Program-made: the position numbers and the translations under genes
Shown here: positions 1 through 64,000 of the stretch, in pieces
Layout of the letters: each line of letters begins with the position of its first letter
Position numbering within the stretch: position 1 is the stretch's first letter
Assembly (NCBI GenBank): GCA_030041335.1
Contig: JASHOB010000037.1
Span: forward strand, 11,640 to 75,639
Length of the DNA stretch: 64,000 nt
Direction of reading: 5' to 3'
DNA from: Alphaproteobacteria bacterium
Lineage (GTDB): Bacteria; Pseudomonadota; Alphaproteobacteria; ATCC43930; CGMCC-115725
Notes under the pieces: model-generated
What the model saw: the letters and a program-made list of their open reading frames with translations, nothing else
The model's database searches: none
What the model was told of the DNA's origin: nothing

Positions 1-817
1 CGTGACCCTCGGGATCGGTGAAGGTCAACATCGTGCGCGCGTAGTCCTCAGCCGGGCGCGTTCCGTAATCGACCTCGTCACCCATCCGCGCCTTCAAGCG
101 CCTGACATATTCCGGCCGGTTCCATTTCAGGGTGCCGACCGTTGCGCTAACGCTCTTGAGGAGCAGCTCCGTGCGCGGTGCGTCGGGCCGCGTCAACAGA
201 AAGCGCGCCACCTCGACGCTGTGGCAGCCCATGTCAAGCAACGTGCCGCCGCCTTGCTGGGTGCCGCGCCAGAACCACGGCATATGCGGGCCGCTATGCT
301 CCTCGGCGGCGCGGGCCAGATAAGGTCTACCGGCGGCCGGCACGGCCCGGCGCCATAGGATCTCCTTGCCGCGCACGATGGACGGGGCAAACAGCTGGTT
401 CTCGAGGTAGGCGTGCAGCAGTTTTGCGTCTTCGACGAGGCGCAACATTTCGCGCCCCTCCGCCAGCGTCCGCGCCAGCGGCTTTTCGCAAGCGACGCCG
501 ATCAGCCTCATCTTCCCGGTGGTCACCAGTCGGTGAATCTCGCGCATCACCGTAAGCCTGGTGTCGTTTGGGACGAGAATCCACAGCGCGTCGACCGCAC
601 CGGCCATCGCCTCGATCGAGGCGAAAGCGCGGCACGGACCAAGCTCCAGTTCGTTCACCTTGCGCGCCAGCGCCTCGCGATGGTTGGGATTGGGGCTGTG
701 GATGCCCGTCACCGTGACGTGCCGCACCGCGATTAGGCCTTGAACATGGAAATTGGCGACGAAGCCGCTGCCGATCAGTCCGATGCGGAGTGTGGCGATG
801 GTTTTTGGGTCTGGCAT
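1..817 (-). CDS. Gfo/Idh/MocA family oxidoreductase (C-terminus cut by window edge)
   Basis: Absent from the ORF track because it is open at the window edge. My minus-strand translation from the ATG (complement of 815-817) reads MPDPKTIATLRIGLIGSGFVANFHVQGL...GVACEKPLARTL...HSGPHMPWFW with no stop down to base 1. It has the N-terminal Rossmann motif and the EKP motif of this family. An AAGGA RBS sits in the 13-bp gap after the upstream permease stop. Confidence 0.75.
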   Translation of the reverse strand, partial: MPDPKTIATLRIGLIGSGFVANFHVQGLIAVRHVTVTGIHSPNPNHREALARKVNELELGPCRAFASIEAMAGAVDALWILVPNDTRLTVMREIHRLVTTGKMRLIGVACEKPLARTLAEGREMLRLVEDAKLLHAYLENQLFAPSIVRGKEILWRRAVPAAGRPYLARAAEEHSGPHMPWFWRGTQQGGGTLLDMGCHSVEVARFLLTRPDAPRTELLLKSVSATVGTLKWNRPEYVRRLKARMGDEVDYGTRPAEDYARTMLTFTDPEGH

Positions 818-830
818 TTGACGCATCCTT

Positions 831-1826
831 TCAATCGGTCAACCTGGTGTAGGCGGCTGCGAGCAACAGAATGATGGCGCCATAAAGAATCTGCCGGATC
901 GGCTCCGGCGCATCCAGCAGGGTGAGGAGACTGTTAAGCACCGTGAGGATCAAGGCGCCGACGACGCTGCCGGCATAGCCCCCGCGGCCGCCGAAAATCG
1001 AGGTGCCGCCGATGATCGCCGCGGCCACCGACGGTAGCAAATAGACATCGGCAAGGCTCATGTCGGCAGCGTTGGTGCCGCCGACGATCACGAGACCGGC
1101 GACGGCGGCGAACAGTCCGCACATTATGTAGTCCGCGAACAGGACCTGCCAAACGCGCACGCCCGCGAGTTCGCAGGCTTCGCGATTGTCGCCGACGGCA
1201 TAGATGAGCCGGCCAAGCCCGGTGCGGGGCAGGCCAATCAGCACCAGGAATCCGAGCGGTATCCACGCAAACAGATCGATCGGAACACCGCCGAGCACCT
1301 TGCCGCTTCCCAGCGATTGGATGAAGGAAGGCACACGCGGTGCGCTCGCCATGAGCTTCTGGCTATAGACGATGAGCGTGCCTTCGGTCATCAGCCCGGT
1401 GCCGAGCGTCATCACCAGCGGCTGCACCCGCAGCACCGCGATGCCGAGTCCGTTAACGGCGCCAACCAGCAACCCGACGCCAAGGCCCCACAGGACCGCG
1501 GCGCTGCCGCCCTGCGACGAATGTGTCGCCATCAGATAGGCCGAGGCGGTGGCGACGCTGGCGACGGAAAGATCGATGCCGCCAGCTAGCATCACCAGGG
1601 TCTGCCCGGCCGCCAGGATGCCGAGCGGGGCCGCGAACAAGAGGATATTGGATATCCAGATTGGCGTGACGGTGCCCGGGCGTGCTACTTCGATGCCTGC
1701 CACGAAGGCAAGCAGCAGCAGGATTAACGCACCGATGGTGTGGCGCCGTAGCATCGCCCCAAAACGGCTGCCGAGGCTGATGGCAGAGGGGCCGTGCGGA
1801 CGGATCGATTGTGCAGGCGCGTTCAT
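831..1826 (-). CDS. ABC sugar transporter permease (CUT2/RbsC-AraH type)
   Basis: Polytopic hydrophobic protein. I chose the internal start MNAPAQSIRP... (index 159 of ORF 831..2300), whose ATG overlaps the upstream stop as ATGA. The extension upstream of that start is Arg-rich and looks non-coding. Confidence 0.85.
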   Translation of the reverse strand: MNAPAQSIRPHGPSAISLGSRFGAMLRRHTIGALILLLLAFVAGIEVARPGTVTPIWISNILLFAAPLGILAAGQTLVMLAGGIDLSVASVATASAYLMATHSSQGGSAAVLWGLGVGLLVGAVNGLGIAVLRVQPLVMTLGTGLMTEGTLIVYSQKLMASAPRVPSFIQSLGSGKVLGGVPIDLFAWIPLGFLVLIGLPRTGLGRLIYAVGDNREACELAGVRVWQVLFADYIMCGLFAAVAGLVIVGGTNAADMSLADVYLLPSVAAAIIGGTSIFGGRGGYAGSVVGALILTVLNSLLTLLDAPEPIRQILYGAIILLLAAAYTRLTD

Positions 1827-2821
1827 CGCTTGCGCGCGCGCAACAGCGCGACTAATCCGCCGGCCATCACCACGAGCACAATCAACGTGCCTTGGATGAC
1901 CTGACCAAAATTCGGATCGATGTTGAGAAAAATCAGGTCGGTCGGGATCAAAGTCAGTACGTAGGCGGCCACGACCGGCCCGACCATGCCGCCTCGGCCG
2001 CCTGACAGGCTGACGCCGCCTAGCACCGCCGCCGCCAACCCGCTCAGCGTGTAGTAGACGCCCGCGAGCGGCGAGCCGATGCCGGTGGTCATGATCAGAC
2101 CGATCCCACCGACGGCGCTGAACAATCCGCCCAGCACATAAGCCAGGAAACGCGTGCGCTCGACGTTGACACCGCTGCGGAACGCCGCAGCCTTGTCGCT
2201 GCCGATGGCATAAAGCAACAGGCCGAGCCGGCTTCGCTGCACCGGGATCCAGATGATCGCGACCGACGCGATGAGGAGAATCAGCGCACCCGAGATCCAT
2301 GGCGTCGCGAACGTGCCGGCGCCGAGGCTCAAGAAGCGGTCGGGCGCGCCGCCGCCGGGTTTTTCCAGAATGAGGAGCGCCACGCCGCTCCAGATGAAGC
2401 CGGTGGTCAGCGTGACGACAACATCGGGTACGCGCGAGTACACAACGATCAGCCCGTTGGCGGCCCCCATCGCCGCCCCGATCGCGAGGACGAGCACGCT
2501 CAGAAGCACGGCTTGCCCGAAGTTCGCATGCTCCATGGTCGCCGCCGCGAGCACATTGGTTACGGCGATCATCGAGCCCACCGACAGATCGATCCCCCCC
2601 GAGATCACGACCACCGTCTGTGCCGCCGCGGCCAAGGCCAGGGGCATTGCGCCCATCGCCAGGGATTGCGCATCGAACGAACTGTAAGAGGGATGAATCG
2701 CGACCGTAACCGCCAGAAAAAGCAGTAAGAACAGCGGCATCCCGACAAGACCGGGGTGGCGCTGCGCGAACCGGCCGAGTCCGGCGCGACCCGCGTCGTG
2801 GGGAGGATTTGCCGAGGTCAT
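1823..2821 (-). CDS. ABC sugar transporter permease (CUT2 type), second subunit
   Basis: Paralogous hydrophobic permease. Start MTSANPPHDAGR... (index 85 of ORF 1823..3073) overlaps the ATPase stop as ATGA. Confidence 0.85.
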   Translation of the reverse strand: MTSANPPHDAGRAGLGRFAQRHPGLVGMPLFLLLFLAVTVAIHPSYSSFDAQSLAMGAMPLALAAAAQTVVVISGGIDLSVGSMIAVTNVLAAATMEHANFGQAVLLSVLVLAIGAAMGAANGLIVVYSRVPDVVVTLTTGFIWSGVALLILEKPGGGAPDRFLSLGAGTFATPWISGALILLIASVAIIWIPVQRSRLGLLLYAIGSDKAAAFRSGVNVERTRFLAYVLGGLFSAVGGIGLIMTTGIGSPLAGVYYTLSGLAAAVLGGVSLSGGRGGMVGPVVAAYVLTLIPTDLIFLNIDPNFGQVIQGTLIVLVVMAGGLVALLRARKR

Positions 2822-4314
2822 GCGGCGTCCTCGCGCCGTGCTACCAATCCGTGTGCGGCCCGCAAAAGCGTCGCCTCGTCTGCTTCGGCCGCCGACATCT
2901 CGCGCACCACGCGGCCGCCGAACAGTACGATCACGCGGTCGCAGGCGAGCCGGATTTCCGGAAGTTCCGAAGTGAACAGCAGCACCGCAGAGCCGGCGGC
3001 GGCCAGCTCGCGCAAGAGTGCATAGATCTGGCGTTTGGTGCCGATATCGATACCGCGCGTCGGATCGAAGCACAGCAGGATTTTGAACGCACTGGCCAGC
3101 CAGCGGGCGATCATCACCTTCTGTTGGTTGCCGCCGCTGAGGCGGCGTAGTTCCGATTCGGCGCGGGTATCGACCTGCAGGCGCCGGATTGCATTCTCCA
3201 CGCGGCCGCGCTCACGGCGCATCGCGATCGGCCCCCAACGGCTGAGAGGTCCGTAGGACGGCAGTGCCACGTTTTCGCGGATGGAGCGCTGTGGCAGCAT
3301 CGCCTGCAGCCGGTTGGCTGGCACCAGCACAATGCCCGCGCGGATGGCGTCGGCGGGGTGACGAAAGCGACGCAGGGCGCCGTGACTGTGGATCTCGCCA
3401 CCGTCACGATCGCGGACCCCGGCAATGCAATCGAACAGCTCCTCCTGGCCTTGACCGTCGAGCGCGGCGATGCCGAGAACCTCGCCGGGATGCAGGGCAA
3501 AGGAGACGTCTTGAAGCAGCCGGCCCGCCCGCAAATGGTTCACTTCGAGCGCCGGAACGGCGTCGCCGTAGGGCTGACCGGGTGTCGGCGCAGTGTCGGC
3601 CGCGGCCCGCGCCACCTCATATCCGAGCATCAGCTCGACGATACGCTCCTCGCTGCCGCGCGCGGTCTCCGTGGCGCCGACGGTAACGCCGTCGCGCAGA
3701 ACCGTGGCGCGGTCGCACAGCACCGAGACCTCCGCCATGCGGTGTGAAATGAAGATCACGCCGCGGCCACGCTCGCGCCAGTGCCGCACGATCGCGAAAA
3801 TGCGCGCCGACAGATCGGCAGGCAGCGACGCCGTGATTTCGTCGATCAGCAGGATGCTCGGGTCGGATGCCAGGGCACGGGCGAGGTCGATCAAGCGCAA
3901 GGTCTGAAACGGCAGGTCGCGCACAAAGGCGCCGACATCGGGATCGGCAATGCCGAGCTCAGTCAGCCATTGTCGCGCCGCATCGAGAGGCGCGCGCGCA
4001 AGACGCAGGTTCTGCGCTACGGTAAGATCGGGCACCAGCGCCGGGTCTTGATAGACCGAGACGAGCCCCGCGTCGCGCGCCTCCGCGGGCGAGCGGAAGC
4101 GACAGGCGCGGCCACGAATCGTGATCTCCCCGCCATCGGCGCCGAAGACGCCGGTCAAGATTTTGACCAGCGTGCTCTTGCCAGCGCCATTGGCACCCAT
4201 CAACGCTTGAACTTCGCCGGCGCGCAGTTCAAGCGAGGCGTCGCGCAGCGCCACCACCGCGCCGAATCGTTTGGCGAGGCCGTTCACCGCGAGCAGGATT
4301 TCCGGTGCACTCAT
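2818..4314 (-). CDS. ABC sugar transporter ATP-binding protein (fused double ATPase)
   Basis: 498 aa. Walker A GANGAGKST in the first half and the ABC signature LSGGNQQKV in the second half. This is the duplicated-cassette architecture of CUT2 importers. Confidence 0.9.
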   Translation of the reverse strand: MSAPEILLAVNGLAKRFGAVVALRDASLELRAGEVQALMGANGAGKSTLVKILTGVFGADGGEITIRGRACRFRSPAEARDAGLVSVYQDPALVPDLTVAQNLRLARAPLDAARQWLTELGIADPDVGAFVRDLPFQTLRLIDLARALASDPSILLIDEITASLPADLSARIFAIVRHWRERGRGVIFISHRMAEVSVLCDRATVLRDGVTVGATETARGSEERIVELMLGYEVARAAADTAPTPGQPYGDAVPALEVNHLRAGRLLQDVSFALHPGEVLGIAALDGQGQEELFDCIAGVRDRDGGEIHSHGALRRFRHPADAIRAGIVLVPANRLQAMLPQRSIRENVALPSYGPLSRWGPIAMRRERGRVENAIRRLQVDTRAESELRRLSGGNQQKVMIARWLASAFKILLCFDPTRGIDIGTKRQIYALLRELAAAGSAVLLFTSELPEIRLACDRVIVLFGGRVVREMSAAEADEATLLRAAHGLVARREDAA

Positions 4315-4390
4315 GCCCTACCTAGCCGCGCCCGCGCGACGCGCAAAGTGCGTGAGCCGCGCGGGGCAAACGGTGTCGAGGCCGTGAGCG

Positions 4391-5440
4391 TCAGGCTTCG
4401 CCCGGACCTTTGCAGGCCTTTTCTTGTGCCGGCGTGTAGCTGGTGTAAGGTGGAATGCCGCTATAAACCGGGTAGGTCGGATCGACCTTCGGATCGTACA
4501 CCGATTTCGCCCAGTCCATCCCCCTCGCGTTGGCGTTAGTGTAGACACGGGGCGTCAGGTGAACGACACGCGGTTCCTTCTTGCCCGACAGGATGCCAAG
4601 CGCCAGACCGAGACCCGCGCCGCCCACCGCGGGTGGATTGGTGACAGCGATCGCGGTCAGCCCGTTGTCTTTGTCGTTGATCATCTGCGCGATGAAGCCG
4701 TTATTGTCGGCGCCGACGACCGGCACGAATTTGACGTTGGCCGACTTGTAGGCATCCACGATCATACTGTCGATGCCGGAGGTCCAGACGCCGTCGATCC
4801 TCTTGCCGGAACCCAGCAGATCTTTGATCTGCTGTGAGCCTTTGTCTGGCGACCAGCCGGTGAACACCGACGCAACTACCTTGACGTTCGGATATTTCTT
4901 CAACGCCTGTTCGAAACCTTCGTGTCGGTCGGCGTCGGCGGGCACGCCGTCGATGCCGCGCATCTCGACCACATTGCCCTTGCCGCCTAGCGCCTTGAAC
5001 AGTGCTTCGGCGCCTTCCCGCCCGTAGGCGACCTGATCGTTCGAGAGCACATAGGCGCCAGGCGCCGAGACCGCTTGGTCGACCGCCACTACAACGATGT
5101 GCTTGGCGAGCGCCTGCTTGATCACCGGGTCCAACGCCTTACGGTCGGAAGGGTTGAGAATGATGATATCGACGCCAGCCGAAATCAGGTTGCGTAGGTC
5201 AGCGATCTGCTCCGACGGGCCGCCATTGCGGTTGGCGAGCACGATCTTCGACACCTTGCCGGAGGCGAGCGCCTCAGCCTTGATCGAGCACACCATCTCC
5301 TCGCGCCAACCGTTGCCGATCAGCGTGTTGGAGACGCCGACAACATATTGGCCGTCGGCGGCCAGGCCGGGTACCGGGCCGCCGCACGCCACCGTCATCG
5401 CGCCGAACGCGAGACACGCATAAAGGATGTCCTTTTTCAT
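4391..5440 (-). CDS. periplasmic sugar-binding protein (PBP1, ribose/xylose-like)
   Basis: Start MKKDILYACLAFGAMTVACGG (signal peptide) is preceded by a GGAGGAAACG RBS. The body has a PBP1-type alternating pattern. Confidence 0.8.
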   Translation of the reverse strand: MKKDILYACLAFGAMTVACGGPVPGLAADGQYVVGVSNTLIGNGWREEMVCSIKAEALASGKVSKIVLANRNGGPSEQIADLRNLISAGVDIIILNPSDRKALDPVIKQALAKHIVVVAVDQAVSAPGAYVLSNDQVAYGREGAEALFKALGGKGNVVEMRGIDGVPADADRHEGFEQALKKYPNVKVVASVFTGWSPDKGSQQIKDLLGSGKRIDGVWTSGIDSMIVDAYKSANVKFVPVVGADNNGFIAQMINDKDNGLTAIAVTNPPAVGGAGLGLALGILSGKKEPRVVHLTPRVYTNANARGMDWAKSVYDPKVDPTYPVYSGIPPYTSYTPAQEKACKGPGEA

Positions 5441-5539
5441 CGTTTCCTCCCTGGGCTGACGACGCCAGCGTTCTCGTATCCACGCTGCGTCTTGCCCATA
5501 ATATGACACCAAATGAGGATCGCTTAGCAACGGACGGAA

Positions 5540-6520
5540 TCACAAAGTCATCGTGACTTTTCGTAACGCCCGCGGGCGGTCGGGGTCATGACCGCGCCGC
5601 CGCGCCAAAGCCGGGAGTGCGGCGTAGAAACCAGCCAGTAGCGCGACCGCTGTGCCCTGGTCGCGATCCAATGCCGCGACCAGTGCGGTGGGCGAGCCTT
5701 GCAGCGCCAACGCGCGCAAGGTCTTGACCACGGACGCACCGGCTGCTCCCGGTCCCGCAAAGCCGAGCACGCCCAGGCGCTTGCCGGCGATGGCGCGCGC
5801 TCCGTGCATGACTTCGGCGGCGCTGATCGCCTCGGCGTGGAGGTTTGCGACTTCCTTCAGCTTAAGCGCCGCCTCGAGCGCGATCGGCAGGCTGTCGCCA
5901 CGGCCGATGATATAGGCGCTGTCGATAGCGTCGAGCGGAGCCAGATCATGCGGTGATGCCAGCGCCTGTTCGGCCGCGCTGGCAACGGCGGCGGCGTGCG
6001 CCTCGTTGTCGGCGCCGCGCCCGGCCAGCGCCGCGGCAAGCAGATCGATTGCCAGCAGCGAGCAGCTCACCGATTTTGTGGCGGCGACACAGCGCTCTTC
6101 TCCGGCACTCTGATCGAGCACGATGTCGGCACCCTCGGCCAAGGGTGCGGCAAGATCGTTGACCAGCGCCAGCCGCGTGCCGCGGGTGTTGGCGAAGGCC
6201 GCTTGCGCGGCCACCAAATCGGGGCTGCGGCCCGACTGGGAAACGGCGAGGGTCCAAACTCCGCCCGCTGTCATGGCCACCCGGTCCAGACTGGCGAGCG
6301 ATGGAGCAAACGACGCCACGGGGATCCCCAGCGCAGGGGTCAGGCGATAGGGAGCATACGCCGCGGCCGCATCGGAACTGCCGCGCGCGATGGTAAAAAG
6401 CGCGGGCGGTGGCGCGGCGCGAAAACGTGCTTCCGCCGCTACCAGCGCGTCGCGGTTTGCCGTGGCGACGGTTTTCAGCCGGGATGGGATTTGCGCGATT
6501 TCGTCTTCAATCAGCGACAT
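5540..6520 (-). CDS. SIS-domain sugar-phosphate isomerase/deaminase (GlmS C-terminal-like, NagB-II/AgaS-like)
   Basis: Start MSLIEDEIAQIPSRL. Two SIS-like halves (ARGSSDAAAAY ..., IIGRGDSLPIALEAALKLKE). 14-nt overlap with the nagA stop. Confidence 0.7.
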   Translation of the reverse strand: MSLIEDEIAQIPSRLKTVATANRDALVAAEARFRAAPPPALFTIARGSSDAAAAYAPYRLTPALGIPVASFAPSLASLDRVAMTAGGVWTLAVSQSGRSPDLVAAQAAFANTRGTRLALVNDLAAPLAEGADIVLDQSAGEERCVAATKSVSCSLLAIDLLAAALAGRGADNEAHAAAVASAAEQALASPHDLAPLDAIDSAYIIGRGDSLPIALEAALKLKEVANLHAEAISAAEVMHGARAIAGKRLGVLGFAGPGAAGASVVKTLRALALQGSPTALVAALDRDQGTAVALLAGFYAALPALARRRGHDPDRPRALRKVTMTL

Positions 6521-7631
6521 CGATGCTGTCGCCGTCGATCCACACGCATTCGGCCCGCAGCGCCCCGTCGAGCTGGACGATCGAGGCGCGTGCACCTGGC
6601 GCAATGCGACCGAGATCGGTTAGGCCGAGATAATCGGCTGGCCGGGTCGATGCCATCGCCGCCGCTTCGGCCAGCGGCACGCCGATCGACACCAGATTCC
6701 GCACCGCGTCGGCTAAAGTGATGGCGCTGCTCGCCAACGTGTCGCTTTCCCCGAGCGTCACCCGCAGGCCGCGCTTGATCACCTTGCGATCGCCGAGCCG
6801 ATATTCGCCGTCGGGCATGCCGGCCGCGGCAGAAGCGTCGGTCACGGTGTAGAGCTTCGGAATCGCGCGCCGAGCAGCGAGGATCGTTTCGGGGTGGTTG
6901 TGGTGAAGATCGCAGATGATCTCAGCGTATTCGCCATGGGCCAGCGCCCAGGCCGCGACCCCAGGCTCGCGATGATGCAACCCGGTCATGGCGTTGAAGA
7001 GATGCGTAAAGCCGGTGCAGCCGCAGGCAAACGCCATGGCGACCTCTTCGAGCGAAGCCGACGTGTGCCCGACCTGCACCCGGCAATGCCGGGCTGCGAG
7101 GCTGCGGACGACGTCGAGGCCGCCGGCGATTTCCGGCGCCACCGTCGCGATAGCGATCGGGAAACGCTCAGCCCAAGCGGCCGCGAGGGCGGCGTCGCCT
7201 GGGCGTGGGTAGGGAGCCTGGGCGCCTAGCCGGCCGGGATTGATGAACGGTCCTTCGAGATGGGCGCCGAGAACGGTCGCTTCACCAGCTTCCGGCCGGG
7301 CTTGCGTCGCGCCGATGTCAGCCAACGCCGATTCGATCTGCGCCACCGGCGCCGTTACGGTGGTCGGGGTTAACGCCACGGTGCCGTGTGACGCGTGGAA
7401 TTTCAGCGTCGCGCGCACGTCGCTTTCGCCCGACATGCATTCGCCACCAAGGCCACCATGGACGTGGAGGTCGATGAAGCCCGGCAGGATGAAGGGTGGC
7501 TCCATGGTCGCGCCGCGGCCGATTGGGCGGCCCTCGATCGCAGCGATAAGACGGTTGGCGATGCGTACGCGGCCGGCAACCCAGCCTTCCACTGTGAGGA
7601 TGGCGCCGGCTGGTTCGGACGGCATGGTCAT
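6507..7631 (-). CDS. nagA: N-acetylglucosamine-6-phosphate deacetylase
   Basis: 374 aa with PGFIDLHVHGG, HLEGPFI and HLFNAM motifs typical of NagA amidohydrolases. ATGA overlap with the upstream kinase. Confidence 0.85.
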   Translation of the reverse strand: MTMPSEPAGAILTVEGWVAGRVRIANRLIAAIEGRPIGRGATMEPPFILPGFIDLHVHGGLGGECMSGESDVRATLKFHASHGTVALTPTTVTAPVAQIESALADIGATQARPEAGEATVLGAHLEGPFINPGRLGAQAPYPRPGDAALAAAWAERFPIAIATVAPEIAGGLDVVRSLAARHCRVQVGHTSASLEEVAMAFACGCTGFTHLFNAMTGLHHREPGVAAWALAHGEYAEIICDLHHNHPETILAARRAIPKLYTVTDASAAAGMPDGEYRLGDRKVIKRGLRVTLGESDTLASSAITLADAVRNLVSIGVPLAEAAAMASTRPADYLGLTDLGRIAPGARASIVQLDGALRAECVWIDGDSIDVAD

Positions 7632-8524
7632 GGTCCTTCATCCACGGGTTGTTCGGCGGGGGCGCGACCGGTCCCAAGCAGAAAGCAGCCGCGAAGTGCG
7701 TCGGCCTGGCAAGCGGCGACGGCGTGGCCGATGCGCACGGCGATCCGCGGCGCAAAGGTGGCGGCCAAGCCGCCTGAAGCATAGAGCAAATCGTCCGAGC
7801 CGATATCGAGCCGGCTGGCAAGCGCGGCGAGGTGCGCGACGGCGCGCTCGCAAATGGCGTTGGCGCAGGCGACGCCCTGATCGGCTGCCGCGAGCACGAG
7901 CGGAGCGAAGGCAGCTAGCCGGTCGGGCGTGATACCGGTCAGCGTTTCGGCGATGCCGGCGCGGCCGCCGATACGCGCGAGTACGCCGTCGCTGAGTCCG
8001 TCCGCGGGCACAATGCCGTCGACGACGGCGAGCGTGTGCCGCAGTGCCCTGATGCCGAGCCACGCGCCGCTGCCGCGATCCCCGCCGATCCAACCCCAGG
8101 CATCGCGCTGAATCGAACGCCCGTTTGGCCACAGCCGGTGGCCGGCAACGCCGGTGCCGATGATAACGATGCCGCAAGGCTGGCCGCCGCCGGCGCCGAT
8201 CAATGCGGCATAGCCGTCGCTTGCCGTCACGGTCCGTGCAAAGCCGGGGATAGCGGCGAGGAACCGGTCCCTTGCCGACGGCACATAGAGTCCGGCGGCG
8301 CCAATCGAGAGGACGACGCTGCCGGATGCCCTTGCGTCGTACCCGGCGCCGACACAACATTCCCACCACAGCGTTGCGAAGGTGGCGACGGCGTTGTCGG
8401 GGCCTGTGCTCGGATTACAGGCGCCGCCATCGGCTGCCGCCAATCGCGCACCACCGGCGTTGACGAGGCAGGCCTTGCTCTTAGTGCCACCCCCCTCGAC
8501 GCAAAAGAGTAGATCATCGGCCAT
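7628..8524 (-). CDS. BadF/BadG/BcrA/BcrD-type ATPase, N-acetylglucosamine-kinase-like
   Basis: N-terminal phosphate-1 motif FCVEGGGTKSKACL and an actin-like ATPase fold pattern. First gene of the operon. Confidence 0.7.
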   Translation of the reverse strand: MADDLLFCVEGGGTKSKACLVNAGGARLAAADGGACNPSTGPDNAVATFATLWWECCVGAGYDARASGSVVLSIGAAGLYVPSARDRFLAAIPGFARTVTASDGYAALIGAGGGQPCGIVIIGTGVAGHRLWPNGRSIQRDAWGWIGGDRGSGAWLGIRALRHTLAVVDGIVPADGLSDGVLARIGGRAGIAETLTGITPDRLAAFAPLVLAAADQGVACANAICERAVAHLAALASRLDIGSDDLLYASGGLAATFAPRIAVRIGHAVAACQADALRGCFLLGTGRAPAEQPVDEGP

Positions 8525-8876
8525 CTCCTAATGTTACTCGCGAAACGCGACGGCAGGAAATTATCGGATTTCCCCGTCCGAATGATTGGCCCCTCACTGC
8601 GGCCCGGGCGCAGGGACGCGCGGCGCCGCTATCGCGACGAGCTAGGCGAACACACCGTGGCGTGTTGGTGGACGCGCCTCGCAAGGCAAAAGGAGCAGGT
8701 TTGCGCCCGACAGCAGAGGCGCAGGGGGGTGGGAGTGACGCGACACGATCGCGCCGGTGATAAAGGCAGTGGGGAGATGGCAGGCCCTAGACCAAAAAGA
8801 CCGCAGATCGGCCCAATCGGCGAACCTATTCGCGATTACCCTCGACAGACGCCCGAGCCGCGTGGCATTTTATATT

Positions 8877-8898
8877 GCAGTTATCTGGCAGTTATCCG
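8877..8898. repeat. tandem 11-bp direct repeat GCAGTTATC(T/C)G x2
   Basis: Read directly: gcagttatctg gcagttatccg. It lies in the non-coding stretch between the nag operon promoter and the small ORF at 8994. Confidence 0.5.
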
Positions 8899-8993
8899 GC
8901 ATCGACCTCTGACTGATTTCGTGGAGGGAACGAGCACCACTTCGTCGCTTTGAGCGTTAACAATAACTGAGAAAAGAGCTCATCCATTGCGAG

Positions 8994-9308
8994 GTGAGAT
9001 TGTCTCGTAGCAAATCTCTTTGGAACTATGAGTTCCTTCTAACGCGCAGCTCGCCGGGTGATTTTGTCATCTTAGGCAGCGGCGAGTTTAGGGCGCCTGA
9101 CTTGGCCGCAGCGAAATCAATTCTCGCCAGCGTCGTAACCAACATCAAGGTCCACGGCTCCGTTCCACCGAATGCAATCCGATTGATCGATCCAAGTGGT
9201 GAGGAAATCTGGCGAGCACTCATTGCGGGTCCGCGCCCCGCTGCTCGTCGGCCGGTTCATGAGATCCATGTCCGTCGTGGCCATCGGCAGAGGGCGACCA
9301 GGAAATGA
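8994..9308 (+). CDS. hypothetical small protein
   Basis: GTG-start ORF in a lower-GC segment. The first ~75 aa look protein-like (WNYEFLLTRSSPGDFVILGSGEFRAPDLAAAKSILASVV...). The tail is Arg-rich. No family recognised. Confidence 0.3.
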   Translation: MRLSRSKSLWNYEFLLTRSSPGDFVILGSGEFRAPDLAAAKSILASVVTNIKVHGSVPPNAIRLIDPSGEEIWRALIAGPRPAARRPVHEIHVRRGHRQRATRK

Positions 9309-9394
9309 CGGCATGACCAGAGGCCCAGGAGCCAAGCAGGTGCTTTAATCAATGGCGCCTTGCGGCTCGACGGCAGCATGCAAAAATCCCGAAC

Positions 9395-9574
9395 ATGCTC
9401 AACGTCATCTACCGCGTGGTCGAACGCCGGCCGGGAAGGTTTGTCGTCGAGGCTTTCAGCGAGGATCACGGGACATGGCGATCGATAGCTGAATTTGCTA
9501 CCTCGCAGGAGGCTCACGCGCGCAAGGCCAAATTGGAACAAATCTTGCGGGCTTCGCGTGGAGAGCCGGGCTGA
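9395..9574 (+). CDS. hypothetical 59-aa protein (below ORF-track cutoff)
   Basis: My translation: MLNVIYRVVERRPGRFVVEAFSEDHGTWRSIAEFATSQEAHARKAKLEQILRASRGEPG*. It loosely resembles the N-terminal half of ORF 8994. A strong hairpin follows. Confidence 0.3.
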   Translation: MLNVIYRVVERRPGRFVVEAFSEDHGTWRSIAEFATSQEAHARKAKLEQILRASRGEPG

Positions 9575-9600
9575 CCAGCCGATTGAGCGTGAGAGAGAAA

Positions 9601-9623
9601 AGCCCCCGGCGAGACCGGGGGCT
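9601..9623. terminator. perfect 9-bp-stem hairpin (AGCCCCCGG-cgaga-CCGGGGGCT), possible bidirectional terminator
   Basis: Read directly. On the minus strand the hairpin is followed by TTTCTCTCTC, so it could terminate the 9807..10289 gene. On the plus strand it lies 27 nt after the 9395..9574 stop but has no T-tract. Confidence 0.5.
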
Positions 9624-9806
9624 AGTTGGGGGTAAACCTCCATCCAAACGGTTTACGCACAACAGCATGCAACGAGCGTGGCTCGCTTTCCAGTTGTTCC
9701 ATTCAACGTTAACGAATGAGTTTCGGCGGGCCCACGAGATCGCAGGGAGGCCTAGCATTTGGTGCGCGCGCGCCCGATAGGTGGCGCCACCGCAACGTGC
9801 GATCTC

Positions 9807-10289
9807 TTAACGATCACCGTTGATCATGGGGTGCGCTTGGCGCCAATCCCCGAGAAAGAGGCGCTGAGCGTCGTTCAGGGACATACTGTGCCGATCACAC
9901 ACAGCAATGCAGACCGCGCGCTCAAGCTGATCCTTGAGTTCCGCGTCCTTCCTGGGCTGGGGCCAATGATTTCGCGGGTCAGCATTATTGCCGCCGAGGC
10001 ATAGCGGTACCCGATCGTCATCCTCGTAGAAATGGCTTTGCGATCGCGGGATGCCATATTTCGCGAGCGTACCAGGCTTGTCGTGCCAGAACCGATGTGT
10101 CGGGCTGTATGTGTATCGTCCGCTCGCATCCCTCGCGCAGACTTCGGCAACGTCGTGGCTGGCGACAGCGCCGGGCGTCAACTGCGGATCCGGCATCTCT
10201 AGTTCCCTGGCGTCAGGGGTGGGAATGTTCGCGCCGATGCTGGCGCAGCTGATCCAGGAGAGTAAGACGAGCGCGGCTTTTCGTTTCAC
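9807..10289 (-). CDS. secreted HNH-endonuclease-like protein (atypical motif)
   Basis: Signal peptide MKRKAALVLLSWISCASIGA. The core YEDDDRVPLCLGGNNADPRNHWPQP...KDQLERAVCIAVC resembles the E-x-D-H-x-x-P-L-x-x-GG...N-L-W-P-Q family as I remember it. Confidence 0.55.
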   Translation of the reverse strand: MKRKAALVLLSWISCASIGANIPTPDARELEMPDPQLTPGAVASHDVAEVCARDASGRYTYSPTHRFWHDKPGTLAKYGIPRSQSHFYEDDDRVPLCLGGNNADPRNHWPQPRKDAELKDQLERAVCIAVCDRHSMSLNDAQRLFLGDWRQAHPMINGDR

Positions 10290-10584
10290 CGAAGCTCAGT
10301 GCCAGGAGAATTCGCTTCGCACGCGATCGGGGGTGCCTGAATTGTGCGACCGCCGAACCGCGCCCTTCAAGTGTCTATCGTGGATAGCAGACATCCATTC
10401 TTATTCTTGCATTTCTCATGACGCAGGGTAAGCCCGCATCGCAACACGGGACAGAGGCGACATTGACGAAGCGACACAGAAGTGGAGCGTGGCCTCTCGT
10501 TTCAGTGCCACGGCGATCCGGGCCTCTATTCGTTGAGGTATGTCGCTTGCCAGTGACGGTGTTGATCGATACAACGCGAGATCG

Positions 10585-12021
10585 TCAGAACAGATCGAAG
10601 TACTCGCGCTGCTCCCAATCGCTGATATCGAGCTGGAAGCGCGCGAGCTCCGCTCCCTTTATCTGGCGATAGCAATCGATGAACGCGGCGCCAAAACCGT
10701 CACGTAGCGCGTCGTCGCCGCGCAAGGCCGCTAGCGCCTCGCCGAGATCCTTTGGCAGCATCGGCGCCTGGGTCTCGTAAGGCGCATCGGCCGGCGGTGG
10801 CGGCAGCAGTTTCCGTTTGATGCCGTCGAGGCCGCACACGATTTGCGAGCCGAGATAGAGGTAGGGGTTGGCCGCCGGCTCGCCGGCGCGGTTCTCGATA
10901 TGAGTGAGCGGATCAGACGGCGCTCCGACCACGCGCAGCATCGTACCGCGGTTGTCTCTGCCCCAGATCGCGCGATCCGGCGCCAACGAATAGGGACGAT
11001 AGCGCTTGTAACCGTTGATCGTCGGCGTGCTGAATGCGGCCGCGGCGGCGGCATGATCGAGCAGCCCGGCAAGATAATGCTGCCCGAGCGGACTAAGCAG
11101 GTCGACCTCGCCGGCGAACGCGTTTCCGCCGTTCTTCCTGTCGCGGAGCGACTGGTGCAGATGCCATCCGCTCGACATCGCGTTGGGGAAACGCGGGCGG
11201 CACATGAAGCTGGCAAGATAGCCGTAGCGGCGGCAGATCTGCTTGGTCGCGTTGCGGAACAGAATCATATTGTCCGCGGGTGCCATTCCGATTGCGGCAG
11301 GGAAGGTGAGCTCGACTTGGCTCGGTCCGAACTCGACCTCGAGCGAGCGCAAGGGCAGATCGAGCGCCGCGAGATTGGTGCGCAGCAGTTCGAACACCGG
11401 ATCGAGCTGGTCGTAACGCAGCTCAGTCAGGTATTGATAGCCCTGCGTCAGTAGGGAAACCTTAGGCGGATTGCCGGGCTCACCCGGACGGCCCGTGTCG
11501 CTCGGCTGCAGACTCGGATCGTCAAGCTTGAAAATATGGAACTCGACTTCGAGGCCAGCGACGAAATCGTACCCGAGGTCGCCGAGCTGATCGACCAGCG
11601 CCCGATAAAGCTGGCGCGTCGCCAGGGGCATTGGCCGGCCGTCGGGAAAATAAAGGTCGCACAGCATCCACCCGCTATGCGGCGCCCACGGCAGCACGCG
11701 GAACGTCGTTGGATCGGGCACCATCACAAGGTCGGCGCCACCCTCCATTTCGCGCGCGCCGAAGCCGCCGCCCGCGCTGAACACCGGATAGACGGTACGG
11801 TGCGACGTGTCCTTCAATAGCAGCGTCGTCGAAAAGCTCCAGCCGTTCGCCATCGCGTCCGGCGCTTCTGCCGCGGTGATTGTCTTCCCGCGCAGTACGC
11901 CGTGCTGATCGGGCACCGACAGGCGAATCACGTCAATCTTGTCTGCGACGCGCTTTAGCACCTCGTCGGCGTGCCTCGCCTCGTCAGGCGAGCGAAGCTG
12001 ATGCTTCTCAACGAAGGTCAC
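10585..12021 (-). CDS. glutamine synthetase family protein (gamma-glutamyl-amine synthetase-like)
   Basis: 478 aa with the GS beta-grasp N-domain (IRLSVPDQHGVLRGK) and catalytic-domain motifs (EVEFGPSQVELT, SSGWHLHQSL, NRGTMLRV). The GTG start overlaps the upstream stop as GTGA. Confidence 0.85.
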   Translation of the reverse strand: MTFVEKHQLRSPDEARHADEVLKRVADKIDVIRLSVPDQHGVLRGKTITAAEAPDAMANGWSFSTTLLLKDTSHRTVYPVFSAGGGFGAREMEGGADLVMVPDPTTFRVLPWAPHSGWMLCDLYFPDGRPMPLATRQLYRALVDQLGDLGYDFVAGLEVEFHIFKLDDPSLQPSDTGRPGEPGNPPKVSLLTQGYQYLTELRYDQLDPVFELLRTNLAALDLPLRSLEVEFGPSQVELTFPAAIGMAPADNMILFRNATKQICRRYGYLASFMCRPRFPNAMSSGWHLHQSLRDRKNGGNAFAGEVDLLSPLGQHYLAGLLDHAAAAAAFSTPTINGYKRYRPYSLAPDRAIWGRDNRGTMLRVVGAPSDPLTHIENRAGEPAANPYLYLGSQIVCGLDGIKRKLLPPPPADAPYETQAPMLPKDLGEALAALRGDDALRDGFGAAFIDCYRQIKGAELARFQLDISDWEQREYFDLF

Positions 12022-13316
12022 GGCGTTTGCCAGGGGGCGGCACTGCGGCGCTTTAAATCAGCGTCCCGCCAGTAACTATCCCATTCGTTTGTGGGCGCGA
12101 CGCCGTCGATGGTGACCGGTAGCTCGTGATTGTCGGGCCGCGACAGGAGCGTTACTTCGCCTGCCTCCGCTTTGTCGATCGCGTCGAGCAGTACGCGGCG
12201 ATAGGCGGAGATCGCTTTATCGGTCTGACCAAGATGCTCGCGCGTGCGGTCGTGTATGCGACCCTGGCTCTCCACCGCCCAATTGTCGTGAACGTTAATG
12301 TCCATGCCCATGCCCGTGAAGGTCTGGATCTTCTGCTCGGCGGCACTGTATCCCCAATTATTGTGCCGGTTCACGCGCGGTTTGTAGTCGGGCAGCGCAT
12401 AGAGCTCGAGCCGCTGGCGCCGCATCTCTTGCTTGTTCACCGGATCGCGGAAACTAGTGAAGATCGCGTACCAATAGCAATTCTCGTCGTCGACCGGGAC
12501 GTGCCACTGCGTGATGGTCATGGTCTCACTGAGCGGGATCAGAACAGCATGCGGGAAGATCAGGTTGGTAACGCGGACATGCGTGTGCGCTTGGTCGAGC
12601 GGGCGCAGCGCAATCAGGCGCAGTCCATAGTCCGTGTTCTCCACGTCAATGCGCGGCCGCATGTGTTCGCGGAGCACACGGCTCATCGGCATGCTGCCGT
12701 CAATGGAGTTGGCGCGGAACTGTTTGCCGTAGGCGGTAGCCCCTTCTTCGTCCTCGAAAAAGCGATGCAGAAACGAAGCGTGCGCAGGGTCGATGCCGAC
12801 TTCAAGCGCCTGAAGCCAATTGCAATCGATGTGGCCCTTGAAGGCGAAACTGTATGCGTCGGGCGAGGCGAAACAGTCGAGCCGGGGGAGAGCGGGCGCC
12901 TCGCCCGCGCCAAGATAAGCCCAGATAATGCCATTCTTTTCGCGCACCGCATAAGAGGCTTGCCGTACCCTCTCGTGCAGACGGCTGCCATCGGGTTCTG
13001 CCGGCGTTTCACGGCACCGGCCTGCTGCGTCGAACAACCAGCCGTGAAAGGCGCACCGCAGGCCGCCGTCCTCTAGTCGCCCGAACGCAAGGTCAGCGCC
13101 ACGGTGGGGGCAGTCGCGGTCGAGCAGGCCCAATCGCCCTGCGTCGTCGCGAAATAGCACTAAGTCCTGGCCTAGGACGCGTATCGCGCGGAGTGGCCGC
13201 TCAGGCACCAACTCCTCGGACAGTGCGACTGGTTGCCAATAGTGACGCTGCAATGTCCCGCACGGCGTGCCGGGGCCGACCCGCACTACCCGCTCGTTCT
13301 GTTCATGACTCATCAT
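12018..13316 (-). CDS. Rieske [2Fe-2S] non-haem-iron oxygenase, alpha-subunit type
   Basis: Rieske motif CPHRGADL...CAFHGW. The later DPAHASFLH looks like a mononuclear-iron motif. 432 aa. No beta subunit or reductase is adjacent. Confidence 0.85.
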   Translation of the reverse strand: MMSHEQNERVVRVGPGTPCGTLQRHYWQPVALSEELVPERPLRAIRVLGQDLVLFRDDAGRLGLLDRDCPHRGADLAFGRLEDGGLRCAFHGWLFDAAGRCRETPAEPDGSRLHERVRQASYAVREKNGIIWAYLGAGEAPALPRLDCFASPDAYSFAFKGHIDCNWLQALEVGIDPAHASFLHRFFEDEEGATAYGKQFRANSIDGSMPMSRVLREHMRPRIDVENTDYGLRLIALRPLDQAHTHVRVTNLIFPHAVLIPLSETMTITQWHVPVDDENCYWYAIFTSFRDPVNKQEMRRQRLELYALPDYKPRVNRHNNWGYSAAEQKIQTFTGMGMDINVHDNWAVESQGRIHDRTREHLGQTDKAISAYRRVLLDAIDKAEAGEVTLLSRPDNHELPVTIDGVAPTNEWDSYWRDADLKRRSAAPWQTP

Positions 13317-14109
13317 AGCGACGGTCCTTTACCCAGGGAGCAATTGCGCGCTCCGATTAGTTATATTAGTCGAACAATTCACACGTCCTTCGAATTTCAT
13401 CAATCAATTAACAGCAACGCAACGGCGGTGCCGCCATGTACCGCGAACGCGATGGTCCTGCTACGGCGTTGGTGCAACACGATCATGGCGTCAGGAGATG
13501 GATGAGGGCGGCGATTCGCATGAACCAACCAAGCGCGGGGCCCCGTATGCTATAAGCATCGCGATGAATAGTCCCGAGGCGATGTCGCGAATACTTTTAG
13601 CCGATAGATACGCTCGAGAATGCGGCTCAGCGCCGGCCGGTACGCCCTAAGCCGCGGCGGCTGTTGAAGGTGCCAACAGAAAGCGGCAGTCGATGAAAAT
13701 GATCCCAGCTGCGATCACACCGGACAGGTAGAAACCGATACCTGTCATAATGCGTCTCATTCTCCGTCACACTGCTCGGACTTTGCGGATATGTCGTTTG
13801 AATACAATCCGGGCGTCCGTCGAGGGTAGCCGCCGACCCAATCTTTGGGAAGCGGCCAGCTTGTCGTGAACGGGTACCCGGCACTTTCCTTGCAAGCGGA
13901 CGCAACAGGCGATCAGAGGTAAAATCGTTGTTGCACAAAGCAGAAATGGCGCAACGCTCCACCTCATGTCTTTCGGAGTAGATTCCCCAGTTTATGAGCA
14001 CACGCCTAGCAGAAGGACGCCCTTCGGTCTCGCGTTGGTCGAGGTACTCGCGCAAGGCCGGATCAGCCTCTATATGGGACATCCTAATTGGCGCGCTTGG
14101 GGGAACCAT

Positions 14110-14362
14110 CATGGCTGACCAGCTACACACTATGACGATGGATCAGTTGCATTACCTTGCCATCGACCAGACCGGCCAGCTGTATTGGCACGGTGAACTT
14201 GTGCGAACGTCGATGGTACTCCCTACCTTCGTGAATGTGGCAATCATCATTGGCGCCCTTGCAGCCTTGATAAGTGCAGTAGTGGCAGCAATTGGCCTCT
14301 ACCGGGGAATAGTGAGGGAACGGCTGCGTGAGCGGGAGCTAGAGCAGCAAAAGCCTTCCTAG
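14110..14362 (+). CDS. hypothetical small membrane protein
   Basis: MADQLHTMTMDQLHYLAIDQTGQLYWHGELV... followed by one clear TM helix (LPTFVNVAIIIGALAALISAVVAAIGLY). GGGGGA lies just upstream of the ATG. Lower-GC segment. Confidence 0.35.
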
Positions 14363-14363
14363 C

Positions 14364-15012
14364 TCAAACCAGTCCCGTATTTCGTCGCCGCGATAAGCGG
14401 GCCGGCACAAGCTCGATGCGGCACCAAAGACAGCGCGAACGATGACCCGATCGATGAAATCGATGAAATTTCATTCCACGAATCTCAACACATCGGTCGA
14501 TACGGACGAGTTTGCTGCCGTGATCGAAATTAAACGACGCGTAGTTTGCGGTTCCCGTTACCGCCGGCGAGCATGGCCGCCGCCAACTTTTGCCTCGCTG
14601 CGATCCGTCTCGCCTTGATCGGGTCATAGTCGCGCAGCGGCGATGGTTCGCCATCTTGGGCGAGCCGATCCGAACACGGCGATACTTTTCTTGGGCGGCC
14701 CGGTCGCGGAATTGCGTATAGATCCGCTGATTGACCTTCCATACTCGCTTGTTGTGATTGGGTTGGTAATCTCGTTCCCGCCAACCTAATGCCACGAGCG
14801 GCGAAACCGCATCTTCTACTTCGCGAGATCGTCTTGCCCTCGAGGCCCTTTACCTTCGAGGTCAGATCGGAAGGGACGATCCGCGCCGTTCGATGGGCCA
14901 GCAGGTAACCGGCGACGGATGGCGTCAGGTCGATATCCTGGCCGGCGCCCAGCCGGGCACAGCACCGCACCGCCGGCGGCATCCAAAAATCGCGAACCAG
15001 GGTGTCGGCCAT
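14364..15012 (-). pseudogene. decayed ORF(s), unidentified (possible mobile-element or phage remnant)
   Basis: Two overlapping minus-strand ORFs in different frames (14530..15012 and 14364..14795). Protein-like stretches switch frame, e.g. ...KGLEGKTI / AREVEDAVSPLVALGWRERDYQPNHNKRVWKV... and ...DYDPIKARRIAARQKLAAAML. No intact family motif recognised. Confidence 0.3.
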
Positions 15013-15496
15013 AGCCGCGGTTTCGCGCCTACTTCGGTTTGAAGGCGGCGTCTAATAGCATGATGGAGTATCAACGCTACACGTCCGAAGATACCGGGCA
15101 GCTTGCCGACATCGGTGCGGAAGCCCATGCCTGGCGGACTATTGGTTTCGGTGTCGAGCAGATCCGTTCCAACGGGTGGCAGATGGCGCGGGCCACGGAC
15201 GAGACGCTCAATATGCGCCCTCCGGGAACGGTGACGAGGTATTCGATGAAGGCTCTCGTACTTGTCGACTTGGCGTCGACGCTCCCGATCCTTTAGCCAG
15301 CCGACGCGGTCGCATCAGGGTGACCGGGGAAGGCAGCAACAAACCGTCTTCGATCAGATTGCCCGGCTTACGCAGCCGCAAGGGCTGCACGCCGCCCATG
15401 ACGGCCGTTCCGGGCTTTCCAGGTGCTTCGCCGCAAGCGATCGCGCCGTGGGCTCCTGTCGGGGTTCCACGTGTGGGATAAGTACAGGGTCGGGCG

Positions 15497-15820
15497 TTAT
15501 TGCACAGTCGAATGCGGAGTCGGCACGATGCGGGTGACCACCATTTTCTCGCGATCGAGACACGCACGCACGCGCGGGGCGATTTGGGTCTTCCAGTACT
15601 CGCTCTCGTATACGGCTATGTATTGCGCCTCGCGCTCGGCTTCGCTGTTGAAACGGCGCAGCCAGACATAGACCGACTCATCCGTCTCCCCACGGAAACT
15701 GCCGCAGATCACCATGCCCTTCGAGACCTGGAAGGGAATAATTTCCTCTTCGATGATCTTCACCCACTCGTCCATTTTGCCCGGGCGGACGTGATACTGT
15801 CGGAGTTCGTAGAAAGCCAT
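15497..15820 (-). CDS. NIPSNAP family protein
   Basis: 107 aa, MAFYELRQYHVRPGKMDEWVKIIEEEIIPFQ...VWLRRFNSEAEREA. This is the typical NIPSNAP single-domain pattern. Confidence 0.8.
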   Translation of the reverse strand: MAFYELRQYHVRPGKMDEWVKIIEEEIIPFQVSKGMVICGSFRGETDESVYVWLRRFNSEAEREAQYIAVYESEYWKTQIAPRVRACLDREKMVVTRIVPTPHSTVQ

Positions 15821-15946
15821 CTGAATCCTCCATTGCTTAGCACAGCCGAAAGCATAGGCGAGTGGCAGACGGCTTGCCAGTCAAGGACCCTCCCCCACCT
15901 TTGCGCGGCGATCCCCGGGGCGGCAAAGGCGCCCTCTCAGCGTGGC

Positions 15947-16942
15947 TCACCTGAGCAACAGTGCACCGACAAACAGAAGGTAGAGCGCGCTCGCCCAGGA
16001 TAGACGCTTGCCGGTGACGCGTTCGCCGCGGAACATGAAGAACAGAGCTAGCACGGCGGCCGTCGTAACGGCGGCTGCGGCGATCAGTGGCCGCTCAAAC
16101 AGCCAAGGCGTCCAGAAGAGGCCGCAAGCCGTGGGGATGGTTGCCTGTATCATCATGGCACCGCTGATGTTCGCAAGAGCCATATTCTCCCTTCCTTTTC
16201 GCACCCAAATAATCGCGTTCATGGTCTCCGGCATTTCGGTCGCGATCGGGCTCAGCAGCAGCGCGACAAGCTGCGGGCCTAAGCCGAGCCATGGGCCGAT
16301 GGCATCGAGCTGCGTTACAAAGACACGTGAGGCCGCGAAGATAATGACGAGGGCGAGACCGGTTTGCAGGGCCGCCCATAGGAGCGAAGGGCGGGTATCC
16401 TTGGGTCTCAACCGGAGCGGTTCAAGCTCGTGCTCGTCGATGGTCCTCTCGTCGCGGCGGAGCTCCTTCAGTACGTAAAGGGCATAAGCGCCAACAAAAA
16501 GAAATCCAAGCCATGGCTTGCCCGGAAATGTCACAAGACCAAGGGCAAACTTGCACACGAAGATAGACAGGAACCAACCCTGATCCCGATTCATTTGGCG
16601 GCAATCAACGTCGAGGGCGTCCTTGCGGCGGACCTTGAGGCGCCTTGACCCCATGAGCGTCAAGCCCACAACGCCATAGGCAAGAGTGCTAAGCGCAAGG
16701 GGTCCGCCAAGCGCGGCGCCGACGCCGATCTCGCGCTCTGCAGGGCTATGCCCGAAGGCGACTGCGACGAAAGTGACGACGCTTTCGGGCAAGGCGGTGC
16801 CAAAAGCAGCGAGGATCGTGCCCGTCGCCGTCCGGCTGACAGCGAGCCGCTTGCCCAGCCACTCAACGGCGTTCACAAAGAGCTCGCAGGAAAAGTAGAT
16901 CAGGACGGCTGAGCCGAAGAACAAGAGAAGTGTGAGAGCCAT
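15947..16942 (-). CDS. sodium/calcium exchanger (CaCA) family membrane protein
   Basis: Two alpha-repeat motifs (AAFGTALPESVVT and SPIATEMPETMNA) in a ~10-TM protein. Confidence 0.85.
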   Translation of the reverse strand: MALTLLLFFGSAVLIYFSCELFVNAVEWLGKRLAVSRTATGTILAAFGTALPESVVTFVAVAFGHSPAEREIGVGAALGGPLALSTLAYGVVGLTLMGSRRLKVRRKDALDVDCRQMNRDQGWFLSIFVCKFALGLVTFPGKPWLGFLFVGAYALYVLKELRRDERTIDEHELEPLRLRPKDTRPSLLWAALQTGLALVIIFAASRVFVTQLDAIGPWLGLGPQLVALLLSPIATEMPETMNAIIWVRKGRENMALANISGAMMIQATIPTACGLFWTPWLFERPLIAAAAVTTAAVLALFFMFRGERVTGKRLSWASALYLLFVGALLLR

Positions 16943-17595
16943 GGCAGCACCGCTGTGGGCTGGTGTTCGACCAATGACATCGGCTCACTGCTCCAGCCCG
17001 GGCAGGTGCCAATGCCAATGGTCTCGCCAAGCCTGCGGATGTGCCCGCGTTCCGATCGCGCCATGCCGCTAAAGCGGCAAGTATGTTGGCGCGACCCCCT
17101 CAAGTGTGAGGGCGGCTACTCCCCAATGACAAAGGTTATGTATCGAAAACGGCTAGAACGCACAAGAGAAACCGATCGAAGAGAGGGAATTGCGCAGCGG
17201 GTGCGAGGCCGCGGAGAAATTTGCCCAGACGCGCCGCTTTATCCCTGGCGCGCACCCCATCCACGGAAGCTGAAGGCGTAAGAACGCCGCCAGGGCGACG
17301 ATCGCAATATCGTTTATCGTAAGCGCTGACATGTCCCGGCAGGACATATTGTCAGGGCCCGGCCAATCAGATTTCCGGATGTCGCGTTTGCCCCGCGTTC
17401 AATCGAACGGCGCGGGTCGAAACGGACGTCCGCGATGGGGAGGCGATTCAAGGTGCCGTCCCCGATGCCTCGTCCGACCGGATCTGCGATCCCCCGTGCG
17501 ACTCGGCGACGATGAATTGACCAACGACGACGTCCACGTCGTAATGTTCCGGTTTGAGAACGGCCATGGTTAAATAGCCGGAGGGGGAGCCTACA

Positions 17596-18657
17596 TTGCC
17601 CGAGTCGCGCCGGTTGCCCACGGGTTCCGTCATTGGACGGCTGGTATTGATCGCCGCGGTCATCGCGTGCGCCGCCGCTGCCTTCGTTTATACGGGGGGA
17701 TGGTTCTCGCCCGAGCGCCTGACGCCGGACAAGCTCGTCGACGCGTTGACGCCACCCGGCGGCGCACCGCCACTCGGCCACCGGCGCAACCACGCCAAAG
17801 GCGTTTGCTTTACCGGCGTCTTTGAGGCGAATGGCGTGGGTTCCGAGCTGTCGCACGCGCAGGTCTTTGCGCGCGGCGAGTATCCGGCTCTCGGTCGTTT
17901 CAATCTCGCCACCACCAATCCGAATGTGCGAGACGGGACGGTCCGCGTGCGCGGTCTCGGGCTTATGATCAGCACCCCGGACGGGCAGGAGTGGCGCATG
18001 GCGATGATCGACGCACCGGTCTTCCCGGTGGCAACGCCGCAAGGGTTTTACCAACTGCTGCTCGCACAGGCGAGCAAGGACCCGAACGCGATGCCGACCT
18101 TCGCCAAAACCCATCCCGAGATCGCGAAGTTCAGCAACTGGGCTAAAAGCGCGCCCTGGACCGGGAGCTACGCCGAAGATCGGTTCAACAGCCTCAACAG
18201 CTTCATCTTCGTGGACGGTTCCGGCGCCGAGCACGCCGTGCGATGGTCGCTCCTCCCGGCGGCGCAGCCAGTCGTCGTCGCACCTGAGGAGCTTGCGAAG
18301 CGCCGCCCCGACTTCCTCGAACAGGAGATCACCGAGCGGGTTAGGGGCGGGCCAGCGCGCTGGACGATGCTGGTCACGGTGGCCAATCCGGGCGATACGA
18401 CCGCCGATCCCAGCCAGCCCTGGCCGCAAGACCGCCGCGCCGTCGAAGTTGGGACACTGGTCGTGCGTGAGATCGAGGCAGAGCGGAACGGACCGTGCCG
18501 CGATATAAATTTCGATCCGACCGTGCTTCCAAGCGGTATACGAACGTCGGATGACCCCTTCCCAGCCGCACGATCGTCGGCTTACGCGAAGTCCTATGAC
18601 CGACGCACGGCGGAAGCCGAGGACTATCCGCGAACCGCGCCGGGAGGGAGCCAATGA
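17596..18657 (+). CDS. catalase-related haem protein (small catalase-family peroxidase)
   Basis: TTG start after a GGAGGGGGA RBS. N-terminal TM/signal anchor. Catalase proximal motif HRRNHAKGVCFTGVFEANG. The 446-aa antisense ORF 17314..18654 is judged a shadow. Confidence 0.8.
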   Translation: MPESRRLPTGSVIGRLVLIAAVIACAAAAFVYTGGWFSPERLTPDKLVDALTPPGGAPPLGHRRNHAKGVCFTGVFEANGVGSELSHAQVFARGEYPALGRFNLATTNPNVRDGTVRVRGLGLMISTPDGQEWRMAMIDAPVFPVATPQGFYQLLLAQASKDPNAMPTFAKTHPEIAKFSNWAKSAPWTGSYAEDRFNSLNSFIFVDGSGAEHAVRWSLLPAAQPVVVAPEELAKRRPDFLEQEITERVRGGPARWTMLVTVANPGDTTADPSQPWPQDRRAVEVGTLVVREIEAERNGPCRDINFDPTVLPSGIRTSDDPFPAARSSAYAKSYDRRTAEAEDYPRTAPGGSQ

Positions 18658-19244
18658 CCCCCATCCGACGCTTCACTCCGCCCCAGCGCTTCCTGCATTG
18701 GCTCATGGCACTTTGCATACTTGCCATGCTGTTCATCGGCGTCGGCATGGTGTCGACAGTCGCGCCGAAATACCTGACGCTCGTCTCCATTCATAAGCCG
18801 CTCGGCACGCTGATCCTCATTCTTGCGCTGATCCGCCTCGCCGTACGCTTGCGGTACCGCGCTCCGCCGCTGCCGCCAGATTTGCCCGAACCGCTGAAGC
18901 TCGCGGCGCATCTCTCGCACTATGCCCTTTACGCACTCATGATCGTCATGCCGCTGATCGGCTGGGGGATGCTGTCGGCCGCCGCTTACCCGGTGGAGCT
19001 GTGGGACGGCGTCTATCTGCCTTCGATCCTGCCGCTAAGCGACAGACTGCACACGGTGCTGTGGAACGCTCATTACTATTTGGCGTTCCTGTTCTACGTG
19101 GTGATCCTGATGCACGTCGCCGCGGCGCTGTTCCATGCAATCATCCGCCGCGACGGCGTCTTCGAGGCGATGGGACCGGCGCTCACGCGCGACAAGGTCG
19201 GGCCCGCGGATCGACCGGTAGTGCCTTTGCAAAGATCGGGTTGA
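18654..19244 (+). CDS. cytochrome b561 family protein
   Basis: 196 aa, four TM helices with conserved His (RFLHWLMA..., SIHKPLG, LSHYALYALM, WNAHYYLAF). ATGA overlap with the catalase-related gene. Confidence 0.85.
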   Translation: MTPIRRFTPPQRFLHWLMALCILAMLFIGVGMVSTVAPKYLTLVSIHKPLGTLILILALIRLAVRLRYRAPPLPPDLPEPLKLAAHLSHYALYALMIVMPLIGWGMLSAAAYPVELWDGVYLPSILPLSDRLHTVLWNAHYYLAFLFYVVILMHVAAALFHAIIRRDGVFEAMGPALTRDKVGPADRPVVPLQRSG

Positions 19245-19635
19245 ATCCGAGGCTCGTCAGCACCAATCGCCTGCGATCACAACGGCGCGTCATCGCGGCT
19301 GCAAAATGGCGGCCGACTTCGGCGCAAGCGGCTGCATCGAATAGGCGTCGTCCGTTTGCAATTTGCCCTGAAAGGGCGCAGCGCCCCGCGGACTAACGAA
19401 ACTGAAGCGACGGAAACGAGCTCGTCGCGGAGGGTTCTCGACGCATTGGCCGGTGTTTGAAATCCGACGGCGTGTTCGTCTGAGAGGTTGCCGTCGATGG
19501 TGACGGCCCCAATCACGTTGTAAGTTTGGGTTGCGCCTTCTGTCCCGGCGCCATTGCGCGGGCGCGGCAGTGCGCTGGATTCGCTGCTCAGTCCCGAAAT
19601 TTATCTGGTCGCCTCAATAGGCACAACGCGAGAAT

Positions 19636-20979
19636 CTATTCCAAGGCTGCCGGTTGCGCGACTTGGGAGGTAGCGGGCGCATGGCCCGCTGTTTCGGTGT
19701 CGCGTACGGCTGGGAAGGTGTAGCGCCCGAGTGATGCCATAAGTATGACGGAAATGGCCATGCCGATCTGGCAAATGGTGAGAATCGGCGTGTATGAGTG
19801 ATTGGCATCATAGCTGGCACCAAACACGAAGGGTCCGACACCGGCGCCGATGACAAAGATGCCGTAGGTATAGGAATAGATTTCCGCGAGCGCCCGCAAA
19901 CCGAAATAGCGCGAGATGAAATAGGAAACGATTTCGCCCTCGGCGCCAAGACCGATGCCCAGGACGATGCCGCCAAGAATGATGACGGGCGGAGTACTGC
20001 CATATTGCAGGAGCAATGTCGCGATCAGCGGTGCCAGGAAGAAGATGAGCGACACACGCGGCGAATCGATGCGGTCCAGAAAATAGCCGGAAACGATCCG
20101 GCCGACGATCGACGTGAGGCCCGCCGCGGACAGCACGGCGATGCCGATTTGTGGCGTGAAGCCACGCACGGTCAACAAATTGACCGAATGAGCCAGGACG
20201 CCGAGCAACGTGATCGCGCCGATGAATTGGGCGATGGTAAGAAGCCAAAAGTTGCGCGTCTTGCGTGCCTCGGCCGCCGTCATACCCATTGCATCTGTCG
20301 GTAGCGCCGCTTTTTCCCGGCTGCGCCAGCCCTCCGGCTCGTAGAGCAAGAAATAGGCGACGGGGAGTGAGATGACGATAATCGCGCCGGACAGGGTCCA
20401 GTAGGCGGCACGCCACCCGTGCGCAAAAATGATCGGACCGATAACGAGCGGCATCAGTGCGCCGCCGATACCGCCCCCAACCCCAAGGCTAATGCCAAGG
20501 GCCAGGCCGCGATGGCGAAAAAACCATGCCGAAATCAGCTTCGAATAAGCGACCGGCCCAACGAACGCTGCCGACAGGCCGATAAAGAACCAGAAAATGT
20601 AAAGTTCGGTCAGTGATCCGTTGAGAAGCGACAAAAGGAAATTGACGATACCAAACGCCAGAATTCCCGGCAGCATGATAGCACGCGCGCCCCAACGGTC
20701 TGTCAAATAGCCGAGAAACGGCGAAGTGACCGCAACCGTAATGGACGAGATACCTTGAACGATGGAAAAGTCGGCGAGCCCCCAGTGGAACTCCGTGGTG
20801 ATTGGCCGCATCAACAACGGCAGGGTGTAAAAGATAACGGGGCCGGCGCCCAGAGCACTGCCGGTGAGGCCGGCAATCACCACACCGGTGGATTTGCCCG
20901 TCCATTCCGCCGTCAATTTTTCCTCCCCGGTCCGATCGCGACCGGCTCCATGAAACGCGACCACGCGGTAAAGGGACAA
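19636..20979 (-). CDS. MFS transporter
   Basis: 12-TM pattern. The start is uncertain because the ORF begins at a TTG and has no early ATG. It lies 51 bp downstream of the DHDPS-like gene on the same strand. Confidence 0.8.
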   Translation of the reverse strand: MSLYRVVAFHGAGRDRTGEEKLTAEWTGKSTGVVIAGLTGSALGAGPVIFYTLPLLMRPITTEFHWGLADFSIVQGISSITVAVTSPFLGYLTDRWGARAIMLPGILAFGIVNFLLSLLNGSLTELYIFWFFIGLSAAFVGPVAYSKLISAWFFRHRGLALGISLGVGGGIGGALMPLVIGPIIFAHGWRAAYWTLSGAIIVISLPVAYFLLYEPEGWRSREKAALPTDAMGMTAAEARKTRNFWLLTIAQFIGAITLLGVLAHSVNLLTVRGFTPQIGIAVLSAAGLTSIVGRIVSGYFLDRIDSPRVSLIFFLAPLIATLLLQYGSTPPVIILGGIVLGIGLGAEGEIVSYFISRYFGLRALAEIYSYTYGIFVIGAGVGPFVFGASYDANHSYTPILTICQIGMAISVILMASLGRYTFPAVRDTETAGHAPATSQVAQPAALE

Positions 20980-21030
20980 TCGTATCTTCGGATCGGAGGT
21001 ATCAGCCGGGGCGATAGACGCTGAACCCGC

Positions 21031-22050
21031 TTAGGCGGGGTTTCGCCCAACGAAGAAGTCCCGGTTAGGCTCATTTGCGGGAAGAATTTTGGAGGCTGCC
21101 AAGCCAGCTCGCAACACATTCATCTGGGCATCATGAATGCGCATTGTTGGCTGTCGTAACGGTCCGCCATTGTAGCCCTGTAGCCAAGCTTCGAATTTCC
21201 ATTGCATGCGGTTGATAAAAAAACCGCCGCCAAGAGTTTGTTGGACGGCGCCTTTGGCGCGGCGGGCCGCTTGGAGCTGCCAATAGAGCTGCGTCGCCTC
21301 GTCATGGGCACCTTCCTCAAGGAGTCGATAGATCCGCGGCATCATCGGCCCATAATATTCGTGGTCGCTGGTGGCCGAGACTCGAATGGGAATGAGTTGT
21401 GCCAGCGGAATGAAATCCGCCTCGATTGGGCAGGAAATCACAACTTCTTTGCCAAAATGCCGGTAGCACTCGACCACCCCCATGATTCCCGGAAAGCCGC
21501 CCTCCGCCTTGATTGCAACCACGTTCGGACAATCCTTAATGAGCCGGCGGATAAGCGAAACCGGGATGTCCGATGCATGGATCCGGGGCGAAAAGCCCCA
21601 GAGCATCATCGGAAACAATATGATGCCAAGCGAGGTAGCGTCGCAGATCGCACGCGTGTAGTCGTAAATGTCCTGTTCGCTTTCGGGGTAGAAGTTGGGC
21701 GGATAGGACAGCAAGACCAGGTCGGCGCCGCTCCTCTCGGCGATCTTAAGCGCCTCGAGATTGTCCTCGAGTGTGCTCCAACTTCCATGATGCACAAGGA
21801 TTTGGCGGTTCCCTGCCTCATCGCGTGCGATCTCGAAAAACCGCCGATATTCGTCGACAGTAATGGCAACCTCGGACACCAAGAGCGTGCCCGCAAAGCC
21901 GAGTTCGATGTTCCTGCGGACATCGTGGCGGATGGCCCTTTCGTTGATGTCCCTGAGATTGGCGGTGAAAGAGGGGATGATCACATCCACCACCCCTCGC
22001 AGGTTTGCCTTCGCCCAGTCCCGCGCCTCGCCGTTGCCGTAGGTTGGCAT
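21031..22050 (-). CDS. dihydrodipicolinate synthase/N-acetylneuraminate lyase family protein (class I aldolase-like)
   Basis: I chose the start MPTYGNGEARDW because an AAAGGAGACGG RBS lies about 8 nt upstream. Schiff-base Lys context VVAIKAEGG. The long N-terminal extension in the ORF track is Arg-rich shadow. Confidence 0.8.
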   Translation of the reverse strand: MPTYGNGEARDWAKANLRGVVDVIIPSFTANLRDINERAIRHDVRRNIELGFAGTLLVSEVAITVDEYRRFFEIARDEAGNRQILVHHGSWSTLEDNLEALKIAERSGADLVLLSYPPNFYPESEQDIYDYTRAICDATSLGIILFPMMLWGFSPRIHASDIPVSLIRRLIKDCPNVVAIKAEGGFPGIMGVVECYRHFGKEVVISCPIEADFIPLAQLIPIRVSATSDHEYYGPMMPRIYRLLEEGAHDEATQLYWQLQAARRAKGAVQQTLGGGFFINRMQWKFEAWLQGYNGGPLRQPTMRIHDAQMNVLRAGLAASKILPANEPNRDFFVGRNPA

Positions 22051-22067
22051 TAGCCGTCTCCTTTCGC

Positions 22068-23045
22068 TCATGCCTTGACCGAGAACTCGACCGGCAACGC
22101 CGTCGCTGATCCGGCCTCGAGCGCCTTCTTCAGCAGGTGCTCGGCCACGACGATGTCCTGGAGTCCACTGCCTACCGATTTGAAGAGCGGCAGTTTCGCG
22201 TCGGCCAAATTTTGCGCTGCCTCGCCGCACAGTACCGAGTGCAGCGCCACGGTCTTTCCCGCAACCGGGATTCCAGCTCGCGCTGCTTCGATCATGTCCC
22301 CGGTCTGATGCAGGACTTCGTCGACGACATCGCATACGATCAAGTCAGACTTTGCCACAACAGAGACGTCGATCTCGCGCTGCTCGGGAACTGTTGAGCC
22401 GATCGATACGACGACGGTACCGGGTGAAAGCCAATCGCCGTAGACGATCGGCCGTTCGCCCCGAGAGCGCGCGGCGGCGAGGACGACCGTCGCGCCGCTT
22501 ACCGCGGCCTCCGCCGCATCGACGACGGCAACGGGGATGCCTAACTCTTTCTCGATGCTTGCGGCGAATGCTTTGCGCCGCGCCGCCGTCGGGCTGAACA
22601 CGCTGATGGCCTCAATCGGGCGCACCGTCGCGAACGCTCGGACATGCGTTCCAGCTTCAAGACCGCTACCCAAGACGCCTAGGCGCATCGGTGCCTCGCG
22701 TGCGAGCTCGTTAAGTGCGACCGCGGACGTCGCCGCGGTGCGAAATGCCGTTACCAATTCGCCATCGACAAAGGCAGCGATGCGGCTGGTAAGATGGTCG
22801 AACAGGACGATGACATACTGGACGCCGGGCCGCGATGCGCGGCCAAACGAGCCGCCCATCAGCTTGGCGCCGAAATAACGGCCTCCGGCAGGGATCGCAG
22901 GCAGCGTCCGCAGCCAGCTTCCGCCGAAACGGGCGACAGTGCGCGCCGGGGTTGCCGCCTCGGCTTGTTGTTCACGATACGCCTTCGCGAGGCAGTCAAT
23001 GACCTCATCCCATCGGAGGAGTTCTCGGGCAGCGTCCGAGGACAC
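22068..23045 (-). CDS. ornithine cyclodeaminase/mu-crystallin family protein
   Basis: Rossmann motif LGVLGSGLEAGTHV plus C-terminal SVGSGLQD. There is no in-frame ATG near the N-terminus, so I propose GTG at 23045 (VSSDAARELLRWDEV...). Start uncertain. Confidence 0.8.
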   Translation of the reverse strand: MSSDAARELLRWDEVIDCLAKAYREQQAEAATPARTVARFGGSWLRTLPAIPAGGRYFGAKLMGGSFGRASRPGVQYVIVLFDHLTSRIAAFVDGELVTAFRTAATSAVALNELAREAPMRLGVLGSGLEAGTHVRAFATVRPIEAISVFSPTAARRKAFAASIEKELGIPVAVVDAAEAAVSGATVVLAAARSRGERPIVYGDWLSPGTVVVSIGSTVPEQREIDVSVVAKSDLIVCDVVDEVLHQTGDMIEAARAGIPVAGKTVALHSVLCGEAAQNLADAKLPLFKSVGSGLQDIVVAEHLLKKALEAGSATALPVEFSVKA

Positions 23046-23095
23046 GAAATAGACGTGGCCAGCAGCGGTTATCAGACCGCTTTCGGGCAGAGTGC

Positions 23096-24010
23096 CTAGA
23101 CCGGCGGGGTCTGCCACAGCGCGGGGTCCGGCGTCGGCTTTGCCATTCCCTGTGGGCCGTCGGACAGGACGGAAGTGCCCCACTGGTCAGTTATCTCGAA
23201 GCTCGGCGGATATACAGTAGGCTTCCAGGTGGCATCGTCGACGCGGTCCACCTCGGCCGTGTATTCGAGACTGTTGCCGACTGGATCAAGGAAATACGAG
23301 AACGTGTTGTTGCCGGCGGTGTGACGCCCCGGCCCCCACTTCAACGTCACCTTGGCCTTCAGCAGCCGTCCCGCGCCGCGCATCATCTCGTCGACGTCGC
23401 GCATTTCGTAGGCGACATGGTTGAGGCAGGCGGGGCCTGGGATGAAAGCGATGCTATGGTGAACCTCGTTGCACCGTAGGAAGGACATGAAGTCACCGAG
23501 CCAGTCGCTTACCTTGAAGCCGAGCTGCTCTTCGTAGAAGTTGACTGACTTTTTGATATCGGGGGTGTGCAGGACGACGTGCGACAGCACGGCCGGGATG
23601 CTTTCGCCACGTTTCAATTCGCGCGGCGCGACCGTTGCGACATCGCTCGATATCTCTAATGTGTGTCCGTGAGGATCGAAGCAGCGAAAACCGTAGCCGC
23701 CGCCAGGACTATCCAATCGCTTCGGGTCTGAGATGAGCTTGACGCCACCTCGAGCGAACCGTTGGGCGAGGGCGTCGACGGTTCCGCGGTTGTCCACCGC
23801 GAAACCGATGACATCGAGGCTCCGCTTTGCTGCGCCGCGCCAACGCGTGATGAACGGTTCGGTAGAGCCGGGGGCGCGGAAATAGGCGAGCTCGCCGTCG
23901 GTTACAACTTCCTCTAAGCCCCAAGGGTCCTGGAGGAAATCTCGCTCGGTGGCGTAGTTCGGTCCGGCCAGGCCGACATACCGGAGCTTGGTGACGCGCG
24001 GATCGCTCAT
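23096..24010 (-). CDS. type I extradiol ring-cleavage dioxygenase (VOC superfamily, two-domain)
   Basis: 304 aa. Candidate 2-His-1-Glu triad contexts LSHVVLH, LNHVAYEM and SLEYTAE. Duplicated glyoxalase-fold modules. Confidence 0.85.
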   Translation of the reverse strand: MSDPRVTKLRYVGLAGPNYATERDFLQDPWGLEEVVTDGELAYFRAPGSTEPFITRWRGAAKRSLDVIGFAVDNRGTVDALAQRFARGGVKLISDPKRLDSPGGGYGFRCFDPHGHTLEISSDVATVAPRELKRGESIPAVLSHVVLHTPDIKKSVNFYEEQLGFKVSDWLGDFMSFLRCNEVHHSIAFIPGPACLNHVAYEMRDVDEMMRGAGRLLKAKVTLKWGPGRHTAGNNTFSYFLDPVGNSLEYTAEVDRVDDATWKPTVYPPSFEITDQWGTSVLSDGPQGMAKPTPDPALWQTPPV

Positions 24011-24082
24011 GCCTTTCCTCTCGCTGCTGTGCCGAGACTAGCGGGCACCGCCCGCCGCGGAAAATTTGATGTCACAATACCA

Positions 24083-24103
24083 CCCATCACCCGGATGGAT
24101 GGG
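24083..24103. promoter_or_regulatory. candidate LysR/NodD-type operator CCCATC-N9-GATGGG (contains ATC-N9-GAT)
   Basis: Perfect 6-bp inverted repeat, read directly. It lies in the 159-bp divergent region, about 73 bp upstream of the dioxygenase ATG and about 67 bp upstream of the LysR GTG. Confidence 0.5.
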
Positions 24104-24169
24104 CCATTTTCAAGCCGTGTTTATGGTAATCTGACGAGAAAAATTGCCAAGCAATGATGGGAGGACATC

Positions 24170-25072
24170 GTGAACCTGGTGCAGTTCGATCTCAATCTGC
24201 TGGTAGCGCTACACGCATTGCTGCGCGAACGCAACGTCACCCGCGCCGGCCAACGGATCGGCCTTAGCCAGCCGGCGATGAGCGGTACGCTAGCGCGGCT
24301 ACGCGAGCTTTTCCATGACGAACTGCTGGTGCGGGTCGGCCGCAATCTCGAGCTGACGCCACTGGCACAGGAACTGTGCGAGCCGCTACGCCAATGTATC
24401 GAGCGGATCGAGGACATGATGGATCAGCGTCGCCCGTTCACGCCGGCACGGGAAAATCGCAGCTTCACCGTCGCCGCCTCGGACTATGCCGCCTTCATGC
24501 TGTTGCCGTCGCTGCTCGACCGGCTGAGCCGCGAGGCGCCGGGCGTCACCGTGAAGTTCACCCAACTTGATGCGCGCTCGCCGGAGCTGCTTGCGAACGA
24601 TCGGGTCGATTTTGTCGTCATGCCATCGGAGATCCAGACCAACAATCCGGGAGAACTGCTGTTCATTGATCACTGGGTATGTGTCGCCTGGTCGAAGCAT
24701 CCCGAACTCGCCGATCAGCTGACCCCGGACAAATTCTGCGCTCTGCCGCATATCGGCTACGAATTGCCGGAGCATGACGGACACTCGGTCGCCGACCTGC
24801 ATCTTTCGCATTTGCAGATACGCCGTCGTGTCGCCGCCACCACCGAAAGCTTCCTGATGGCGCCATTTCTGCTGCGCGGTACGCAGTTGATCACAGTCAC
24901 CCACCATCGCCTCGCCGAACGCGTCAAGGATGCGGCGGACATTCGCATTTTTGATCCGCCTTATCCGATGCCCGACATCCACGAGAGCATCTATTGGAAC
25001 CCGCGTCACGCCAGCACGCCGTCGCATCGCTGGCTGCGCTCGATCTTTGTCGAGGTCGCGCGGCAACTGTGA
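24170..25072 (+). CDS. LysR family transcriptional regulator (NodD-like)
   Basis: N-terminal wHTH FDLNLLVALHALLRERNVTRAGQRIGLSQPAMSGTLARLRE, 300 aa. Divergent from the dioxygenase operon. Confidence 0.9.
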   Translation: MNLVQFDLNLLVALHALLRERNVTRAGQRIGLSQPAMSGTLARLRELFHDELLVRVGRNLELTPLAQELCEPLRQCIERIEDMMDQRRPFTPARENRSFTVAASDYAAFMLLPSLLDRLSREAPGVTVKFTQLDARSPELLANDRVDFVVMPSEIQTNNPGELLFIDHWVCVAWSKHPELADQLTPDKFCALPHIGYELPEHDGHSVADLHLSHLQIRRRVAATTESFLMAPFLLRGTQLITVTHHRLAERVKDAADIRIFDPPYPMPDIHESIYWNPRHASTPSHRWLRSIFVEVARQL

Positions 25073-25187
25073 CCGAATGCTGTGTGACCAAGGCGGTGCT
25101 AACCATCGGCTTCGCCGATAGCTTACATCGCAATATCCCATTGGTCGCCGCCGCGTCCCTGGTTATCGTGTGCCCAGAGAGGTACAG

Positions 25188-26237
25188 ATGACCGACGCGA
25201 CGTCGTTGCCGGACGGTGTTCACTTCGTCGGCAGTATCGCGCTCGACAGCGTCCCCGAGGTGTTCCGCGTCTGCGGCACCACGCTAGGACGGCGCCTCAA
25301 ACGCATGCCCGACGGTGAGCCCGGTGGTCGCCGGCTATGGCTTAGCTGGCAATATCCGCTGCTGCGTGCCAGCCCCTATCTCGAGGTCAACCCGGCGCAG
25401 CCTTCGGTCGCGACCGGCTTCTCCCTGTTGCGCCTCGCCGACGGCGTGAAGCCGGAAGAAGTAGGCTTCGGCGAGTTGGGCTACGCACGGGAGGCACGGG
25501 CCTCCTACCAGGATTTTTTGAGAGCACGCGATAACGGCGAGATCGCCACCGCCACGAGACTTCAGGTTGCTCTGCCCACCAAGCTGGCCGTAATCGGCGC
25601 ATTTTGTCCGGGGCCCGATATGCCGGCGATTGAGCAAGCCTACGAGCGGGCGATGGTCCGTGAGGTTGCTGCTATCGCCGAGCGTATTCCGCACCACGAT
25701 CTCTGCATTCAGTGGGATGTGTGTATCGAGATGGTGATGTATGACGGGCAATTGACGAGGTTCACGCCACCGGGCTGGCATGATGTTGGCGCCGAGATCG
25801 CGGCGCGCATGAAGCGGCTCGGCGAGGCGCTAGCGGCCGATGTCGAACGCGGCGTTCATCTCTGTTACGGCGATTGGGAGGCGCGTCATTTTGTTGAGCC
25901 GAAGGACATGAGAAAGATGGTGGAGCTCGCCAATCTGATCGCCGGCGCGATTTCCCGTCCAATCGCTTATATCCACATGCCGGTACCGATCGAGCGCAGC
26001 GACGACGCCTTCTTCGCGCCGCTGCGTGAGTTAAAGCTCGGACCAAAGACCGAACTGATCCTTAGCCTGGTCCATAATGATGGCGTCGACGCCACCAAGA
26101 CGCGGATTGCCGCGGCGCAAAAATTCATGCCGACGTTTGGCGTTGCCACCGAATGCGGCATTGCGCGCCAACGTCGCCCGGAGCTGGTAAAATCGCTGAT
26201 CCAGATTCACGCCCAAGTCTCGAGGATGCCGACATGA
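25188..26237 (+). CDS. MetE C-terminal-domain-like (cobalamin-independent methionine synthase-like) putative Zn protein, function unknown
   Basis: Start MTDATSLPDG follows AGAGAGG. VHLCYGDW, PIERSDD and ATECGIARQ line up by eye with the E. coli MetE Zn-site contexts HTHMCY, IETSRSD and NPDCGLKTR (from memory). Confidence 0.5.
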   Translation: MTDATSLPDGVHFVGSIALDSVPEVFRVCGTTLGRRLKRMPDGEPGGRRLWLSWQYPLLRASPYLEVNPAQPSVATGFSLLRLADGVKPEEVGFGELGYAREARASYQDFLRARDNGEIATATRLQVALPTKLAVIGAFCPGPDMPAIEQAYERAMVREVAAIAERIPHHDLCIQWDVCIEMVMYDGQLTRFTPPGWHDVGAEIAARMKRLGEALAADVERGVHLCYGDWEARHFVEPKDMRKMVELANLIAGAISRPIAYIHMPVPIERSDDAFFAPLRELKLGPKTELILSLVHNDGVDATKTRIAAAQKFMPTFGVATECGIARQRRPELVKSLIQIHAQVSRMPT

Positions 26238-27229
26238 CCGCGAAGCCGGACCTCACCGACTTTGCACTCGGCACGTTTTCCGTTGCCGGCGCGACGCCGT
26301 TCGCCGGGCTGGTAATTGATGGCCGCGTGATTGCCGGCGGAACCGAATCGGTGCTTCAACTTTTGCAGCGTTGGCATGAGGCTTTTCCGGCGCTGCGACG
26401 GCTTGCGGACGATTTTCGTGCCGGTTCACGTTCGGCAGAACTGCGGGAGCGCTCGGCGCCGGTCGAAAGCTTGCGTATGCATCCGCCCGTGTATCTTCCT
26501 CGCAACGTCTATTGCGCTGGGATGAATTACCGCAAGCACGTCATCGATCTGATCATGTCGCAATCCGGGGTCGCGGATCGGCCTGGCCTAAGCGAATCCG
26601 AACGCCGTGCCGAGGCGGAGAAGACCATGGATGTGCGAGCGTCGAGCGGGGAGCCGTTCGTCTTCATAAAGGCGGCATCCTCCGTCGTCGGGGCGCGGGA
26701 TCCGGTTCCGCTACCCGAGGGGGTGACTCGGCCCGATTGGGAATTGGAGCTCGGAGTGGTGATGGGGCGCCCTGCGCGGCATGTGAAGCGTGATGAAGCG
26801 CTGAAATATGTCGCCGGCTATGCGATCGTGAATGACATCACGGCACGCGATCGCATCAACCACAAGGAAATGCGCTTCGATTGGCTCAAGGGAAAATCGC
26901 AGCCGGGATTCCTACCGTTCGGCCCCTATCTGGTGCCCGCGGCGTTTGTCCCCGATCCGCAAGGGTTGCGCCTGACGCTAAAACTCAACGGTCAGGTCAT
27001 GCAGAACGAGTCGAGCGCCGACATGATCTACGGCGTTGCGCGGCTGATCGAGTATCTCTCGGAGCACGTTCAGCTCTTGCCCGGCGATCTGATCTGCACC
27101 GGGTCGCCCGCGGGCAACGGCGCCCATTATAACCGTTTCCTTCGCCCCGGCGACGTGATGGAAACGGAAATCGACGGCCTCGGGACGCAACGCAACATGT
27201 GTAGCGTCGAAGGCAGGCGGGAAGGCTGA
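26234..27229 (+). CDS. fumarylacetoacetate hydrolase (FAH) family protein
   Basis: Start MTAKPDLTDF overlaps the upstream stop as ATGA. FAH motifs GMNYRKHV, ELELGVVMG, NDITARD, KGKS, GSPAG. Confidence 0.85.
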   Translation: MTAKPDLTDFALGTFSVAGATPFAGLVIDGRVIAGGTESVLQLLQRWHEAFPALRRLADDFRAGSRSAELRERSAPVESLRMHPPVYLPRNVYCAGMNYRKHVIDLIMSQSGVADRPGLSESERRAEAEKTMDVRASSGEPFVFIKAASSVVGARDPVPLPEGVTRPDWELELGVVMGRPARHVKRDEALKYVAGYAIVNDITARDRINHKEMRFDWLKGKSQPGFLPFGPYLVPAAFVPDPQGLRLTLKLNGQVMQNESSADMIYGVARLIEYLSEHVQLLPGDLICTGSPAGNGAHYNRFLRPGDVMETEIDGLGTQRNMCSVEGRREG

Positions 27230-27230
27230 C

Positions 27231-28415
27231 ATGGCAAGATTCTCCTATACGCGCGACGCCCTGATCGAACGTGCGAGGACGCTGGCACCATTGCTAAGCC
27301 AGCGCGCGGCCGAGACCGAAAGGTTACGGCGTCTCCCGGAGCAGACGCTCGCGGATTTTCGGCGGGCCGGGCTGATGGGGTTGCTCAAGCCGCAAAGATT
27401 CGGCGGCCCCGAAGTGCGCATCGACACGGCCATGGAGGTGACGGCCGAGTTGGCACGCGGCGACGGCTCGGCGGCCTGGGTCTGGGTTATTCTCGCCTGC
27501 CATGACACGCTCGCCGCGTTTTTTTCGGAGGCGGCCCAAGAGGAGTTCTGGGTCGAGCCGGACGCGCTGATGGCTTCCAGCTTTGCACCATCAGGCAAGG
27601 CGGAGGGCGCAGAAGGCGGCTATCGTTTATCCGGCAAGTGGTCCTACTGCAGTGGCGTCGATTGCGCGCAATGGCTCATGCTCGGCGCGATCGCTGGTAT
27701 GCGCAGCGTCGATCCGCCGCTACCGGAACTGATTTACACGCTGGTCCCGCGTCAGGACGTGACGGTAATCGACGATTGGTACGTCATGGGTTTGCGCGGC
27801 ACCGGCAGCAAAAGCGTCGTCGCCAGCGACATTTTCGTACCCGCGTACCGCACGTTTTCCTGGACCGCCGCGGGCGACGGCACTACGCCAGGGACGAAAG
27901 TACACCCAAGTCCGCTCTATCGTGCGCCGATGATGGCATTCTTTCCCTTCTTCATCTCCTCGCCGGGGGCAGGCATCGCCCGCGGCGGCCTCGATGCATT
28001 CGTCTCCGAAATGAAGGAACGTCGGCTGCAAGACGGCTCTCCGATGGGCCGGGTGCCAGGCGTACAGATGCGTGTCGCCGAAGCTTCGGCCCTGATCGAT
28101 GCCGCCGATCTGCTCTATAAGCGCTCGCTACGTGAGACGATGGACAAGATTTTTGCCGGCGAGAGGCTCGATCTCGAGCATCGCGCCCGTAGCCGCCGCG
28201 ATCAAACCTATTCGCTGGTGCTCGCGAAACGTGCGGTGGAGTTATTGTTCTCAGCCGAGGGCGCGCGAGGCCTTTATGACGACCATCCGGTGCAACGTGC
28301 CGCCCGTGATCTGCACGCGGTGTCGTCGCATTTGGTCGCGACCTGGGACGCCCCGGCAGCGGCCTACGGCGCCGTCAGGCTGGGTTTTGCTCCGGCGCCG
28401 AATTTTCCCTTGTGA
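27231..28415 (+). CDS. acyl-CoA-dehydrogenase-fold flavin-dependent monooxygenase, oxygenase component (HsaA/C2-HpaH/DszC-like)
   Basis: 394 aa. N-terminus ...AAETERLRRLPEQTLADFRRAGLMGLLKPQRFGG, then YRLSGKWSYCSG and GLRGTGS. This is the pattern of ACAD-type two-component monooxygenases. Confidence 0.8.
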   Translation: MARFSYTRDALIERARTLAPLLSQRAAETERLRRLPEQTLADFRRAGLMGLLKPQRFGGPEVRIDTAMEVTAELARGDGSAAWVWVILACHDTLAAFFSEAAQEEFWVEPDALMASSFAPSGKAEGAEGGYRLSGKWSYCSGVDCAQWLMLGAIAGMRSVDPPLPELIYTLVPRQDVTVIDDWYVMGLRGTGSKSVVASDIFVPAYRTFSWTAAGDGTTPGTKVHPSPLYRAPMMAFFPFFISSPGAGIARGGLDAFVSEMKERRLQDGSPMGRVPGVQMRVAEASALIDAADLLYKRSLRETMDKIFAGERLDLEHRARSRRDQTYSLVLAKRAVELLFSAEGARGLYDDHPVQRAARDLHAVSSHLVATWDAPAAAYGAVRLGFAPAPNFPL

Positions 28416-28425
28416 CAACGCCACG

Positions 28426-28452
28426 GCGATCGCCAAGCGCGGTCGCTTTTTT
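28426..28452 (+). terminator. Rho-independent terminator
   Basis: GCGATCGC-caagc-GCGGTCGC (8-bp stem with one G.U pair) followed by TTTTTT, 10 nt after the stop at 28415. Confidence 0.65.
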
Positions 28453-28983
28453 GCCGAAACCGAACCCGGAGCGGCCGGTGTCTTTCTCCAGGCGGGTCGG
28501 TGGCACTGGGAAAGTTGACGAACAGAGCCGGCGCGAGTGTTCTGACTGAAATTGAGCGACGTGAGGACGGACAGGCAAGCGATAGCCCGCAGATTTCCGG
28601 AGTCCTTCTGCACACGCAATCGGCGTTCGTGGTCGCAAGATCGCTCCCCCTCTGCTTCCGCCACCTCGATGCGCGGTCATGCCACCCGTTTTGCGATGGT
28701 GGGGCGGCGAGCCGGAGTTGTGGCACGGATCAACCAGCTTTCGGATACGAAGACTGCGATGAGTTCCGCGTTCTTGACACCGATGTCCGCACGGGTCGCC
28801 CGGCGATGTGGCTGGGAGCGAAAAATTATTGCATTTTGGTGAATGGGGACATGCCCAACATAAAACCCCTGGAACGGATCCGACATCTGAGAGAGAATCC
28901 AATGTTGTCTCGGCTATTCTCGTGGTGAACGGGCGAGTTGTCAGTTAGCCGCGGTGGCGAAAGCGCCTGGGGCGAAGCTCTGA

Positions 28984-30672
<1,689 letters not shown>

Positions 30673-30684
30673 CCTGAGCAGAAC

Positions 30685-33153
30685 CTATGCGGCCGCAGCG
30701 TCTGCCTCGCGGCGATGTGTGGCATGCCAACTCAACCGCATATAATTTCGGACGGCAACGTCGCTTGAGAATATGCCTGCTTTTGCAACATTGAGGATGG
30801 CGCGGCGCGCCCACTCTTCGGGGTCTTGATAAAGAGCCTCGACTCGTTCCTGACAATCCACATAGGAGCGGAAATCCTTGAGCACGAGGAAATGATCGCC
30901 ACCGGCCACTAAACTTTCGATGATCGGCTGGAAGCGATCGGGTTGGTCAGGCGAGAAATAGCCCGACGCAATGAGATCGAGCACGCCCGTCAATTCGGCA
31001 TCCGTCGCGGCGGTTGCGCGACTGTCATAGCCGGAAACACGCAGGTTGGCCACCTCCTCGACGGTGGCACCGAAGTTAAAGAAGTTCTCGGCGCCGACCG
31101 CCTCGCGAATCTCCGCGTTCGCACCATCCAAAGTGCCGATCGTCAGAGCGCCATTGAGCGCCAATTTCATGTTGCCGGTACCGGAGGCTTCGAAGCCCGC
31201 GGTCGAAATCTGCTCGGACAAGTCGGCCGCGGGGATGATGCGCTGCGCGTGGCTGACATTATAGTTCGGAATGAAGACCAATCTGAGGCGGTCATGCGCC
31301 AGGGCATCGGAATTCACAACGGCTGCTACGTCATGGATGAGCTTTATGATCAGTTTCGCCATCCCGTAACCCGGTGCCGCCTTGCCGGCGAAAATGACGG
31401 TGCGCGACACCGGATTGGCGGACGGATTGCGTCGTATCCGCGCGTACAGGGCGATGACGTGCAGCGCTTTCAAGATCTGACGCTTATACTCGTGGATCCG
31501 CTTGACATGGACGTCGAACAAAGAATCGATGCTGACGGCGATGCCGCATTCCCGGGCAATAAGGTCAGCGAGTTGACGCTTGTTCTCGCCGCGCACGGCG
31601 CGGAATGCGGCGCGGAAATCGGGATCATCGGCAAAAGGCCCGACCTCGGCGATCGCATGGTGTTCGGTCAGCCAACGTTCGCCGATGCGCGAGCAGATGA
31701 GTGCCGTGAGACCAGGATTGGCGTCGTGGAGCCAGCGGCGAAAGGTAATGCCGTTGGTAACGTTGACGATCTTGTCCGGATAGAGCGCGTCGAAATCGAC
31801 AAAGGTGGTTTGCTTCAATAATGCCGTATGAATTTTCGACACGCCATTGACTCGCCTCGAGGCGACTAACGCCAAATGCGCCATTCGAATGTGCCGCTCG
31901 CCATCTTCATCCACGAGTGACATGCGGCGAAGAATGCCGGCGTCGTCAGGCCGCTGAGCCGCGACCTGCCGTAAGAACCGGTCATTGATCTGATAGATGA
32001 TTTCGAGATGTCGCGGCAGCAGCTTCTCAAAGAAATGAACCGGCCATTTCTCGAGCGCCTCGGGCATCAGGGTATGGTTGGTATAGGCGAAGGTGCGATA
32101 GGTAATGTTCCATGCCCCGTCAAAATCGAGCCCATGCTCGTCGATCAACAGCCGCATCAATTCCGCGATCGCCAGCGAAGGATGGGTATCGTTGATGTGA
32201 ATCACCAATTCTTCGGGAAACTGCTCGAATGTTCGGTTGCGGCGCAAAAAACGCCGGAATATGTCCTGGATCGAAGCGCTTACAAAAAAATATTCCTGCC
32301 TAAAGCGCAGTTCGCGGCCGGCCGGAGTCGACTCGCTCGGATAGAGGACTTCCGACAATTTGGCGACGGCGTTGCGGCGTGCGAACGCCCCTTCGTGATC
32401 ACCCCTGTTAAATGATTGCAGGTCCAGATCGTCCTTAACACGAGCCGACCACAGTCGGAGCATATTGAGCCGTTGTGCCGGATATCCCGGAACCGGCATG
32501 TCATAGGCCGTGGCAACGACTTCTTCATCAGCGATCCATCGCCGCCCCACACCGGGCTCGTCCGCAACGCGCCCTCCGAAACGCACCAAATATTGCAGAT
32601 CGCGTCGCGGTATTTGCCATGGGTGACCGCGCTCCAGCCAATGCTCGGGCCGTTCGACCTGCCATCCATCTTCGATTCGCTGGTCGAACAATCCGGAATC
32701 GTAACGGATTCCATAGCCGATCGCCGGCACGTCCAAATTTGCCATACTGTCCAAAAGGCACGCGGCCAGCCGTCCCAGGCCACCATTGCCTAGCGCCGGC
32801 TCAACCTCGAGCTCAGCGACCTGATCGAGGTCAAATCCGAACCGCGACATTGTTCGGCGGCAGACCTCGTCCAAACCGAGCTTTTTCACTGTGTAGAGAA
32901 TGATTCGACCAGGTAGAAATTCCATCGACAGGTAGCAAACCCGTCGGCCCGCGTAAGAACCGGCATCGTCCATCGTGCTGATCGAATGCTCGGTGAGGTG
33001 CTCGCGAACGAGCATCGCGAGTGCGATCAGCCAATCCTGTGACGTCGCCAGCCGTTCAGATCTGCCCGTTGCCGATCGAAGATGGCGTAACAGGGAGAGG
33101 CTTTCCTCGGTCATTGCCAAAACGTTCTTATTGTCCTGATTTGATGTCAACAT
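30685..33153 (-). CDS. glgP: glycogen/maltodextrin phosphorylase
   Basis: 822 aa with YLSMEFLPGR, GLGNGGLGRLAAC and EASGTGNMKLALNGALTIGTLDGAN (PLP-Lys context). Confidence 0.9.
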   Translation of the reverse strand: MLTSNQDNKNVLAMTEESLSLLRHLRSATGRSERLATSQDWLIALAMLVREHLTEHSISTMDDAGSYAGRRVCYLSMEFLPGRIILYTVKKLGLDEVCRRTMSRFGFDLDQVAELEVEPALGNGGLGRLAACLLDSMANLDVPAIGYGIRYDSGLFDQRIEDGWQVERPEHWLERGHPWQIPRRDLQYLVRFGGRVADEPGVGRRWIADEEVVATAYDMPVPGYPAQRLNMLRLWSARVKDDLDLQSFNRGDHEGAFARRNAVAKLSEVLYPSESTPAGRELRFRQEYFFVSASIQDIFRRFLRRNRTFEQFPEELVIHINDTHPSLAIAELMRLLIDEHGLDFDGAWNITYRTFAYTNHTLMPEALEKWPVHFFEKLLPRHLEIIYQINDRFLRQVAAQRPDDAGILRRMSLVDEDGERHIRMAHLALVASRRVNGVSKIHTALLKQTTFVDFDALYPDKIVNVTNGITFRRWLHDANPGLTALICSRIGERWLTEHHAIAEVGPFADDPDFRAAFRAVRGENKRQLADLIARECGIAVSIDSLFDVHVKRIHEYKRQILKALHVIALYARIRRNPSANPVSRTVIFAGKAAPGYGMAKLIIKLIHDVAAVVNSDALAHDRLRLVFIPNYNVSHAQRIIPAADLSEQISTAGFEASGTGNMKLALNGALTIGTLDGANAEIREAVGAENFFNFGATVEEVANLRVSGYDSRATAATDAELTGVLDLIASGYFSPDQPDRFQPIIESLVAGGDHFLVLKDFRSYVDCQERVEALYQDPEEWARRAILNVAKAGIFSSDVAVRNYMRLSWHATHRREADAAAA

Positions 33154-33881
33154 GTAATGCAGGTGAAATGACCCGAATTAACATTGCGCGGCCGCTTCTG
33201 CCAATTCGAGCGCCGGTTCAATCGATTATCGGCAATAGACTTTAACACAATATCAAAACTCCGTCCGGACCTATGCCCGGACAGTCGGATAAGGAACGAG
33301 GAGAAAACCGGCTTTATTCCGCACCATTAACCGGAGCCGGCGGCGGAGGTGAAAACACATCGTCGGCCGCACTCCAAAGTTCGCGGTCGAGTCCCGATAG
33401 CGGGCCGACCCCAGCCGAGATCGCGCGTGTTGGCCGTTCGGGATCAGTTCGGCAATGTTGTTTCCCGGAAAATGCTAAGGATGGGGGAACCCGACACGAC
33501 GGCCCCGCCGACTCGATGCAACCAATCGCTTGACAGTTTGCCGCAAGTCGTGATCGACCCTGGGTAACACGAAGGATCTTTCGCCATGGTTAGCGCGTGC
33601 ATTTCGGCTCCGGGAAACGGCTCGATCTATTGGGAAAACGGTGATGAACTCTGGTCTGATAGGCCGTCTCACACCAGCGATGCGCGACGGCGAGTCGAGT
33701 GGCGTTTGTGCAGGCAGGAGACGTACCGGTTCCTGACAGGTTGCAAATTGCATAGCGGTCATGGCGTCGGCAATCGCAGCGAGGTCGTGCCTGAATTGAA
33801 TCCAGGCGGTGTTAGCGGGGATCGGCTGCGCTTGCCGTCGCCACCGAGCGTGACACTCGAACCGGAGCTCGGCCGCTCAGT

Positions 33882-36035
33882 ATGACCGAGCAATACCGCC
33901 TCGGGCCGGGTGCGTCTTATCCGCTGGGCGCGACCTGGGACGGGAAGGGAGCGAACTTCGCCCTGTTTTCCGACAATGCCGAGCGCGTTGAACTGTGTTT
34001 GTTTGACGAAGCCGGAGAACGGGAAACCGCTCGCATCCAACTGCCGGAATACACCGACCAGATTTGGCACGGTTACCTTTCCGAAGTATTGCCTGGCCAA
34101 CTCTACGGCTACCGAGTTTACGGGCCCTATGCGCCTGAGCGGGGTCATCGTTTCAATCATCACAAACTTTTGATCGATCCCTACGCACGGATGCTTGTCG
34201 GGCAATTTCGCTGGGATAACGCGGTCTTTGGTCACGTCGTAGGCGATCCCAAAGGGGACTTGTCCTTCGACGATCGCGACAGCGCCCCCTTCGTCCCGAA
34301 GGGCCGCCTGATCGATTGCGCGTTCAATTGGGACAACGAGCGCGCACCGCGTCGTCCGTGGTCTGATACAGTGATCTATGAACTGCATCTTCGCGGCTTC
34401 ACGATGCTGCATCACGGTCTGGCTCAGCGACTGCGCGGCACGTTCGCGGGCTTGGCCGATCAGAACGCCGTTCAATATTTGCGCGATCTCGGCGTCACGG
34501 CAGTCGAGCTGATGCCGATTCATGCCACGATCGATGAATTAACCCTGGTTAAGCGCGGGTTGCGCAATTTTTGGGGCTACAATCCAGTCGCATTTTCCGC
34601 GCCTGAGCCGCGCTACCTTGCCGATCAGAGCCCGGGCGAGATAAAGAAATGCATCCACGTTCTGCACGATGCCGGCCTCGAGGTGATTGTTGACGTCGTC
34701 TTCAATCACACTGCCGAAAGCCACGAACTTGGCCCTACCTTGAGCTTCCGGGGTATCGACAACGCCACCTATTATCAGCTCGATGCCCACGACAGGCGCC
34801 TCTATCGCAATTTCACGGGCACCGGTAATAGCCTGAATCTGAGCCATCCTCGCGTCATGCAGATGGTACTGGACGCGTTGCGCTATTGGGTGAAAGACTT
34901 TCACGTTGACGGTTTTCGGTTCGATCTCGCCACGACGCTATGCCGAGGTGAGGATGGTGCTTTCAATCCGCATGCGAGCTTTCTTGAGACCGTCGGTCAA
35001 GATCCGCTTCTCGCGAATGTCAAGTTGATCGCCGAACCCTGGGATATTGGTGACGGCGGTTATCGCCTCGGGGCCTTTCCCCCAGGTTGGGCAGAATGGA
35101 ACGACCGGTACCGCGATGTAGTTCGGCGCTTCTGGCGCGGTGAGCGCGGGCTCACCGGCGAGCTCGCCGCGCGCATCACCGGATCGAGCGACATCTTCGA
35201 GAAGCAAGGCCGCCGTCCGTGGGCCAGCGTCAATTATGTGGCCAGCCATGACGGCTATACACTCGATGACATCGTCAGCTATCGCGAAAAACATAACGAA
35301 CTGAATGGCGACGGCAATCGAGACGGGTCCTCACAGAACTACACTGACAACTACGGGGTTGAGGGTCCGACCGACGATGTTGAAATTCGGAACATTCGGC
35401 AGCGCCAGAAACGGAACATGCTGGCGACGCTATTTGTGTCGTTGGGCGTGCCGATGCTGCTGGGGGGCGATGAATTCGGCCGAACGCAGAAGGGCAATAA
35501 CAACCCCTTTTCGCAAGATAACGAAATCAGCTGGGTCGATTGGCTGCAATTGCAGAGCAGTGAAGGCGCGAAATTGCACGATTTCGTTCGCGAGCTTCTC
35601 CGCTTGCGTTGCGATCACTTTGTATTTCGTCGACAACATTTCTTTCATGGCCAGCCGCTCGTCGGCCGGCGTACCAAGGACATCACTTGGCTGAAATCGG
35701 ATGGACGCGAAATGGAGCAAAGCGATTGGCAAGACCGGACAGCTCGCCTCCTCAGTTATCGGTTAAGTGGCGAGGCCGGCGCGATTCATCGAACGCCGTC
35801 CGGCCAACCGGAGCGATACGACGACCTCTTGGTCATTCTCAATGCACATGAAGAGACGGTGCCCTACTCACTGCCCCAGGGGCCAACCGCGGCGTCGTGG
35901 CTGCTCGTGATCGACACGTCCGATGAAGGTGTCGCGGCCAAGGTGTTCGAACCAGGATCCGTTTTTCCCGTCAAACAACGGTCGCTCGTTCTGTTTCAGA
36001 GCGGCGCGGCTCTCGCCGCGGAACCCCCACGATGA
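33882..36035 (+). CDS. glgX: glycogen debranching enzyme
   Basis: 717 aa. N-terminus PLGATWDGKGANFALFS, GH13 motifs VDVVFNHT, GFRFDLA, AEPWD, YVASHD. Confidence 0.9.
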   Translation: MTEQYRLGPGASYPLGATWDGKGANFALFSDNAERVELCLFDEAGERETARIQLPEYTDQIWHGYLSEVLPGQLYGYRVYGPYAPERGHRFNHHKLLIDPYARMLVGQFRWDNAVFGHVVGDPKGDLSFDDRDSAPFVPKGRLIDCAFNWDNERAPRRPWSDTVIYELHLRGFTMLHHGLAQRLRGTFAGLADQNAVQYLRDLGVTAVELMPIHATIDELTLVKRGLRNFWGYNPVAFSAPEPRYLADQSPGEIKKCIHVLHDAGLEVIVDVVFNHTAESHELGPTLSFRGIDNATYYQLDAHDRRLYRNFTGTGNSLNLSHPRVMQMVLDALRYWVKDFHVDGFRFDLATTLCRGEDGAFNPHASFLETVGQDPLLANVKLIAEPWDIGDGGYRLGAFPPGWAEWNDRYRDVVRRFWRGERGLTGELAARITGSSDIFEKQGRRPWASVNYVASHDGYTLDDIVSYREKHNELNGDGNRDGSSQNYTDNYGVEGPTDDVEIRNIRQRQKRNMLATLFVSLGVPMLLGGDEFGRTQKGNNNPFSQDNEISWVDWLQLQSSEGAKLHDFVRELLRLRCDHFVFRRQHFFHGQPLVGRRTKDITWLKSDGREMEQSDWQDRTARLLSYRLSGEAGAIHRTPSGQPERYDDLLVILNAHEETVPYSLPQGPTAASWLLVIDTSDEGVAAKVFEPGSVFPVKQRSLVLFQSGAALAAEPPR

Positions 36036-38197
36036 GCGACGATGGACTTCTCGATCGGCTCGCGGCACTGGCCGGCATCGAGCCCGGTTATCACGACATT
36101 TCCGGCACCTGGCACGCGCCAACCGCCGAAACAAAGCGCGCGTTGTTGCAGGCAATGGGATTGCCGATCGAAACGCAAGCGGAGATCGCACGCAGCGTCT
36201 CACTGTTCGACGAACTGCCGTGGCGGCGAGCCCTTGAACCGGTCGAGGTCGTGACTGCGGGCCGTGGCGTGGCGGTCGTCTCCATGCGGTTCCGGAGCGA
36301 CCGTGCCGACCGTCCGCTGGGCTGGCGAATTGCCATGGAAACAGGGGCTACGATCTCTGGCAGTATCAGACCCAGTGACATGCCGCTGGTTGAAACCCGC
36401 CGCATTGAGGGACTGGATGTCGAGCGGCGTCAGATGACAATCCCAGTGTCGGTTACCCCAGGGTATCATCGCATCGAAGTGGACGGCGACGGACGGGGCG
36501 ATTTATCGGGGTGCCAATCGACGCTCATCGTCGCGCCGAGCAAGGCCTTTCTTCCGGAGCGCCTCACGCAAGGCGCTGGCACCTGGGGCTTCGCGGTTCA
36601 AGCCTACGCGCTTCAGGGACGTGACAGTTGGGGCATGGGCGATTTCAGCGACCTCGCCGGATTGGCGGCAACGTCTGCCACCTTGGGCGCAGGCGTCTTG
36701 GGCACCAATCCGCTACACGCCCTGTTTCCAGTCGATCCATCGCGCGCGAGCCCATATTCGCCGTCGAGCCGCTCATTTCTGAACACGCTTTACATCGATG
36801 TCACTTCAGTGCCGGATTTTGCAGATTGCCCCGACCTTCAGTCGACAGCCACACGCGATCTCGATGACCTCCGCAAGGCGCGACTGGTCGATTATCGCGG
36901 CGTGGCCGCACTAAAACTTTCCGCCTTCGAACGACTATACCGCGCCTTTCAAACGAAACACCTGATTCCCGGAACTGCGCGGGCAAATGATTTTCAAGCA
37001 TTTCGGCAGGAAGCCGGAAATGATCTCGAACGGTTCGCGATTTTCTCGGCGTTGGACGAATATTTCCGGGAAGGAACCCCCGGCAAACCGTTCGCCAGCC
37101 AGTGGCCTTCTGCCTATCGTGATCCTGACTCGCCTGAAGTCGCGAAATTTGTTCAGGCGCATTTTGATCGCGTCCTCTTTTTCCAATATCTGCAGTGGCT
37201 GGCGGACCAGCAGCTTGCCCGCGTCGCAACAGCTTGCCGCCGAGGCGGCATGTCGCTGGGCCTTTATCGCGATCTGGCGGTTGGCGTTGATCCGGAAGGG
37301 GCCGATGTATGGGCAAACGCAAGAGCCTATGCGGTAGGGATCTCGACCGGGGCGCCGCCTGATCCATTCAATTTGAAGGGGCAGAGTTGGGGCCTGCCGC
37401 CTTTCACACCATCCGAATTGCGCTCAGCCGCCTATCGGCCGTTCATTGCCGCGCTGCGCGCCAACATGCGCTACGCCGGCGCGCTGCGCATCGATCACAT
37501 CATGAGTTTGATGCGATTGTTTTGGATCCCAAAGTCTGAGGATGCCCGCAACGGAGGATACGTTCGATATCCTTTAGAAGACCTAATCGCCATCACCGCG
37601 CTCGAAAGCCACCGTGCGCGTTGCGTGGTCATTGGCGAAGACCTGGGCACCGTGCCGGCGGGTTTGCGTGAACGCCTTGCGGCGGCCAATATTTTGTCAA
37701 CGCGGCTCTTATATTTCGAGCACGACGGAACAAAGTTGCGGCCCTCGGCGGCTTATCCCCGGCTAGCCCAGGTCTCGATCAGGACCCAGGATCTGCCTAC
37801 GTTTTCCGGTTATTGGCGCGAATGCGACATCGCGATCAGCAAGACGCTCCACCTGCTATCGTCTCCGGAAAAGGAGGCGCAAATGCGACACGAGCGATCC
37901 GAGATGAGGCAGAGCATGCTTGCGCTCCTGCACGTCGCCGCGCCCAATAGCCCACCGGCAGAGGATGTGTCGGCGATCGCGGCAGAGCTTTATCGGTTCC
38001 TCGCCGAGTCTCCGTCTCTCGTGGTCATGGTGTATCTCGAAGATCTTCTGGGGATCGACGATCAAACCAATTTCCCCGGAACCGTCGAGGAACATCCGAA
38101 TTGGCAAATCAAATTGTCAGCTGATTGGCGTGACGCGGTCAATCAATCGAGAATCCTTGCGCTTGCTCGGAAATTGGCGGTGCTGCGTCCAAGCTGA
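36032..38197 (+). CDS. malQ: 4-alpha-glucanotransferase (amylomaltase)
   Basis: 721 aa. ATGA overlap with glgX. GH77-type motifs GMGDFSDL, SPYSPSS, RIDHIMSL, IGEDLGTVP. Confidence 0.9.
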   Translation: MSDDGLLDRLAALAGIEPGYHDISGTWHAPTAETKRALLQAMGLPIETQAEIARSVSLFDELPWRRALEPVEVVTAGRGVAVVSMRFRSDRADRPLGWRIAMETGATISGSIRPSDMPLVETRRIEGLDVERRQMTIPVSVTPGYHRIEVDGDGRGDLSGCQSTLIVAPSKAFLPERLTQGAGTWGFAVQAYALQGRDSWGMGDFSDLAGLAATSATLGAGVLGTNPLHALFPVDPSRASPYSPSSRSFLNTLYIDVTSVPDFADCPDLQSTATRDLDDLRKARLVDYRGVAALKLSAFERLYRAFQTKHLIPGTARANDFQAFRQEAGNDLERFAIFSALDEYFREGTPGKPFASQWPSAYRDPDSPEVAKFVQAHFDRVLFFQYLQWLADQQLARVATACRRGGMSLGLYRDLAVGVDPEGADVWANARAYAVGISTGAPPDPFNLKGQSWGLPPFTPSELRSAAYRPFIAALRANMRYAGALRIDHIMSLMRLFWIPKSEDARNGGYVRYPLEDLIAITALESHRARCVVIGEDLGTVPAGLRERLAAANILSTRLLYFEHDGTKLRPSAAYPRLAQVSIRTQDLPTFSGYWRECDIAISKTLHLLSSPEKEAQMRHERSEMRQSMLALLHVAAPNSPPAEDVSAIAAELYRFLAESPSLVVMVYLEDLLGIDDQTNFPGTVEEHPNWQIKLSADWRDAVNQSRILALARKLAVLRPS

Positions 38198-38389
38198 GTC
38201 AACATAACGACACCATTACTTCGACCCGCGGATGGCTTGCCGCCAATCATGTCCCCGATGCAACGCGACTCGATCATCCTCCTGGGGAATCACTCGGTCT
38301 TGCGACCATGTTTCGCATCATTGAAAAGGCGATCGACAAGCTGCGAACGGTGGGGCGAGGCCTCACAAACCCTGGTGCGGGGAACTCGC

Positions 38390-39739
38390 CTACGCGTTGG
38401 TGACCGCGAGCACGCGGTCGACCATGAGCTCCGAAAGCCCGAGATACCCGGTGGGATCGGTCAGCCGGCGAATCTCGGCCGCGGAGAGGGTGGCCATCAC
38501 GTCGTCGCGCCCGAGCAGCATATCGGCGAGGCTCTTCTCGCCCATGGCAGGGTTGTGGATGATCGCGTAGAGGACGTCGTGTGCCTTGTCCCGGCCCATC
38601 TTGGGTGCCAGCCCCATCATAACCGCTTCCGAGACGATCAGCCCCCGTGTCGCGTCGAGGTTAGCGCGCATCCGCTCGGCGTGAACCTCGAGCCCCTCCA
38701 GGACGAAACAGGCTTGCGCCAAGGCGCCGGCGGCGAGCGTAAAGACGCCTGGCAGCGCGATCCATTCGATCTCCCAAGGGCCCGTGGCGCGCTCATGGTC
38801 CTCGACCATCGCGTCGAGGAGCGATGCAACCCCCTGCCGCACCGCTGCGGCGCAGGCGTGTATATAGCAGCACGAAATCGGGTTGCGCTTCTGCGGCATG
38901 GTCGAAGACGAGCCGCGATTTGCGACATAGGGCTCGCTCGCCTCGCCGACCTCCGTCTGCATCATCAGCTTGAGGTCAGTGGCAAACTTGGCAAGCGTGC
39001 CGGTGAGAAGCCCGAGAAAGCAGCCCGCCTCCGCGATGCGGTCGCGTTCGGTGTGCCAGGCGATCTCTGGCGGCGCAAGCCCGAGCTCGCGTGCCAACAC
39101 TTCCTGCACCAAGAGCCCTTTGTCGCCAAGAGTCGCGAGGGTGCCCGCGGCGCCGCCGAACTCGAGCACCTCGATGCGTGGACGGATTTCGAAAAGTCGC
39201 GAGCGATGGCGCTTAAGCGTCGCAAGCAGCCGCGCCATCTTGAAGCCGAAAGTGATCGGAACCGCCTGTTGCAGGTTGGAGCGGGCGGGCATCGGCGTCG
39301 AACGATGATCGCGGGCGAGCTTTTCCGTTGCCGCAATGGCGCGGTCGAGGTCGCTGGCAATCAGGTCAAAAGAGGCCTTGATCTGCAGGATGGTGGCGGA
39401 GTCCGTGACGTCCTGGGTGGTGGCTCCCCAATGGCAGTATTTGCCGGCATCCCCTCGACAGAGATGGGCAATCTGGTGGACGAGGCCAAGCACTGGATAG
39501 CCGATGGTAAGCGTCTCCTTCGCATAGGCTTCAAAGTCGACGTTCTCGACCTTGCACACACTGCTGATCTCATCGGCCGCTTCCGGCGGGATCAGCCCTA
39601 CCGCGGACTCGGCGCGGGCAAGCGCCGCCTCCCACTCGAGGTATTTTTTGGTTCGGTACGTGTCCGACCAGACCTCGCGCATCGCGGGTGAGCCGAAGAT
39701 GTCGCGGAAGATCAGACTGTCGATGGCGCTGGTGGACAT
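38390..39739 (-). CDS. class II fumarase/aspartase superfamily lyase (adenylosuccinate lyase / 3-carboxy-cis,cis-muconate cycloisomerase-like)
   Basis: Start MSTSAIDSLIFRDIFG follows an AAGGGAG RBS. Signature GSSTMPQKRNP, plus WGATTQDV. The plus-strand 484-aa ORF is a shadow. Confidence 0.8.
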   Translation of the reverse strand: MSTSAIDSLIFRDIFGSPAMREVWSDTYRTKKYLEWEAALARAESAVGLIPPEAADEISSVCKVENVDFEAYAKETLTIGYPVLGLVHQIAHLCRGDAGKYCHWGATTQDVTDSATILQIKASFDLIASDLDRAIAATEKLARDHRSTPMPARSNLQQAVPITFGFKMARLLATLKRHRSRLFEIRPRIEVLEFGGAAGTLATLGDKGLLVQEVLARELGLAPPEIAWHTERDRIAEAGCFLGLLTGTLAKFATDLKLMMQTEVGEASEPYVANRGSSSTMPQKRNPISCCYIHACAAAVRQGVASLLDAMVEDHERATGPWEIEWIALPGVFTLAAGALAQACFVLEGLEVHAERMRANLDATRGLIVSEAVMMGLAPKMGRDKAHDVLYAIIHNPAMGEKSLADMLLGRDDVMATLSAAEIRRLTDPTGYLGLSELMVDRVLAVTNA

Positions 39740-39999
39740 GATGACTCCCTTGAACGTGTTGTCGGCGTGCGCGGTCGCCGGAGTGGATCGAAGCACGGGC
39801 CGCCGTGGGCATTGCTGAGCGCAGGCCTTCGCCTCAGTGGGCTTTTCAGCAACACGATCGCCCGAAAGTCTTCACGTTTCCATCTATAGCGCCGCTATTG
39901 TCTGTCATGACAGGGCTAGCCTCGACCTTGAGGGACTCTGCCGCGACTATGAAGAGGGGGTGCAGCCGCTGCGATGCCAAACGGCACGGTTTGCGCGAT

Positions 40000-40992
40000 T
40001 CATCGGTGCGAATCTCGGTCCCGCGCCAACCGCGGGAACAGTTTGAGTGCGTTATCCCTCGCCACCGTCACGCGCTCTCCATCAGTGAGCAAGTCGGTCG
40101 ATCGCAGGAAGGCGACGTAATCGCCGACGGTCGGTTCCGGGGTGAACGGGAAATCGCCCCCGAAAAGGATCTGCGTCACCGGTATAAGCCGACGCAGCGC
40201 GGGAATCGCGTGAGCGTTTGCGGCGCCGGCGGTGTCGCAATAGAAGCGCTGCATTTCCACCAGCGCCTCTGTCGCGTTCATGCCGGCCGCCGCGTTGCGA
40301 CTGCTACGGATAATTCGTTGAATGAGAAAGGGAAGGGTGCCTCCTGCATGCGGCAGGATGAATTTAATTTCGGGACAACGGCGGGTCGTGCCAGAAAACA
40401 CGAGGTTAACGGCGGCACGGGTCGTGTCGAAAGGAAATTCGATCATCGGTGCCGGCCGCCCAAGGCTGAGGGCCTCGAAGCAGGCGGGCGAGGTTGGGTG
40501 AAGGAAGACTACCGCCCCGCGACGGTTCAGCTCATCGAAGATCGGCGCCAGCGCCTCACTGCCGAGATAAATCCCGTGCGCATTCGTCATCAACACTATC
40601 CCATCGGCGCCAAGATGATCGAAGGCAAAGCCGATCTCCGCCAGGGATGCGCCCACGTCCTCAAGGGGCAGGGTAGCGAATAAGCCGAACCGTGCGGGAT
40701 GGGCCTTTACGTAGGCCGCTCCCGCTTCATTTACCGCACGCGCGAGCCGTACCGCCGCGTTGCCCCGAACAAACTGCACGCTCGGCGACGACAGGGACAG
40801 GATTTGGGTCGCGGTGTGACAACGGTCCATCATCCCCAGCGAATCCTCCGCGTTCCAACGCGGGATCGGTATCCCGCCGTCAAGCTTCGTCACGCGGGCG
40901 TCCCGCAGGGCCTCGTAATAGACCGGCGGCAGGTAGTGCGCGTGGACATCGATCCAGCCATCGCTGGCTGACGGCTTGTCGCCTTCCATCAT
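40000..40992 (-). CDS. amidohydrolase-2 family protein (ACMSD-like metal-dependent decarboxylase/hydrolase)
   Basis: WIDVHAHYLPP N-terminal metal motif. I chose the start at MMEGD because GGAGGAG lies just upstream; 41004 is an alternative start. Confidence 0.8.
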   Translation of the reverse strand: MMEGDKPSASDGWIDVHAHYLPPVYYEALRDARVTKLDGGIPIPRWNAEDSLGMMDRCHTATQILSLSSPSVQFVRGNAAVRLARAVNEAGAAYVKAHPARFGLFATLPLEDVGASLAEIGFAFDHLGADGIVLMTNAHGIYLGSEALAPIFDELNRRGAVVFLHPTSPACFEALSLGRPAPMIEFPFDTTRAAVNLVFSGTTRRCPEIKFILPHAGGTLPFLIQRIIRSSRNAAAGMNATEALVEMQRFYCDTAGAANAHAIPALRRLIPVTQILFGGDFPFTPEPTVGDYVAFLRSTDLLTDGERVTVARDNALKLFPRLARDRDSHR

Positions 40993-41285
40993 TGCTCCTC
41001 CCATGAATCCAGGTGTCTCAGTCTAATGCCGAATCATCAAAGATTGTGGACGGATGATCAGCAAGCGGAAGCCGAGCATGCGATCTTTGTGGACAATCAC
41101 GGACGGCGACAGCAATAGTTGGACAGCCGCCGGTGTCGGAGCTGTCAGCTCGCGTGTGGTCGCCGCGAATGTTTGATCATATGTGTCAGAATATCGATGG
41201 TGCCCTGCCGACGATCAAATGAACGCGACGGAAACATCCGGCCGTTTGGCGACCAGATGTTTTGGCCACGAGCGAGAGAGAAAAA

Positions 41286-42929
41286 ATGGATGGTCTGAGG
41301 AGGGCAGCGCGTTCGATCCGGTCGGAAGCGCGAGCGATGTTGCTTGGCGTTGCCATCGGCATGTTCGGATTGGCGACGGTGGCAGGTGCTCAGACCGGCG
41401 CGACAAATCCCGCCGCGGGAGCGGCTAAAATGAAATGTGCCGACCTCGTCGGGCTGACGATCCCCGGCTCAACCATGGTTATCACGAAGGCGACCGCGAT
41501 GCCGGCAGCGGCGCCAAACACGGTACTTTACATGCCGCCGGCGCCAATGACCGTCGGCGTCGCGATGCCACCTTACTGTCGCGCCGAGGGCGAGATCGAC
41601 AAGCGCGTCGGCGTTGGCGGCAAGCCCTATGCCATCGGCTTCGCCATAGCGCTGCCCGACCGTTGGGGCGGCCGCTTCCTCTATCAGGGCGGCGGTGGCT
41701 TGAACGGCACAATCGCGCCGCCGTTCGGCATGGTCGCGGCGGGCGGCCGCCCGGCGCTGGCGCGTGGTTTTGCCGTGGTCTCGACCGACAGCGGGCACAA
41801 GGGCGCGGTGTTCGACGCCTCGTTCTTCGCCGACCAGGAAGCGACCCTCAATTTTGCCAGTGCTTCCGTCGGCAAGGTGACCCAGACGGCCAAGGCGATT
41901 ATCGCCGCCTATTACGGCGCGCCCCCGAAACATTCCTATTTCACCGGCTGCTCGACCGGCGGCCGCGAGGGCATGCTGGCATCGGAACGCTATCCCGAGG
42001 ATTTCGACGGCATCGTCTCGGGCGATCCGGCGATGAATACCGGCTTGTCCAATCTCGGTCTTGCCTGGTTCAACTATCAGATGACGCAGATCGCGCCGAA
42101 AGACGCGTCGGGCACGCCGCAGCCGGACAAGGCATTCTCCGCTGCCGACCGCAAGCTCGTGGTCGACGGCATCCTCGAAACGTGCGACGCAGCTGATGGC
42201 ATCAGGGACGGGATGATCTTCAATCCGAAGCAATGTCATTTCGACCCAGCGGTGCTGCAATGCCATAGTGGTAAGACCGACGCCTGCCTCTCGCCGCAAC
42301 AGGTCAATGCGTTGAAAAAAGCTTTCGCCGGACCGAAGAATTCCCGCGGCACACAGGTCTATCCGCCGTTCCCTTGGGATACCGGCATCGCCGCGCACGG
42401 CTTCATCCCCGGAATCCTCACTAGCGCCGGCAGCAGTCCCGTCAACGCGAAGGCTTATCCAACGATCGATGTCGACGCGATCGAGGATGCCGTCGGGGCC
42501 AATGGGGTGACGCAGCTCACCAACACGGTGCGATGGACCAATCTAACCAGCTATTTCGCCCACGGCGGGAAGATCCTCTATTTCCACGGCTGGAGCGATC
42601 CGTGGTTCTCGGCACTGGACACGCTGCAATATTACGAGCGCATGGCAAAGGATTCGGGCGGGCTTGACAAGGTGCGGGCGCAATCGAGCCGCGTCTTCTT
42701 CGTTCCTGGTATGGGCCATTGCGGTGGCGGCCCAGCCACGCTCGATAATTTCGATCTGTTGGCCGCTGTGGTCAATTGGGCTGAGAACGGCATGGCCCCG
42801 GATTACGTCATCGCCACCGGCCACGATCTCCCGGGCCGCTCGCGTCCGCTTTGCGCCTGGCCGCAACACGCACAGTACAAGGGCTCGGGCAACGCCGACG
42901 CCGCCGCCAACTTCACCTGCCAAGATTGA
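41286..42929 (+). CDS. tannase/feruloyl esterase family alpha/beta hydrolase, secreted
   Basis: Signal peptide-like AMLLGVAIGMFGLATVAGAQT. Nucleophile context YFTGCSTGGREG. Multiple conserved Cys. Start 41286 or TTG 41262. Confidence 0.8.
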   Translation: MDGLRRAARSIRSEARAMLLGVAIGMFGLATVAGAQTGATNPAAGAAKMKCADLVGLTIPGSTMVITKATAMPAAAPNTVLYMPPAPMTVGVAMPPYCRAEGEIDKRVGVGGKPYAIGFAIALPDRWGGRFLYQGGGGLNGTIAPPFGMVAAGGRPALARGFAVVSTDSGHKGAVFDASFFADQEATLNFASASVGKVTQTAKAIIAAYYGAPPKHSYFTGCSTGGREGMLASERYPEDFDGIVSGDPAMNTGLSNLGLAWFNYQMTQIAPKDASGTPQPDKAFSAADRKLVVDGILETCDAADGIRDGMIFNPKQCHFDPAVLQCHSGKTDACLSPQQVNALKKAFAGPKNSRGTQVYPPFPWDTGIAAHGFIPGILTSAGSSPVNAKAYPTIDVDAIEDAVGANGVTQLTNTVRWTNLTSYFAHGGKILYFHGWSDPWFSALDTLQYYERMAKDSGGLDKVRAQSSRVFFVPGMGHCGGGPATLDNFDLLAAVVNWAENGMAPDYVIATGHDLPGRSRPLCAWPQHAQYKGSGNADAAANFTCQD

Positions 42930-43183
42930 GATTTCTGTGATTGCCGAGTAATCCCGCTTGGCAAACCTCGGCCGGTCGATATCGGGCGATCAGCCCCGGT
43001 TGGTTCTGCTTCCAGCCAGGAGCGCCCAGGTAAGCGCATTCAAGCTCGGGAGGAGGCCCAGCCAAGCGAACCCGGTCAATCGCCCGAAATCCCTACTGCT
43101 TCCTTGGGGTGCTTAGCATGAAACGAATGGCTCATTTCGATAAAACGGACGCGCTTCTACCGTCGTCCGCCCTGGTGACCCGC

Positions 43184-44195
43184 TCATCGCAGCGTTCCCG
43201 TTAACTCGAAGGGCCAGCCGGACCCGGCAATTCCTACAAAAGACCGTGGTTGCGATAATAGGTCAATGCCGCTGAAGCCAGGGAATGGAGGTCGCGGCGA
43301 TCCTTTGGGATCCAATGGATACGTGATGGGGGTGTCTTGCGGCGGTATATGCCGATACTGGCTCTCGATAAGGTCCGGCGTTTCGCAGAGCAATGCCGCG
43401 ATCGTGTAGGCGATGTCGTCCGGCAGATCATCCCGGCAGAACAGCAGGAAATCGGAAAAGTCCAGCGCCAGGAACGGCGCGGCAGGATTGGGGAAACGGT
43501 CCTGTGGAACGATTGCACGGCGCCAGCCAAAAGGCGCGCTCGACGGTGTTTAGGGCAGTTTCCTCAAAAGGAATGAAGTTCATCGATCGTGCAATACACA
43601 ACTCCTTCCAGTGAGGCGTCATCACCGCCTCGAATAGCACGGCGTCGGCCTCGCCGCGCGTCCGCCAGAGGTATGGTATCCCAAGGCCCTTCGCCGAAAA
43701 GCATTTTGCCACCCCAGGATTAAATCGCCGCGGGCGTGGCGCCAGATGCTTCGAGCAGGCGGTGGGCGGCAAATCCGGTCATGTTGACCCCGTCATCCGG
43801 AGCCGTGGCAAGGTGCAGCTTCGGTCGTTTGGCCCGAAGCTCAGCGAAACTCGAAATACCGAAATGAGCATCAATTGCTAGCACCAGCCGATCGTCTTGC
43901 GGCAAGGTTGCGAATGCGCGCAACCGCGTCACATCGGGTCGCCGGCAGATTCCCTTGCCATCGAACACGGTTGGCGCGAAGCCCGCCGGCACAAATAGGC
44001 AATCTGCACCTCGCCATCCAGTATCGCTTCAATCGTGTCGGTTCCGCCGCGCCCGGCCCAGGTCGCGAACTTGGAGCCCGACGGCGATCGGCGCCACAAC
44101 TCGGCGCTGATCCAGCCGCAGATTCGGTGCAGATTGGCAATGCCCCAATCGCCCATCATATGGAGCGTGATGGAGCGTTCGATCCGGGCTTCCAT
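43184..44195 (-). pseudogene. frameshifted TAXI/NMT1-like solute-binding-domain gene
   Basis: Protein-like segments continue across at least 4 frame changes: MEARIERSITLHMMGDWG...EVQIAYL / PAGFAPTVFDGKG...HRLLEASGATPAAI / ...RGEADAVLFEAVMTPHWKEL...ERAFW / ...FLALDFSDFLLFCRDDLPDDIAYTIAALLCETPDL... / ...LHSLASAALTYYRNHGLL*. All neighbouring genes are intact. Confidence 0.5.
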
Positions 44196-44236
44196 TGTCG
44201 GCGCCTTTGACTTCGGTGCCGTGAGGGTATAGCCTC

Positions 44237-44259
44237 AATTAGTAGATATCTATCTAATT
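44237..44259. promoter_or_regulatory. candidate MarR operator, AT-rich imperfect palindrome AATTAGTAGATATCTATCTAATT
   Basis: Read directly. It is centred on GATATC and ends 12 bp upstream of the MarR ATG, within the 75-bp divergent spacer to the pseudogene. Confidence 0.45.
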
Positions 44260-44270
44260 GTCGACTTGCG

Positions 44271-44816
44271 ATGAAAAACCTCCGCGCTGTCTCAAAGCCG
44301 GTCATGCCCGCCGCAAACGACGACCTCGTCCCACTGGCGCGCAGCGTAGGCTATCACATTCGCCAGCTTGCCGAGACTTGGCAGGACGCAATGGATGTTG
44401 CGGCGGCGGCCCACGGCGTGACAATCAGCCAGTGGCGCTATCTACGCGAGCTGTGGGAAGAAGACGGATTGTCGACCGGCGAGCTCACCCGTCGCGTCGG
44501 TCGTCAAGGTCCAACGACGGTGGTCGCGGTGCGTCTGCTCGAACGGGAAAGCCTGGTCACGGTTGTCAAGTCTGACGTCGACCACCGGCGGAGCGTCATT
44601 CGTTTGACGCCACGCGGGCGGCGCCTTGCTGCGACCATGGCGCCGCTGATCCGCGCCGTGAACGAACACGCGATGTCTGATTTGTCCGACGCCGAGATTC
44701 GCGCTTTCAAGCGACTAGTTGTCCGGATCCAACGCCGACTCAATGCTGAACGGCACGAACGCAACGAGTGGGCGGAGATGCGGACAGACGGGTTGGCTCA
44801 GGAGGTCGGGCTCTAG
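44271..44816 (+). CDS. MarR family transcriptional regulator
   Basis: 181 aa. wHTH region ISQWRYLRELWEEDGLSTGELTRRVGRQGPTTVVAVRLLERESLVTVVKSDVDHRRSVIRLTPRG. Confidence 0.9.
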   Translation: MKNLRAVSKPVMPAANDDLVPLARSVGYHIRQLAETWQDAMDVAAAAHGVTISQWRYLRELWEEDGLSTGELTRRVGRQGPTTVVAVRLLERESLVTVVKSDVDHRRSVIRLTPRGRRLAATMAPLIRAVNEHAMSDLSDAEIRAFKRLVVRIQRRLNAERHERNEWAEMRTDGLAQEVGL

Positions 44817-44835
44817 AACCATCAGGGAGGAGCAT

Positions 44836-45117
44836 ATGCCGCAATTCATCACCATCCATCGCGCGCCGGGACTGAAGCGCGAGGAGTTGGCACAAAACGC
44901 GCCGCAAGTGGTCGGCGCGACGATCGCCAAATTCGAGCATCTCTACGTTAACATCGCGTCGGGCTTCATCGTCTCGGTGTTTGAGGCCGACACCAAAGAG
45001 CAAGTCGAAGAGCAGATGGAGGTACTCGGTTTTCCCGTCGATGAGATGCATGAAGTGCATTTCAGTCAGTCGCGCGCCGAGATGGAGCGAATGCTCAAAC
45101 AAGATAGCAACAACTGA
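44836..45117 (+). CDS. DUF4242-like small ferredoxin-fold protein
   Basis: Start MPQFITIHRAPGLKREELAQ follows a GGGAGGAG RBS. 93 aa. The pattern (MPxF...PG...EE..., central Y/V-rich strands, C-terminal GFP...EV) matches my memory of the DUF4242/SCO4226-like family. Confidence 0.55.
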   Translation: MPQFITIHRAPGLKREELAQNAPQVVGATIAKFEHLYVNIASGFIVSVFEADTKEQVEEQMEVLGFPVDEMHEVHFSQSRAEMERMLKQDSNN

Positions 45118-45118
45118 G

Positions 45119-45811
45119 ATGGGAGACGTGCTCGTGACCGAGGATAATCCTGTCATTCCGCCGCCGCGTCGGGACCGACCGCCCCTCAAGGTCAACGTCT
45201 TCGAAGCGATGCAACACAGCAACACCCAGTTGATGCCGCTCTTTCCCTATCTTCATCCAGGCGCAATGGTGCCTGCGGGCGCCATGATCATCGGTGGCCC
45301 CAATGCGGATTATGGCCATTTCTTCCACCACAACACGCAGGACGAGGTGGTCCTTGCGTTGGCTGCCAACGGGGCGGTGCTGGGGACCGGCCAGGTCTTC
45401 GTCGGTGCGCGGATTCACGGCGTCAACTCCTTCCTCAAAAAAGAGAAGGACGCGAAATCCTTCGCCATCATGGTCATCACTCAGCGGCAAGCGGAAAGCG
45501 GTCCGCAAAGGGAGGCCTGCAGCCTCCGCTGTGAGAAATGCCACGAGGAGATCTATCTGAAGGAATTTGATGCGACGCCGCCGCCCGACGCGTTGGAGGG
45601 CGAGCATCCCTTCGTCTCCGTCGCGGTGTTGCCGGAGCTTTTCGCGGACTTCAACAATGACGAAGCACGCCGGGTCTGTACCAAATGCGGCCATCTGAAC
45701 CGGCCTTTCCCGGTGGCGTCATGGGGCTGGGATAGGTATGCCACGCAAAGCGCCACGACGATCGCCGGCCGCCAGGCACTGAAGCAGGCGACCCAGACAC
45801 CAATCAAATAG
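45119..45811 (+). CDS. 3-hydroxyanthranilate-3,4-dioxygenase-like cupin, divergent long form (cupin A)
   Basis: 230 aa. Its start lies 1 nt after the upstream stop. Cupin core HFFHHNTQDEVVLALAANG...GARIHGV. Two CxxC pairs (RCEKC ... VCTKCG) like the rubredoxin-type site of bacterial HAO. Confidence 0.7.
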   Translation: MGDVLVTEDNPVIPPPRRDRPPLKVNVFEAMQHSNTQLMPLFPYLHPGAMVPAGAMIIGGPNADYGHFFHHNTQDEVVLALAANGAVLGTGQVFVGARIHGVNSFLKKEKDAKSFAIMVITQRQAESGPQREACSLRCEKCHEEIYLKEFDATPPPDALEGEHPFVSVAVLPELFADFNNDEARRVCTKCGHLNRPFPVASWGWDRYATQSATTIAGRQALKQATQTPIK

Positions 45812-45818
45812 GTGTCGC

Positions 45819-46385
45819 ATGCCGCGCAAGAAGACATTCCAGGCGATGCGGGAAGCCGAGAAGGTCGGCCCCTACGACGACATGCCGATGCTACCTCAGG
45901 ACCTCCAGCTTCAGGTACACCTGTCCCGTAACGACCGACCGCAGCCGTTCCATCAGATCTTCGAGAAGGACACGCTGTTGTTTCTGCTCTCGGGCAGCGG
46001 AACGGTGGAAATGAAGGACTCGCCGGTCGCCCGCTTCACGATCAGGCCCGGCGATTGCGTCTATGTCCCGGCGGGCGTGCCGCATCGCATCGTGCCAGAT
46101 GAGGAGAGCGTGATGCTGCGCTACAAGCCCCAGCCTGCGGGCCTCGAAGGCATGGTCTGGTACTGCGCCGATTGCAACACCGAACTGTATCGGAGGGCGT
46201 GGAATGCCGACACGGCCGTGTCGCAAGCCATGTTCCACGAGGCGAGCCATGAATTTGGAGCGACGCCAAGCCGGCGCAAATGCCCCAAATGTGGCGTGAT
46301 GCATCCGCCACCGGATCTTAAAGGGTTTCGCTGGACTGAAGTGGCGCAAGACCTCAAGCGATCGGCCGCGGCCACCGCGCCATGA
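45819..46385 (+). CDS. 3-hydroxyanthranilate-3,4-dioxygenase-like cupin (cupin B)
   Basis: 188 aa. FHQIFEKDTLLFLLSGSG, GDCVYVPAGVPHRIVP, PQPAGLEGMVWYCADCNTEL and RRKCPKCGVMHPP align closely by eye with the Ralstonia/Cupriavidus HAO segments YHDDPLEEFFYQLRGNA, GDIFLLPPHVRHSPQRP, RPAGMLDGFEWYCDACGHL and RRCPHCGQVHPG (from memory). Confidence 0.75.
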   Translation: MPRKKTFQAMREAEKVGPYDDMPMLPQDLQLQVHLSRNDRPQPFHQIFEKDTLLFLLSGSGTVEMKDSPVARFTIRPGDCVYVPAGVPHRIVPDEESVMLRYKPQPAGLEGMVWYCADCNTELYRRAWNADTAVSQAMFHEASHEFGATPSRRKCPKCGVMHPPPDLKGFRWTEVAQDLKRSAAATAP

Positions 46386-47572
46386 GTTCAAAAATCGCCA
46401 CGACAAGCGACGCGGAACTGGTGGCGCGCGCCGAGCGATTGGTGCCGGAATTGCGCGAGCGGGTGGCTACTGCCGAGCGCCTGCGGCGCCTGCCGGACGA
46501 GAATGTAGCGGCGGTACGGTCGGCGGGCCTGTTCAAGGTTTTGCAACCAAGGTCGTTCGGAGGCCATCAGGCATCGCTGCGGACCCACATTGACGTCGTC
46601 GCCACTCTGGCGCGCGGCTGTGCCGCGACGGGATGGTGTGCCGGTGTGATACACGCCCATTCATGGCTCATGGGTTTGTTTCCCTGGCAAGCCCAGGAGG
46701 ATGCCTACGGCAGCGATCCCGATACCATCATCTCGGCGGTTATCTCGCCGCGCGGCGCCGCCAAACGGGTCGAAGGCGGCTATCTGCTTAGCGGCGCCTG
46801 GACCTTCTGCTCCGGCTGCGAGCACGCGCGATTCCTGTTGCTCGGCGCCGCGGTACAAGACGATGCGGGGGCGAACGTCGACGAAGGCGATCTCCTGGTC
46901 CCGGTAGGGGACGTCACGATCAAAGACGACTGGAATGTCATCGGTCTACGCGGCACCGGAAGCTGCAGCATCGTTGCCGAAAATGTCTTCGTGCCCGGGC
47001 ACCGTTATCTTTCGCTGCCCGCCGCGATCGCTGGCAAGGCGCCCGGCATCGAACAGCAGCAGGGCTGGCTCTATCGGGCCGCTGCGGTTCCGGTCCTGGC
47101 GCTGGCGATCACGCCGGCGGCCTTGGGAATTGCCGAGGCCGCGCTGACGACCTTCATGCAAGGGCTTCGTGGCCGCAAAGTCGCTTACACCCAACACGAG
47201 ATTCAGCGGGACATGCCGGTCACCCATTTGCAGGTTGCCGACGCGGCGACCAAGATCGCCACGGCCCGCCTCGTCTTATGCCATTGCGCAGATGAGATTG
47301 AAGCGGCGGCCCGCGTCGGGGACACCATGGCGTTCAGAAAGCGCGCTCGCGTCCGCATGGACTGCGCATGGTCGGTGCGCCTTTGTGTCGAAGGCATCGA
47401 GATCCTGATGCTGGCCTCCGGCGGCTCCGGCATCTCCGAAAACAACGCTGTGCAGCGCGCTTGGCGCGACCTTCACGCCATCAATATGCACGGCCTGCTC
47501 AACCTCGAGACCAATCAGGAAATGTATGGGCGTGTCTTGCTCGGGCTGAAGCCAAACACCCCCTTGATCTGA
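46382..47572 (+). CDS. acyl-CoA-dehydrogenase-fold flavin-dependent monooxygenase, oxygenase component (paralog of 27231..28415)
   Basis: 396 aa. ATGA overlap with cupin B. ...ATAERLRRLPDENVAAVRSAGLFKVLQPRSFGG, YLLSGAWTFCSG, GLRGTGS. Confidence 0.8.
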   Translation: MSSKIATTSDAELVARAERLVPELRERVATAERLRRLPDENVAAVRSAGLFKVLQPRSFGGHQASLRTHIDVVATLARGCAATGWCAGVIHAHSWLMGLFPWQAQEDAYGSDPDTIISAVISPRGAAKRVEGGYLLSGAWTFCSGCEHARFLLLGAAVQDDAGANVDEGDLLVPVGDVTIKDDWNVIGLRGTGSCSIVAENVFVPGHRYLSLPAAIAGKAPGIEQQQGWLYRAAAVPVLALAITPAALGIAEAALTTFMQGLRGRKVAYTQHEIQRDMPVTHLQVADAATKIATARLVLCHCADEIEAAARVGDTMAFRKRARVRMDCAWSVRLCVEGIEILMLASGGSGISENNAVQRAWRDLHAINMHGLLNLETNQEMYGRVLLGLKPNTPLI

Positions 47573-47984
47573 GGGTCGAGCGATCTCTTCAACTCGAGCC
47601 AGCAATCGGCCGGCCGTAACCCGCCACGACAAGAAAGAGCGGACTGGAGGAGGTGGCATCGAGGATTTGCCGAAACCGCTACTTGCGCGGGCGTACGCTC
47701 TGAAATCGCCACGACTGGGTCGCGTGAGATGCTTTTTGGGTCGCCGGTGCGCGCTCGGCTTTCCCATGCGGTGCCGGCTTGTCGCCGCTCGGTCGTTTTT
47801 CTCGAGTTCTTCGAGCGCAGCCGCGGAATAGTAGCTCCCGCCTCGAACCACGCCGTAGAGTCTGCTGAGACTTTTAGACGCAGCGGAGCTGGTCGGCATC
47901 GAGATTGCCGACCGTAGCGGAATAGATCGCGGCAGTGCGCGCACCTGGCGCGTCCGCCGCGTTGAAGCAGCCTGAAAACTATGA

Positions 47985-48017
47985 AACGTTGACGTATCAC
48001 TGTGATACGGATACGTT
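47985..48017. promoter_or_regulatory. candidate TetR operator: 33-bp palindrome with perfect core GTATCAC-T-GTGATAC
   Basis: Read directly: AACGTTGACGTATCAC T GTGATACGGATACGTT (13 of 16 positions symmetric). It ends 30 bp upstream of the MFS ATG. The TetR gene is the second gene of that operon. Confidence 0.5.
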
Positions 48018-48046
48018 CTATACCAGTCGAAGACGCGCAGGGGTGC

Positions 48047-49285
48047 ATGTCCGACCGATTGATGCCGCTCGCCTCATCCCCTCGAACCGGTGGCTTGTTC
48101 CGTGATCCGCCTTTCCAGCTTTATTTCTGGTCACGCGGCTTTTCGGAATTTTCGCACCAGATTGCTGCCATCGCTTTGAGCTGGCAGGTCTATACGCTGA
48201 CCCGGAGCGCGTTCGACCTCGGTCTCGTCGGTTTGATGGAATTCATCCCGACAGCTCTCCTGGTGTTCATCGCGGGGCACGTCGCGGATCGCTTCGACCG
48301 CAGGCGCTTGGTGCAATCTTGCCAGGTCGTCGCCGGACTGACGGCGATATTTTTGGCGTGGGGCACCTTCGGAGGTTGGCTCACCGTGCACGAAATCTTC
48401 GCGGCGGTTGCGGTGCTCGGCACCGTGATCGCCTTCGAAAGCCCGGCAGTGGCGGCCTTGCTGCCCGGCGTCGTGCCGGACGGTATGCTTCAGAAGGGCA
48501 CCGCGCTCTCCACCAGCGCTTTCCAAGTGGCCGCGATCGGAGGTCCGGCTTTGGGCGGCGTCGTCTATGCGGTGGCACCCGGCGCGCCATACACGGTAAT
48601 GGCCGCATGCTGGCTGTTGGCGGCCATGTTGAACGGCGCGATCAAGCTGGATCGGCCGGTCCGCACCGGGGAATCGCCGACAGTGAGCGCGTTGTTCGCC
48701 GGCGTCCGGTTTGTGCGTGAAAGCCCGGCTATCCTGGGAACGATTTCGCTCGACTTATTCGCGGTCCTGCTCGGCGGCGCGACCACCCTGCTGCCGATCT
48801 ATGCCCGCGATATCCTTCATACCCAATCCTGGGGTCTCGGGGTGCTGCGCGCGGCGCCGGCCGTGGGCGCATTGGTGATGGCGGCGACGCTGGCGCGTCG
48901 TCCGATCACGCGCCGGGCGGGCCATCGTCTGTTCCATGCCGTGATCGTCTTCGGACTGGCGACTGTCGTGTTCGCGCTCTCTCGGTCGATGTGGCTCTCG
49001 GTCTTGGCACTCGGCGTTCTAGGTGCAGCCGATGCGGTGAGCATGGTGATCCGTATCGCACTCGTGCAGCTCGCCACTCCAGATGAAATGCGCGGCCGCG
49101 TCAGTGCGGTGAACTTCCTCTGCGTCAATGCCTCCTATCAGCTTGGCGGCTTCGAAAGCGGCATCACGGCTGCCCTCCTCGGCGCCGTTCCGGCGGCGGC
49201 GCTAGGCGGCATCGGAACCGTTGTTGTGGCGCTACTCTCGATGAAGTTATTCACAGCGCTGCGAGACGTGGACCAACTGGAATAG
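48047..49285 (+). CDS. MFS transporter (EntS/MFS_3-like efflux type)
   Basis: Start MSDRLMPLASS...FQLYFWSRGFSEFSHQIAAIALSW, 12-TM pattern. Confidence 0.8.
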   Translation: MSDRLMPLASSPRTGGLFRDPPFQLYFWSRGFSEFSHQIAAIALSWQVYTLTRSAFDLGLVGLMEFIPTALLVFIAGHVADRFDRRRLVQSCQVVAGLTAIFLAWGTFGGWLTVHEIFAAVAVLGTVIAFESPAVAALLPGVVPDGMLQKGTALSTSAFQVAAIGGPALGGVVYAVAPGAPYTVMAACWLLAAMLNGAIKLDRPVRTGESPTVSALFAGVRFVRESPAILGTISLDLFAVLLGGATTLLPIYARDILHTQSWGLGVLRAAPAVGALVMAATLARRPITRRAGHRLFHAVIVFGLATVVFALSRSMWLSVLALGVLGAADAVSMVIRIALVQLATPDEMRGRVSAVNFLCVNASYQLGGFESGITAALLGAVPAAALGGIGTVVVALLSMKLFTALRDVDQLE

Positions 49286-49303
49286 GGCAGGGATCCCGCG
49301 TCG

Positions 49304-49885
49304 ATGTCGCGCACGTCAACGGTCAAGCGGAGGGTCGATCCGCGCATCGAGCGGTCGCGTCAGGTGATCCTCGGTGCCGCACTCGAGGAACTGGGCAAGA
49401 TCGGCTATGGCGGCTTCACCATCGAATCGGTCGCGGTGCGCGCCGGCGTCGGCAAATCGACAATCTATCGGTATTGGCCTGACAAGCTCGCGCTTATCGC
49501 CGACGCGTTCCAGACTTTCCATGAGGATACGCTGCCCGATGTCAAAAGCGGCTCGGCGCGCGAAAAGGTCGCGCGGGTCCTACACCATGTCGCCGAAATC
49601 GTCGCAAGCTCGACATTCTCGTCCTGTATCCCGGCGCTCATCGATGCCGCCGAACGCGACGACAACTTGCGCAAGTTCTACATGAGATTCCAACGCGCCG
49701 CGCGCCGACCACTGATCAAGGTCATTGACGATGGCGTCGCGGACGGCAGGTTTCCTCCGCATATCGATCCGCAGCTTGCCGCCTTTGCTCTGCTTGGTGC
49801 GATCTTCTTCTGTCGATTGATGACGAGCAGACGGTTCGATCCAGATCATGTCGATGATCTGATCAATACTGTGCTGGGAACTTAG
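49304..49885 (+). CDS. TetR/AcrR family transcriptional regulator
   Basis: HTH GYGGFTIESVAVRAGVGKSTIYRYWPDK, 193 aa. Confidence 0.9.
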   Translation: MSRTSTVKRRVDPRIERSRQVILGAALEELGKIGYGGFTIESVAVRAGVGKSTIYRYWPDKLALIADAFQTFHEDTLPDVKSGSAREKVARVLHHVAEIVASSTFSSCIPALIDAAERDDNLRKFYMRFQRAARRPLIKVIDDGVADGRFPPHIDPQLAAFALLGAIFFCRLMTSRRFDPDHVDDLINTVLGT

Positions 49886-49919
49886 GCAAGCGCGAGCGGC
49901 CGCATACGAAAGGCAAGGT

Positions 49920-50420
49920 TTATCGCTTCCGTGGAAAAACCCAGCAACTGGGCAGATGCGTCATCCCAATTCTTGGATAGTAAGTTTCAGCCGCTGGCGC
50001 GGCGACAAGTATCAGACTGGTGCCGTCTCCGGCGGCCTTGTGGGTTTCTTCAATAAGACGTTTGCCAATTCCCTGTCGCTGATAGTTCACGTCTACGGCC
50101 AAATCCGAAAGGTAACAGCAATAGGAGAAGTCCGTTACGGCTCGCGAGACGCCGACGAGACGGTCGGCATCCCGAGCGGTCACAATGAGATCCGCATGAC
50201 GTAGCATCTTGTCGAGGCGCGCGAGATCTTCGGCAGGGCGTCGCGCCGCGAGGGTCGATGCAACCAGAATGTTTCGAAACTCCTCGGCGGATAGGTTCGG
50301 CTCTAGGGAAAACCGCAAGCTACACCGGGCTCCTTGGCATTTGTTGCCGGGGTGGTGACCAAACACCAGTTTGGCAGCGTCGCGATTCAAATTCCAGAGC
50401 AGGGACGTGGCCGCCGTCAT
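49920..50420 (-). CDS. GNAT family N-acetyltransferase
   Basis: Acetyl-CoA motif A YQRQGIGKRLI. The start is uncertain: ATG at 50420, or TTG at 50318, which has an AAGGAG 11 nt upstream. Confidence 0.75.
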   Translation of the reverse strand: MTAATSLLWNLNRDAAKLVFGHHPGNKCQGARCSLRFSLEPNLSAEEFRNILVASTLAARRPAEDLARLDKMLRHADLIVTARDADRLVGVSRAVTDFSYCCYLSDLAVDVNYQRQGIGKRLIEETHKAAGDGTSLILVAAPAAETYYPRIGMTHLPSCWVFPRKR

Positions 50421-50920
50421 ATTCCCCGTGACCACCGCCTCTTGTGATCTCTTGAGGGATGCCCGACCGATCCTGCCCAACCCGACGCCACCCCGCGCCG
50501 ATCGCTAATGGGATGGCCGAGCCGAGGGCCGGCCCCTATATGAGCGGGTCTAACCGCCATCACTCGAACTCCGCCGCGTGCGCCACCGAGCGCGAGGGTG
50601 CACGACCGAAAGGCGAAGAGCCCCGAGATCCCCGGGCGAGGCTGTCGCCCGCCAAGGCCAACGACGAAGCTCAAAATGAGATAAGCGATGACGAGAATGC
50701 GCGAAGCCGGGAAGCGACCTACAGACCTTGGACGTCCGCCGGTTCGCAGTTTCGGCTAGAGCGCCAACGATACTGGTCTCCAACGAAGTCCGGCGATGGA
50801 TCGGCGCAAACGCGACACTTTAGGCGGTCGCGCATGTACGGGTTGCGGCGGCCAGAGCGGCGAAAGCGACGAACCCTCTAATCAACCTAACCGCTCTTAT
50901 GCATGGGGAGCGCACGCCAC

Positions 50921-51505
50921 TTAGAGGAACACACCGAAAATCACGTCTTCGATCTCACGGGTGGTCAAATTCACGAGCAGCAGGTCGGGCCCGTACCTAA
51001 CCCAGGTATATCCGGGAACGGGTGCCTGTAAACCCAGTGCGGCCCACCCCGTATAGAAGAACGTTGGAGCGAGGAACACACTGGGAAGTAGGGCGCCAAT
51101 GCCCCATCGGCGATAGGAATAGCCGCGTGGCCAGACAAAGGCCGGTCCTCTTATCCGGCTGTTCCACCGGCCGCGATGCCAAAACTGATTGCCCCGTGGT
51201 GGCAGCGGGCGATAGCGCGCCTGGGTCGGTCTTCGAGCAGCAGGTGGCCGCGGCCGCGACGGTCGAGTGGCCGCAGGTCGCGTTCCGCGCTGGCCGGGCC
51301 GCCCGGCCTGCGGTCGCGATCCCCTTTCCGGTCGCGACGACTGTCTTCCCCCCCTTCCTTCTGGTCGCGACGGCCTTCCAGAGCGATTGGGGGCCGACGC
51401 CGCAGGTCGACCCCTGCCGGTGTTCTGTCGCGAATTGTTTTGAGCCTCAGAGATGGCGGGAAGCAGCAACGACAGCGACATGAGCACGGCTATCAGCTTT
51501 TTCAT
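50921..51505 (-). CDS. secreted RcnB-like protein with long Arg/Pro/Gly-rich low-complexity linker
   Basis: Signal peptide MKKLIAVLMSLSLLLPAISEA. About 80 aa of RP(S/G/Q) repeats. C-terminal ...PVPGYTWVRYGPDLLLVNLTTREIEDVI resembles the RcnB-family motif. Confidence 0.65.
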   Translation of the reverse strand: MKKLIAVLMSLSLLLPAISEAQNNSRQNTGRGRPAASAPNRSGRPSRPEGRGGRQSSRPERGSRPQAGRPGQRGTRPAATRPSRPRPPAARRPTQARYRPLPPRGNQFWHRGRWNSRIRGPAFVWPRGYSYRRWGIGALLPSVFLAPTFFYTGWAALGLQAPVPGYTWVRYGPDLLLVNLTTREIEDVIFGVFL

Positions 51506-51602
51506 CGGCCCCTCGCTTTACCTGGGGGTTCGTCCTGCAAGATTCGATTTAAGCAAGCATGGGTTGGTTCTTCAATAGAGGATTGCACCGCAGCCCTCGT
51601 GG

Positions 51603-52394
51603 TCAAGACGGTGGTCGTGTCGTCTGGTAGCGCATTTCGGTCAGCTCATAGCCACAGTCCGCGCCGATGCGAACGATGCGCTCGTGCTCCGTCACGATCA
51701 TTTCAGGCCGCACCGTGATGATCGGCTCGCTCCTGGCGCGGTCGAGCGCCTCATCTGTGGTCCGGCTTCGCGCTAGCTTCAGCAAATTGAGCCGCGTCGG
51801 AAATACAATCAGAACGCGGCCGGCGTCCGCTTCACGCAAGGCCGCGTCTGGCGTGAACCAGAAGCAGTCGAGCGTCTCGTGTCCGTCGGGCACCGCGCTC
51901 TGCCCGGCCGGGGCGACAGCGATGAAGAATTGAGTATCGAAACGTCGTGGTTCCGCTGCGGGCGTGATCCAGTGCGCATAGCGCACGAGCCGATCCGTGG
52001 CGAGCTCGATTGCTTCGCGTTCGATGATCGTCGCCATCTTCGTTGCCGGGTGCCGATAGGCTGTCGTCAAACGACGAGTCTCCGCTTGGTCGAGAAAAGT
52101 GTCGATACCGGTGTGCCGGGCAAGCAAAATGCCGGCCTCTTCCCATGTTTCACGGATCGCTGCGATGCGGTAGGGAAGCAGATCGTCGGTGAGGCGTTCG
52201 ACGGCCAACGCTAGGTCGGCGGCGTCTACTTTCCCGCCCGGAAACACCAGAGCCCCGGCGGCAAAGCTCGATTTGACGTGCCGGCGCACCATGAGCACTT
52301 CAAGACCAGTTGGCGCGTCACGCACCACCAGAATGCTCGCGGCCGGAAGGGCAGGCACGATTTCCATAGCCGCCGATTTATAGAGCATTTCCAC
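51603..52394 (-). CDS. NUDIX hydrolase
   Basis: Nudix box elements FPGGKVD ... AAIRETWEEAGI. The start is either 52394 or MEIVPAL at 52367. Confidence 0.8.
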   Translation of the reverse strand: MEMLYKSAAMEIVPALPAASILVVRDAPTGLEVLMVRRHVKSSFAAGALVFPGGKVDAADLALAVERLTDDLLPYRIAAIRETWEEAGILLARHTGIDTFLDQAETRRLTTAYRHPATKMATIIEREAIELATDRLVRYAHWITPAAEPRRFDTQFFIAVAPAGQSAVPDGHETLDCFWFTPDAALREADAGRVLIVFPTRLNLLKLARSRTTDEALDRARSEPIITVRPEMIVTEHERIVRIGADCGYELTEMRYQTTRPPS

Positions 52395-52693
52395 CGCGCG
52401 CGGCCAGAGGTGGACATAAATGAGCTCGGTGAACGGGCGCCCGTCGTCACCGACGAACGGTGGAGCAGATGAAGCCTACGCATGCCGCGAGGGACCATGG
52501 CGGTGAGCCGCAAACAGCTTGACGGAGGAAGCGAAAATCCACGCCCTGGGAAGAAAGCGAATCGTTGCGCAGACGAAATTCGCGCGCCGGCGAAGATCCA
52601 ACGCCGTCGGTCAACATTCTCGGACACGAGCCGCTAAAAGGGATAGGTTTGGCTCATCCTTGACCCGTGGGGAACACTCCCCTACACCAAGTC

Positions 52694-52945
52694 ATGCTGC
52701 CTAAACTGCTGCTGCTCGCCTTCATATTACTGATCGTGTGGTATGGCGTGCGCTTCGTCACCCGGATCGGCCAGCTGCATCACGCAATGCGCCGGGCGGC
52801 GCAGCAAGCGACCGCGAATGCGCAACGCTCCGGTGGCCCGGCCCAGGCGGTCGCTGCCGAGGATTTGGTCAAATGTCGTGTTTGCAGTGCCTTTGTGCCG
52901 GCGAAAAGCGCGACCCGCTGCGCCCGTGCTGATTGTCCCTATTGA
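52694..52945 (+). CDS. small membrane protein with C-terminal CxxC...C...C zinc-ribbon-like tail
   Basis: MLPKLLLLAFILLIVWYGVRFV (TM) ... DLVKCRVCSAFVPAKSATRCARADCPY. Confidence 0.5.
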   Translation: MLPKLLLLAFILLIVWYGVRFVTRIGQLHHAMRRAAQQATANAQRSGGPAQAVAAEDLVKCRVCSAFVPAKSATRCARADCPY

Positions 52946-53058
52946 CCCGTCATCCGGGTGCGTCCTCCACCTTGCTTCGTGTCGGGCGTGTGGCTAAGTT
53001 GCATTGCAACATGCGCTTGTTTTTTCATCGAAATCTGCAATAGCGATGCCGGGTACGG

Positions 53059-53916
53059 GTGAGCAAGGACAGCTTTCAGGAATTGATATTGCGGCTTCAG
53101 GCGTACTGGGGCGCCAAAGGCTGCGTGATTCTCCAACCTTACGACATCGAGATGGGTGCCGGCACTTTTCATCCGGCAACAACGCTGCGTGCGCTCGGGC
53201 CGAAGCCATGGAACGCGGCCTACGTCCAGCCTTCACGCCGCCCGGGCGACGGGCGCTATGGCGAGAATCCCAATCGGCTGCAGCACTACTATCAGTTCCA
53301 GGTGATCCTGAAGCCGGCGCCGGCGCTTAGCCAGCAACTCTATCTCGACAGTCTCACCGCCCTCGGCATCGACGCGTGCCGTCACGACATCCGCTTCGTC
53401 GAGGATGATTGGGAGAGTCCGACCCTGGGCGCGTGGGGCCTCGGCTGGGAGGTCTGGCTCGACGGCATGGAAGTGACGCAGTTCACGTACTTTCAACAGA
53501 TCGGCGGCATCGAATGCGATCCAGTCTCGACCGAGATTACCTACGGTCTAGAGCGCCTCGCGATGTATGTGCAGGGGGTCAACAATTTCTTCGATCTCGA
53601 CTACAACGGGGCCGGCGTCAAATACGGGGACGTGTTCTTGCGGGCGGAACGGGAATACTCCGCTTACAATTTTGAATTCGCCGACACCGAAATGCTGCTG
53701 CGCCATTTTGGCGACGCCGAAAAGGAATGCACGGCGCTGTTAACGAATAACCTGCCGCTACCCGCCTACGACCAATGTATCAAGGCAAGCCATACCTTCA
53801 ATCTGCTCGATGCGCGCGGCGTCATTTCGGTGACCGAGCGCGCCGCCTATATCGCTCGGGTGCGCGCGCTGGCGAAGGCGTGTTGCGAGAGCTGGCTTGC
53901 GGGTGAGGTCGACTGA
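53059..53916 (+). CDS. glyQ: glycine--tRNA ligase alpha subunit
   Basis: GTG start. [47 protein letters not shown]...[21 protein letters not shown] is highly characteristic. Confidence 0.95.
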
Positions 53917-56024
53917 TGCCGGAACTGCTGCTGGAATTGCTGACGGAGGAAATTCCGGCGCGCATGCAGAGGCGCGCAGCCGACGATATGGTGCGCCTCG
54001 CGCACGACAAACTTGCGGTCGCCGGTCTCGGAGTGGCGAAGGCTGAGAGTTTTGTCACACCGCGACGACTGGTGCTGGTCTGCGAGGATTTGCCCGCCAG
54101 TCAAGTCGACATGGAGGAGGAGCGCCGCGGCCCGCGCGTCGGCGCGCCGGGGCCCGCGATCGAGGGGTTTCTTAAATCGGCCGGCGTCACGCTGGCGCAA
54201 TGCGAGCAGCGCGATACCGGCAAGGGCGTGTTCTACTTTGCCGTTATCCGCCGCGGCGGGCGGGCAACGGCAGAGATCTTGCCCGAATTGCTGCGCGCCC
54301 TGCTGCTCGATCTGCCTTGGCCGAAATCGATGCGCTTTCCTGCCGCGTCCTTCCGTTGGGTGCGGCCTATAGATTCCGTGCTCTGCCTGTTCGGTGGCGA
54401 TGTCGTACAGCTCGACCTTGGCGGCATCGCGACTGGTAATTTGTCGCAAGGCCATCGCTTTCTGGCGCCACGCGCCTTCGCGGTAAGCGGCGTTGCCGAT
54501 TACCGCAAGCGGTTGCGTGAGAGCTACGTCATGCTCGACGCCAAGGATCGCAGCCGCGCCATCAACCTCGCGCTTTATGAGCGGGCGGCTGAGGTTCAGC
54601 TGACCGTGAAGGATGATCCGGATCTGCTCGAGGAGGTGACGGGTCTGGTCGAATGGCCAGTCGTTATGATGGGCGCGATTGATCCCGTCTTCATGGATCT
54701 GCCTTCCGAAGTTCTGACCACCGCGATGCGGGCTCATCAGAGATATTTTTCCTGCCTTGACCGCAACGGTAAGCTCGCGCCCCGCTTCCTGCTCGTCGCC
54801 AACAATATTGCCGACGACGGCGGGCAGGCGATTGTGGCGGGCAATGAGCGCGTGCTCCGCGCTCGTCTCGCCGATGCGCGCTTCTTCTGGGACACAGACC
54901 GCAAGATCAGGCTCGCGGCGCGCCTGCCAAAGCTCAGCGAGCGCATCTTCTATCAGGGCCTCGGGACCATGGCCGACAAGGCCGAGCGGCTGACGCGGCT
55001 AGCGGGCGATATCGCCGATCAGATCGCGCGTCGCAGGCCCGATCTCGCCCGCACCGCACCGGTGCTGCACCAGACTGCCGCGCGCGCCGGTTGGCTCGCC
55101 AAGGCCGATCTCACCAGCGCCATGGTCGGCGAATTCCCGGAATTGCAGGGCATCATGGGGCGCTACTACGCCGAGGCGGAAGGCGAACCCAACGACGTCG
55201 CGCTTGCGATTGCCGAGCATTATTCGCCGCTCGGACCGAGCGACCGCTGTCCGAGCGCGCCCGCAAGCATTGCCGTGGCGATGGCCGACAAGATTGATAC
55301 GCTGGTTGGCTTTTTCATCATCGGCGAAAAGCCGACCGGATCGAAGGATCCGTTCGCATTGCGCCGCGCCGCCCTGGGCGCAATCCGACTCATCCTTGAA
55401 AATGACTTGCGCCTCTCGCTCCGGGAGGTTCTGCGCGGAGCCTTGGCGCAATGGCGGGATTCGCTTGCCAGCAGTCGCATCGACGACCAGCCAATCATTG
55501 AAGTGCTCGATTTCTTCGGTGAGCGTCTGAAAGTGCATTTGCGCGATCGCGGCGTGCGGCACGACCTGATCACGGCGGTGTTCGCTTTGGGGGAAGACGA
55601 TTTGGTGCGTCTGACGCGCCGGGTAGCCGCGTTGGCGGCGTTTCTCGGTACCGAAGACGGGGCCAACTTGCTCGTCGCCTACCGTCGCGCGGCTAACATT
55701 GTCGGGATCGAAGAGAAACGCGACGGCGTTACCTATAGCGGCATGCCCGACGCGGCACGATTCGTCGAGGCAGAGGAATCGGCATTGGGAGCCCGTCTCG
55801 ACGCCGCCGAACGACTGGTCGCCGCGGCCTTGGAAACTGAGGATTTTGCCGACGCAATGATGGCATTAGCGGGTCTCAGAGGGCAAATTGACGCTTTCTT
55901 CACGGAAATTACCGTCAATGTCGGAGACCAGGAGCTTCGTGCCAACCGGCTGAGCCTGTTGGCGCGCATCCGCGGTACGTTCGATCGCGTCGCCGATTTT
56001 TCCTGCATCGAAGGGCAGATGTGA
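53916..56024 (+). CDS. glyS: glycine--tRNA ligase beta subunit
   Basis: 702 aa, [18 protein letters not shown]. 1-nt overlap (TGATG) with glyQ. Confidence 0.95.
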   Translation: MPELLLELLTEEIPARMQRRAADDMVRLAHDKLAVAGLGVAKAESFVTPRRLVLVCEDLPASQVDMEEERRGPRVGAPGPAIEGFLKSAGVTLAQCEQRDTGKGVFYFAVIRRGGRATAEILPELLRALLLDLPWPKSMRFPAASFRWVRPIDSVLCLFGGDVVQLDLGGIATGNLSQGHRFLAPRAFAVSGVADYRKRLRESYVMLDAKDRSRAINLALYERAAEVQLTVKDDPDLLEEVTGLVEWPVVMMGAIDPVFMDLPSEVLTTAMRAHQRYFSCLDRNGKLAPRFLLVANNIADDGGQAIVAGNERVLRARLADARFFWDTDRKIRLAARLPKLSERIFYQGLGTMADKAERLTRLAGDIADQIARRRPDLARTAPVLHQTAARAGWLAKADLTSAMVGEFPELQGIMGRYYAEAEGEPNDVALAIAEHYSPLGPSDRCPSAPASIAVAMADKIDTLVGFFIIGEKPTGSKDPFALRRAALGAIRLILENDLRLSLREVLRGALAQWRDSLASSRIDDQPIIEVLDFFGERLKVHLRDRGVRHDLITAVFALGEDDLVRLTRRVAALAAFLGTEDGANLLVAYRRAANIVGIEEKRDGVTYSGMPDAARFVEAEESALGARLDAAERLVAAALETEDFADAMMALAGLRGQIDAFFTEITVNVGDQELRANRLSLLARIRGTFDRVADFSCIEGQM

Positions 56025-58705
56025 TGACGCAGTGGATCTACAGCTTCGGCGAAGGCACCGCCGACGGCGGCGCGCAGATGATTGACTTGTTGGGCGGCAA
56101 AGGCGCCAACCTGGCGGAGATGAGCCTTCTGGGTCTGCCGGTGCCGCCTGGATTCACGATCACGACGGATGTCTGTACCTACTATTATGCCAACAACCAT
56201 ACCTATCCGAAGAAGCTTGCGGACGAGGTCGCGAAGGCGCTGGAACTGGTCGAAAAGCGGATCGGCGCCAGGTTTGGCGATGCCGAAAATCCGTTGCTGG
56301 TGTCGGTCCGGTCCGGCGCGCGCGCTTCGATGCCGGGCATGATGGATACGGTGCTCAATCTCGGCCTCAACGACAAAACCGTGATCGGGCTCGCCAAAAG
56401 GAGCGGTGATCAACGGTTTGCCTACGATTCGTATCGCCGCTTTATTCAGATGTATGCGCAGGTCGTGCTCGGAGTCGATCATCATCATTTCGAGGATGTG
56501 ATCGAGCGCCAAAAGCTGGCGACCGGTGCGACGCTCGACACACAGCTGTCGGCGAAGGACTGGCAGCAAGTCATTGCCGCGTACAAGACGCTGGTGCAGC
56601 GCGAGCTGAAGGAGCCATTTCCGCAGGACCCGCGGGCGCAATTGTGGGGCGCGATCGGCGCGGTGTTCGGCTCTTGGATGAATCCGCGTGCGATCACCTA
56701 TCGCCGGCTGCACGATATCCCGGCAGATTGGGGCACGGCAGTCACGGTCCAGGCCATGGTGTTCGGCAACATGGGCGAGGATTGCGCCACCGGGGTCGCG
56801 TTCACCCGCAATCCCTCGACCGGCGCCAACGAGTTCTACGGTGAGTTTCTGGTCAATGCCCAGGGCGAGGACGTCGTGGCCGGCCTTCGCACGCCGCAAC
56901 ATCTGACCGTCGCGGGAAAAAAGGCAAATGGTTCGACGCGGCCGGCGATGGAAGAGGTAATGCCCGGTCTGTTTCAAGAGTTGCTTAAGGTGCGGGCGAC
57001 GCTCGAGGCGCATTACCGCGACATGCAGGACATCGAATTCACGGTGCAGCAGGGTCGGCTTTACATGCTGCAGACCCGCACCGGCAAACGCACGGCGGAG
57101 GCCGCAGTGAAGATCGCCGTCGATTGTGTACAAAGCGGCGTGATCTCGCGTGCCGAAGCGGTGAAGCGCATCGATCCCGCTTCGCTCGACCAGCTACTGC
57201 ACCCCCGGCTCGATCCCAAGGCGAAAAAGCTGGTTCTGGCGAAGGGTTTGCCGGCGTCGCCGGGCGCAGCTTCGGGTATCGTTGTATTCTCCGCCGATGA
57301 GGCCGAAGCCCACGCCGCGCGCGGCAAGGATGTGATCCTCGTGCGTATCGAGACGAGCCCGGACGACATCAATGGCATGCATGCGGCCAAGGGCACCCTC
57401 ACCACGCGCGGTGGTATGACCAGCCACGCCGCGGTGGTTGCGCGCGGCATGGGCCGCCCCTGCGTTGCCGGCGCCGGCGAACTGCGCGTCGACTATGTCG
57501 CCGGCACGCTTGCCGTCCGCGACCGCGTGGTCCGTGCCGGCGAAATCCTCACGATCGACGGGTCGACCGGTGAGGTAATTGATGGCCTGGTACCGACACT
57601 TCAACCCGAACTGTCTGGCGATTTTGCCACGCTGATGGGCTGGGCCGACGAGGTGCGCCGCATGCGGGTGCGTGCCAACGCCGACACGCCTACCGACGCG
57701 CGTGCCGCGCGCCGCTTCGGTGCCGAAGGCATCGGCCTGTGCCGCACCGAGCATATGTTCTTCGAAGGCGATCGTATTGTCGCGGTGCGCGAAATGATCA
57801 TGGCGGAGGACGCGGAGGGGCGGCGGACGGCACTCGCCAAATTGCTGCCGATTCAGCGCCAGGACTTTATCGACATCTATAAGATCATGGGCGACCTGCC
57901 GGTGACGATCCGCCTGCTCGACCCCCCGCTCCATGAGTTCCTGCCGAAAACCGAAGAAGAAATGCGCGAGGTCGCGGCCGCGACCGGGAAGGATCTCACG
58001 GCCATCCGTCAGCGGGCGCTCGCGCTGCACGAAGCCAATCCAATGCTTGGTCATCGCGGTGTGCGGCTCGCCATTACATCGCCCGAGATCTATGACATGC
58101 AGGTCCGCGCTATCTTCGAGGCGGCCGCGCATGTGGCCGCGGAAACCGGGGTAACGATCAAGCCGGAAATCATGATTCCGCTGGTGGCAACAAAGAGAGA
58201 GCTTGACCTGATCAAGGCGTCGATCGACCGCATCGCCGCCGAAGTGGCAAAAAGTGTGGGACGCGTCGTGCCCTATCTCGTCGGTACCATGATTGAACTG
58301 CCGCGCGCCGCGCTGCGCGCCGGTGAAATCGCGAAGGCCGCCGAGTTCTTCAGCTTCGGCACCAACGATCTGACCCAGACCACCCTCGGACTTTCGCGCG
58401 ACGATTCCGGAAATTTCCTCAATGCCTATCAAAAGGCCGGCATTCTCGAGCACGATCCGTTTGTCACCATCGACCGCGATGGCGTCGGCGAGCTGATCCG
58501 TATGGCATCTGTTCGCGGTCGCAAGAGCCGCGGCGATCTGAAGCTAGGCATTTGCGGCGAACATGGCGGCGATCCCGCATCGATCCGCTTCTGCGAGGAG
58601 GTCGGACTGGACTATGTGTCGTGCTCGCCCTACCGCGTACCGATCGCCCGGCTTGCGGCGGCCCAGGCGGCAATGTCAAAAGAGCACGTTGAAACCACCG
58701 TTTAG
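56024..58705 (+). CDS. ppdK: pyruvate, phosphate dikinase
   Basis: MTQWIYSFGEG...LLGGKGANLAEM, phospho-His loop GGMTSHAAVVARGMG, C-terminal CGEHGGDP. The start overlaps the glyS stop. Confidence 0.95.
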   Translation: MTQWIYSFGEGTADGGAQMIDLLGGKGANLAEMSLLGLPVPPGFTITTDVCTYYYANNHTYPKKLADEVAKALELVEKRIGARFGDAENPLLVSVRSGARASMPGMMDTVLNLGLNDKTVIGLAKRSGDQRFAYDSYRRFIQMYAQVVLGVDHHHFEDVIERQKLATGATLDTQLSAKDWQQVIAAYKTLVQRELKEPFPQDPRAQLWGAIGAVFGSWMNPRAITYRRLHDIPADWGTAVTVQAMVFGNMGEDCATGVAFTRNPSTGANEFYGEFLVNAQGEDVVAGLRTPQHLTVAGKKANGSTRPAMEEVMPGLFQELLKVRATLEAHYRDMQDIEFTVQQGRLYMLQTRTGKRTAEAAVKIAVDCVQSGVISRAEAVKRIDPASLDQLLHPRLDPKAKKLVLAKGLPASPGAASGIVVFSADEAEAHAARGKDVILVRIETSPDDINGMHAAKGTLTTRGGMTSHAAVVARGMGRPCVAGAGELRVDYVAGTLAVRDRVVRAGEILTIDGSTGEVIDGLVPTLQPELSGDFATLMGWADEVRRMRVRANADTPTDARAARRFGAEGIGLCRTEHMFFEGDRIVAVREMIMAEDAEGRRTALAKLLPIQRQDFIDIYKIMGDLPVTIRLLDPPLHEFLPKTEEEMREVAAATGKDLTAIRQRALALHEANPMLGHRGVRLAITSPEIYDMQVRAIFEAAAHVAAETGVTIKPEIMIPLVATKRELDLIKASIDRIAAEVAKSVGRVVPYLVGTMIELPRAALRAGEIAKAAEFFSFGTNDLTQTTLGLSRDDSGNFLNAYQKAGILEHDPFVTIDRDGVGELIRMASVRGRKSRGDLKLGICGEHGGDPASIRFCEEVGLDYVSCSPYRVPIARLAAAQAAMSKEHVETTV

Positions 58706-58719
58706 GAAGGGATCGCGCC

Positions 58720-59124
58720 ATGGGGGCGATCTATGTTGCACGCAGCGCCAAGTTTTCCGAGTGGGCGTCCGACGTCGGCCTGAGTAAGCACGTCTACAGG
58801 CTTGGCTATACCAACGACCCCGTCGAGGAGGTCGTCAAGGCGAATTGGGGCGGCTTCGACGATTGGACCATCGTGCGCAAGAAAGCGGCGGAAGGTATCG
58901 AGGAAGCGGAATTGGTAGCCAAGATGGCGCGCAAGGAAAAGATGATTGATCCAGCCTATTATCCGCGTCTCAAAGGCGCCACCGGGATATTTAAGGTGGC
59001 GCAAGACCATGTCGAGAACAGCATCATCGTCGCCAAGACCATGGCGAATGACGCTCTCCCGAAAGCGCTGCGCGTCAAACCCAGCGACTTCGCCGCCTAT
59101 CTCATCGAGGGCGTACTGAAATGA
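58720..59124 (+). CDS. hypothetical protein, T5orf172/GIY-YIG-like N-terminal pattern
   Basis: 134 aa. GAIYVARS...HVYRLGYTNDPVEEVVK...GIFKV loosely matches the (Y)V(Y)...K(I)G.T.dp pattern of T5orf172/MUG113 domains. 14 bp after ppdK. Confidence 0.45.
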   Translation: MGAIYVARSAKFSEWASDVGLSKHVYRLGYTNDPVEEVVKANWGGFDDWTIVRKKAAEGIEEAELVAKMARKEKMIDPAYYPRLKGATGIFKVAQDHVENSIIVAKTMANDALPKALRVKPSDFAAYLIEGVLK

Positions 59125-59974
59125 TCGCGGCGCCGGCGTTGAGCGGCGCTTTCTCCATGGCATCCAACCGTAACAGGGCGAGCGCCGCGCCGTCGCGGCC
59201 AGAGCGCATCTCACCAACCTCGTCTTCACCCGACATGATGGCTGTGCCAGGCGCCGGCATCGGGCCGGCGACGGTAACCGGCACCAGCAGCTTCTTGACG
59301 AGGGCGCGGTATTTCATGCGCGCCGTCAGCTCTTGGCCAATATAGCAACCCTTGCTCCAATCGATACCGTTGAGGTCATCGAAACCGGATTCCATGAGGA
59401 GCGATTTTTCCGGAACGAGATCACGGCTGCCGTCGGGTATGCCGAGGGAGAGGCGAAGCCGATCGTAGTCGGTGGCGTCGGTTCGAGCAAAGCCGAGCTG
59501 CGTCAATGCGGGTTCGGTTTCGCGGGGAACAATGAGGCGCGCGCCCATGGCTCGATTCCGCGGATCCGTGAAAGCGACGCCGCCCGCAAAGGGGACCGCC
59601 GCGCCGATGTCGCCAGGCAGACCCAATACGGATAACGCGTCCTGGCCTAACGCGGCGCAGACCATGAATTCGTCCACCGGCGCGATCGCGACCTTAGACC
59701 GGAGTTTGTAGATCGTAAGGCGTCGTATCAGGTCGGCAAGCCGCGCCGCCTCGGCGTCGAGCAGAAAGGCATCACCGAAATTTGCCAGGAATAAATCATG
59801 CAGAAATCGTCCCTGCGCGGTCAGCAAAGCAGCGTAAATCGCCACATTTCGGGCGAGTTTAGTGACATCGTTGGAGATCAACCCTTGGAGGAAATCCGCC
59901 CGATCCGGTCCATCGATCCGCAACACGGCCCGGGAGCCGAGAATCGCAAACAGCCTGCTCACGCGATCCGCCAT
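59102..59974 (-). CDS. ygfZ: folate-binding Fe-S cluster repair/tRNA-modification protein YgfZ
   Basis: [16 protein letters not shown] and the signature [21 protein letters not shown]. Confidence 0.85.
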
Positions 59975-60984
59975 GGCAACCTCTCCCCGGCGAGGAACGG
60001 CCGAACCGTCGCCACCTCTTGCGGAACGAACTGTTCGCCGCGCGTCAGAGTGATCGTTCCGCTGTTGACTGGCATGCGATAGAAACGGGGGCCACTGAGC
60101 GATGCGAAATGCTCCAGCTTGTCGAGCGCGTTTTCTTCTTCAAAAACCGTTGCGTAGATTTCGAGAGCATTGGTCGCGCTGAAAATTCCTGCACAACCGC
60201 AGTCGCATTCCTTGTCTTTGACTGGATGCGGCGCTGAATCCGTACCAAGAAAGAATTTGGCGTTGCCCGAGATTGCGGCACGACGTAGGGCAAGCCGGTC
60301 CTCTTCGCGCTTCGCCACGGGCCGGCAGTACATATGCGGTCGCAACCCGTCCTGAAACAGCGCGTTGCGGTTGATAGTCAAGTGGTGGGCGGTGATGGTC
60401 GCCGCGAGATTGACGCCGGCGTCTTTGACGAACTCTACCGCCTGGCGTGTTGTCACATGCTCGAGCACGATGCGGAGCGCCGGTAGGCGGGCCATCAAGG
60501 GCGCCAGTTCCCGCTCAAGAAAGACTGCCTCACGGTCGAAGATGTCGACCGCGGGATCGGCGACTTCGCCATGTATCAGCAAGGGCATCCCGATCTCCGC
60601 CATGCGCGACAGCACGCGGTCGATCTTGCGAACATCGGTGACACCGTGGGTCGCATTCGTGGTGACGTTGGCAGGATAGAGTTTGGCCGCGACCCAAGAG
60701 CCATCGGCAAAGCCGCGCGCTATCTCGTCTGGCGCGGTCGCATCAGTGAGATAGGCCGTCATCAGGGGAGTGAAATCGGTGCCCGCCGGCAACGCCGCCA
60801 GGATGCGGGCCCGATAGGCGCGCGCCAGCGCTGGCGTTGCCACGGGCGGACTGAGATTTGGCATCACGATGGCGCGCGCAAACACCCGGGCGGTATAGGG
60901 CAGCACTGCGCTCATTAGTGTGCCGTCGCGCAGATGCACATGCCAATCGTCCGGACGGCGGATAGTGATTTTATCGCGGCTCAC
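59959..60984 (-). CDS. pyrC: dihydroorotase (class II, homodimeric type)
   Basis: GTG start. [32 protein letters not shown]. 16-nt overlap with the ygfZ start. Confidence 0.9.
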
Positions 60985-61037
60985 GGGATCTCTTTTCGGC
61001 GCATTCGCCTATCGACACAAGTCCCCACGCTTGCAAT

Positions 61038-61059
61038 ATATGGCGAATAGATATGGCGA
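61038..61059. repeat. direct repeat ATATGGCGA-atag-ATATGGCGA overlapping the thiolase start
   Basis: Read directly. The second copy contains the ATG at 61053. Confidence 0.5.
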
Positions 61060-62225
61060 GGACCATCATGACTGCCTGCATTGTAGGTTGGGCGCATTCG
61101 CGCTTCGGCAAGCTCGAAGGTGAGGATATCGAATCCCTGATCGTCGGTGTCGCCCGCGCCGCGATCGCCGATGCCGGCCTGGCGCCGGCCGATATTGACG
61201 AAATTTTTGTCGGCACGATGGGCGTGTTCGTCCGCCAAGAATTCGCCTCGTCACTGGTTCTCCAAGTCGCCCCGGCGCTGCGCTTCAAGCCCGCGACGCG
61301 CGTCGAAAATGCCTGTGCCACCGGCTCCGCGGCCATTCATCAGGGAATGAATGCGATCGCCGCGAGGCGCGCACGCCACGTGCTGGTGGTCGGCGCCGAA
61401 AAAATGACGGCAACGCCTGACGTCGCCGACGTGCTGATCCGCGCCTCCTATCTCAAAGAGGAGGGGGGGATCGACGGCGGCTTTGCCGGTGTGTTCGGGC
61501 GCATCGCCCAGGCATATTTCCAGCGCTATGGCGACAAGTCCGACGCCCTTGCCCGCATTGCCGCAAAAAACCATAGGAACGGCGCCGCCAACCCCCTGGC
61601 GCAGATCCAAAAGGACCTCGGCTACGAATTTTGCCGTACCGTAAGCGACAAGAATCCATTGGTCGCGGGCCCGCTGCGCCGTACCGACTGCTCGTTGGTA
61701 TCGGACGGAGCCGCGGCGCTGGTGCTGACCGATGTAGCGACGGCGCTTGCCGCCGATAAAGCGGTGGTGTTCCGCGCGGCTCAGCATGTCAACGACTTCC
61801 TGCCAATGAGCAAGCGCGATGTCGTCGCTTTCGAAGGGCCGGCCTTGGCTTGGAAAAGGGCCTTCGCGGTGGCGGGCGTCACTGTCGACGATCTCAGCTT
61901 CGCCGAGGTGCACGACTGCTTCACCATTGCGGAATTGATGATCTATGAGGCGATGGGGCTGACGCCGGTCGGTCACGGCGCGCAAGCGATCGAGGAAGGT
62001 TGGACGGAGAAGGGCGGCAAGCTGCCGATCAATCCCTCGGGCGGGCTGAAAGCGAAGGGCCATCCCATCGGTGCCACCGGCGTCTCAATGCATGTGCTTG
62101 CCGCTATGCAATTGACGGGTACCGCGGGCGGCATCCAGGTCGATGGCGCCCAACTCGCCGGCGTGTTCAACATGGGCGGCGCCGCCGTGGCGAATTACGC
62201 CAGCATTCTCGAAAGGCTACGCTGA
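61053..62225 (+). CDS. thiolase-family protein (SCP-x/non-specific lipid-transfer thiolase-like)
   Basis: Nucleophile context VENACATGSAA. C-terminal HDCF and GGLKAKGHPIGATG. Alternative start MTACIVGW at 61068. Confidence 0.85.
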   Translation: MARTIMTACIVGWAHSRFGKLEGEDIESLIVGVARAAIADAGLAPADIDEIFVGTMGVFVRQEFASSLVLQVAPALRFKPATRVENACATGSAAIHQGMNAIAARRARHVLVVGAEKMTATPDVADVLIRASYLKEEGGIDGGFAGVFGRIAQAYFQRYGDKSDALARIAAKNHRNGAANPLAQIQKDLGYEFCRTVSDKNPLVAGPLRRTDCSLVSDGAAALVLTDVATALAADKAVVFRAAQHVNDFLPMSKRDVVAFEGPALAWKRAFAVAGVTVDDLSFAEVHDCFTIAELMIYEAMGLTPVGHGAQAIEEGWTEKGGKLPINPSGGLKAKGHPIGATGVSMHVLAAMQLTGTAGGIQVDGAQLAGVFNMGGAAVANYASILERLR

Positions 62226-63226
62226 TGGCTGAGTTCCAGGCCTTGGTTCTGCGTGAGGCGGACGGCAAAGTCAGCAGCGCTATCGAAACGATCAGTGAGG
62301 CCGATCTGCCGCCCGGCGAGGTCACCGTCGCGGTCGAATATTCGACCCTCAACTACAAGGACGGCATGATCGTCAACGGTATCGGCCGGCTGGTGCGCAA
62401 ATATCCCCATGTGCCCGGCGTCGATTTTGCCGGCACCGTCGAGCAATCCTCGTCACCCCAATATAAGGCGGGCGACAAGGTCGTGCTGACAGGCTGGCGC
62501 GTCGGCGAAGTGTCATGGGGTGGCTATGGGCAAAAGGCGCGCGTGAAAGCGGGCCAGTTGGTGCCGCTCCCACCCGGGCTTACCACCAGGCAGGCGATGG
62601 CAATCGGTACTGCCGGCTTTACGGCGATGCTGGCGGTGATGGCGCTCGAGCAGCATGACCTCAAGCCAGATGCCGGTCAGGTGCTGGTGACCGGGGCGGC
62701 AGGAGGTGTCGGCAGCGTCTCGGTCGCACTGCTAGCGAAGCTTGGCTATCGGGTCACGGCTTCGACCGGGCGGCCCGAAACACATGACTACCTCAAAAGG
62801 CTTGGTGCGACCGCGTTCATCGAGCGCGCCGAATTGGCCAAGGCTCCGACGCGACCGCTCGACAGCGAACGCTGGGCAGGCGCGATCGACAGTGTCGGCG
62901 GCACCACGCTTGCGAGCCTGATCACGCAGCTCGCCTACCGCGCCAGCGTTGCATCCTGTGGCCTCGCCGGCGGTAGCGATCTGGCGCTGACCGTCCTGCC
63001 CTTCCTGCTGCGCGGCGTGAATTTGCTCGGCATCGATTCGGTGATGTGCCCTTTCGACCGCCGCCGCGACGCCTGGCACCGCCTTTCGCGCGATCTGCCG
63101 AGGGACAAACTCGAGGCGATGATAGAAACAATACCGCTCGAATCGGTCCCAGGTTGGGCGGGCCGCATTCTGAGGGGCGGGGTGCGCGGCCGATTGGTCG
63201 TCGCGGTGACCCCGGACAAACCGTAG
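62225..63226 (+). CDS. acuI: MDR-family NADPH-dependent acrylyl-CoA reductase/quinone oxidoreductase (YhdH/AcuI-like)
   Basis: Start MAEFQALVLRE. Long collinear similarity by eye to E. coli YhdH (SLNYKD, PGVDFAGTV, TAGFTAML, VTGAAGGVGS, CGLAGG). 1-nt overlap with the thiolase stop. Confidence 0.8.
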   Translation: MAEFQALVLREADGKVSSAIETISEADLPPGEVTVAVEYSTLNYKDGMIVNGIGRLVRKYPHVPGVDFAGTVEQSSSPQYKAGDKVVLTGWRVGEVSWGGYGQKARVKAGQLVPLPPGLTTRQAMAIGTAGFTAMLAVMALEQHDLKPDAGQVLVTGAAGGVGSVSVALLAKLGYRVTASTGRPETHDYLKRLGATAFIERAELAKAPTRPLDSERWAGAIDSVGGTTLASLITQLAYRASVASCGLAGGSDLALTVLPFLLRGVNLLGIDSVMCPFDRRRDAWHRLSRDLPRDKLEAMIETIPLESVPGWAGRILRGGVRGRLVVAVTPDKP

Positions 63227-63342
63227 GGCCATCGCTTTTTTTCATTATGGGTTAAATAGATATGGCATTTTTCTCAACCTGATAATAGTATGGTTGGGGG
63301 CGGGTTCGAGCTCGGTGAGAGCGAAAATCGTCGGGGTGCAAG

Positions 63343-64000
63343 ATGGGCTTGCGGGTGGAATATGGCCGACGGCAGCTCATAGGGTTGCTGTCGGGGGGTG
63401 TGGTTTGTTTCGTCTTTTCAACAAACACTAGCCGAGCGTGGGCTCAGGCGCAGCGGCGCGTCGGCGGCAATCGCCGCATCGTCATGATCGATCCCGGTCA
63501 TGGCGGCCAAGACCCGGGCGCAATCGGCGTCGCCGGCACACGCGAAAAATACGTGGCATTAGATACGGCCCGCGCCATCGCGCGGCAACTGGAAGCGACC
63601 GGTCGCTACCACGTCCTGATGACGCGCGACACTGACGAATACATTCCTTTGCAGGATCGCGTGGCGATGGCGCAAACCGGAGGTGCCGAACTGTTCGTGT
63701 CGGTGCATGCCGACGCCAATCACAACCATCATATACACGGCGCATCGGTCTACACGTTGTCGGAAAAGGCCTCCGACGAAGAAGCAGCGGAATTGGCGGC
63801 GCGCGAAAACAGCTCGGATCGCGTTGCCGGGATTGACCTTTCGAAGCACGAACCGATCGTCAACGAAATCCTCTACGATCTGGCGCGCCGTGAGACCAAC
63901 AACCTGTCGCAGCGCTTCGCCCAAGCCTTGGTGGCGGAACTCGGCCGCGACGTGACATTGATGGACAATACGCATCGCTCCGCAGGCTTTGTGGTGCTGA
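63343..64000 (+). CDS. N-acetylmuramoyl-L-alanine amidase (Amidase_3), N-terminal part, open at window end
   Basis: Absent from the ORF track. My translation: MGLRVEYGRRQLIGLLSGG... (Tat-like RRQLI) ...VMIDPGHGGQDPGAIG...ELFVSVHADA...ARENSSD...SAGFVVL. Confidence 0.85.
   Translation, partial: MGLRVEYGRRQLIGLLSGGVVCFVFSTNTSRAWAQAQRRVGGNRRIVMIDPGHGGQDPGAIGVAGTREKYVALDTARAIARQLEATGRYHVLMTRDTDEYIPLQDRVAMAQTGGAELFVSVHADANHNHHIHGASVYTLSEKASDEEAAELAARENSSDRVAGIDLSKHEPIVNEILYDLARRETNNLSQRFAQALVAELGRDVTLMDNTHRSAGFVVL

Follow-up and report, generated by a model that had tools for sequence, protein, structure and literature searches.

Aniline and 1-naphthylamine are converted by systems (AtdA1-A5, TdnQTA1A2B and NpaA1-A5) in which a ligase resembling glutamine synthetase (GS) γ-glutamylates the amine, and Rieske dioxygenation to a catechol follows (PMC11335346). 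Their oxygenases consist of alpha and beta subunits with a fused reductase, and the amine tunnel of their ligases is hydrophobic (F75, F86, and W235 or W81). The clusters also carry a GAT-like hydrolase, which in the case of NpaA2 is not required for conversion (PMC11335346). Loss of the GlnA residues D50 and flap E327 is the reason given why NpaA1-type enzymes do not use ammonium (PMC11335346).

A second described system, sad, comprises the oxygenase gene sadA, the GS-like gene sadB, a ferredoxin gene and a reductase gene. PMC5632844, citing Gan et al. 2012, presents it as the 4-aminobenzenesulfonate 3,4-dioxygenase system of Hydrogenophaga intermedia PBC (SadA, WP_009515254.1; SadB, WP_009515256.1), and reports that its authors expected the natural substrate to be close to 4-aminobenzenesulfonate.

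Our literature search found a LigXa-type oxygenase linked with a GS-like ligase only in the aniline, naphthylamine and sad work. Paraburkholderia terrae KU-15 reportedly converts 4-aminobenzoate to protocatechuate via γ-glutamyl-4-carboxyanilide in a pab pathway, whose gene set is said to include a GS-like ligase, a three-component dioxygenase and a GAT-like hydrolase; a literature search for such a 4-aminobenzoate γ-glutamyl pathway (P. terrae KU-15) found nothing.

Results

Organisation of the gene pair

The window analysed here, a stretch of 64,000 nucleotides from an alphaproteobacterial genome, holds on its minus strand a gene for a Rieske/LigXa_C oxygenase followed by a gene for a GS-like protein (Table 1). 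An initial annotation had described a two-gene module joined by a GTGA overlap, and the open reading frames, the domains and a direct reading of the junction confirm it: in ...GCC GTG ACC... the Rieske stop codon TGA and the ligase start codon GTG have four bases in common. The GTG start is supported because N-terminal homology to NpaA1 and to the Novosphingobium resinovorum homologue runs from residue 2-3 on, and because the CCGTGA junction is kept in the same-genus genome G003. Through such an overlap, ligase translation would be coupled to oxygenase translation. In wider relatives the two genes are instead separated by about 0-500 nt. No sigma-70 consensus site was found in the intergenic stretch upstream of the pair.

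Table 1 Features of the oxygenase-ligase locus (positions in the window)
Feature	Position	Strand	Description
SadA-like alpha-only Rieske dioxygenase gene (predicted)	12018..13316	-	ATG start, 432 aa, phthalate-dioxygenase family
SadB-like GS-like arylamine γ-glutamyl ligase gene (predicted)	10585..12021	-	GTG start, 478 aa
GTGA stop/start overlap	12018..12021	-	seen in the nucleotide sequence itself
Upstream intergenic stretch, presumed promoter region	13317..13626	.	not followed by a regulator gene

The scarcity of partner genes near the pair, also remarked on initially, extends to the whole of contig C55, on which we found no ferredoxin, reductase, GATase-like hydrolase or IclR/GntR homologue. 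The nearest candidates lie on other contigs: a ferredoxin that may act in trans (C165:1406-1714, 34-50% identical to the dedicated ones) and possible reductases on C80, C173 and C225 (27-36%). Neither an IclR regulator remnant nor one of EF-G, a neighbour of the pair in relatives, was detected in the flanks of the window pair, and a Pfam search of the flank ORFs matched no family.

The GS-like protein is a predicted arylamine ligase

The GS-like protein carries a Gln-synt_C domain (PF00120, 2.9e-73) and scores under every NCBIfam cut-off for GS, PuuA and type III enzymes, including the GlnA model TIGR00653 (206 bits, cut-off 429). Its top PDB match is NpaA1 (8wwu, E 4.8e-130, 437.7 bits; 46.5% identity over 471 columns), and the runner-up reaches 182 bits. 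The metal, ATP and glutamate residues are preserved. At the ammonium site, GlnA D50, S53 and flap E327 are replaced by S64, L67 and L346, and the adenylylation site Y397 is absent; NpaA1, which has likewise lost D50 and E327, has A69 and L351 at the equivalent positions. The genome's true GlnA, encoded on contig C108, has all four residues (D50, S53, E327 and Y397). In a tree, the window protein groups with the SadB-like/NpaA1 sequences (support 92/97) and away from GlnA and PuuA; PuuA clusters with another paralogue of this genome on C160 instead.

From these residues and this placement we read the protein as an arylamine γ-glutamyl ligase that is predicted to be unable to fix ammonium, with NpaA1 by far its nearest solved relative. 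The earlier proposal of a γ-glutamyl-amine ligase distinct from GlnA is thus borne out: retention of all GlnA ammonium-site residues, which would have spoken against it, was not observed, and the phylogenetic placement is with neither GlnA nor PuuA.

The amine tunnel carries charged residues where the aniline and naphthylamine ligases have hydrophobic ones. The tunnel-loop motif TTLLLKDTSHRTV (K70, H74, R75) of the window ligase equals the family consensus: Lys occupies the position of the NpaA1 bottleneck residue F75 in 87/87 sequences, position 79 is His in 85/87, and position 80 is Arg or Lys in 85/87. An invariant Lys together with His-Arg would be compatible with an acidic para substituent on the amine substrate.

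The oxygenase is of the phthalate-dioxygenase type

The oxygenase combines a Rieske domain (PF00355, 3.3e-19) with a LigXa_C domain (PF19301, 3.6e-30). Both its Rieske centre and its 2-His-1-carboxylate site are intact; the Rieske ligands C69, H71, C88 and H91 and the iron ligands H179, H184 and D344 are invariant in an eight-sequence alignment, and the H-x4-H motif aligns to that of phthalate dioxygenase 7fjl/7v25. Phthalate 4,5-dioxygenases (7fhr, 7fjl/7v25), which share these Rieske and iron ligands and act on an anionic aromatic substrate, are the top PDB matches and the nearest solved fold, with HMMER alignments that are only partly conserved (214-217 bits); they differ in having no ligase partner and in carrying out no deamination. 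The NCBIfam models for quaternary-amine Rieske enzymes of the GbcA/CntA/Stc2 type gave no match at E <= 0.001. By sequence, then, the oxygenase is assigned to the phthalate-dioxygenase/LigXa_C family and not to the GbcA/CntA/Stc2 type. No beta-subunit gene lies beside it, in keeping with the homomeric, alpha-only architecture first suggested for it and different from the alpha-plus-beta oxygenases with fused reductase of the aniline and naphthylamine systems.

The pair is conserved in relatives, some of which encode fuller operons

Relatives of the pair occur in at least 583 species-representative genomes. We sampled 90 related loci, mostly from Alphaproteobacteria, made up of the best 80 matches of more than 583 relatives and a few others. 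The GS-like gene lies directly downstream of the Rieske gene in 88 of the 89 informative loci, and across loci the identities of the two proteins to those of the window co-vary (r = 0.88). This neighbourhood conservation, a check proposed together with the original idea of functional coupling, upholds that idea. Ferredoxin and reductase genes are missing within 7 kb in 73/90 loci, so the lack of linked redox genes is the usual state among the sampled relatives. In 52/90 loci there is an IclR gene within 7 kb, and a tally of ORF clusters shows it mostly as the divergent gene immediately upstream. Tight GTGA coupling and the missing regulator are all that is peculiar to the window; otherwise nothing about the pair is unusual.

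Both proteins are 60.5% identical to those of an adjacent pair on pSA3 in Novosphingobium resinovorum SA1, which degrades sulfanilate; that pair is located in a catabolic island with genes for maleylacetate reductase, a 2Fe-2S ferredoxin, an FAD reductase and glutaminase. Judging by this gene context, SA1 probably owes its sulfanilate dioxygenase to the pSA3 pair. In the SA1 ligase, tunnel positions 79 and 81 are off the consensus, both being N; the window ligase has the consensus residues H and T there. These differences indicate that the specificity of the ligase may be tunable, and the consensus residues of the window enzyme suggest that it would serve a natural substrate, not a xenobiotic one.

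Fuller operons are found in Polaromonas JS666, Caballeronia insecticola, M. nodulans and Bradyrhizobium, and both window proteins are 58-65% identical to the pairs within them. Their order is regulator, Rieske, GS-like, ferredoxin, reductase, in some cases with a GATase1/PuuD-like hydrolase and a transporter. The gene set of the Caballeronia and Burkholderia relatives matches the one reported for the pab pathway of KU-15.

The likeness to sad lies in the layout, an alpha-only Rieske gene directly before a co-oriented GS-like ligase gene as in sad and on pSA3, in the tunnel motif with its invariant Lys, in the architecture of the relatives' fuller operons, and in the identity of about 60% to the SA1 pair, which stands as a proxy for the Hydrogenophaga proteins. 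No Hydrogenophaga was present among the best 80 of more than 583 relatives, nor among the 120 listed matches (>=79% identity) of a query with the Polaromonas homologue; the sole Hydrogenophaga plasmid match is a 40% paralogue. The window pair differs from sad in lacking a linked ferredoxin, reductase and regulator and in the overlap of its two genes, and from the aniline-type clusters, which carry a GAT-like hydrolase, in having no GATase gene nearby.

Composition and selection do not support recent acquisition

The pair had been viewed as a cassette bracketed by lower-GC segments of orphan ORFs. The first half of that description stands: the flanks have 58.8% GC (8525-10584) and 58.4% GC (13317-15946) and none of their ORFs has a Pfam match. 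That the pair was recently acquired as a cassette is not supported. The two genes have 63.7% and 61.9% GC in a genome of 62.3%, their GC and GC3 are typical of that genome, and the pair is present in 7/8 same-genus genomes. With dN/dS values of 0.085 and 0.109 against a congener, both genes are under purifying selection.

The genes flanking the pair are rarer than the pair itself. A flanking nag operon and Na/Ca exchanger co-occur with it only in G006; for the exchanger alone, a 63% homologue lies on another contig of G001. No insertion-free site could be defined in congeners, as the flanking genes are missing from most of them. We considered the G006 copy as a pseudogene and rejected this, since nagA and the Na/Ca exchanger of the same locus are also frameshifted, which indicates an assembly error.

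Discussion

On the basis of the SA1 homologues, the operon architecture and the kinship with NpaA1, we propose that the pair encodes a Sad-type, γ-glutamylation-dependent arylamine deaminating dioxygenase, a reading to which we assign a probability of roughly 75%. In logic and architecture it matches the described sad and aniline-dioxygenase systems, and is an ordinary member of their kind, not a novel one (PMC5632844; PMC11335346).

By homology, the ligase would join L-glutamate to an aromatic amine at the expense of ATP, giving a γ-glutamyl anilide. The oxygenase, supplied with electrons by a ferredoxin and a reductase whose genes lie elsewhere in the genome, would then dioxygenate the ring at the nitrogen-bearing carbon and the adjacent carbon; the resulting hemiaminal-type diol would collapse to a catechol, and the nitrogen would probably leave as the glutamine amide. 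Because the GATase-like hydrolase of the fuller operons is dispensable, the two-gene core may be sufficient.

The substrate is most likely an anionic para-substituted aniline. Our first choice is 4-aminobenzoate, which would give protocatechuate and to which we give a little under even odds; sulfanilate-like compounds follow. The choice of 4-aminobenzoate draws on the charge logic of the tunnel, the sad literature and the pab pathway that KU-15 is said to possess. Protocatechuate could enter a 4,5-cleavage pathway through ligAB, as the ring-cleavage enzymes LigA (161 bits, cut-off 108.6) and LigB (482 bits, cut-off 317) are encoded on contig C194. In the gene clusters found most often near the pair at the 90 loci, no ring-cleavage gene is consistently linked, so protocatechuate is a tentative product.

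This leaves room for the same mechanism acting on another natural substrate, with a product that would then not be protocatechuate. Candidates are 3- or 2-aminobenzoate, 4-aminosalicylate, aminophenylacetate, a breakdown product of folate or kynurenine, or an arylamine set free by amidase or amidohydrolase action. Some loci, in Bradyrhizobium and elsewhere, have Amidohydro_3 or amidase genes next to the pair, a nitroreductase gene and DUF4863 adjoin it in Caballeronia and Methylobacterium, and the off-consensus SA1 tunnel speaks for a specificity that can shift. We nevertheless judge such a substrate improbable, though by no means negligible: the invariant Lys and the His-Arg of the tunnel suit an acidic para substituent, and the only function described for the family is with 4-aminobenzenesulfonate (PMC5632844).

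Far less probable still is the function first suggested for the locus, a minimal system for aliphatic or methylated amine oxidation or N-demethylation that would pair a ligase of the GmaS/PuuA/Ipu kind with a monooxygenase resembling GbcA, CntA or Stc2. In its favour, GS-like ligases are known from aliphatic amine pathways, the best NCBIfam models for the window ligase are γ-glutamylputrescine synthetase and type III GS, and hydroxylation beside the nitrogen of a γ-glutamyl alkylamide would in principle free glutamine and an aldehyde. Those two models, however, score far under their cut-offs (NF045547, 210 bits against 650; TIGR03105, 204 against 469). The ligase is 24% identical to E. coli PuuA as against 46.5% to NpaA1, and matches GmaS structures at 137-146 bits as against 437; the Rieske protein has LigXa_C and phthalate-dioxygenase matches and no CntA, GbcA or Stc2 model match; and relatives lie in arylamine-type operons. 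A Rieske N-dealkylase freeing glutamine and aldehyde was dropped, given these arylamine-type homologies. That the GS-like gene is a spare ammonium-assimilating glutamine synthetase beside an unrelated oxygenase is very improbable even though its Gln-synt_C domain keeps every metal, ATP and glutamate ligand, given the ammonium-site substitutions (Ser, Leu, Leu) and absent Y397, the complete GlnA on C108 and the Rieske adjacency in nearly all loci.

Returning to the Sad-type reading, most sampled relatives (73/90 loci) keep the pair without redox partners of its own, and those of this genus also without a regulator. A broader and rather unlikely scenario would make the bare Rieske/GS-like pair a housekeeping salvage system, as opposed to a xenobiotic pathway. 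Its substrate would be an anionic arylamine of natural origin, for example 4-aminobenzoate released in folate turnover, or else an arylamine nobody has yet considered. As parts of the same conjecture, the amine nitrogen would pass directly to glutamine, the oxygenase would draw on ferredoxins that the cell uses in common, and SA1-like sulfanilate degraders would have recruited the pair from Nitrobacteraceae-like donors and retuned its tunnel (H79N, T81N). The salvage scenario counts the hydrolase as likewise missing in most sampled relatives.

For a Sad-type pair, the public labels of such genes mislead, namely 'glutamine synthetase family protein' for the ligase and 'phthalate 4,5-dioxygenase' or 'aromatic ring-hydroxylating dioxygenase subunit alpha' for the oxygenase, and our result mainly improves annotation. 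Biochemical work on a single representative would allow many genes to be re-annotated and would shed light on the recycling of aminobenzoate-type compounds by soil bacteria.

The pair and its junction

The interval 10585-13316 is fully taken up by two minus-strand open reading frames (ORFs), with the GTGA at 12018-12021 common to the stop of the Rieske gene and the start of the ligase gene. The oxygenase combines a Rieske [2Fe-2S] domain with a LigXa_C catalytic domain, and its partner carries a glutamine synthetase (GS) catalytic domain. Because homology of the latter to NpaA1, an arylamine gamma-glutamyl ligase (PDB 8wwu), and to a Novosphingobium homologue starts at residue 2-3, and because the same CCGTGA junction is present in one same-genus genome (G003), the GTG start is credible. 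The pair as first observed was borne out in every particular (ORFs, overlap, low-GC flanks, absent partner genes). Neither protein reaches any curated NCBIfam model; the ligase gets 206-211 bits with the GlnA, type III GS and gamma-glutamylputrescine synthetase models, which have cut-offs of 429-650.

Features of the pair and its surroundings in the window
Feature	Position	Strand	Remarks
Rieske oxygenase gene	13316..12018	-	ATG start, 432 aa
GS-like ligase gene	12021..10585	-	GTG start, 478 aa
Amino-sugar (nag) operon	ends 8524		SIS, amidohydrolase, BadF-type kinase, periplasmic binding protein; downstream of pair
Na/Ca exchanger	15947-16942		upstream of pair
Catalase-related/cytochrome b561 pair			upstream of pair

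An arylamine-type ligase and a phthalate-type oxygenase

We aligned the ligase with E. coli GlnA, PuuA and the two other GS-family genes of the source genome. All metal, ATP and glutamate ligands are kept (E158, E160, E230, E237, H287, H289, R340, R358, R363, E376, R378), and the adenylylation tyrosine of GlnA (Tyr397) has no counterpart. Since the ammonium-site residues of GlnA are not all retained (catalytic Asp50 is replaced by Ser, Ser53 by Leu and the flap Glu327 by Leu), the gamma-glutamyl ligase function proposed in the initial annotation is favoured. Loss of Asp50 and Glu327 is given as the reason that NpaA1-type ligases cannot use ammonium (PMC11335346). The gene on contig C108 of the source genome has all GlnA residues examined (Asp50, Ser53, Glu327, Tyr397) and is the real GlnA, and the one on C160 clusters with PuuA in the tree. 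In the PDB, the top match of the ligase is NpaA1 (437.7 bits, 46.5% identity), a 1-naphthylamine/aniline gamma-glutamyl ligase (PMC11335346); the runner-up reaches 182 bits and GmaS-type structures 137-146 bits. Residues and matches alike argue that the protein is an arylamine-type gamma-glutamyl ligase and no GS.

Judged by sequence, the oxygenase is phthalate-dioxygenase-like. Its best PDB structures are phthalate 4,5-dioxygenases (214-217 bits), and the next matches (dicamba demethylase, carbazole dioxygenase and others) cover the Rieske domain only. The Rieske ligands C69, H71, C88 and H91 and the 2-His-1-carboxylate site H179, H184 and D344 are invariant across relatives and align with phthalate dioxygenase. 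An NCBIfam profile search found no tie to the GbcA/CntA/Stc2 group initially suggested. The source genome encodes at least eight more phthalate-family Rieske paralogues (C76, C164, C187, C90, C142, C152, C176, C209), 32-37% identical to SadA-type queries; the C164 paralogue is accompanied by a divergent IclR gene but lacks a ligase.

Predicted substrate and chemistry

In NpaA1 the amine tunnel is made by the adjacent subunit, through its loop V68'-M81' and residue F86', with a bottleneck at F75', F86' and W235 (PMC11335346). Across 90 family members the tunnel-loop consensus is TT[LM]LxKDTSHRTV: the position of NpaA1 F75 is invariantly Lys (87/87), position 79 is His in 85 of 87 and position 80 is Arg or Lys in 85 of 87. 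The window's ligase matches this consensus (K70, H74, R75), and such a positively charged tunnel would fit an acidic aniline. The simplest candidate substrate is 4-aminobenzoate, yielding protocatechuate. No PcaH scores above cut-off in the source genome; its contig C194 carries a protocatechuate 4,5-cleavage cluster (L098, G000:C194:73000-77000) in which ligA and ligB are joined by a LigC-like Gfo/Idh/MocA oxidoreductase and an amidohydrolase resembling LigI/4-sulfomuconolactone hydrolase. The pab pathway of Paraburkholderia terrae KU-15 reportedly runs through gamma-glutamyl-4-carboxyanilide.

On chemical grounds, the amine nitrogen would leave as glutamine, with which the glutaminase of the Novosphingobium resinovorum SA1 island is weakly consistent. 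The logic proposed initially, in which the amine is glutamylated and then oxidised, thus stands; the amine oxidation or demethylation attached to it gives way to a predicted arylamine deaminating dioxygenation.

Homologous operons and described systems

Searches of plasmids with tblastn turned up homologues that match over their full length with 60-65% identity; they come from Burkholderia/Caballeronia, Methylobacterium, Polaromonas, Cupriavidus and N. resinovorum SA1. The operon of Polaromonas JS666 and of Caballeronia insecticola encodes, in order, a GntR regulator, Rieske, GS-like, 2Fe-2S ferredoxin and FAD reductase, followed by a type 1 glutamine amidotransferase/gamma-glutamyl-GABA-hydrolase-family protein and a transporter. 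Methylobacterium nodulans and Bradyrhizobium prioriisuperbiae have ferredoxin, reductase and an IclR regulator divergently upstream of the pair. In SA1, a sulfanilate degrader, the pair (L012) lies in an IS-rich island of pSA3 with maleylacetate reductase, ferredoxin, reductase and, 6 kb off, glutaminase; IS elements and a truncated IclR gene surround it. In the tree the SA1 ligase falls within Bradyrhizobium/Nitrobacter sequences, and it is one of two with Asn at 79 and 81; tree position and tunnel changes suggest that it was recruited and retuned to act on sulfanilate.

The system belongs to a kind already described, that of the 4-aminobenzenesulfonate dioxygenase (sad), a likening based on published work and on the loci in SA1, Polaromonas, Caballeronia, Methylobacterium and Bradyrhizobium. 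The authors of the sad report suspected a sulfanilate-like natural substrate, since strains without exposure also keep the operon (PMC5632844). Aniline dioxygenase shares the logic of a ligase step followed by Rieske dioxygenation of the anilide, but has an alpha/beta oxygenase, whereas the window's is of the one-subunit phthalate type. A two-gene core can work, since the GAT-like hydrolase is dispensable in the Npa system (PMC11335346).

In C. insecticola p2 (L014) and M. nodulans pMNOD01 (L015) the pair has nitroreductase-family genes and a DUF4863 gene within ~6 kb, on opposite sides of the operon in the former and side by side in the latter, a hint that nitroaromatic reduction may supply the arylamine route. 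Some Bradyrhizobium loci (L010, L064, L073, L086, L093) have a benzoate-CoA-ligase-like gene and a BzdR/BoxR-like regulator with HTH and shikimate-kinase domains, and 8 of 90 loci, that of B. prioriisuperbiae among them, contain an Amidohydro_3 gene no more than 7 kb from the pair.

Flanks and the cassette hypothesis

GC is 58.8% in segment 8525-10584 and 58.4% in 13317-15946, and the ORFs of both gave no match in Pfam. The low GC is real, as first noted; the segments are just gene-poor, lineage-variable DNA. The left-flank small ORFs (8994-9308 and neighbours) belong to a multi-copy family in the source genome (67-75% nucleotide matches on C15, C18, C164, C152, C99 and C186), and ORF 8994-9308 has 78% protein identity in the congener G006. 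These ORFs are probably genuine small genes and not the product of decay. The 2.1 kb at 13349-15486, upstream of the Rieske gene, is single-copy in the source genome and without a match in Pfam; in G006, whose locus is otherwise syntenic, ~1.2 kb of unrelated sequence takes its place.

Recent acquisition as a cassette finds no support in the genome-typical composition (GC 63.7% and 61.9% versus 62.3% for the genome; GC3 0.77 and 0.73, long-ORF median 0.72), in dN/dS of 0.085 and 0.109 against G003, or in the presence of the pair in seven of eight same-genus genomes; none of these bears a mark of recent import into the source genome. Six congeners share 80-87% protein identity; the seventh, G006, whose assembly contains frameshifts, matches with ~86% nucleotide identity. 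At that locus (L116, G006:C3:101500-121400) nagA and the Na/Ca exchanger are frameshifted as well as the pair, so in this 7.9-Mb, 20-contig MAG assembly errors are likelier than pseudogenes.

The window's flanks (nag operon, ORF 8994-9308, Na/Ca exchanger) are shared by G006 alone, so that among congeners the pair occurs in more genomes than the genes now next to it. In G001, G003, G005, G007 and G008 it is placed elsewhere and the nag gene is missing; an EF-G paralogue adjoins it in G003 and G001. Within the genus, the pair has changed position or been rearranged; across the family its distribution is patchy, with 3 of 16 other genera carrying it. In G005 it is split by a signalling gene (L113:5390-7237; 615 aa, adenylate/guanylate cyclase domain and TPR repeats) that overlaps both partners.

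Conservation of the pairing

A relative of the oxygenase turned up in at least 583 genomes of a scan that took one genome for each species. Among 92 loci with an oxygenase >50% identical, three stop at a contig edge; in 88 of the 89 informative ones the GS-like gene directly follows (0-515 nt between tblastn matches), and the pairing is thus kept. The exception, a Ferrovibrio MAG (L056), has an oxygenase 66% identical and a divergent GS-like gene (53%) 9 kb off on the opposite strand. Across loci, identity of the oxygenase to the window's co-varies with that of the ligase (r = 0.88).

Across the whole contig we found no ferredoxin, reductase, GATase-like hydrolase or IclR/GntR regulator akin to those of the homologous operons. 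Of 90 loci, 52 carry an IclR gene less than 7 kb away, 16 ferredoxin plus reductase and six a GATase-like gene at that range; remaining neighbours reflect lineage-specific synteny. Redox and hydrolase partners are all absent from 73 of the 90, and therefore the bare pair is the normal state among the sampled relatives (best-matching loci, mostly Alphaproteobacteria), from which the window departs only by missing the regulator too.

Follow-up and report, generated by a model that had tools for sequence, protein, structure and literature searches.

In the homoprotocatechuate (hpa/hpc) pathway, an HpaBC or C1-C2 hydroxylase works together with HpaD, HpaE, HpaF, HpaG, HpaH, HpaI and GabD, and the HpaI product is succinate semialdehyde. 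The upper pathway of naphthalene degradation employs NahA/B, NahC, NahD, NahF and NahE, the last of these a hydratase-aldolase of the DHDPS/NAL family. In its open form, the DapA product is 6-amino-2,4-dihydroxyhept-2-ene-1,7-dioate, which corresponds to the HpaI substrate with a 6-amino group. Hydroxyproline catabolism combines a Pyr4H2C deaminase of the DHDPS family, an alpha-KGSA dehydrogenase and a Pyr2C reductase of the OCD family (PMC4113996). These systems and the steroid HsaA-HsaB-HsaC-HsaD system are the nearest described relatives of a locus in the window, the 64,000-nucleotide stretch of DNA that was analyzed. No characterized equivalent of the whole locus was found in the literature, as the preliminary description had also concluded; the mimosine pyd genes were considered as a matching pathway and excluded. 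The locus is real, uncharacterized and composed of two independently travelling units. We favor reading it as a novel variant of a meta-cleavage pathway, and hold with moderate confidence that it serves, under LysR control, the catabolism of a phenolic compound, probably an acid, in an uncultured soil alphaproteobacterium.

The gene content was observed directly. Eight genes, rather than a set of seven as first counted, were found by Pfam, NCBIfam and homologue searches at or very near the positions previously given, and the earlier family assignments were correct. On the minus strand, the first gene encodes a two-domain VOC type I extradiol dioxygenase (23096-24010, two PF00903 stretches), followed by an OCD/mu-crystallin enzyme (22068-23117, PF02423, E 3e-42), a DHDPS-family lyase (21031-22050, PF00701, E 5e-14) and lastly an MFS transporter (19636-20916/20979, PF07690, E 2e-35), all four closely packed. 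The plus-strand unit begins with a LysR regulator (24170-25072, PF00126 and PF03466) and continues with a MetE-fold protein (25188-26237, from its predicted fold), an FAH-family enzyme (26234-27229, PF01557, E 2e-65), whose start codon shares an ATGA with the stop of the MetE-like gene, and an HsaA-like oxygenase (27231-28415, PF08028/PF02771). This divergent layout around LysR had been described correctly, and so had the clean terminator on the plus strand (28425-28453), which has a 9-bp stem with six G-C pairs, a 5-nt loop and TTTTTT and lies 10 nt past the stop codon of the HsaA-like gene. Homologues of each of the eight genes number in the hundreds to thousands, with E-values as low as 1e-200, so the genes are real and not chance open reading frames. 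The longest reading frames were too long at the 5' end for the DHDPS, OCD, FAH and MetE-like genes, and their lengths were corrected to 339, 349, 331 and 349 aa, respectively, from homologues and from gene calls on contigs 99.9-100% identical. Seven further public contigs aligned with an identical layout (98.8-99.97% DNA identity), and an eighth carries a dioxygenase identical to that of the window.

Six of these genes form a core, with the transporter and dioxygenase running leftward and LysR, the MetE-fold protein, the FAH-family enzyme and the HsaA/C2-type hydroxylase rightward. The closest structure to the dioxygenase is 3b59 (E 3e-95), followed in the PDB by BphC and homoprotocatechuate dioxygenases, and its H144, H198, E249, H184-H185, GPGRH230 and Y239 are invariant in both dioxygenase subfamilies found adjoining the OCD-DHDPS cassette. 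The product of 27231..28415 is predicted by its matches to be the oxygenase component of a two-component flavin-dependent phenol hydroxylase with the acyl-CoA-dehydrogenase fold (HsaA/C2-HpaH type); no reductase gene for it lies in the cluster. As in the steroid system, a dioxygenase adjoins, and HsaA is the top family match of the hydroxylase (NF045629, 306 bits; 2rfq, 4e-65). However, this score is below the equivalog cutoff of 450, the dioxygenase reaches only 62 bits against the HsaC model (cutoff 450), and the locus lacks an HsaB reductase, an HsaD alpha/beta hydrolase and steroid genes. The FAH-family enzyme best matched diketo-deoxyrhamnonate hydrolase (181 bits) and HpaG-C (159 bits) in NCBIfam, both under cutoff, and 1gtt (HpcE, 1e-49) and 8gsr (2e-47) in the PDB, and may act as a decarboxylase/isomerase of the HpcE/HpaG kind or as a C-C hydrolase of 2,4-diketo acids. 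The meta-cleavage logic of hydroxylase, extradiol dioxygenase and FAH enzyme proposed earlier holds. Shared with hpa/hpc are a C2/HsaA-fold hydroxylase, a type I extradiol dioxygenase, an HpaG/HpcE-like FAH enzyme, a putative pyruvate lyase, an acid-type transporter and, though only in other cassette carriers, an SSADH. In contrast to hpa/hpc, the locus has no HpaE, HpaF or HpaH, contains OCD-family and MetE-fold proteins, and has a lyase of the DHDPS family rather than the class II HpaI, with equivalog scores far under the cutoffs.

The protein encoded at 25188-26237 had been called a MetE-C-like Zn protein, a label that stands with respect to predicted fold and invariant HxC and EC motifs but has no counterpart in Pfam, NCBIfam or PDB sequence searches, which returned zero matches. 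Its AF2 model (pLDDT 87.8) is a TIM barrel, for which the top Foldseek matches were MetE (TM 0.54-0.63) and, after it, UROD. Residues H224-x-C226, E322-C323, H263 and D177/C179/E181, along with many Arg, are invariant. The protein has 3994 relatives and belongs to a large, uncharacterized family occurring in aromatic clusters for which there is no Pfam model.

The first gene of the cassette, OCD, putatively encodes an NAD(P)-dependent enzyme, judging by its family, and its closest solved structure is a delta1-pyrroline-2-carboxylate reductase (6t3e, E 8e-35). It was called as 349 aa on the near-identical contigs, and a possible GTG start codon at 23117 would give a 22-nt overlap with the end of the dioxygenase gene. 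The second gene appears to encode a class I (Schiff-base) lyase, 65-70% identical to Streptomyces homologues, whose 339-aa subfamily is divergent and highly conserved. Lys181, the Schiff-base Lys, is invariant, as is an Arg at or beside the position of DapA Arg138. The position of DapA Tyr133 is occupied by Trp and the Thr44 motif, GTTGE, is altered; since the catalytic Tyr and Thr motif of canonical DHDPS/NAL are not conserved, lyase chemistry is an extrapolation here. All NCBIfam equivalogs scored far under cutoff, including DapA (26 bits against 206), and the best match was TIGR02313, 'HpaI-NOT-DapA' (40 bits against 397). None of the solved structures that we take to be NahE-type hydratase-aldolases is among the 57 PDB sequence matches of this protein. 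The pair resembles the DapA/DapB steps in lysine biosynthesis taken in reverse, in that a DHDPS-family Schiff-base enzyme is coupled with an NAD(P)-dependent cyclic-imine enzyme, but the reductase is of the OCD family and not DapB, the context is catabolic, the DapA score is low, and neither Tyr133 nor the Thr44 motif is retained. The likeness to hydroxyproline catabolism lies in the three superfamilies occurring together and in Pyr2C reductase being the nearest solved OCD relative, whereas the locus has no proline-racemase-family gene, the neighbors of the pair are ring-cleavage genes, and the cassette-linked dehydrogenase scores as SSADH and not KGSADH.

The composite architecture is directly evident from loci related to that of the window. 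The core recurs at 74-92% identity in related uncultured Alphaproteobacteria without cassette genes, and LysR is 77-92% conserved across all core loci. In five loci (L002, L004, L005, L006 and L007), where core proteins show 74-86% amino-acid identity, blastn showed that window positions 21003/21017-23095 are missing and that the dioxygenase stop abuts the transporter gene, although L007 is without the transporter and L004 is cut by the contig end after the MetE-like gene. The cassette (21017..23095, minus strand, by blastn break points) exactly occupies the gap between dioxygenase stop and transporter start. Two independent partial deletions of the cassette have occurred in close relatives (blastn): L001 has lost 21448-23088 and retains 417 nt at the 3' end of the DHDPS gene, and L188 lacks 21637-22174. 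Carriers are the window, its near-identical contigs (98.8-99.97%), L087/L088 and L097. Given five core loci without the cassette and two partial deletions, the cassette is either dispensable for the role of the core there or supplied from elsewhere, a point against our favored reading. The locus had been treated as one conserved gene set, which does not agree with these loci; independent distribution of two halves, raised as a synteny check, was found between core and cassette, a partition different from the one originally drawn.

That the cassette recurs close to genes of ring cleavage was also observed directly. In 51 of the 56 metagenome loci that extend at least 1.1 kb upstream, the DHDPS-like gene is immediately preceded by OCD, and in about 25 metagenome loci an aldehyde dehydrogenase gene separates or follows the pair. 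An extradiol dioxygenase, FAH enzyme or ring hydroxylase is present in 24 of the 38 long cassette loci (flank at least 7 kb), and a Pfam census of 133 neighboring proteins agrees with a ring-cleavage neighborhood; deaminases and aminotransferases were not enriched in this census, which goes against our favored reading. Cultured bacteria provide compact examples. Bradyrhizobium japonicum USDA 135 carries an island flanked by IS copies, with LysR beside VOC-(small Rieske)-FCD-OCD-DHDPS-SSADH-FAD monooxygenase-MFS. Corynebacterium occultum has FAH-VOC-MhpA-like-Aldedh beside OCD-DHDPS, and in Roseomonas and Variovorax the pair is near extradiol dioxygenases, FAH enzymes and/or ring hydroxylases, with no dioxygenase in the Variovorax stretch examined. 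In Streptomyces, a Rieske dioxygenase set precedes EDO-OCD-SSADH-DHDPS-FAH, where the dehydrogenase passes the SSADH subfamily cutoff (702.7 bits against 646). The Streptomyces order of Rieske dioxygenase/SDR, dioxygenase, a third enzyme, aldehyde dehydrogenase and DHDPS-family lyase parallels NahA/B, NahC, NahD, NahF and NahE, except that the third enzyme is of the OCD family instead of the NahD isomerase and the dehydrogenase is SSADH-type, not a salicylaldehyde dehydrogenase. The cassette is widespread, and its place beside ring-cleavage genes is not accidental. Because the pair repeatedly sits near such genes in unrelated phyla, the premise that OCD and DHDPS families are foreign to aromatic clusters is wrong for the present subfamily, and the accidental juxtaposition once considered is not borne out. 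It probably points to a branch of aromatic catabolism that has yet to be described.

For the chemical steps, the identity of the substrate and its nitrogen content, we infer the following from the predicted enzymes. The substrate, probably a phenolic compound and probably carboxylated, would be taken up by the MFS acid carrier and ortho-hydroxylated by the HsaA/C2-type oxygenase, with reduced flavin supplied by an unlinked reductase. The extradiol dioxygenase would open the resulting catechol, and the FAH-family enzyme would decarboxylate/isomerize or hydrolyze the diketo-acid ring-fission product; the MetE-fold protein may add one extra step. The cassette, presumably co-transcribed with dioxygenase and transporter, would serve as a lower-pathway module. 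In it the OCD-family enzyme may carry out an NAD(P)-dependent imine/amine redox step on a ring-fission intermediate that bears nitrogen or forms an imine. The DHDPS-family lyase may split the resulting 4-hydroxy-2-oxo acid, yielding pyruvate plus succinate or aspartate semialdehyde, a C4 product that the adjacent SSADH-type dehydrogenase would oxidize in most other cassette carriers. A nitrogen-containing substrate with a cyclic imine, as first suggested, is plausible and compatible with known OCD-superfamily chemistry, which is limited to ketimine/amine (PMC4113996).

A serious rival to a nitrogenous substrate, which we regard as possible if doubtful, is a nitrogen-free homoprotocatechuate-type meta pathway for a 4-hydroxyarylacetate-like acid with an unusual enzyme set. 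C2-HpaH-like hydroxylation would be followed by HpaD-like cleavage, decarboxylation/isomerization by the HpaG-like FAH enzyme and release of pyruvate and succinate semialdehyde by the DHDPS-like protein as an HpaI analogue, with the OCD-like and MetE-fold proteins standing in for the missing dehydrogenase, isomerase or hydratase. It accounts for the hydroxylase match to p-hydroxyphenylacetate hydroxylase C2 (2jbr, 2.5e-49; NF045920, 214 bits), the HpcE and HpaG-C matches of the FAH enzyme, the TIGR02313 match, the true SSADH-subfamily membership of the cassette-linked dehydrogenase and the acid-type transporters at cassette loci (MFS, TctC and TRAP). These matches are, however, far under curated cutoffs (650 for NF045920), HpaE, HpaF and HpaH homologues are absent from the cluster, the Bradyrhizobium island has no FAH enzyme, and OCD-superfamily members with a nitrogen-free substrate are not known (PMC4113996).

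That the cassette is instead an unrelated hitch-hiker, an imino/hydroxy-amino acid module (hydroxyproline/pipecolate-like) in the operon by chance, seems unlikely to us. Conservation of the core without it, the partial deletions in L001 and L188 and the superfamily trio shared with hydroxyproline catabolism (PMC4113996) would fit such a module. So would the nearest DHDPS-like relative outside the clade (82%), which has no OCD and adjoins an Asp/Glu-racemase-family gene and an M20 peptidase gene, and the 14 of 38 long loci with no recognizable ring-cleavage gene nearby; both observations go against our favored reading. A chance insertion is harder to reconcile with placement exactly between two operon genes, where the start of OCD runs into the end of the dioxygenase gene, with two distinct extradiol dioxygenase subfamilies adjoining the cassette in at least five phylogenetically distant lineages, and with the compact IS-flanked island, where the cassette has only a dioxygenase, a monooxygenase and a small Rieske protein for enzyme company. 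In the neighbor census, proline-racemase-family genes ranked outside the 25 most frequent Pfam families, and D-amino-acid-oxidase (DAO) matches were few (3 of 133). Degradation of an N-heterocyclic ring itself (hydroxypyridine/pyridone-type, e.g., 3,4-dihydroxypyridine), with the FAH enzyme hydrolyzing an acylpyruvate such as 3-formylpyruvate, is very improbable. Flavin hydroxylase, extradiol cleavage and an FAH-family hydrolase have been proposed for 4-hydroxypyridine in Arthrobacter (PMC7356986), and the FAH enzyme resembles 2,4-diketo-acid hydrolases, but the known ring openers for such substrates come from other families (amidohydrolase for KpiC, LigB-type for PydA), the dioxygenase groups with catechol-type enzymes, whose catalytic residues it retains, and deformylase and amidase are absent from the cluster.

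The MFS transporter is nearest to lactate and oxalate/formate-type acid carriers, with all NCBIfam matches under cutoff. Its gene is absent from L087/L088 and was not found in L007; its likely start is a TTG at 20916, giving 426 aa and matching homologues in L001, L002 and L180. In the divergent control region (24011..24169, from sequence and orthologous intergenic alignment), the one sigma-70-like match (minus strand, 24150-24123) was not above chance. The same region contains a conserved inverted repeat, CCATC-N5-GATGG, at about 24081-24095, within a conserved block ATACCA..CCAT..GGATGGATGGG of the intergenic alignment, and this repeat is a candidate LysR binding site.

The locus at 19636-28453 is a divergent cluster of eight genes arranged around a LysR regulator. 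Pfam and NCBIfam scans confirmed that its eight open reading frames are real genes of the families named in the preliminary description. The leftward unit begins with a two-domain VOC extradiol dioxygenase (23096-24010), followed by an OCD/mu-crystallin protein (22068-23117), a DHDPS-family protein (21031-22050), and an MFS transporter (19636-20916/20979). The rightward unit encodes LysR (24170-25072), a MetE-like protein of 349 aa (25188-26237), an FAH-family protein (26234-27229), and an HsaA-like flavin-dependent oxygenase (27231-28415). The genes lie close together, the FAH start overlapping the stop of the preceding MetE-like gene and the OCD gene overlapping the dioxygenase stop by 22 nt, given the start called on near-identical contigs. 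The terminator previously noted 3′ of the HsaA-like gene is a good intrinsic terminator (28425-28453) and was the only convincing one found, as promoter and terminator scans over the region were overall not above shuffled expectation. As no protein of the eight reached an NCBIfam equivalog cutoff, each can be assigned to a superfamily but not given a more specific name.

Seven other aligned public contigs have the same gene arrangement at 98.8-99.97% DNA identity. The closest named relatives are uncultured Alphaproteobacteria and 'Stellaceae' metagenome-assembled genomes (MAGs), and a megablast search of the whole interval against plasmids returned no match. Two genes whose stop and start overlap lie at 17596-19244, one for a catalase-related protein and one for a cytochrome b561 (Ni_hydr_CYTB), and are kept beside the locus on related contigs. 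Just 3′ of the terminator is an ORF of 142 aa (28500-28928), for which no Pfam match was found; the gene calls of the near-identical contig L180 include it.

The eight proteins were compared by tblastn to 80 species-representative loci, for which the MetE-like gene served as anchor. Synteny of the set held for a six-gene core, MFS-EDO (extradiol dioxygenase) / LysR-MetE-like-FAH-HsaA-like, and failed for the OCD and DHDPS pair, which is not a constant part. The core was found in the related loci L001/L003, L002, and L004-L007 at 74-92% identity, although the transporter is missing from L007 and the L004 contig stops after the MetE-like gene; in none of these did tblastn find intact OCD or DHDPS genes beside the core. 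DNA homology in L002, L004, L005, L006, and L007 ends at window 21003-21017 and restarts at 23096-23098, the absent piece being precisely the OCD and DHDPS genes. These break points define the pair as a separable unit, which we refer to as the cassette. In L001 the DHDPS gene persists as its 3′ 417 nt and 21448-23088 is missing, and L188 (95% dioxygenase identity) lacks 21637-22174. The cassette is present in L087/L088, where the transporter is missing, and in L097. It is thus found in one sub-clade and has been eroded at least twice. A foreign origin was not apparent from codon composition, as the difference in GC3 between the cassette (0.68-0.71) and its flanks (0.71-0.76) is too small.

Two further features were seen on related loci. 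The LysR/dioxygenase intergenic region of L006, a divergent promoter region, has an extra insert of about 160 nt (approximately 8800-8960) made of long palindromic segments, which looks like a REP/MITE-type element. Relatives of the core or dioxygenase (L002 at 13240-15494, L189, and L191) often carry a true fumarylacetoacetase (TIGR01266, 433 against a cutoff of 375) together with a metallo-beta-lactamase-fold protein and Amidohydro_2; a VanA-like O-demethylase was seen once. From these companions, the intermediates may include diketo acids, and the substrates may be methoxylated or carboxylated.

The cassette itself is widespread. We inspected 80 metagenome loci anchored on the DHDPS-like protein, and the OCD gene was immediately upstream in 51 of the 56 with enough upstream sequence. 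About 25 loci have an aldehyde dehydrogenase between or after the pair. This enzyme is of the succinate semialdehyde dehydrogenase (SSADH) type: the copy in Streptomyces passes TIGR01780 (703 against a cutoff of 646), and a second type of SSADH is found in Corynebacterium. In the 38 loci whose flanks reach at least 7 kb, an extradiol dioxygenase (14), FAH enzyme (11), or ring hydroxylase (17) was present in 24, and no ring-cleavage gene was seen in the remaining 14. An unbiased Pfam census of 133 proteins neighboring the cassette found SDR (12), LysR (9), Aldedh (7), Glyoxalase, cupin, and GntR/FCD (5 each), FAH and FAD_binding_3 (4 each), and Rieske alpha/beta and Amidohydro_2 (3 each).

Several carriers are compact. 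An island on pUSD135-3 of Bradyrhizobium japonicum USDA 135, bounded by IS copies, reads LysR / VOC-small Rieske-FCD-OCD-DHDPS-SSADH-FAD monooxygenase-MFS. Corynebacterium occultum (pCOCCU) has acetoacetate-CoA ligase-cupin-FAH-VOC-MhpA-like-Aldedh / OCD-DHDPS, and Streptomyces sp. Ag109_O5-1 has a Rieske dioxygenase set / EDO-OCD-SSADH-DHDPS-FAH-cyclase-Amidohydro_2-EDO-FAH. Other compact examples are in Roseomonas mucosa and Variovorax, and a Xanthobacteraceae MAG has OCD-DHDPS-fumarylacetoacetase with a divergent MetE-like gene, an FAD monooxygenase, and a dioxygenase. The dioxygenases accompanying the cassette fall into two subfamilies that share 43-46% and 26-28% identity with the window protein, and both have kept the metal triad and the catalytic His/Tyr. 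A DHDPS homologue of 82% identity is found without OCD and adjoins a racemase-family gene and an M20 peptidase. A 58-aa ORF between the Streptomyces DHDPS and FAH genes was considered as a 4-oxalocrotonate tautomerase and rejected, having no Pfam match. Together, the architecture and recurrence of the locus and cassette are solid.

The DHDPS-like protein belongs to the DHDPS/NAL superfamily (PF00701, 52 bits against a cutoff of 22), and its Schiff-base lysine, K181, is invariant in 23 sequences. Its subfamily (339 aa) is strikingly conserved, with 65-70% identity between this alphaproteobacterium and Streptomyces. It scored far below the curated values for DapA proper (TIGR00674, 26 bits against 206) and for the HpaI-NOT-DapA aldolase (TIGR02313, 40.3 bits against 396.7). 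In DapA, the Schiff-base residue is Lys161 and the relay is Tyr133/Thr44/Tyr107. Against E. coli references, the DapA/NanA catalytic Tyr133 position is Trp151, the GTTGE motif of DapA is altered, and an invariant Arg lies at or beside the DapA Arg138 position. A NahE-type identity was set aside, as the solved hydratase-aldolases of this type known to us were absent from its 57 PDB sequence matches. The OCD protein is a clear member of its superfamily (PF02423, 145 bits against 24) that fell short of the ornithine cyclodeaminase and Pyr2C/Pip2C reductase equivalogs (PRK06141, 152 of 322 bits; PRK07589, 79 of 350 bits). Its closest solved relative is delta1-pyrroline-2-carboxylate reductase.

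The dioxygenase contains two VOC modules in one chain (two PF00903 stretches) and aligns over its full length to 3b59, BphC, and HPCD. H144, H198, E249, H184/H185, H230, and Y239 are invariant in eight sequences from two subfamilies, and correspond to the 2-His-1-carboxylate metal triad and catalytic His/Tyr in the C-terminal domain of BphC. By its alignments and residues the protein is a bona fide catechol-type type I enzyme. The FAH protein (PF01557, 221 bits) scored 158.8 bits against a cutoff of 276 for the HpaG/HpcE decarboxylase-isomerase (TIGR02303), and its sequence places it between HpcE-type decarboxylases and 2,4-diketo-acid hydrolases. The HsaA-like oxygenase scored 306 bits for the HsaA equivalog (NF045629, cutoff 450) and 214 bits for the C2-type p-hydroxyphenylacetate 3-hydroxylase (NF045920, cutoff 650). 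It keeps the positions of C2 His120 and Ser146 (as H91 and S116) and has Met at the position of Arg263, the carboxylate-binding residue of C2.

The second rightward gene had been described as a MetE-C-like Zn protein. The fold part of this description stood, while no sequence similarity to MetE was detected. Searches of Pfam, NCBIfam, and PDB sequences gave no match, also when a 28-sequence profile was used, the PDB searches giving only noise, and hhalign against a canonical core-MetE-like neighbor gave a probability of 9.9%. The AlphaFold model is confident (pLDDT 87.8), and its top Foldseek matches were the cobalamin-independent methionine synthases 3bq5, 3rpd, 1ypx, and 3pph (TM 0.54-0.63, E about 1e-5 to 1e-6, 9-14% identity), with uroporphyrinogen decarboxylases next. 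The protein is thus predicted to have a MetE-type (beta/alpha)8 fold. H224-x-C226, E322-C323, and many arginines are invariant in the family, and the first two form a putative zinc site that resembles the His-x-Cys ... Glu ... Cys of MetE.

The MetE-like family is large (3994 relatives found), with several copies per genome. MAG MFD04463.bin.2.82 has at least three MetE-fold paralogues (L003, L060, L066), which is consistent with diversification of the family for different substrates. Gene neighbors at 73 loci were variable and mostly of aromatic-catabolism families, including Amidohydro_2 decarboxylases (15 of 73) and HsaA-like oxygenases (11 of 73), with LysR regulators, TctC binding proteins, extradiol dioxygenases, FAH enzymes, FAD monooxygenases, cyclases, UbiD, and LigB also seen. 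On L180, a 1-nt deletion at window position 25613 splits the MetE-like gene. Other contigs of the same population match the window and lack this single indel, so it is probably an assembly error and not decay of the gene.

The preliminary description had been unable to map the cluster to a described pathway, and this remains the case: no characterized locus matches, and full-text searches of the literature turned up no paper describing this gene combination. The hpa/hpc, nah upper, HsaABCD, Lhp hydroxyproline, pyd, and kpi systems each share parts with the locus and fail in defining features. HsaABCD steroid degradation is ruled out by score and by context, as the cluster has no HsaB or HsaD. 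For a hydroxyproline (Lhp/Hyp) pathway, the window cluster contains neither a proline-racemase-superfamily epimerase/dehydratase nor a D-amino-acid oxidase/dehydrogenase; among the 133 cassette neighbors the proline-racemase family is not in the 25 commonest Pfam families and DAO matches number three, which is no enrichment, and this identity was rejected. The PydA ring-cleavage dioxygenase of the mimosine/3-hydroxy-4-pyridone pyd locus is assigned to Pfam02900 (PMC7356986), the LigB family, whereas the window dioxygenase is VOC-type, which rules out a pyd identity.

We rate the locus as a variant of meta-cleavage catabolism, which is textbook material, with two uncharacterized enzyme families attached. 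Catabolism of a phenolic acid is the best-supported role, although we infer the chemistry entirely. The acid would be imported, ortho-hydroxylated, cleaved by the extradiol dioxygenase, and processed by the FAH-type enzyme, with the cassette as a lower module yielding pyruvate and a C4 semialdehyde. One could instead regard the cassette as a hitch-hiker functionally apart from the aromatic pathway. Its dispensability in close relatives is in keeping with this, but its insertion within the operon and its recurrence across phyla weaken the idea. The main rival is a nitrogen-free version giving pyruvate and succinate semialdehyde, to which the TIGR02313 concept and the SSADH partner point, but this leaves the OCD enzyme without an explanation. 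The only known chemistry of OCD-superfamily enzymes is ketimine/amine redox (PMC4113996), and for this reason we favor a substrate or intermediate that carries nitrogen.

For such a nitrogen-bearing compound, a homoprotocatechuate-like sequence acting on an alpha-amino arylacetate fits all of the families. An aryl-glycine-type acid (e.g., 4-hydroxyphenylglycine) would enter this sequence, and its side-chain C-alpha would become C6 of a C7 diacid. The product, 6-amino-2,4-dihydroxyhept-2-ene-1,7-dioate, would be at once the 6-amino analogue of the HpaI substrate and the open form of the DapA product, 4-hydroxy-tetrahydrodipicolinate. The OCD-like enzyme may handle cyclic imine forms of this diacid, and the DHDPS-like enzyme would cleave it to pyruvate and aspartate semialdehyde; an alanine side chain (DOPA or tyrosine) would instead give pyruvate and glutamate semialdehyde. 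The full proposal, in which OCD-DHDPS(-SSADH) is 'DapA/DapB in reverse', a lower pathway for ring-fission products with an alpha-amino acid side chain retained, and the MetE-fold proteins are new, abundant zinc enzymes of aerobic aromatic catabolism, strikes us as unlikely in its entirety.

One new point is the tight linkage of an imine-chemistry enzyme with a divergent DHDPS-family lyase, a pair for which no function has been described and which recurs next to extradiol dioxygenases in bacteria ranging from Streptomyces to Bradyrhizobium. Should this pair act on amino-substituted ring-fission products, soil bacteria would have in it a new way to recover both carbon and nitrogen from compounds resembling aromatic amino acids. 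Cultured carriers include B. japonicum USDA 135, R. mucosa, Variovorax boronicumulans, C. occultum, and Streptomyces sp. Ag109_O5-1, which makes the question directly testable. A further new point is that the MetE-fold protein stands for thousands of unannotated soil proteins within aromatic clusters, so that characterization of one member would annotate a large family.

Other aromatic-type genes are present in the window. A second small cluster (44271-49285) encodes MarR, a 276-aa protein with no Pfam match, a cupin with a weak 3-hydroxyanthranilate-dioxygenase match, the window's second HsaA-like (acyl-CoA-dehydrogenase-fold) oxygenase, and an MFS transporter, after which is what looks like a TetR-family regulator gene. 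Further aromatic-catabolism content is found at 38390-41004, with an Amidohydro_2 decarboxylase-like gene and a Lyase_1/ADSL_C protein that may be a carboxymuconate-cycloisomerase-type enzyme. At 10585-13316, a LigXa-like Rieske oxygenase is immediately upstream of a glutamine-synthetase-like gene, a pair that recalls gamma-glutamylation-dependent arylamine oxidation systems.

Follow-up and report, generated by a model that had tools for sequence, protein, structure and literature searches.

A cupin pair of the HAO fold as a candidate electron-fed aromatic oxygenase

What is the task of an operon in which two different cupins resembling the ring-cleaving 3-hydroxyanthranilate 3,4-dioxygenase (HAO) stand side by side, next to a flavin-dependent hydroxylase component? 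The question arises from a 64-kb stretch of alphaproteobacterial DNA (64,000 nucleotides; hereafter, the window), for which an earlier note had proposed that the hydroxylase acts first and that the cupins then open the ring.

Layout and control of the operon

Five co-directional ORFs lie tightly packed on the + strand where they had been called (Table 1), spaced by 19, 1 and 7 nt along the row from marR and ending in a 4-nt ATGA overlap, and the block is 99.9% identical across four independent assemblies. The families guessed for them were right, as judged by profile searches (Pfam and NCBIfam), PDB matches and AlphaFold models. For cupin A, a GTG at 45134 preceded by a GGGAGA Shine–Dalgarno motif is likely to be the true start, giving the 225-aa form called by NCBI. 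A search for a characterised pathway assigned to the five-gene block found none, and neither was literature on the A/B family found. That the operon contains no canonical HAO partner is literally true, although the opposite strand carries an Amidohydro_2 gene (ACMSD superfamily) 3.2 kb upstream.

Table 1 Coordinates of the operon and its upstream flank in the window
Feature	Position	Strand	Size and basis
MarR-family repressor	44271..44816	+	181 aa; Pfam MarR_2 34.6 bits (gathering score 27), MarR 34.2 bits (likewise above gathering score)
DUF4242/SCO4226-like ferredoxin-fold protein	44836..45117	+	93 aa; PF14026 26.8 bits (slightly below gathering score 28.5)
Cupin A, putative catalytic subunit	45119..45811	+	230 aa; HAO fold in AlphaFold model
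Cupin B, putative partner subunit	45819..46385	+	188 aa; NCBIfam HAO 52.8 bits
HsaA/C2-HpaH-like ACAD-fold oxygenase component	46382..47572	+	396 aa; Acyl-CoA_dh_2 107.7 bits
Decayed TAXI-like / NMT1_3 binding protein (pseudogene)	43304..44210	-	tblastn with intact orthologue
Promoter-like element TTGACT-17 nt-TAGCCT	44207..44235	+	sequence inspection; inferred
Imperfect 25-nt palindrome, probable MarR operator	44236..44260		uniqueness in window and conservation in relatives

The MarR protein is weakly HpaR-like (49 bits versus a cutoff of 121), and a marR gene lies 5' of the A/B module in about 24 of 79 loci. The palindrome in front of it, CAATTAG-TAGATATCTA-T-CTAATTG, overlaps the transcription start region and occurs once in the window, with 0 copies expected in shuffles; 16 related alphaproteobacterial loci each contain its core, TAGATATCTA, exactly once, immediately in front of marR. 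The pairing of regulator and palindrome suggested earlier is plausible, and the palindrome is the probable operator through which MarR would repress the module. The –35 box reads TTGACT here and is conserved as TTGACA in relatives (upstream regions aligned by eye); as the whole element falls under the threshold of a consensus scan, we infer the promoter from its appearance.

The fifth gene matches the HsaA structure 2rfq (6e-74, 252 bits) and shares the ACAD fold and Acyl-CoA_dh_2 C-terminal domain of the HsaAB and C2-HpaH phenol hydroxylases, but falls under both equivalog cutoffs (HsaA, 335 versus 450 bits; HpaH, 248 versus 650 bits) and has no reductase partner in the window, in which no flavin reductase homologue was found. 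It appears to encode the oxygenase component of a two-component flavin-dependent monooxygenase that is translationally coupled to cupin B.

Cupins A and B as a conserved pair

Both cupins had been described as HAO-like yet not canonical HAO, and this description held. Cupin A has no Pfam match and reaches only 26.7 bits against the NCBIfam HAO model, whereas its AlphaFold model (pLDDT 94) has HAO structures as all of its top 22 Foldseek PDB matches. For cupin B, the NCBIfam match has an E value of 4.5e-14, HAO is matched in the PDB at 1.7e-7, and its model (pLDDT 94.9) finds HAO at E 2.6e-11 with a TM score of about 0.75. Bacterial HAO/NbaC (for example, that of Cupriavidus metallidurans, 1YFU) shares its plan with A and B, a cupin barrel joined to a C-terminal Cys4 site of the rubredoxin kind, and its 2-His-1-Glu triad recurs in A at aligned positions. 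Strong structural matches came from HAO only. That the nearest relatives by structure are all dioxygenases that cleave rings runs counter to the function that we favour below.

The differences from HAO are nevertheless considerable. Identity is 17–23%, and scores lie four- to eightfold under the curated family cutoffs. In an hhalign comparison with C. metallidurans HAO, which is a profile alignment at 92.7% probability and not an inspected superposition, His70 of cupin A pairs with H51 and Glu76 with E57, R47 and R99, which serve substrate binding in HAO, have no counterpart in A, and the catalytic E110 pairs with Gln122. On the basis of these scores and replaced residues, A/B is not HAO. Furthermore, HAO is a homodimer, whereas A/B would comprise two distinct subunits, and A/B lacks the ACMSD/dehydrogenase/deaminase operon and instead has electron carriers adjacent or fused to it.

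The two cupins have diverged unequally. In all 101 A sequences, the iron triad (His70/Glu76/His100) and the Cys4 site (Cys138/141/187/190) are invariant. Cupin B carries a Cys4 site on its HAO fold, and D51, Y82, R101 and E110 are invariant in 103 sequences; however, position 45, the equivalent of HAO His51, is His in only 62 (Tyr in 26, Phe in 14 and Trp in 1), so that the first iron-binding His is missing in about 40% of B proteins, and H89 is retained in 94. This asymmetry suggests that the catalytic iron (2-His-1-Glu) and a Cys4 iron site of the rubredoxin type would both reside in A, and that B would be a diverged partner able to do without its own triad.

Across 79 loci from Alphaproteobacteria, Myxococcota, Actinomycetota, Binatia, Chloroflexota and Acidobacteriota, B follows A within 300 nt in 75 (median gap 18 nt). 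Single-chain B-A fusions also occur, among them P0278, P0297, P0317, P0327, P0335 and P0341. Except at contig ends, every A and every B recovered by the searches run had the other cupin gene next to it. The pair is therefore the real conserved unit that had been suspected, a rare, uncharacterised couple of HAO-fold iron proteins, and its proximity and fusions lead us to count A and B as two putative subunits of one non-heme-iron enzyme descended from the HAO fold. They could instead be independent homodimeric paralogues, HAO-like dioxygenases for different substrates (two steps or related compounds) that merely share an operon, given that B of the window keeps H45, E49/D51 and H89, although this triad is not conserved family-wide, and that the invariant polar residues of B lie in its barrel interior. 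Set against the near-universal order of A then B, the fusions, the frequent loss of the first iron ligand and the want of lone copies, we regard such independence as highly improbable.

AmnAB (2-aminophenol 1,6-dioxygenase), LigAB and PnpCD/HapCD (hydroquinone dioxygenase) are likewise encoded by adjacent genes, one for a catalytic subunit and one for a diverged paralogue or partner that is itself non-catalytic, and PnpCD-type chains are among the weaker fold matches of cupin B. AmnAB and LigAB, however, have a LigB-type fold, and all of these enzymes differ in subunit sizes and lack Cys4 sites; we know of none that needs, or is fused to, an electron carrier.

Electron carriers and catabolic neighbours

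In 27 of 88 loci, a homologue of electron-transfer proteins is encoded no more than 5 kb from A. At least four unrelated, non-homologous kinds are represented, among them ferredoxin with FNR, reductases of the PDR/VanB type, and flavodoxin, either with a reductase or alone. About two thirds of the loci have no recognisable carrier within this distance. The 64-kb window likewise contains no ferredoxin, flavodoxin or FNR homologue; both observations weigh against electron dependence. Where carriers are present, the linkage can be intimate: one operon has the order A-B-SCO-TAXI-FNR-Fer4 ferredoxin-CMD, its genes 3–86 nt apart; on Sphingobium plasmid pANTQ-1, a PDR/VanB-type reductase begins 4 nt past B, and a similar reductase follows A/B on a metagenome contig; a ferredoxin reductase and a flavodoxin adjoin A/B; and in close alphaproteobacterial relatives a flavodoxin gene is co-directional with the TAXI-like gene. 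Two proteins (P0336 and P0332) are B-A-Rieske [2Fe-2S] fusions, and elsewhere a separate Rieske ferredoxin gene overlaps the stop codon that ends a B-A fusion gene. Ring-cleaving dioxygenases need no electron carriers, and the number of carrier kinds, the dedicated operon and the Rieske fusions together argue that A/B depends on electrons. Against this, bacterial HAO is not known to pass electrons through its Cys4 site, which is reportedly an iron reservoir.

Genes near A/B are predominantly aromatic-catabolic (gentisate dioxygenase-like, FAH, FAD monooxygenases, VOC, LigAB and HsaA-like) and include regulators of the IclR, MarR or GntR families and transporters of the TRAP or MFS type. Within 10 kb of A/B, 24 of 79 loci have a gentisate dioxygenase-like or VOC extradiol gene; one locus, L099, combines LigAB, an HsaA-like gene, MarR, TAXI, B-A, a Rieske ferredoxin, a TRAP transporter and Amidohydro_2; and most alphaproteobacterial loci have the module with MarR as its sole company, and none of the enzymes that would process a ring-fission product. 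These three observations suggest that A/B acts before ring cleavage.

The model of the earlier note would make A/B a heteromeric HAO-type extradiol dioxygenase with a catalytic alpha and a degenerate beta chain, similar to AmnAB, LigAB and PnpCD, that opens an o-aminophenol or diol ring made by the HsaA-like hydroxylase. The carriers would then only re-reduce easily oxidised Fe(II), as XylT-type ferredoxins can for extradiol dioxygenases, and the DUF4242 protein would handle metal. Besides the HAO fold of both subunits and the retained triad of A, this model draws on the coupling of B to the hydroxylase gene in the window and on the recurrence of HsaA-like genes in several arrangements (within 10 kb of A in 13 of 79 loci). 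FAA hydrolases, which typically process ring-fission products, are encoded within 10 kb in 27 of 79 loci, a point against the reading preferred here. OCD/mu-crystallin-type imine-handling genes near A/B, and nadC beside the Sphingobium pair, would suit a nitrogen-containing fission product, nadC hinting at quinolinate-forming, HAO-like chemistry. Yet the HAO residues R47, R99 and E110 are not conserved in A, full electron chains, an immediately following reductase and covalent Rieske fusions exceed the known repair ferredoxins, canonical ring-cleavage enzymes encoded alongside would often make A/B redundant, and the lone alphaproteobacterial modules have nothing to take up the product. We therefore disfavour hydroxylation followed by HAO-type cleavage, and consider it unlikely, if still a serious contender.

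Accessory proteins and proposed role

The five genes of the window are not the conserved unit that the earlier note took them for, as only 8 of 79 loci have an HsaA-like gene within 3 kb of A, and this gene has been added to the module in a lineage-specific manner. The core partners are instead the DUF4242 protein, encoded within 3 kb of A in 55 of 79 loci, and a TAXI-like binding protein that had been overlooked, the intact family of which occurs within 3 kb in 50 of 79. The latter (Pfam NMT1_3, 64.6 bits) is of a cytoplasmic type, with no signal peptide found. In relatives its gene is intact and divergent from marR; in the window it is a pseudogene, as the tblastn alignment spans three reading frames and an in-frame stop in a region that is 99.9% identical, with 0 gaps, to independent assemblies. 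All 18 DUF4242-like orthologues match PF14026, and their profile matches the SCO4226 structure 4oi3 at 4.2e-8; the N-terminal Pro is not invariant. We suggest that this protein is an accessory of the A/B enzyme, as an effector or in metal handling.

The module might also be non-catabolic, a device against redox stress or for detoxification (such as a rubredoxin-coupled enzyme that handles peroxide, superoxide, quinones or metals) with MarR as a sensor of oxidants or aromatics and the DUF4242 protein as a Ni/Fe buffer. A Cys4 site with a mononuclear iron resembles 2Fe superoxide reductases, the module is frequently alone, and a CMD/AhpD-like gene closes the actinobacterial operons. One source labels MarR regulators of the cluster 'organic hydroperoxide resistance regulator', and SCO4226 binds nickel and is nickel-induced (PMC4186839). 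As that label is a generic automatic annotation, as the neighbours are overwhelmingly aromatic-catabolic and as a cytoplasmic partner with a solute-binding fold suggests an organic ligand, we find a stress role improbable.

In its gene neighbourhood, A/B also parallels multicomponent non-heme-iron oxygenases: Rieske oxygenases (such as VanAB, or phthalate dioxygenase with its PDR-type reductase) and soluble di-iron monooxygenases (with Rieske ferredoxin and small effector). Shared features are adjacent genes for NAD(P)H-reductases and ferredoxins that can stand in for one another (among them Rieske ferredoxins and the PDR/VanB-type reductase that immediately follows the pair), a mononuclear 2-His-1-carboxylate iron with a second iron centre putatively able to relay electrons, and a small cofactor-less alpha/beta protein. 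The putative terminal component differs, having a cupin/HAO fold with Cys4 rather than a Rieske/Bet v1 fold or four-helix bundle, and the TAXI-like protein is an extra.

We thus propose that A/B is a single heteromeric, electron-dependent non-heme-iron oxygenase acting before ring cleavage, a proposal to which we give about an even chance of being correct. Gene order, folds, conserved residues, co-occurrence, fusions and the conserved operator are direct observations, from which we deduce the complex, its need for electrons, the sequence of reactions and the parts played by the accessories. Rather than cleaving rings self-sufficiently, A/B would be the terminal oxygenase of a multicomponent system, supplied with electrons of low potential by carriers that can replace one another (a ferredoxin with FNR, a PDR/VanB-type reductase, a flavodoxin or a Rieske ferredoxin), probably via the Cys4 site. 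It would hydroxylate, demethylate or otherwise oxygenate an aromatic, probably carboxylated, substrate, with the DUF4242 and TAXI-like proteins as usual accessories, perhaps an effector and a substrate-binding or delivery protein, respectively. In the lineage of the window, the TAXI-like partner would have been lost by decay and the HsaA-like monooxygenase gained, which would hydroxylate the A/B product once more before a separate enzyme encoded elsewhere cleaves the ring. A/B would thus probably represent an electron-fed aromatic oxygenase of new design rather than a ring-cleaving enzyme.

The operon and its conserved core

Five co-directional, tightly packed genes lie behind a palindrome, as the earlier note had read them from the sequence, and profile searches agree with its family calls for MarR, DUF4242 and Acyl-CoA_dh_2, the two cupins (A and B) being HAO-like by fold (HAO, 3-hydroxyanthranilate 3,4-dioxygenase). 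Intergenic gaps of 19, 1 and 7 nt separate the first four genes, and an ATGA overlap joins the fourth to the fifth; a scan of the + strand found no terminator-like sites between the five genes, and the block is 99.9% identical across four independent assemblies. The palindrome, CAATTAG-TAGATATCTA-T-CTAATTG, is present as a single copy in the window and absent from shuffled sequences. In 16 related loci its core occurs exactly once per locus, directly upstream of marR and preceded by a conserved TTGAC(A/T)-17 nt-TA...T element, and the regulator has the winged-helix domain of the MarR family, with this conserved repeat lying in the promoter region of its gene. Given the conserved position of the palindrome after a promoter-like element, control of the operon by MarR through this putative operator can be soundly inferred.

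Features of the window discussed in the text
Feature	Position	Strand	Remarks
LigXa-type Rieske oxygenase (Rieske + LigXa_C) and glutamine-synthetase-like protein	10585-13316	-	translationally coupled
Second aromatic-catabolic cluster	22068-28415		OCD/mu-crystallin-like (-), VOC extradiol dioxygenase (-), LysR, 355-aa protein, FAA hydrolase, HsaA-like
355-aa protein	25170-26237	+	orphan family travelling with these pathways
PcaB-like lyase, Amidohydro_2 protein, tannase/feruloyl-esterase family protein	38390-42929		just upstream of the module
TAXI-like pseudogene	43304-44210	-	three reading frames needed, in-frame stop crossed; at least three frame changes
Palindrome (putative operator)	44236-44260
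MarR	44271-44816	+	Pfam MarR and MarR_2, both above gathering score
93-aa DUF4242 protein	44836-45117	+	PF14026 26.8 bits (gathering score 28.5)
Cupin A	45119-45811	+	alternative start GTG 45134 after a GGGAGA Shine-Dalgarno (225-aa form called by NCBI)
Cupin B	45819-46385	+	Cupin_2 match; weak 3-HAO match
396-aa ACAD-fold HsaA-like oxygenase	46382-47572	+	Acyl-CoA_dh_2 (PF08028) 107.7 bits

Scanning one genome per species gave 79 distinct loci with an A homologue, and tblastn placed B no more than 300 nt from A in 75 of them. B always comes second, the gap between the two has a median of 18 nt, and the loci without B close to A are mostly contig ends; the pairing of the two cupins proposed in the earlier note is thus borne out, also by natural B-A fusions. 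The DUF4242 protein is encoded within 3 kb of A in 55 of these loci and a TAXI-like protein (approximately 325 aa, TAXI/NMT1_3 fold) in 50. Only 8 loci have an HsaA-like gene within 3 kb, and 13 have one within 10 kb, in varying position and orientation, which marks this gene as a recurring, optional neighbour. The five-gene block that had been taken as a unit does not hold together across genomes; A and B form the core module together with the DUF4242 and TAXI-like proteins.

Hosts of the module include Alphaproteobacteria (Stellaceae and others), Myxococcota (Enhygromyxa, Plesiocystis), many Actinomycetota, Binatia, Chloroflexota and Acidobacteriota. The A family is small: its profile, searched against 1.84 billion cluster representatives, gave 219 matches at E <= 1e-3, with canonical HAO absent from the best 150 of the 219. 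The module is rare, widely scattered and uncharacterised. We found no publication on the A/B family under the themes DUF4242/SCO4226, HAO-cupin heterodimer, cupin with reductase, or TAXI with cupin, and the multi-omics paper on Sphingobium AntQ-1, which carries an A/B pair, does not mention these genes. Cupins reported in Rhodococcus TFB proteomics proved to be different proteins, and LumY, a cupin of riboflavin catabolism, is unrelated. Some loci have additional copies or genes: two A/B pairs less than about 9 kb apart in Acidimicrobiales (L053, L055, L058, L063, L064, L068), an extra A-like paralogue directly 3' of B in Spirillospora (order A-B-A'; L001/L061), and, after B in 15 of the 79 loci (among them L007, L008, L012, L014 at 5607-5825, L016, L018, L019, L021, L057 and L082), a conserved 72-75-aa Cys-containing protein with the motifs YRCPNTG and YCEKCxxxH. 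This small protein has no Pfam match; the window lacks it and has the HsaA-like gene in its position.

All 18 orthologues of the DUF4242 protein examined match PF14026 (best 1.2e-9), and an 18-sequence profile matches the SCO4226 structure 4oi3 at 4.2e-8; a role as a Pro-1 tautomerase on a ring-fission product was rejected, since many orthologues have Ala as residue 2. The TAXI-like protein scores 64.6 bits against NMT1_3 and 55 bits against TIGR02122 (cutoff 84). Whereas TAXI-type TRAP binding proteins are secreted and paired with a membrane QM component, the A/B-linked proteins have no signal peptide, the N-terminus entering the first beta-strand directly, and so should be cytoplasmic; an unsystematic reading of neighbour lists found no QM gene at most A/B loci. 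In the window this gene is degraded, and is intact in the closest relative (locus L006, 84-92% identical) and in most other loci. Assembly error was considered for the frameshifts and rejected, because independent assemblies carry the same sequence without gaps; the window copy is a genuine pseudogene. The HsaA-like protein matches the structures 2rfq (6e-74) and 2jbr (3e-57) and shares the ACAD architecture of the two-component monooxygenases HsaA and C2-HpaH, but it falls below the orthology cutoffs for both (335 versus 450 bits for HsaA, 248 versus 650 bits for HpaH), and no flavin-reductase homologue that could partner it is encoded in the 64-kb window.

Cupins A and B compared with HAO

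Against the HAO family models (PF06052, TIGR03037 and PRK13264), A reaches 26.7 bits with the NCBIfam model (cutoff 220) and 22.5 bits with the second (cutoff 146) and has no Pfam match, and B reaches 52.8 and 47.4 bits with the same two models and 19.8 bits with Pfam 3-HAO (gathering score 25). The 22 best Foldseek matches of the AlphaFold model of A (pLDDT 94) are all HAO structures (best E 1.9e-7), and the model of B (pLDDT 94.9) matches HAO with E 2.6e-11 and a TM score of about 0.75. As searches of the PDB with the sequence of A, both singly and as a 16-sequence profile, returned nothing significant, A is linked to HAO only by its predicted fold and by hhalign. The HAO-type cupin fold and the C-terminal CxxC...CxxC (Cys4) site are both present in A and B. 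The scores with the family models are all below the curated cutoffs, and neither protein qualifies as HAO.

In an alignment of 101 A sequences, His70, Glu76, His100, Cys138 and Cys141 are invariant, and Cys187 and Cys190 are each lacking in one sequence. Profile alignment to the HAO of C. metallidurans (iron ligands H51, E57 and H95) places His70 on His51 and Glu76 on Glu57. In the same alignment, made without structural superposition, of the two HAO arginines that bind the substrate carboxylate, Arg47 faces the variable A position 64 and Arg99 has no aligned Arg, and the catalytic Glu110 is aligned with Gln122, a Gln in 99 of the 101 sequences. B has a gap at R99. The 103 B sequences retain the Cys4 site and vary at the first iron-ligand position (62 His, 26 Tyr, 14 Phe, 1 Trp); 94 of them keep the second His, and Asp51, Tyr82, Arg101 and Glu110 are invariant. 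The B protein of the window itself retains His45, Glu49/Asp51 and His89. As the 2-His-1-Glu triad is invariant in A and not conserved in B, A is predicted to be the conserved catalytic subunit and B its diverged partner.

The genetic setting also differs from that of HAO, which is encoded by one gene, forms a homodimer and belongs to kynurenine/nba operons with ACMSD, AMS dehydrogenase and deaminase genes, whereas A and B are two paralogues that are always adjacent or fused. None of these three HAO partners is among the recurrent A/B neighbour clusters; the window has only an unclassified Amidohydro_2 gene (ACMSD superfamily, no NCBIfam match), 3.2 kb upstream. Profile searches further identified natural single-chain B-A fusions (database proteins P0278, P0297, P0317, P0327, P0335 and P0341). 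That A and B are two independent enzymes is a minor alternative, which we regard as very improbable.

Electron carriers near and within A/B

Two further B-A fusions (P0336 and P0332) have, in addition, a Rieske [2Fe-2S] domain at the C-terminus (Pfam Rieske 9e-17 and 3.6e-18), and at locus L099 the stop of a B-A fusion overlaps the start of a separate gene for a 109-aa Rieske ferredoxin. In the Rieske-fusion clade, B has lost the Cys4 site and A retains its own, which points to the Cys4 iron of A as the conserved electron relay. Other carriers adjoin the pair elsewhere. On plasmid pANTQ-1 of Sphingobium sp. AntQ-1, a cytoplasmic SBP-fold protein, A and B are followed 4 nt later by a PDR/VanB-type FNR-[2Fe-2S] reductase (a search with this divergent A found only 3 relatives); one metagenome contig has the order NMT1_3, A, B, dienelactone hydrolase, PDR-type reductase, and another has a ferredoxin reductase and a flavodoxin beside A/B. 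Flavodoxin fragments and an FAD oxidoreductase adjoin A/B on Phaeobacter pGal_C110, an Actinomycetota operon reads A-B-DUF4242-TAXI-FNR-Fer4 ferredoxin-CMD with gaps of 3-86 nt, and alphaproteobacterial relatives of the window have a flavodoxin gene after the TAXI-like gene. In total, a carrier homologue lies within 5 kb of A/B in 27 of 88 loci, and at least four unrelated carrier kinds are represented.

Non-orthologous replacement of electron donors and their covalent fusion are the typical pattern of multicomponent oxygenases, and for extradiol dioxygenases only single repair ferredoxins are known. By analogy, A/B may work like a multicomponent oxygenase, its carriers going beyond such repair ferredoxins. 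This bears on the main rival explanation, namely that A/B is a heteromeric ring-cleavage dioxygenase served by repair carriers, for which the HAO fold, the neighbouring FAA hydrolases and OCD-like genes, and nadC by the Sphingobium pair all speak; we consider it unlikely. The pANTQ-1 locus (L088, record 115519-120518) is a divergent A/B-reductase operon between IS elements that adjoins nadC (quinolinate phosphoribosyltransferase), the sole A/B neighbour that would fit HAO-like, quinolinate-forming chemistry. The main local weakness of an electron-fed model is that the 64-kb window contains no ferredoxin, flavodoxin, FNR or flavin reductase homologues, so the donors for its A/B, if any, must be encoded elsewhere.

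Pathway context and the proposed oxygenase

The neighbours of A/B are aromatic-catabolic; among them are gentisate-dioxygenase-like bicupins, FAA hydrolases, FAD monooxygenases, VOC extradiol dioxygenases, proteins resembling class II aldolases, regulators of the IclR, GntR and MarR families, and transporters of the TRAP and MFS types. That the module is a stress or detoxification device is a minor alternative, and to us an improbable one. Of the 79 loci, 24 have a canonical ring-cleavage gene (VOC or gentisate-dioxygenase-like) no more than 10 kb from A/B. At L099 the order is LysR, LigA-LigB, HsaA-like, MarR, TAXI-like, B-A, Rieske ferredoxin, DctQM, DctP and Amidohydro_2. Because a hydroxylase and a dedicated ring-cleavage enzyme coexist there with A/B, A/B would most simply be assigned to a preceding step, in which an imported aromatic acid is oxygenated at the expense of reductant. 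The sequence of hydroxylation followed by HAO-type cleavage put forward in the earlier note lacks support in that form, given the LigAB at L099 and the carriers that adjoin or are fused to A/B. Furthermore, most alphaproteobacterial loci have the module alone with MarR and no enzymes for a ring-fission product, an arrangement more in keeping with a funnelling oxygenase than with one that opens the ring.

In the window, ring-cleavage steps could be supplied by the second aromatic-catabolic cluster, the gene families of which also accompany A/B in Actinomycetota and Acidimicrobiales. Its HsaA-like oxygenase is 37% identical to that of the operon. Its 355-aa protein has no Pfam, NCBIfam or PDB match and offers no substrate clue; it is 43% identical to Acidimicrobiales proteins encoded 1-3 kb from A/B pairs, and its family (cluster c15), with relatives in Binatia and Streptosporangiaceae, occurs within 10 kb in 11 of the 79 loci. 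The genes just upstream of the module keep their synteny with it only in L006, and the PcaB-like protein among them is a 3-carboxymuconate cycloisomerase homologue (508 bits, cutoff 595). Farther away, the LigXa-type oxygenase and its coupled glutamine-synthetase-like partner recall gamma-glutamylation-dependent amine or aniline oxidation systems.

On the basis of these comparisons, we favour, at about even chances, the reading that A/B is a heteromeric oxygenase of HAO fold that depends on electron supply and acts at a step ahead of ring cleavage. More tentatively, we propose that A/B may represent a previously unrecognised class of multicomponent oxygenase with a heteromeric HAO-fold cupin as terminal component, in which interchangeable ferredoxin, flavodoxin, PDR-type or Rieske partners would supply electrons, the rubredoxin-type Cys4 iron would pass them to the 2-His-1-Glu iron, the cytoplasmic TAXI-like protein would serve as a substrate-binding or delivery subunit, and the DUF4242 protein would act as an effector.

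As the family occurs in cultivable and partly genetically tractable hosts (Phaeobacter gallaeciensis with plasmid pGal_C110, Sphingobium sp. AntQ-1 with pANTQ-1, Streptomyces, Nocardia, Mycobacterium and Enhygromyxa), the electron-fed oxygenase hypothesis is directly testable. Were A/B a ring-cleavage enzyme, it would be the first heteromeric one of the HAO type. If A/B is electron-fed, it would add a new protein scaffold to the few enzyme types that start aerobic aromatic degradation, give a redox function to the rubredoxin-like site of HAO-fold proteins, and provide a role for three orphan groups (the A family, for which Pfam has no model, the linked DUF4242 proteins and the TAXI-like proteins without signal peptides). 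The proposed class, if true, would constitute a third architecture for electron-dependent aromatic oxygenation, beside the Rieske and di-iron oxygenases, and would document the recruitment of a ring-cleaving dioxygenase scaffold to reductant-dependent chemistry.
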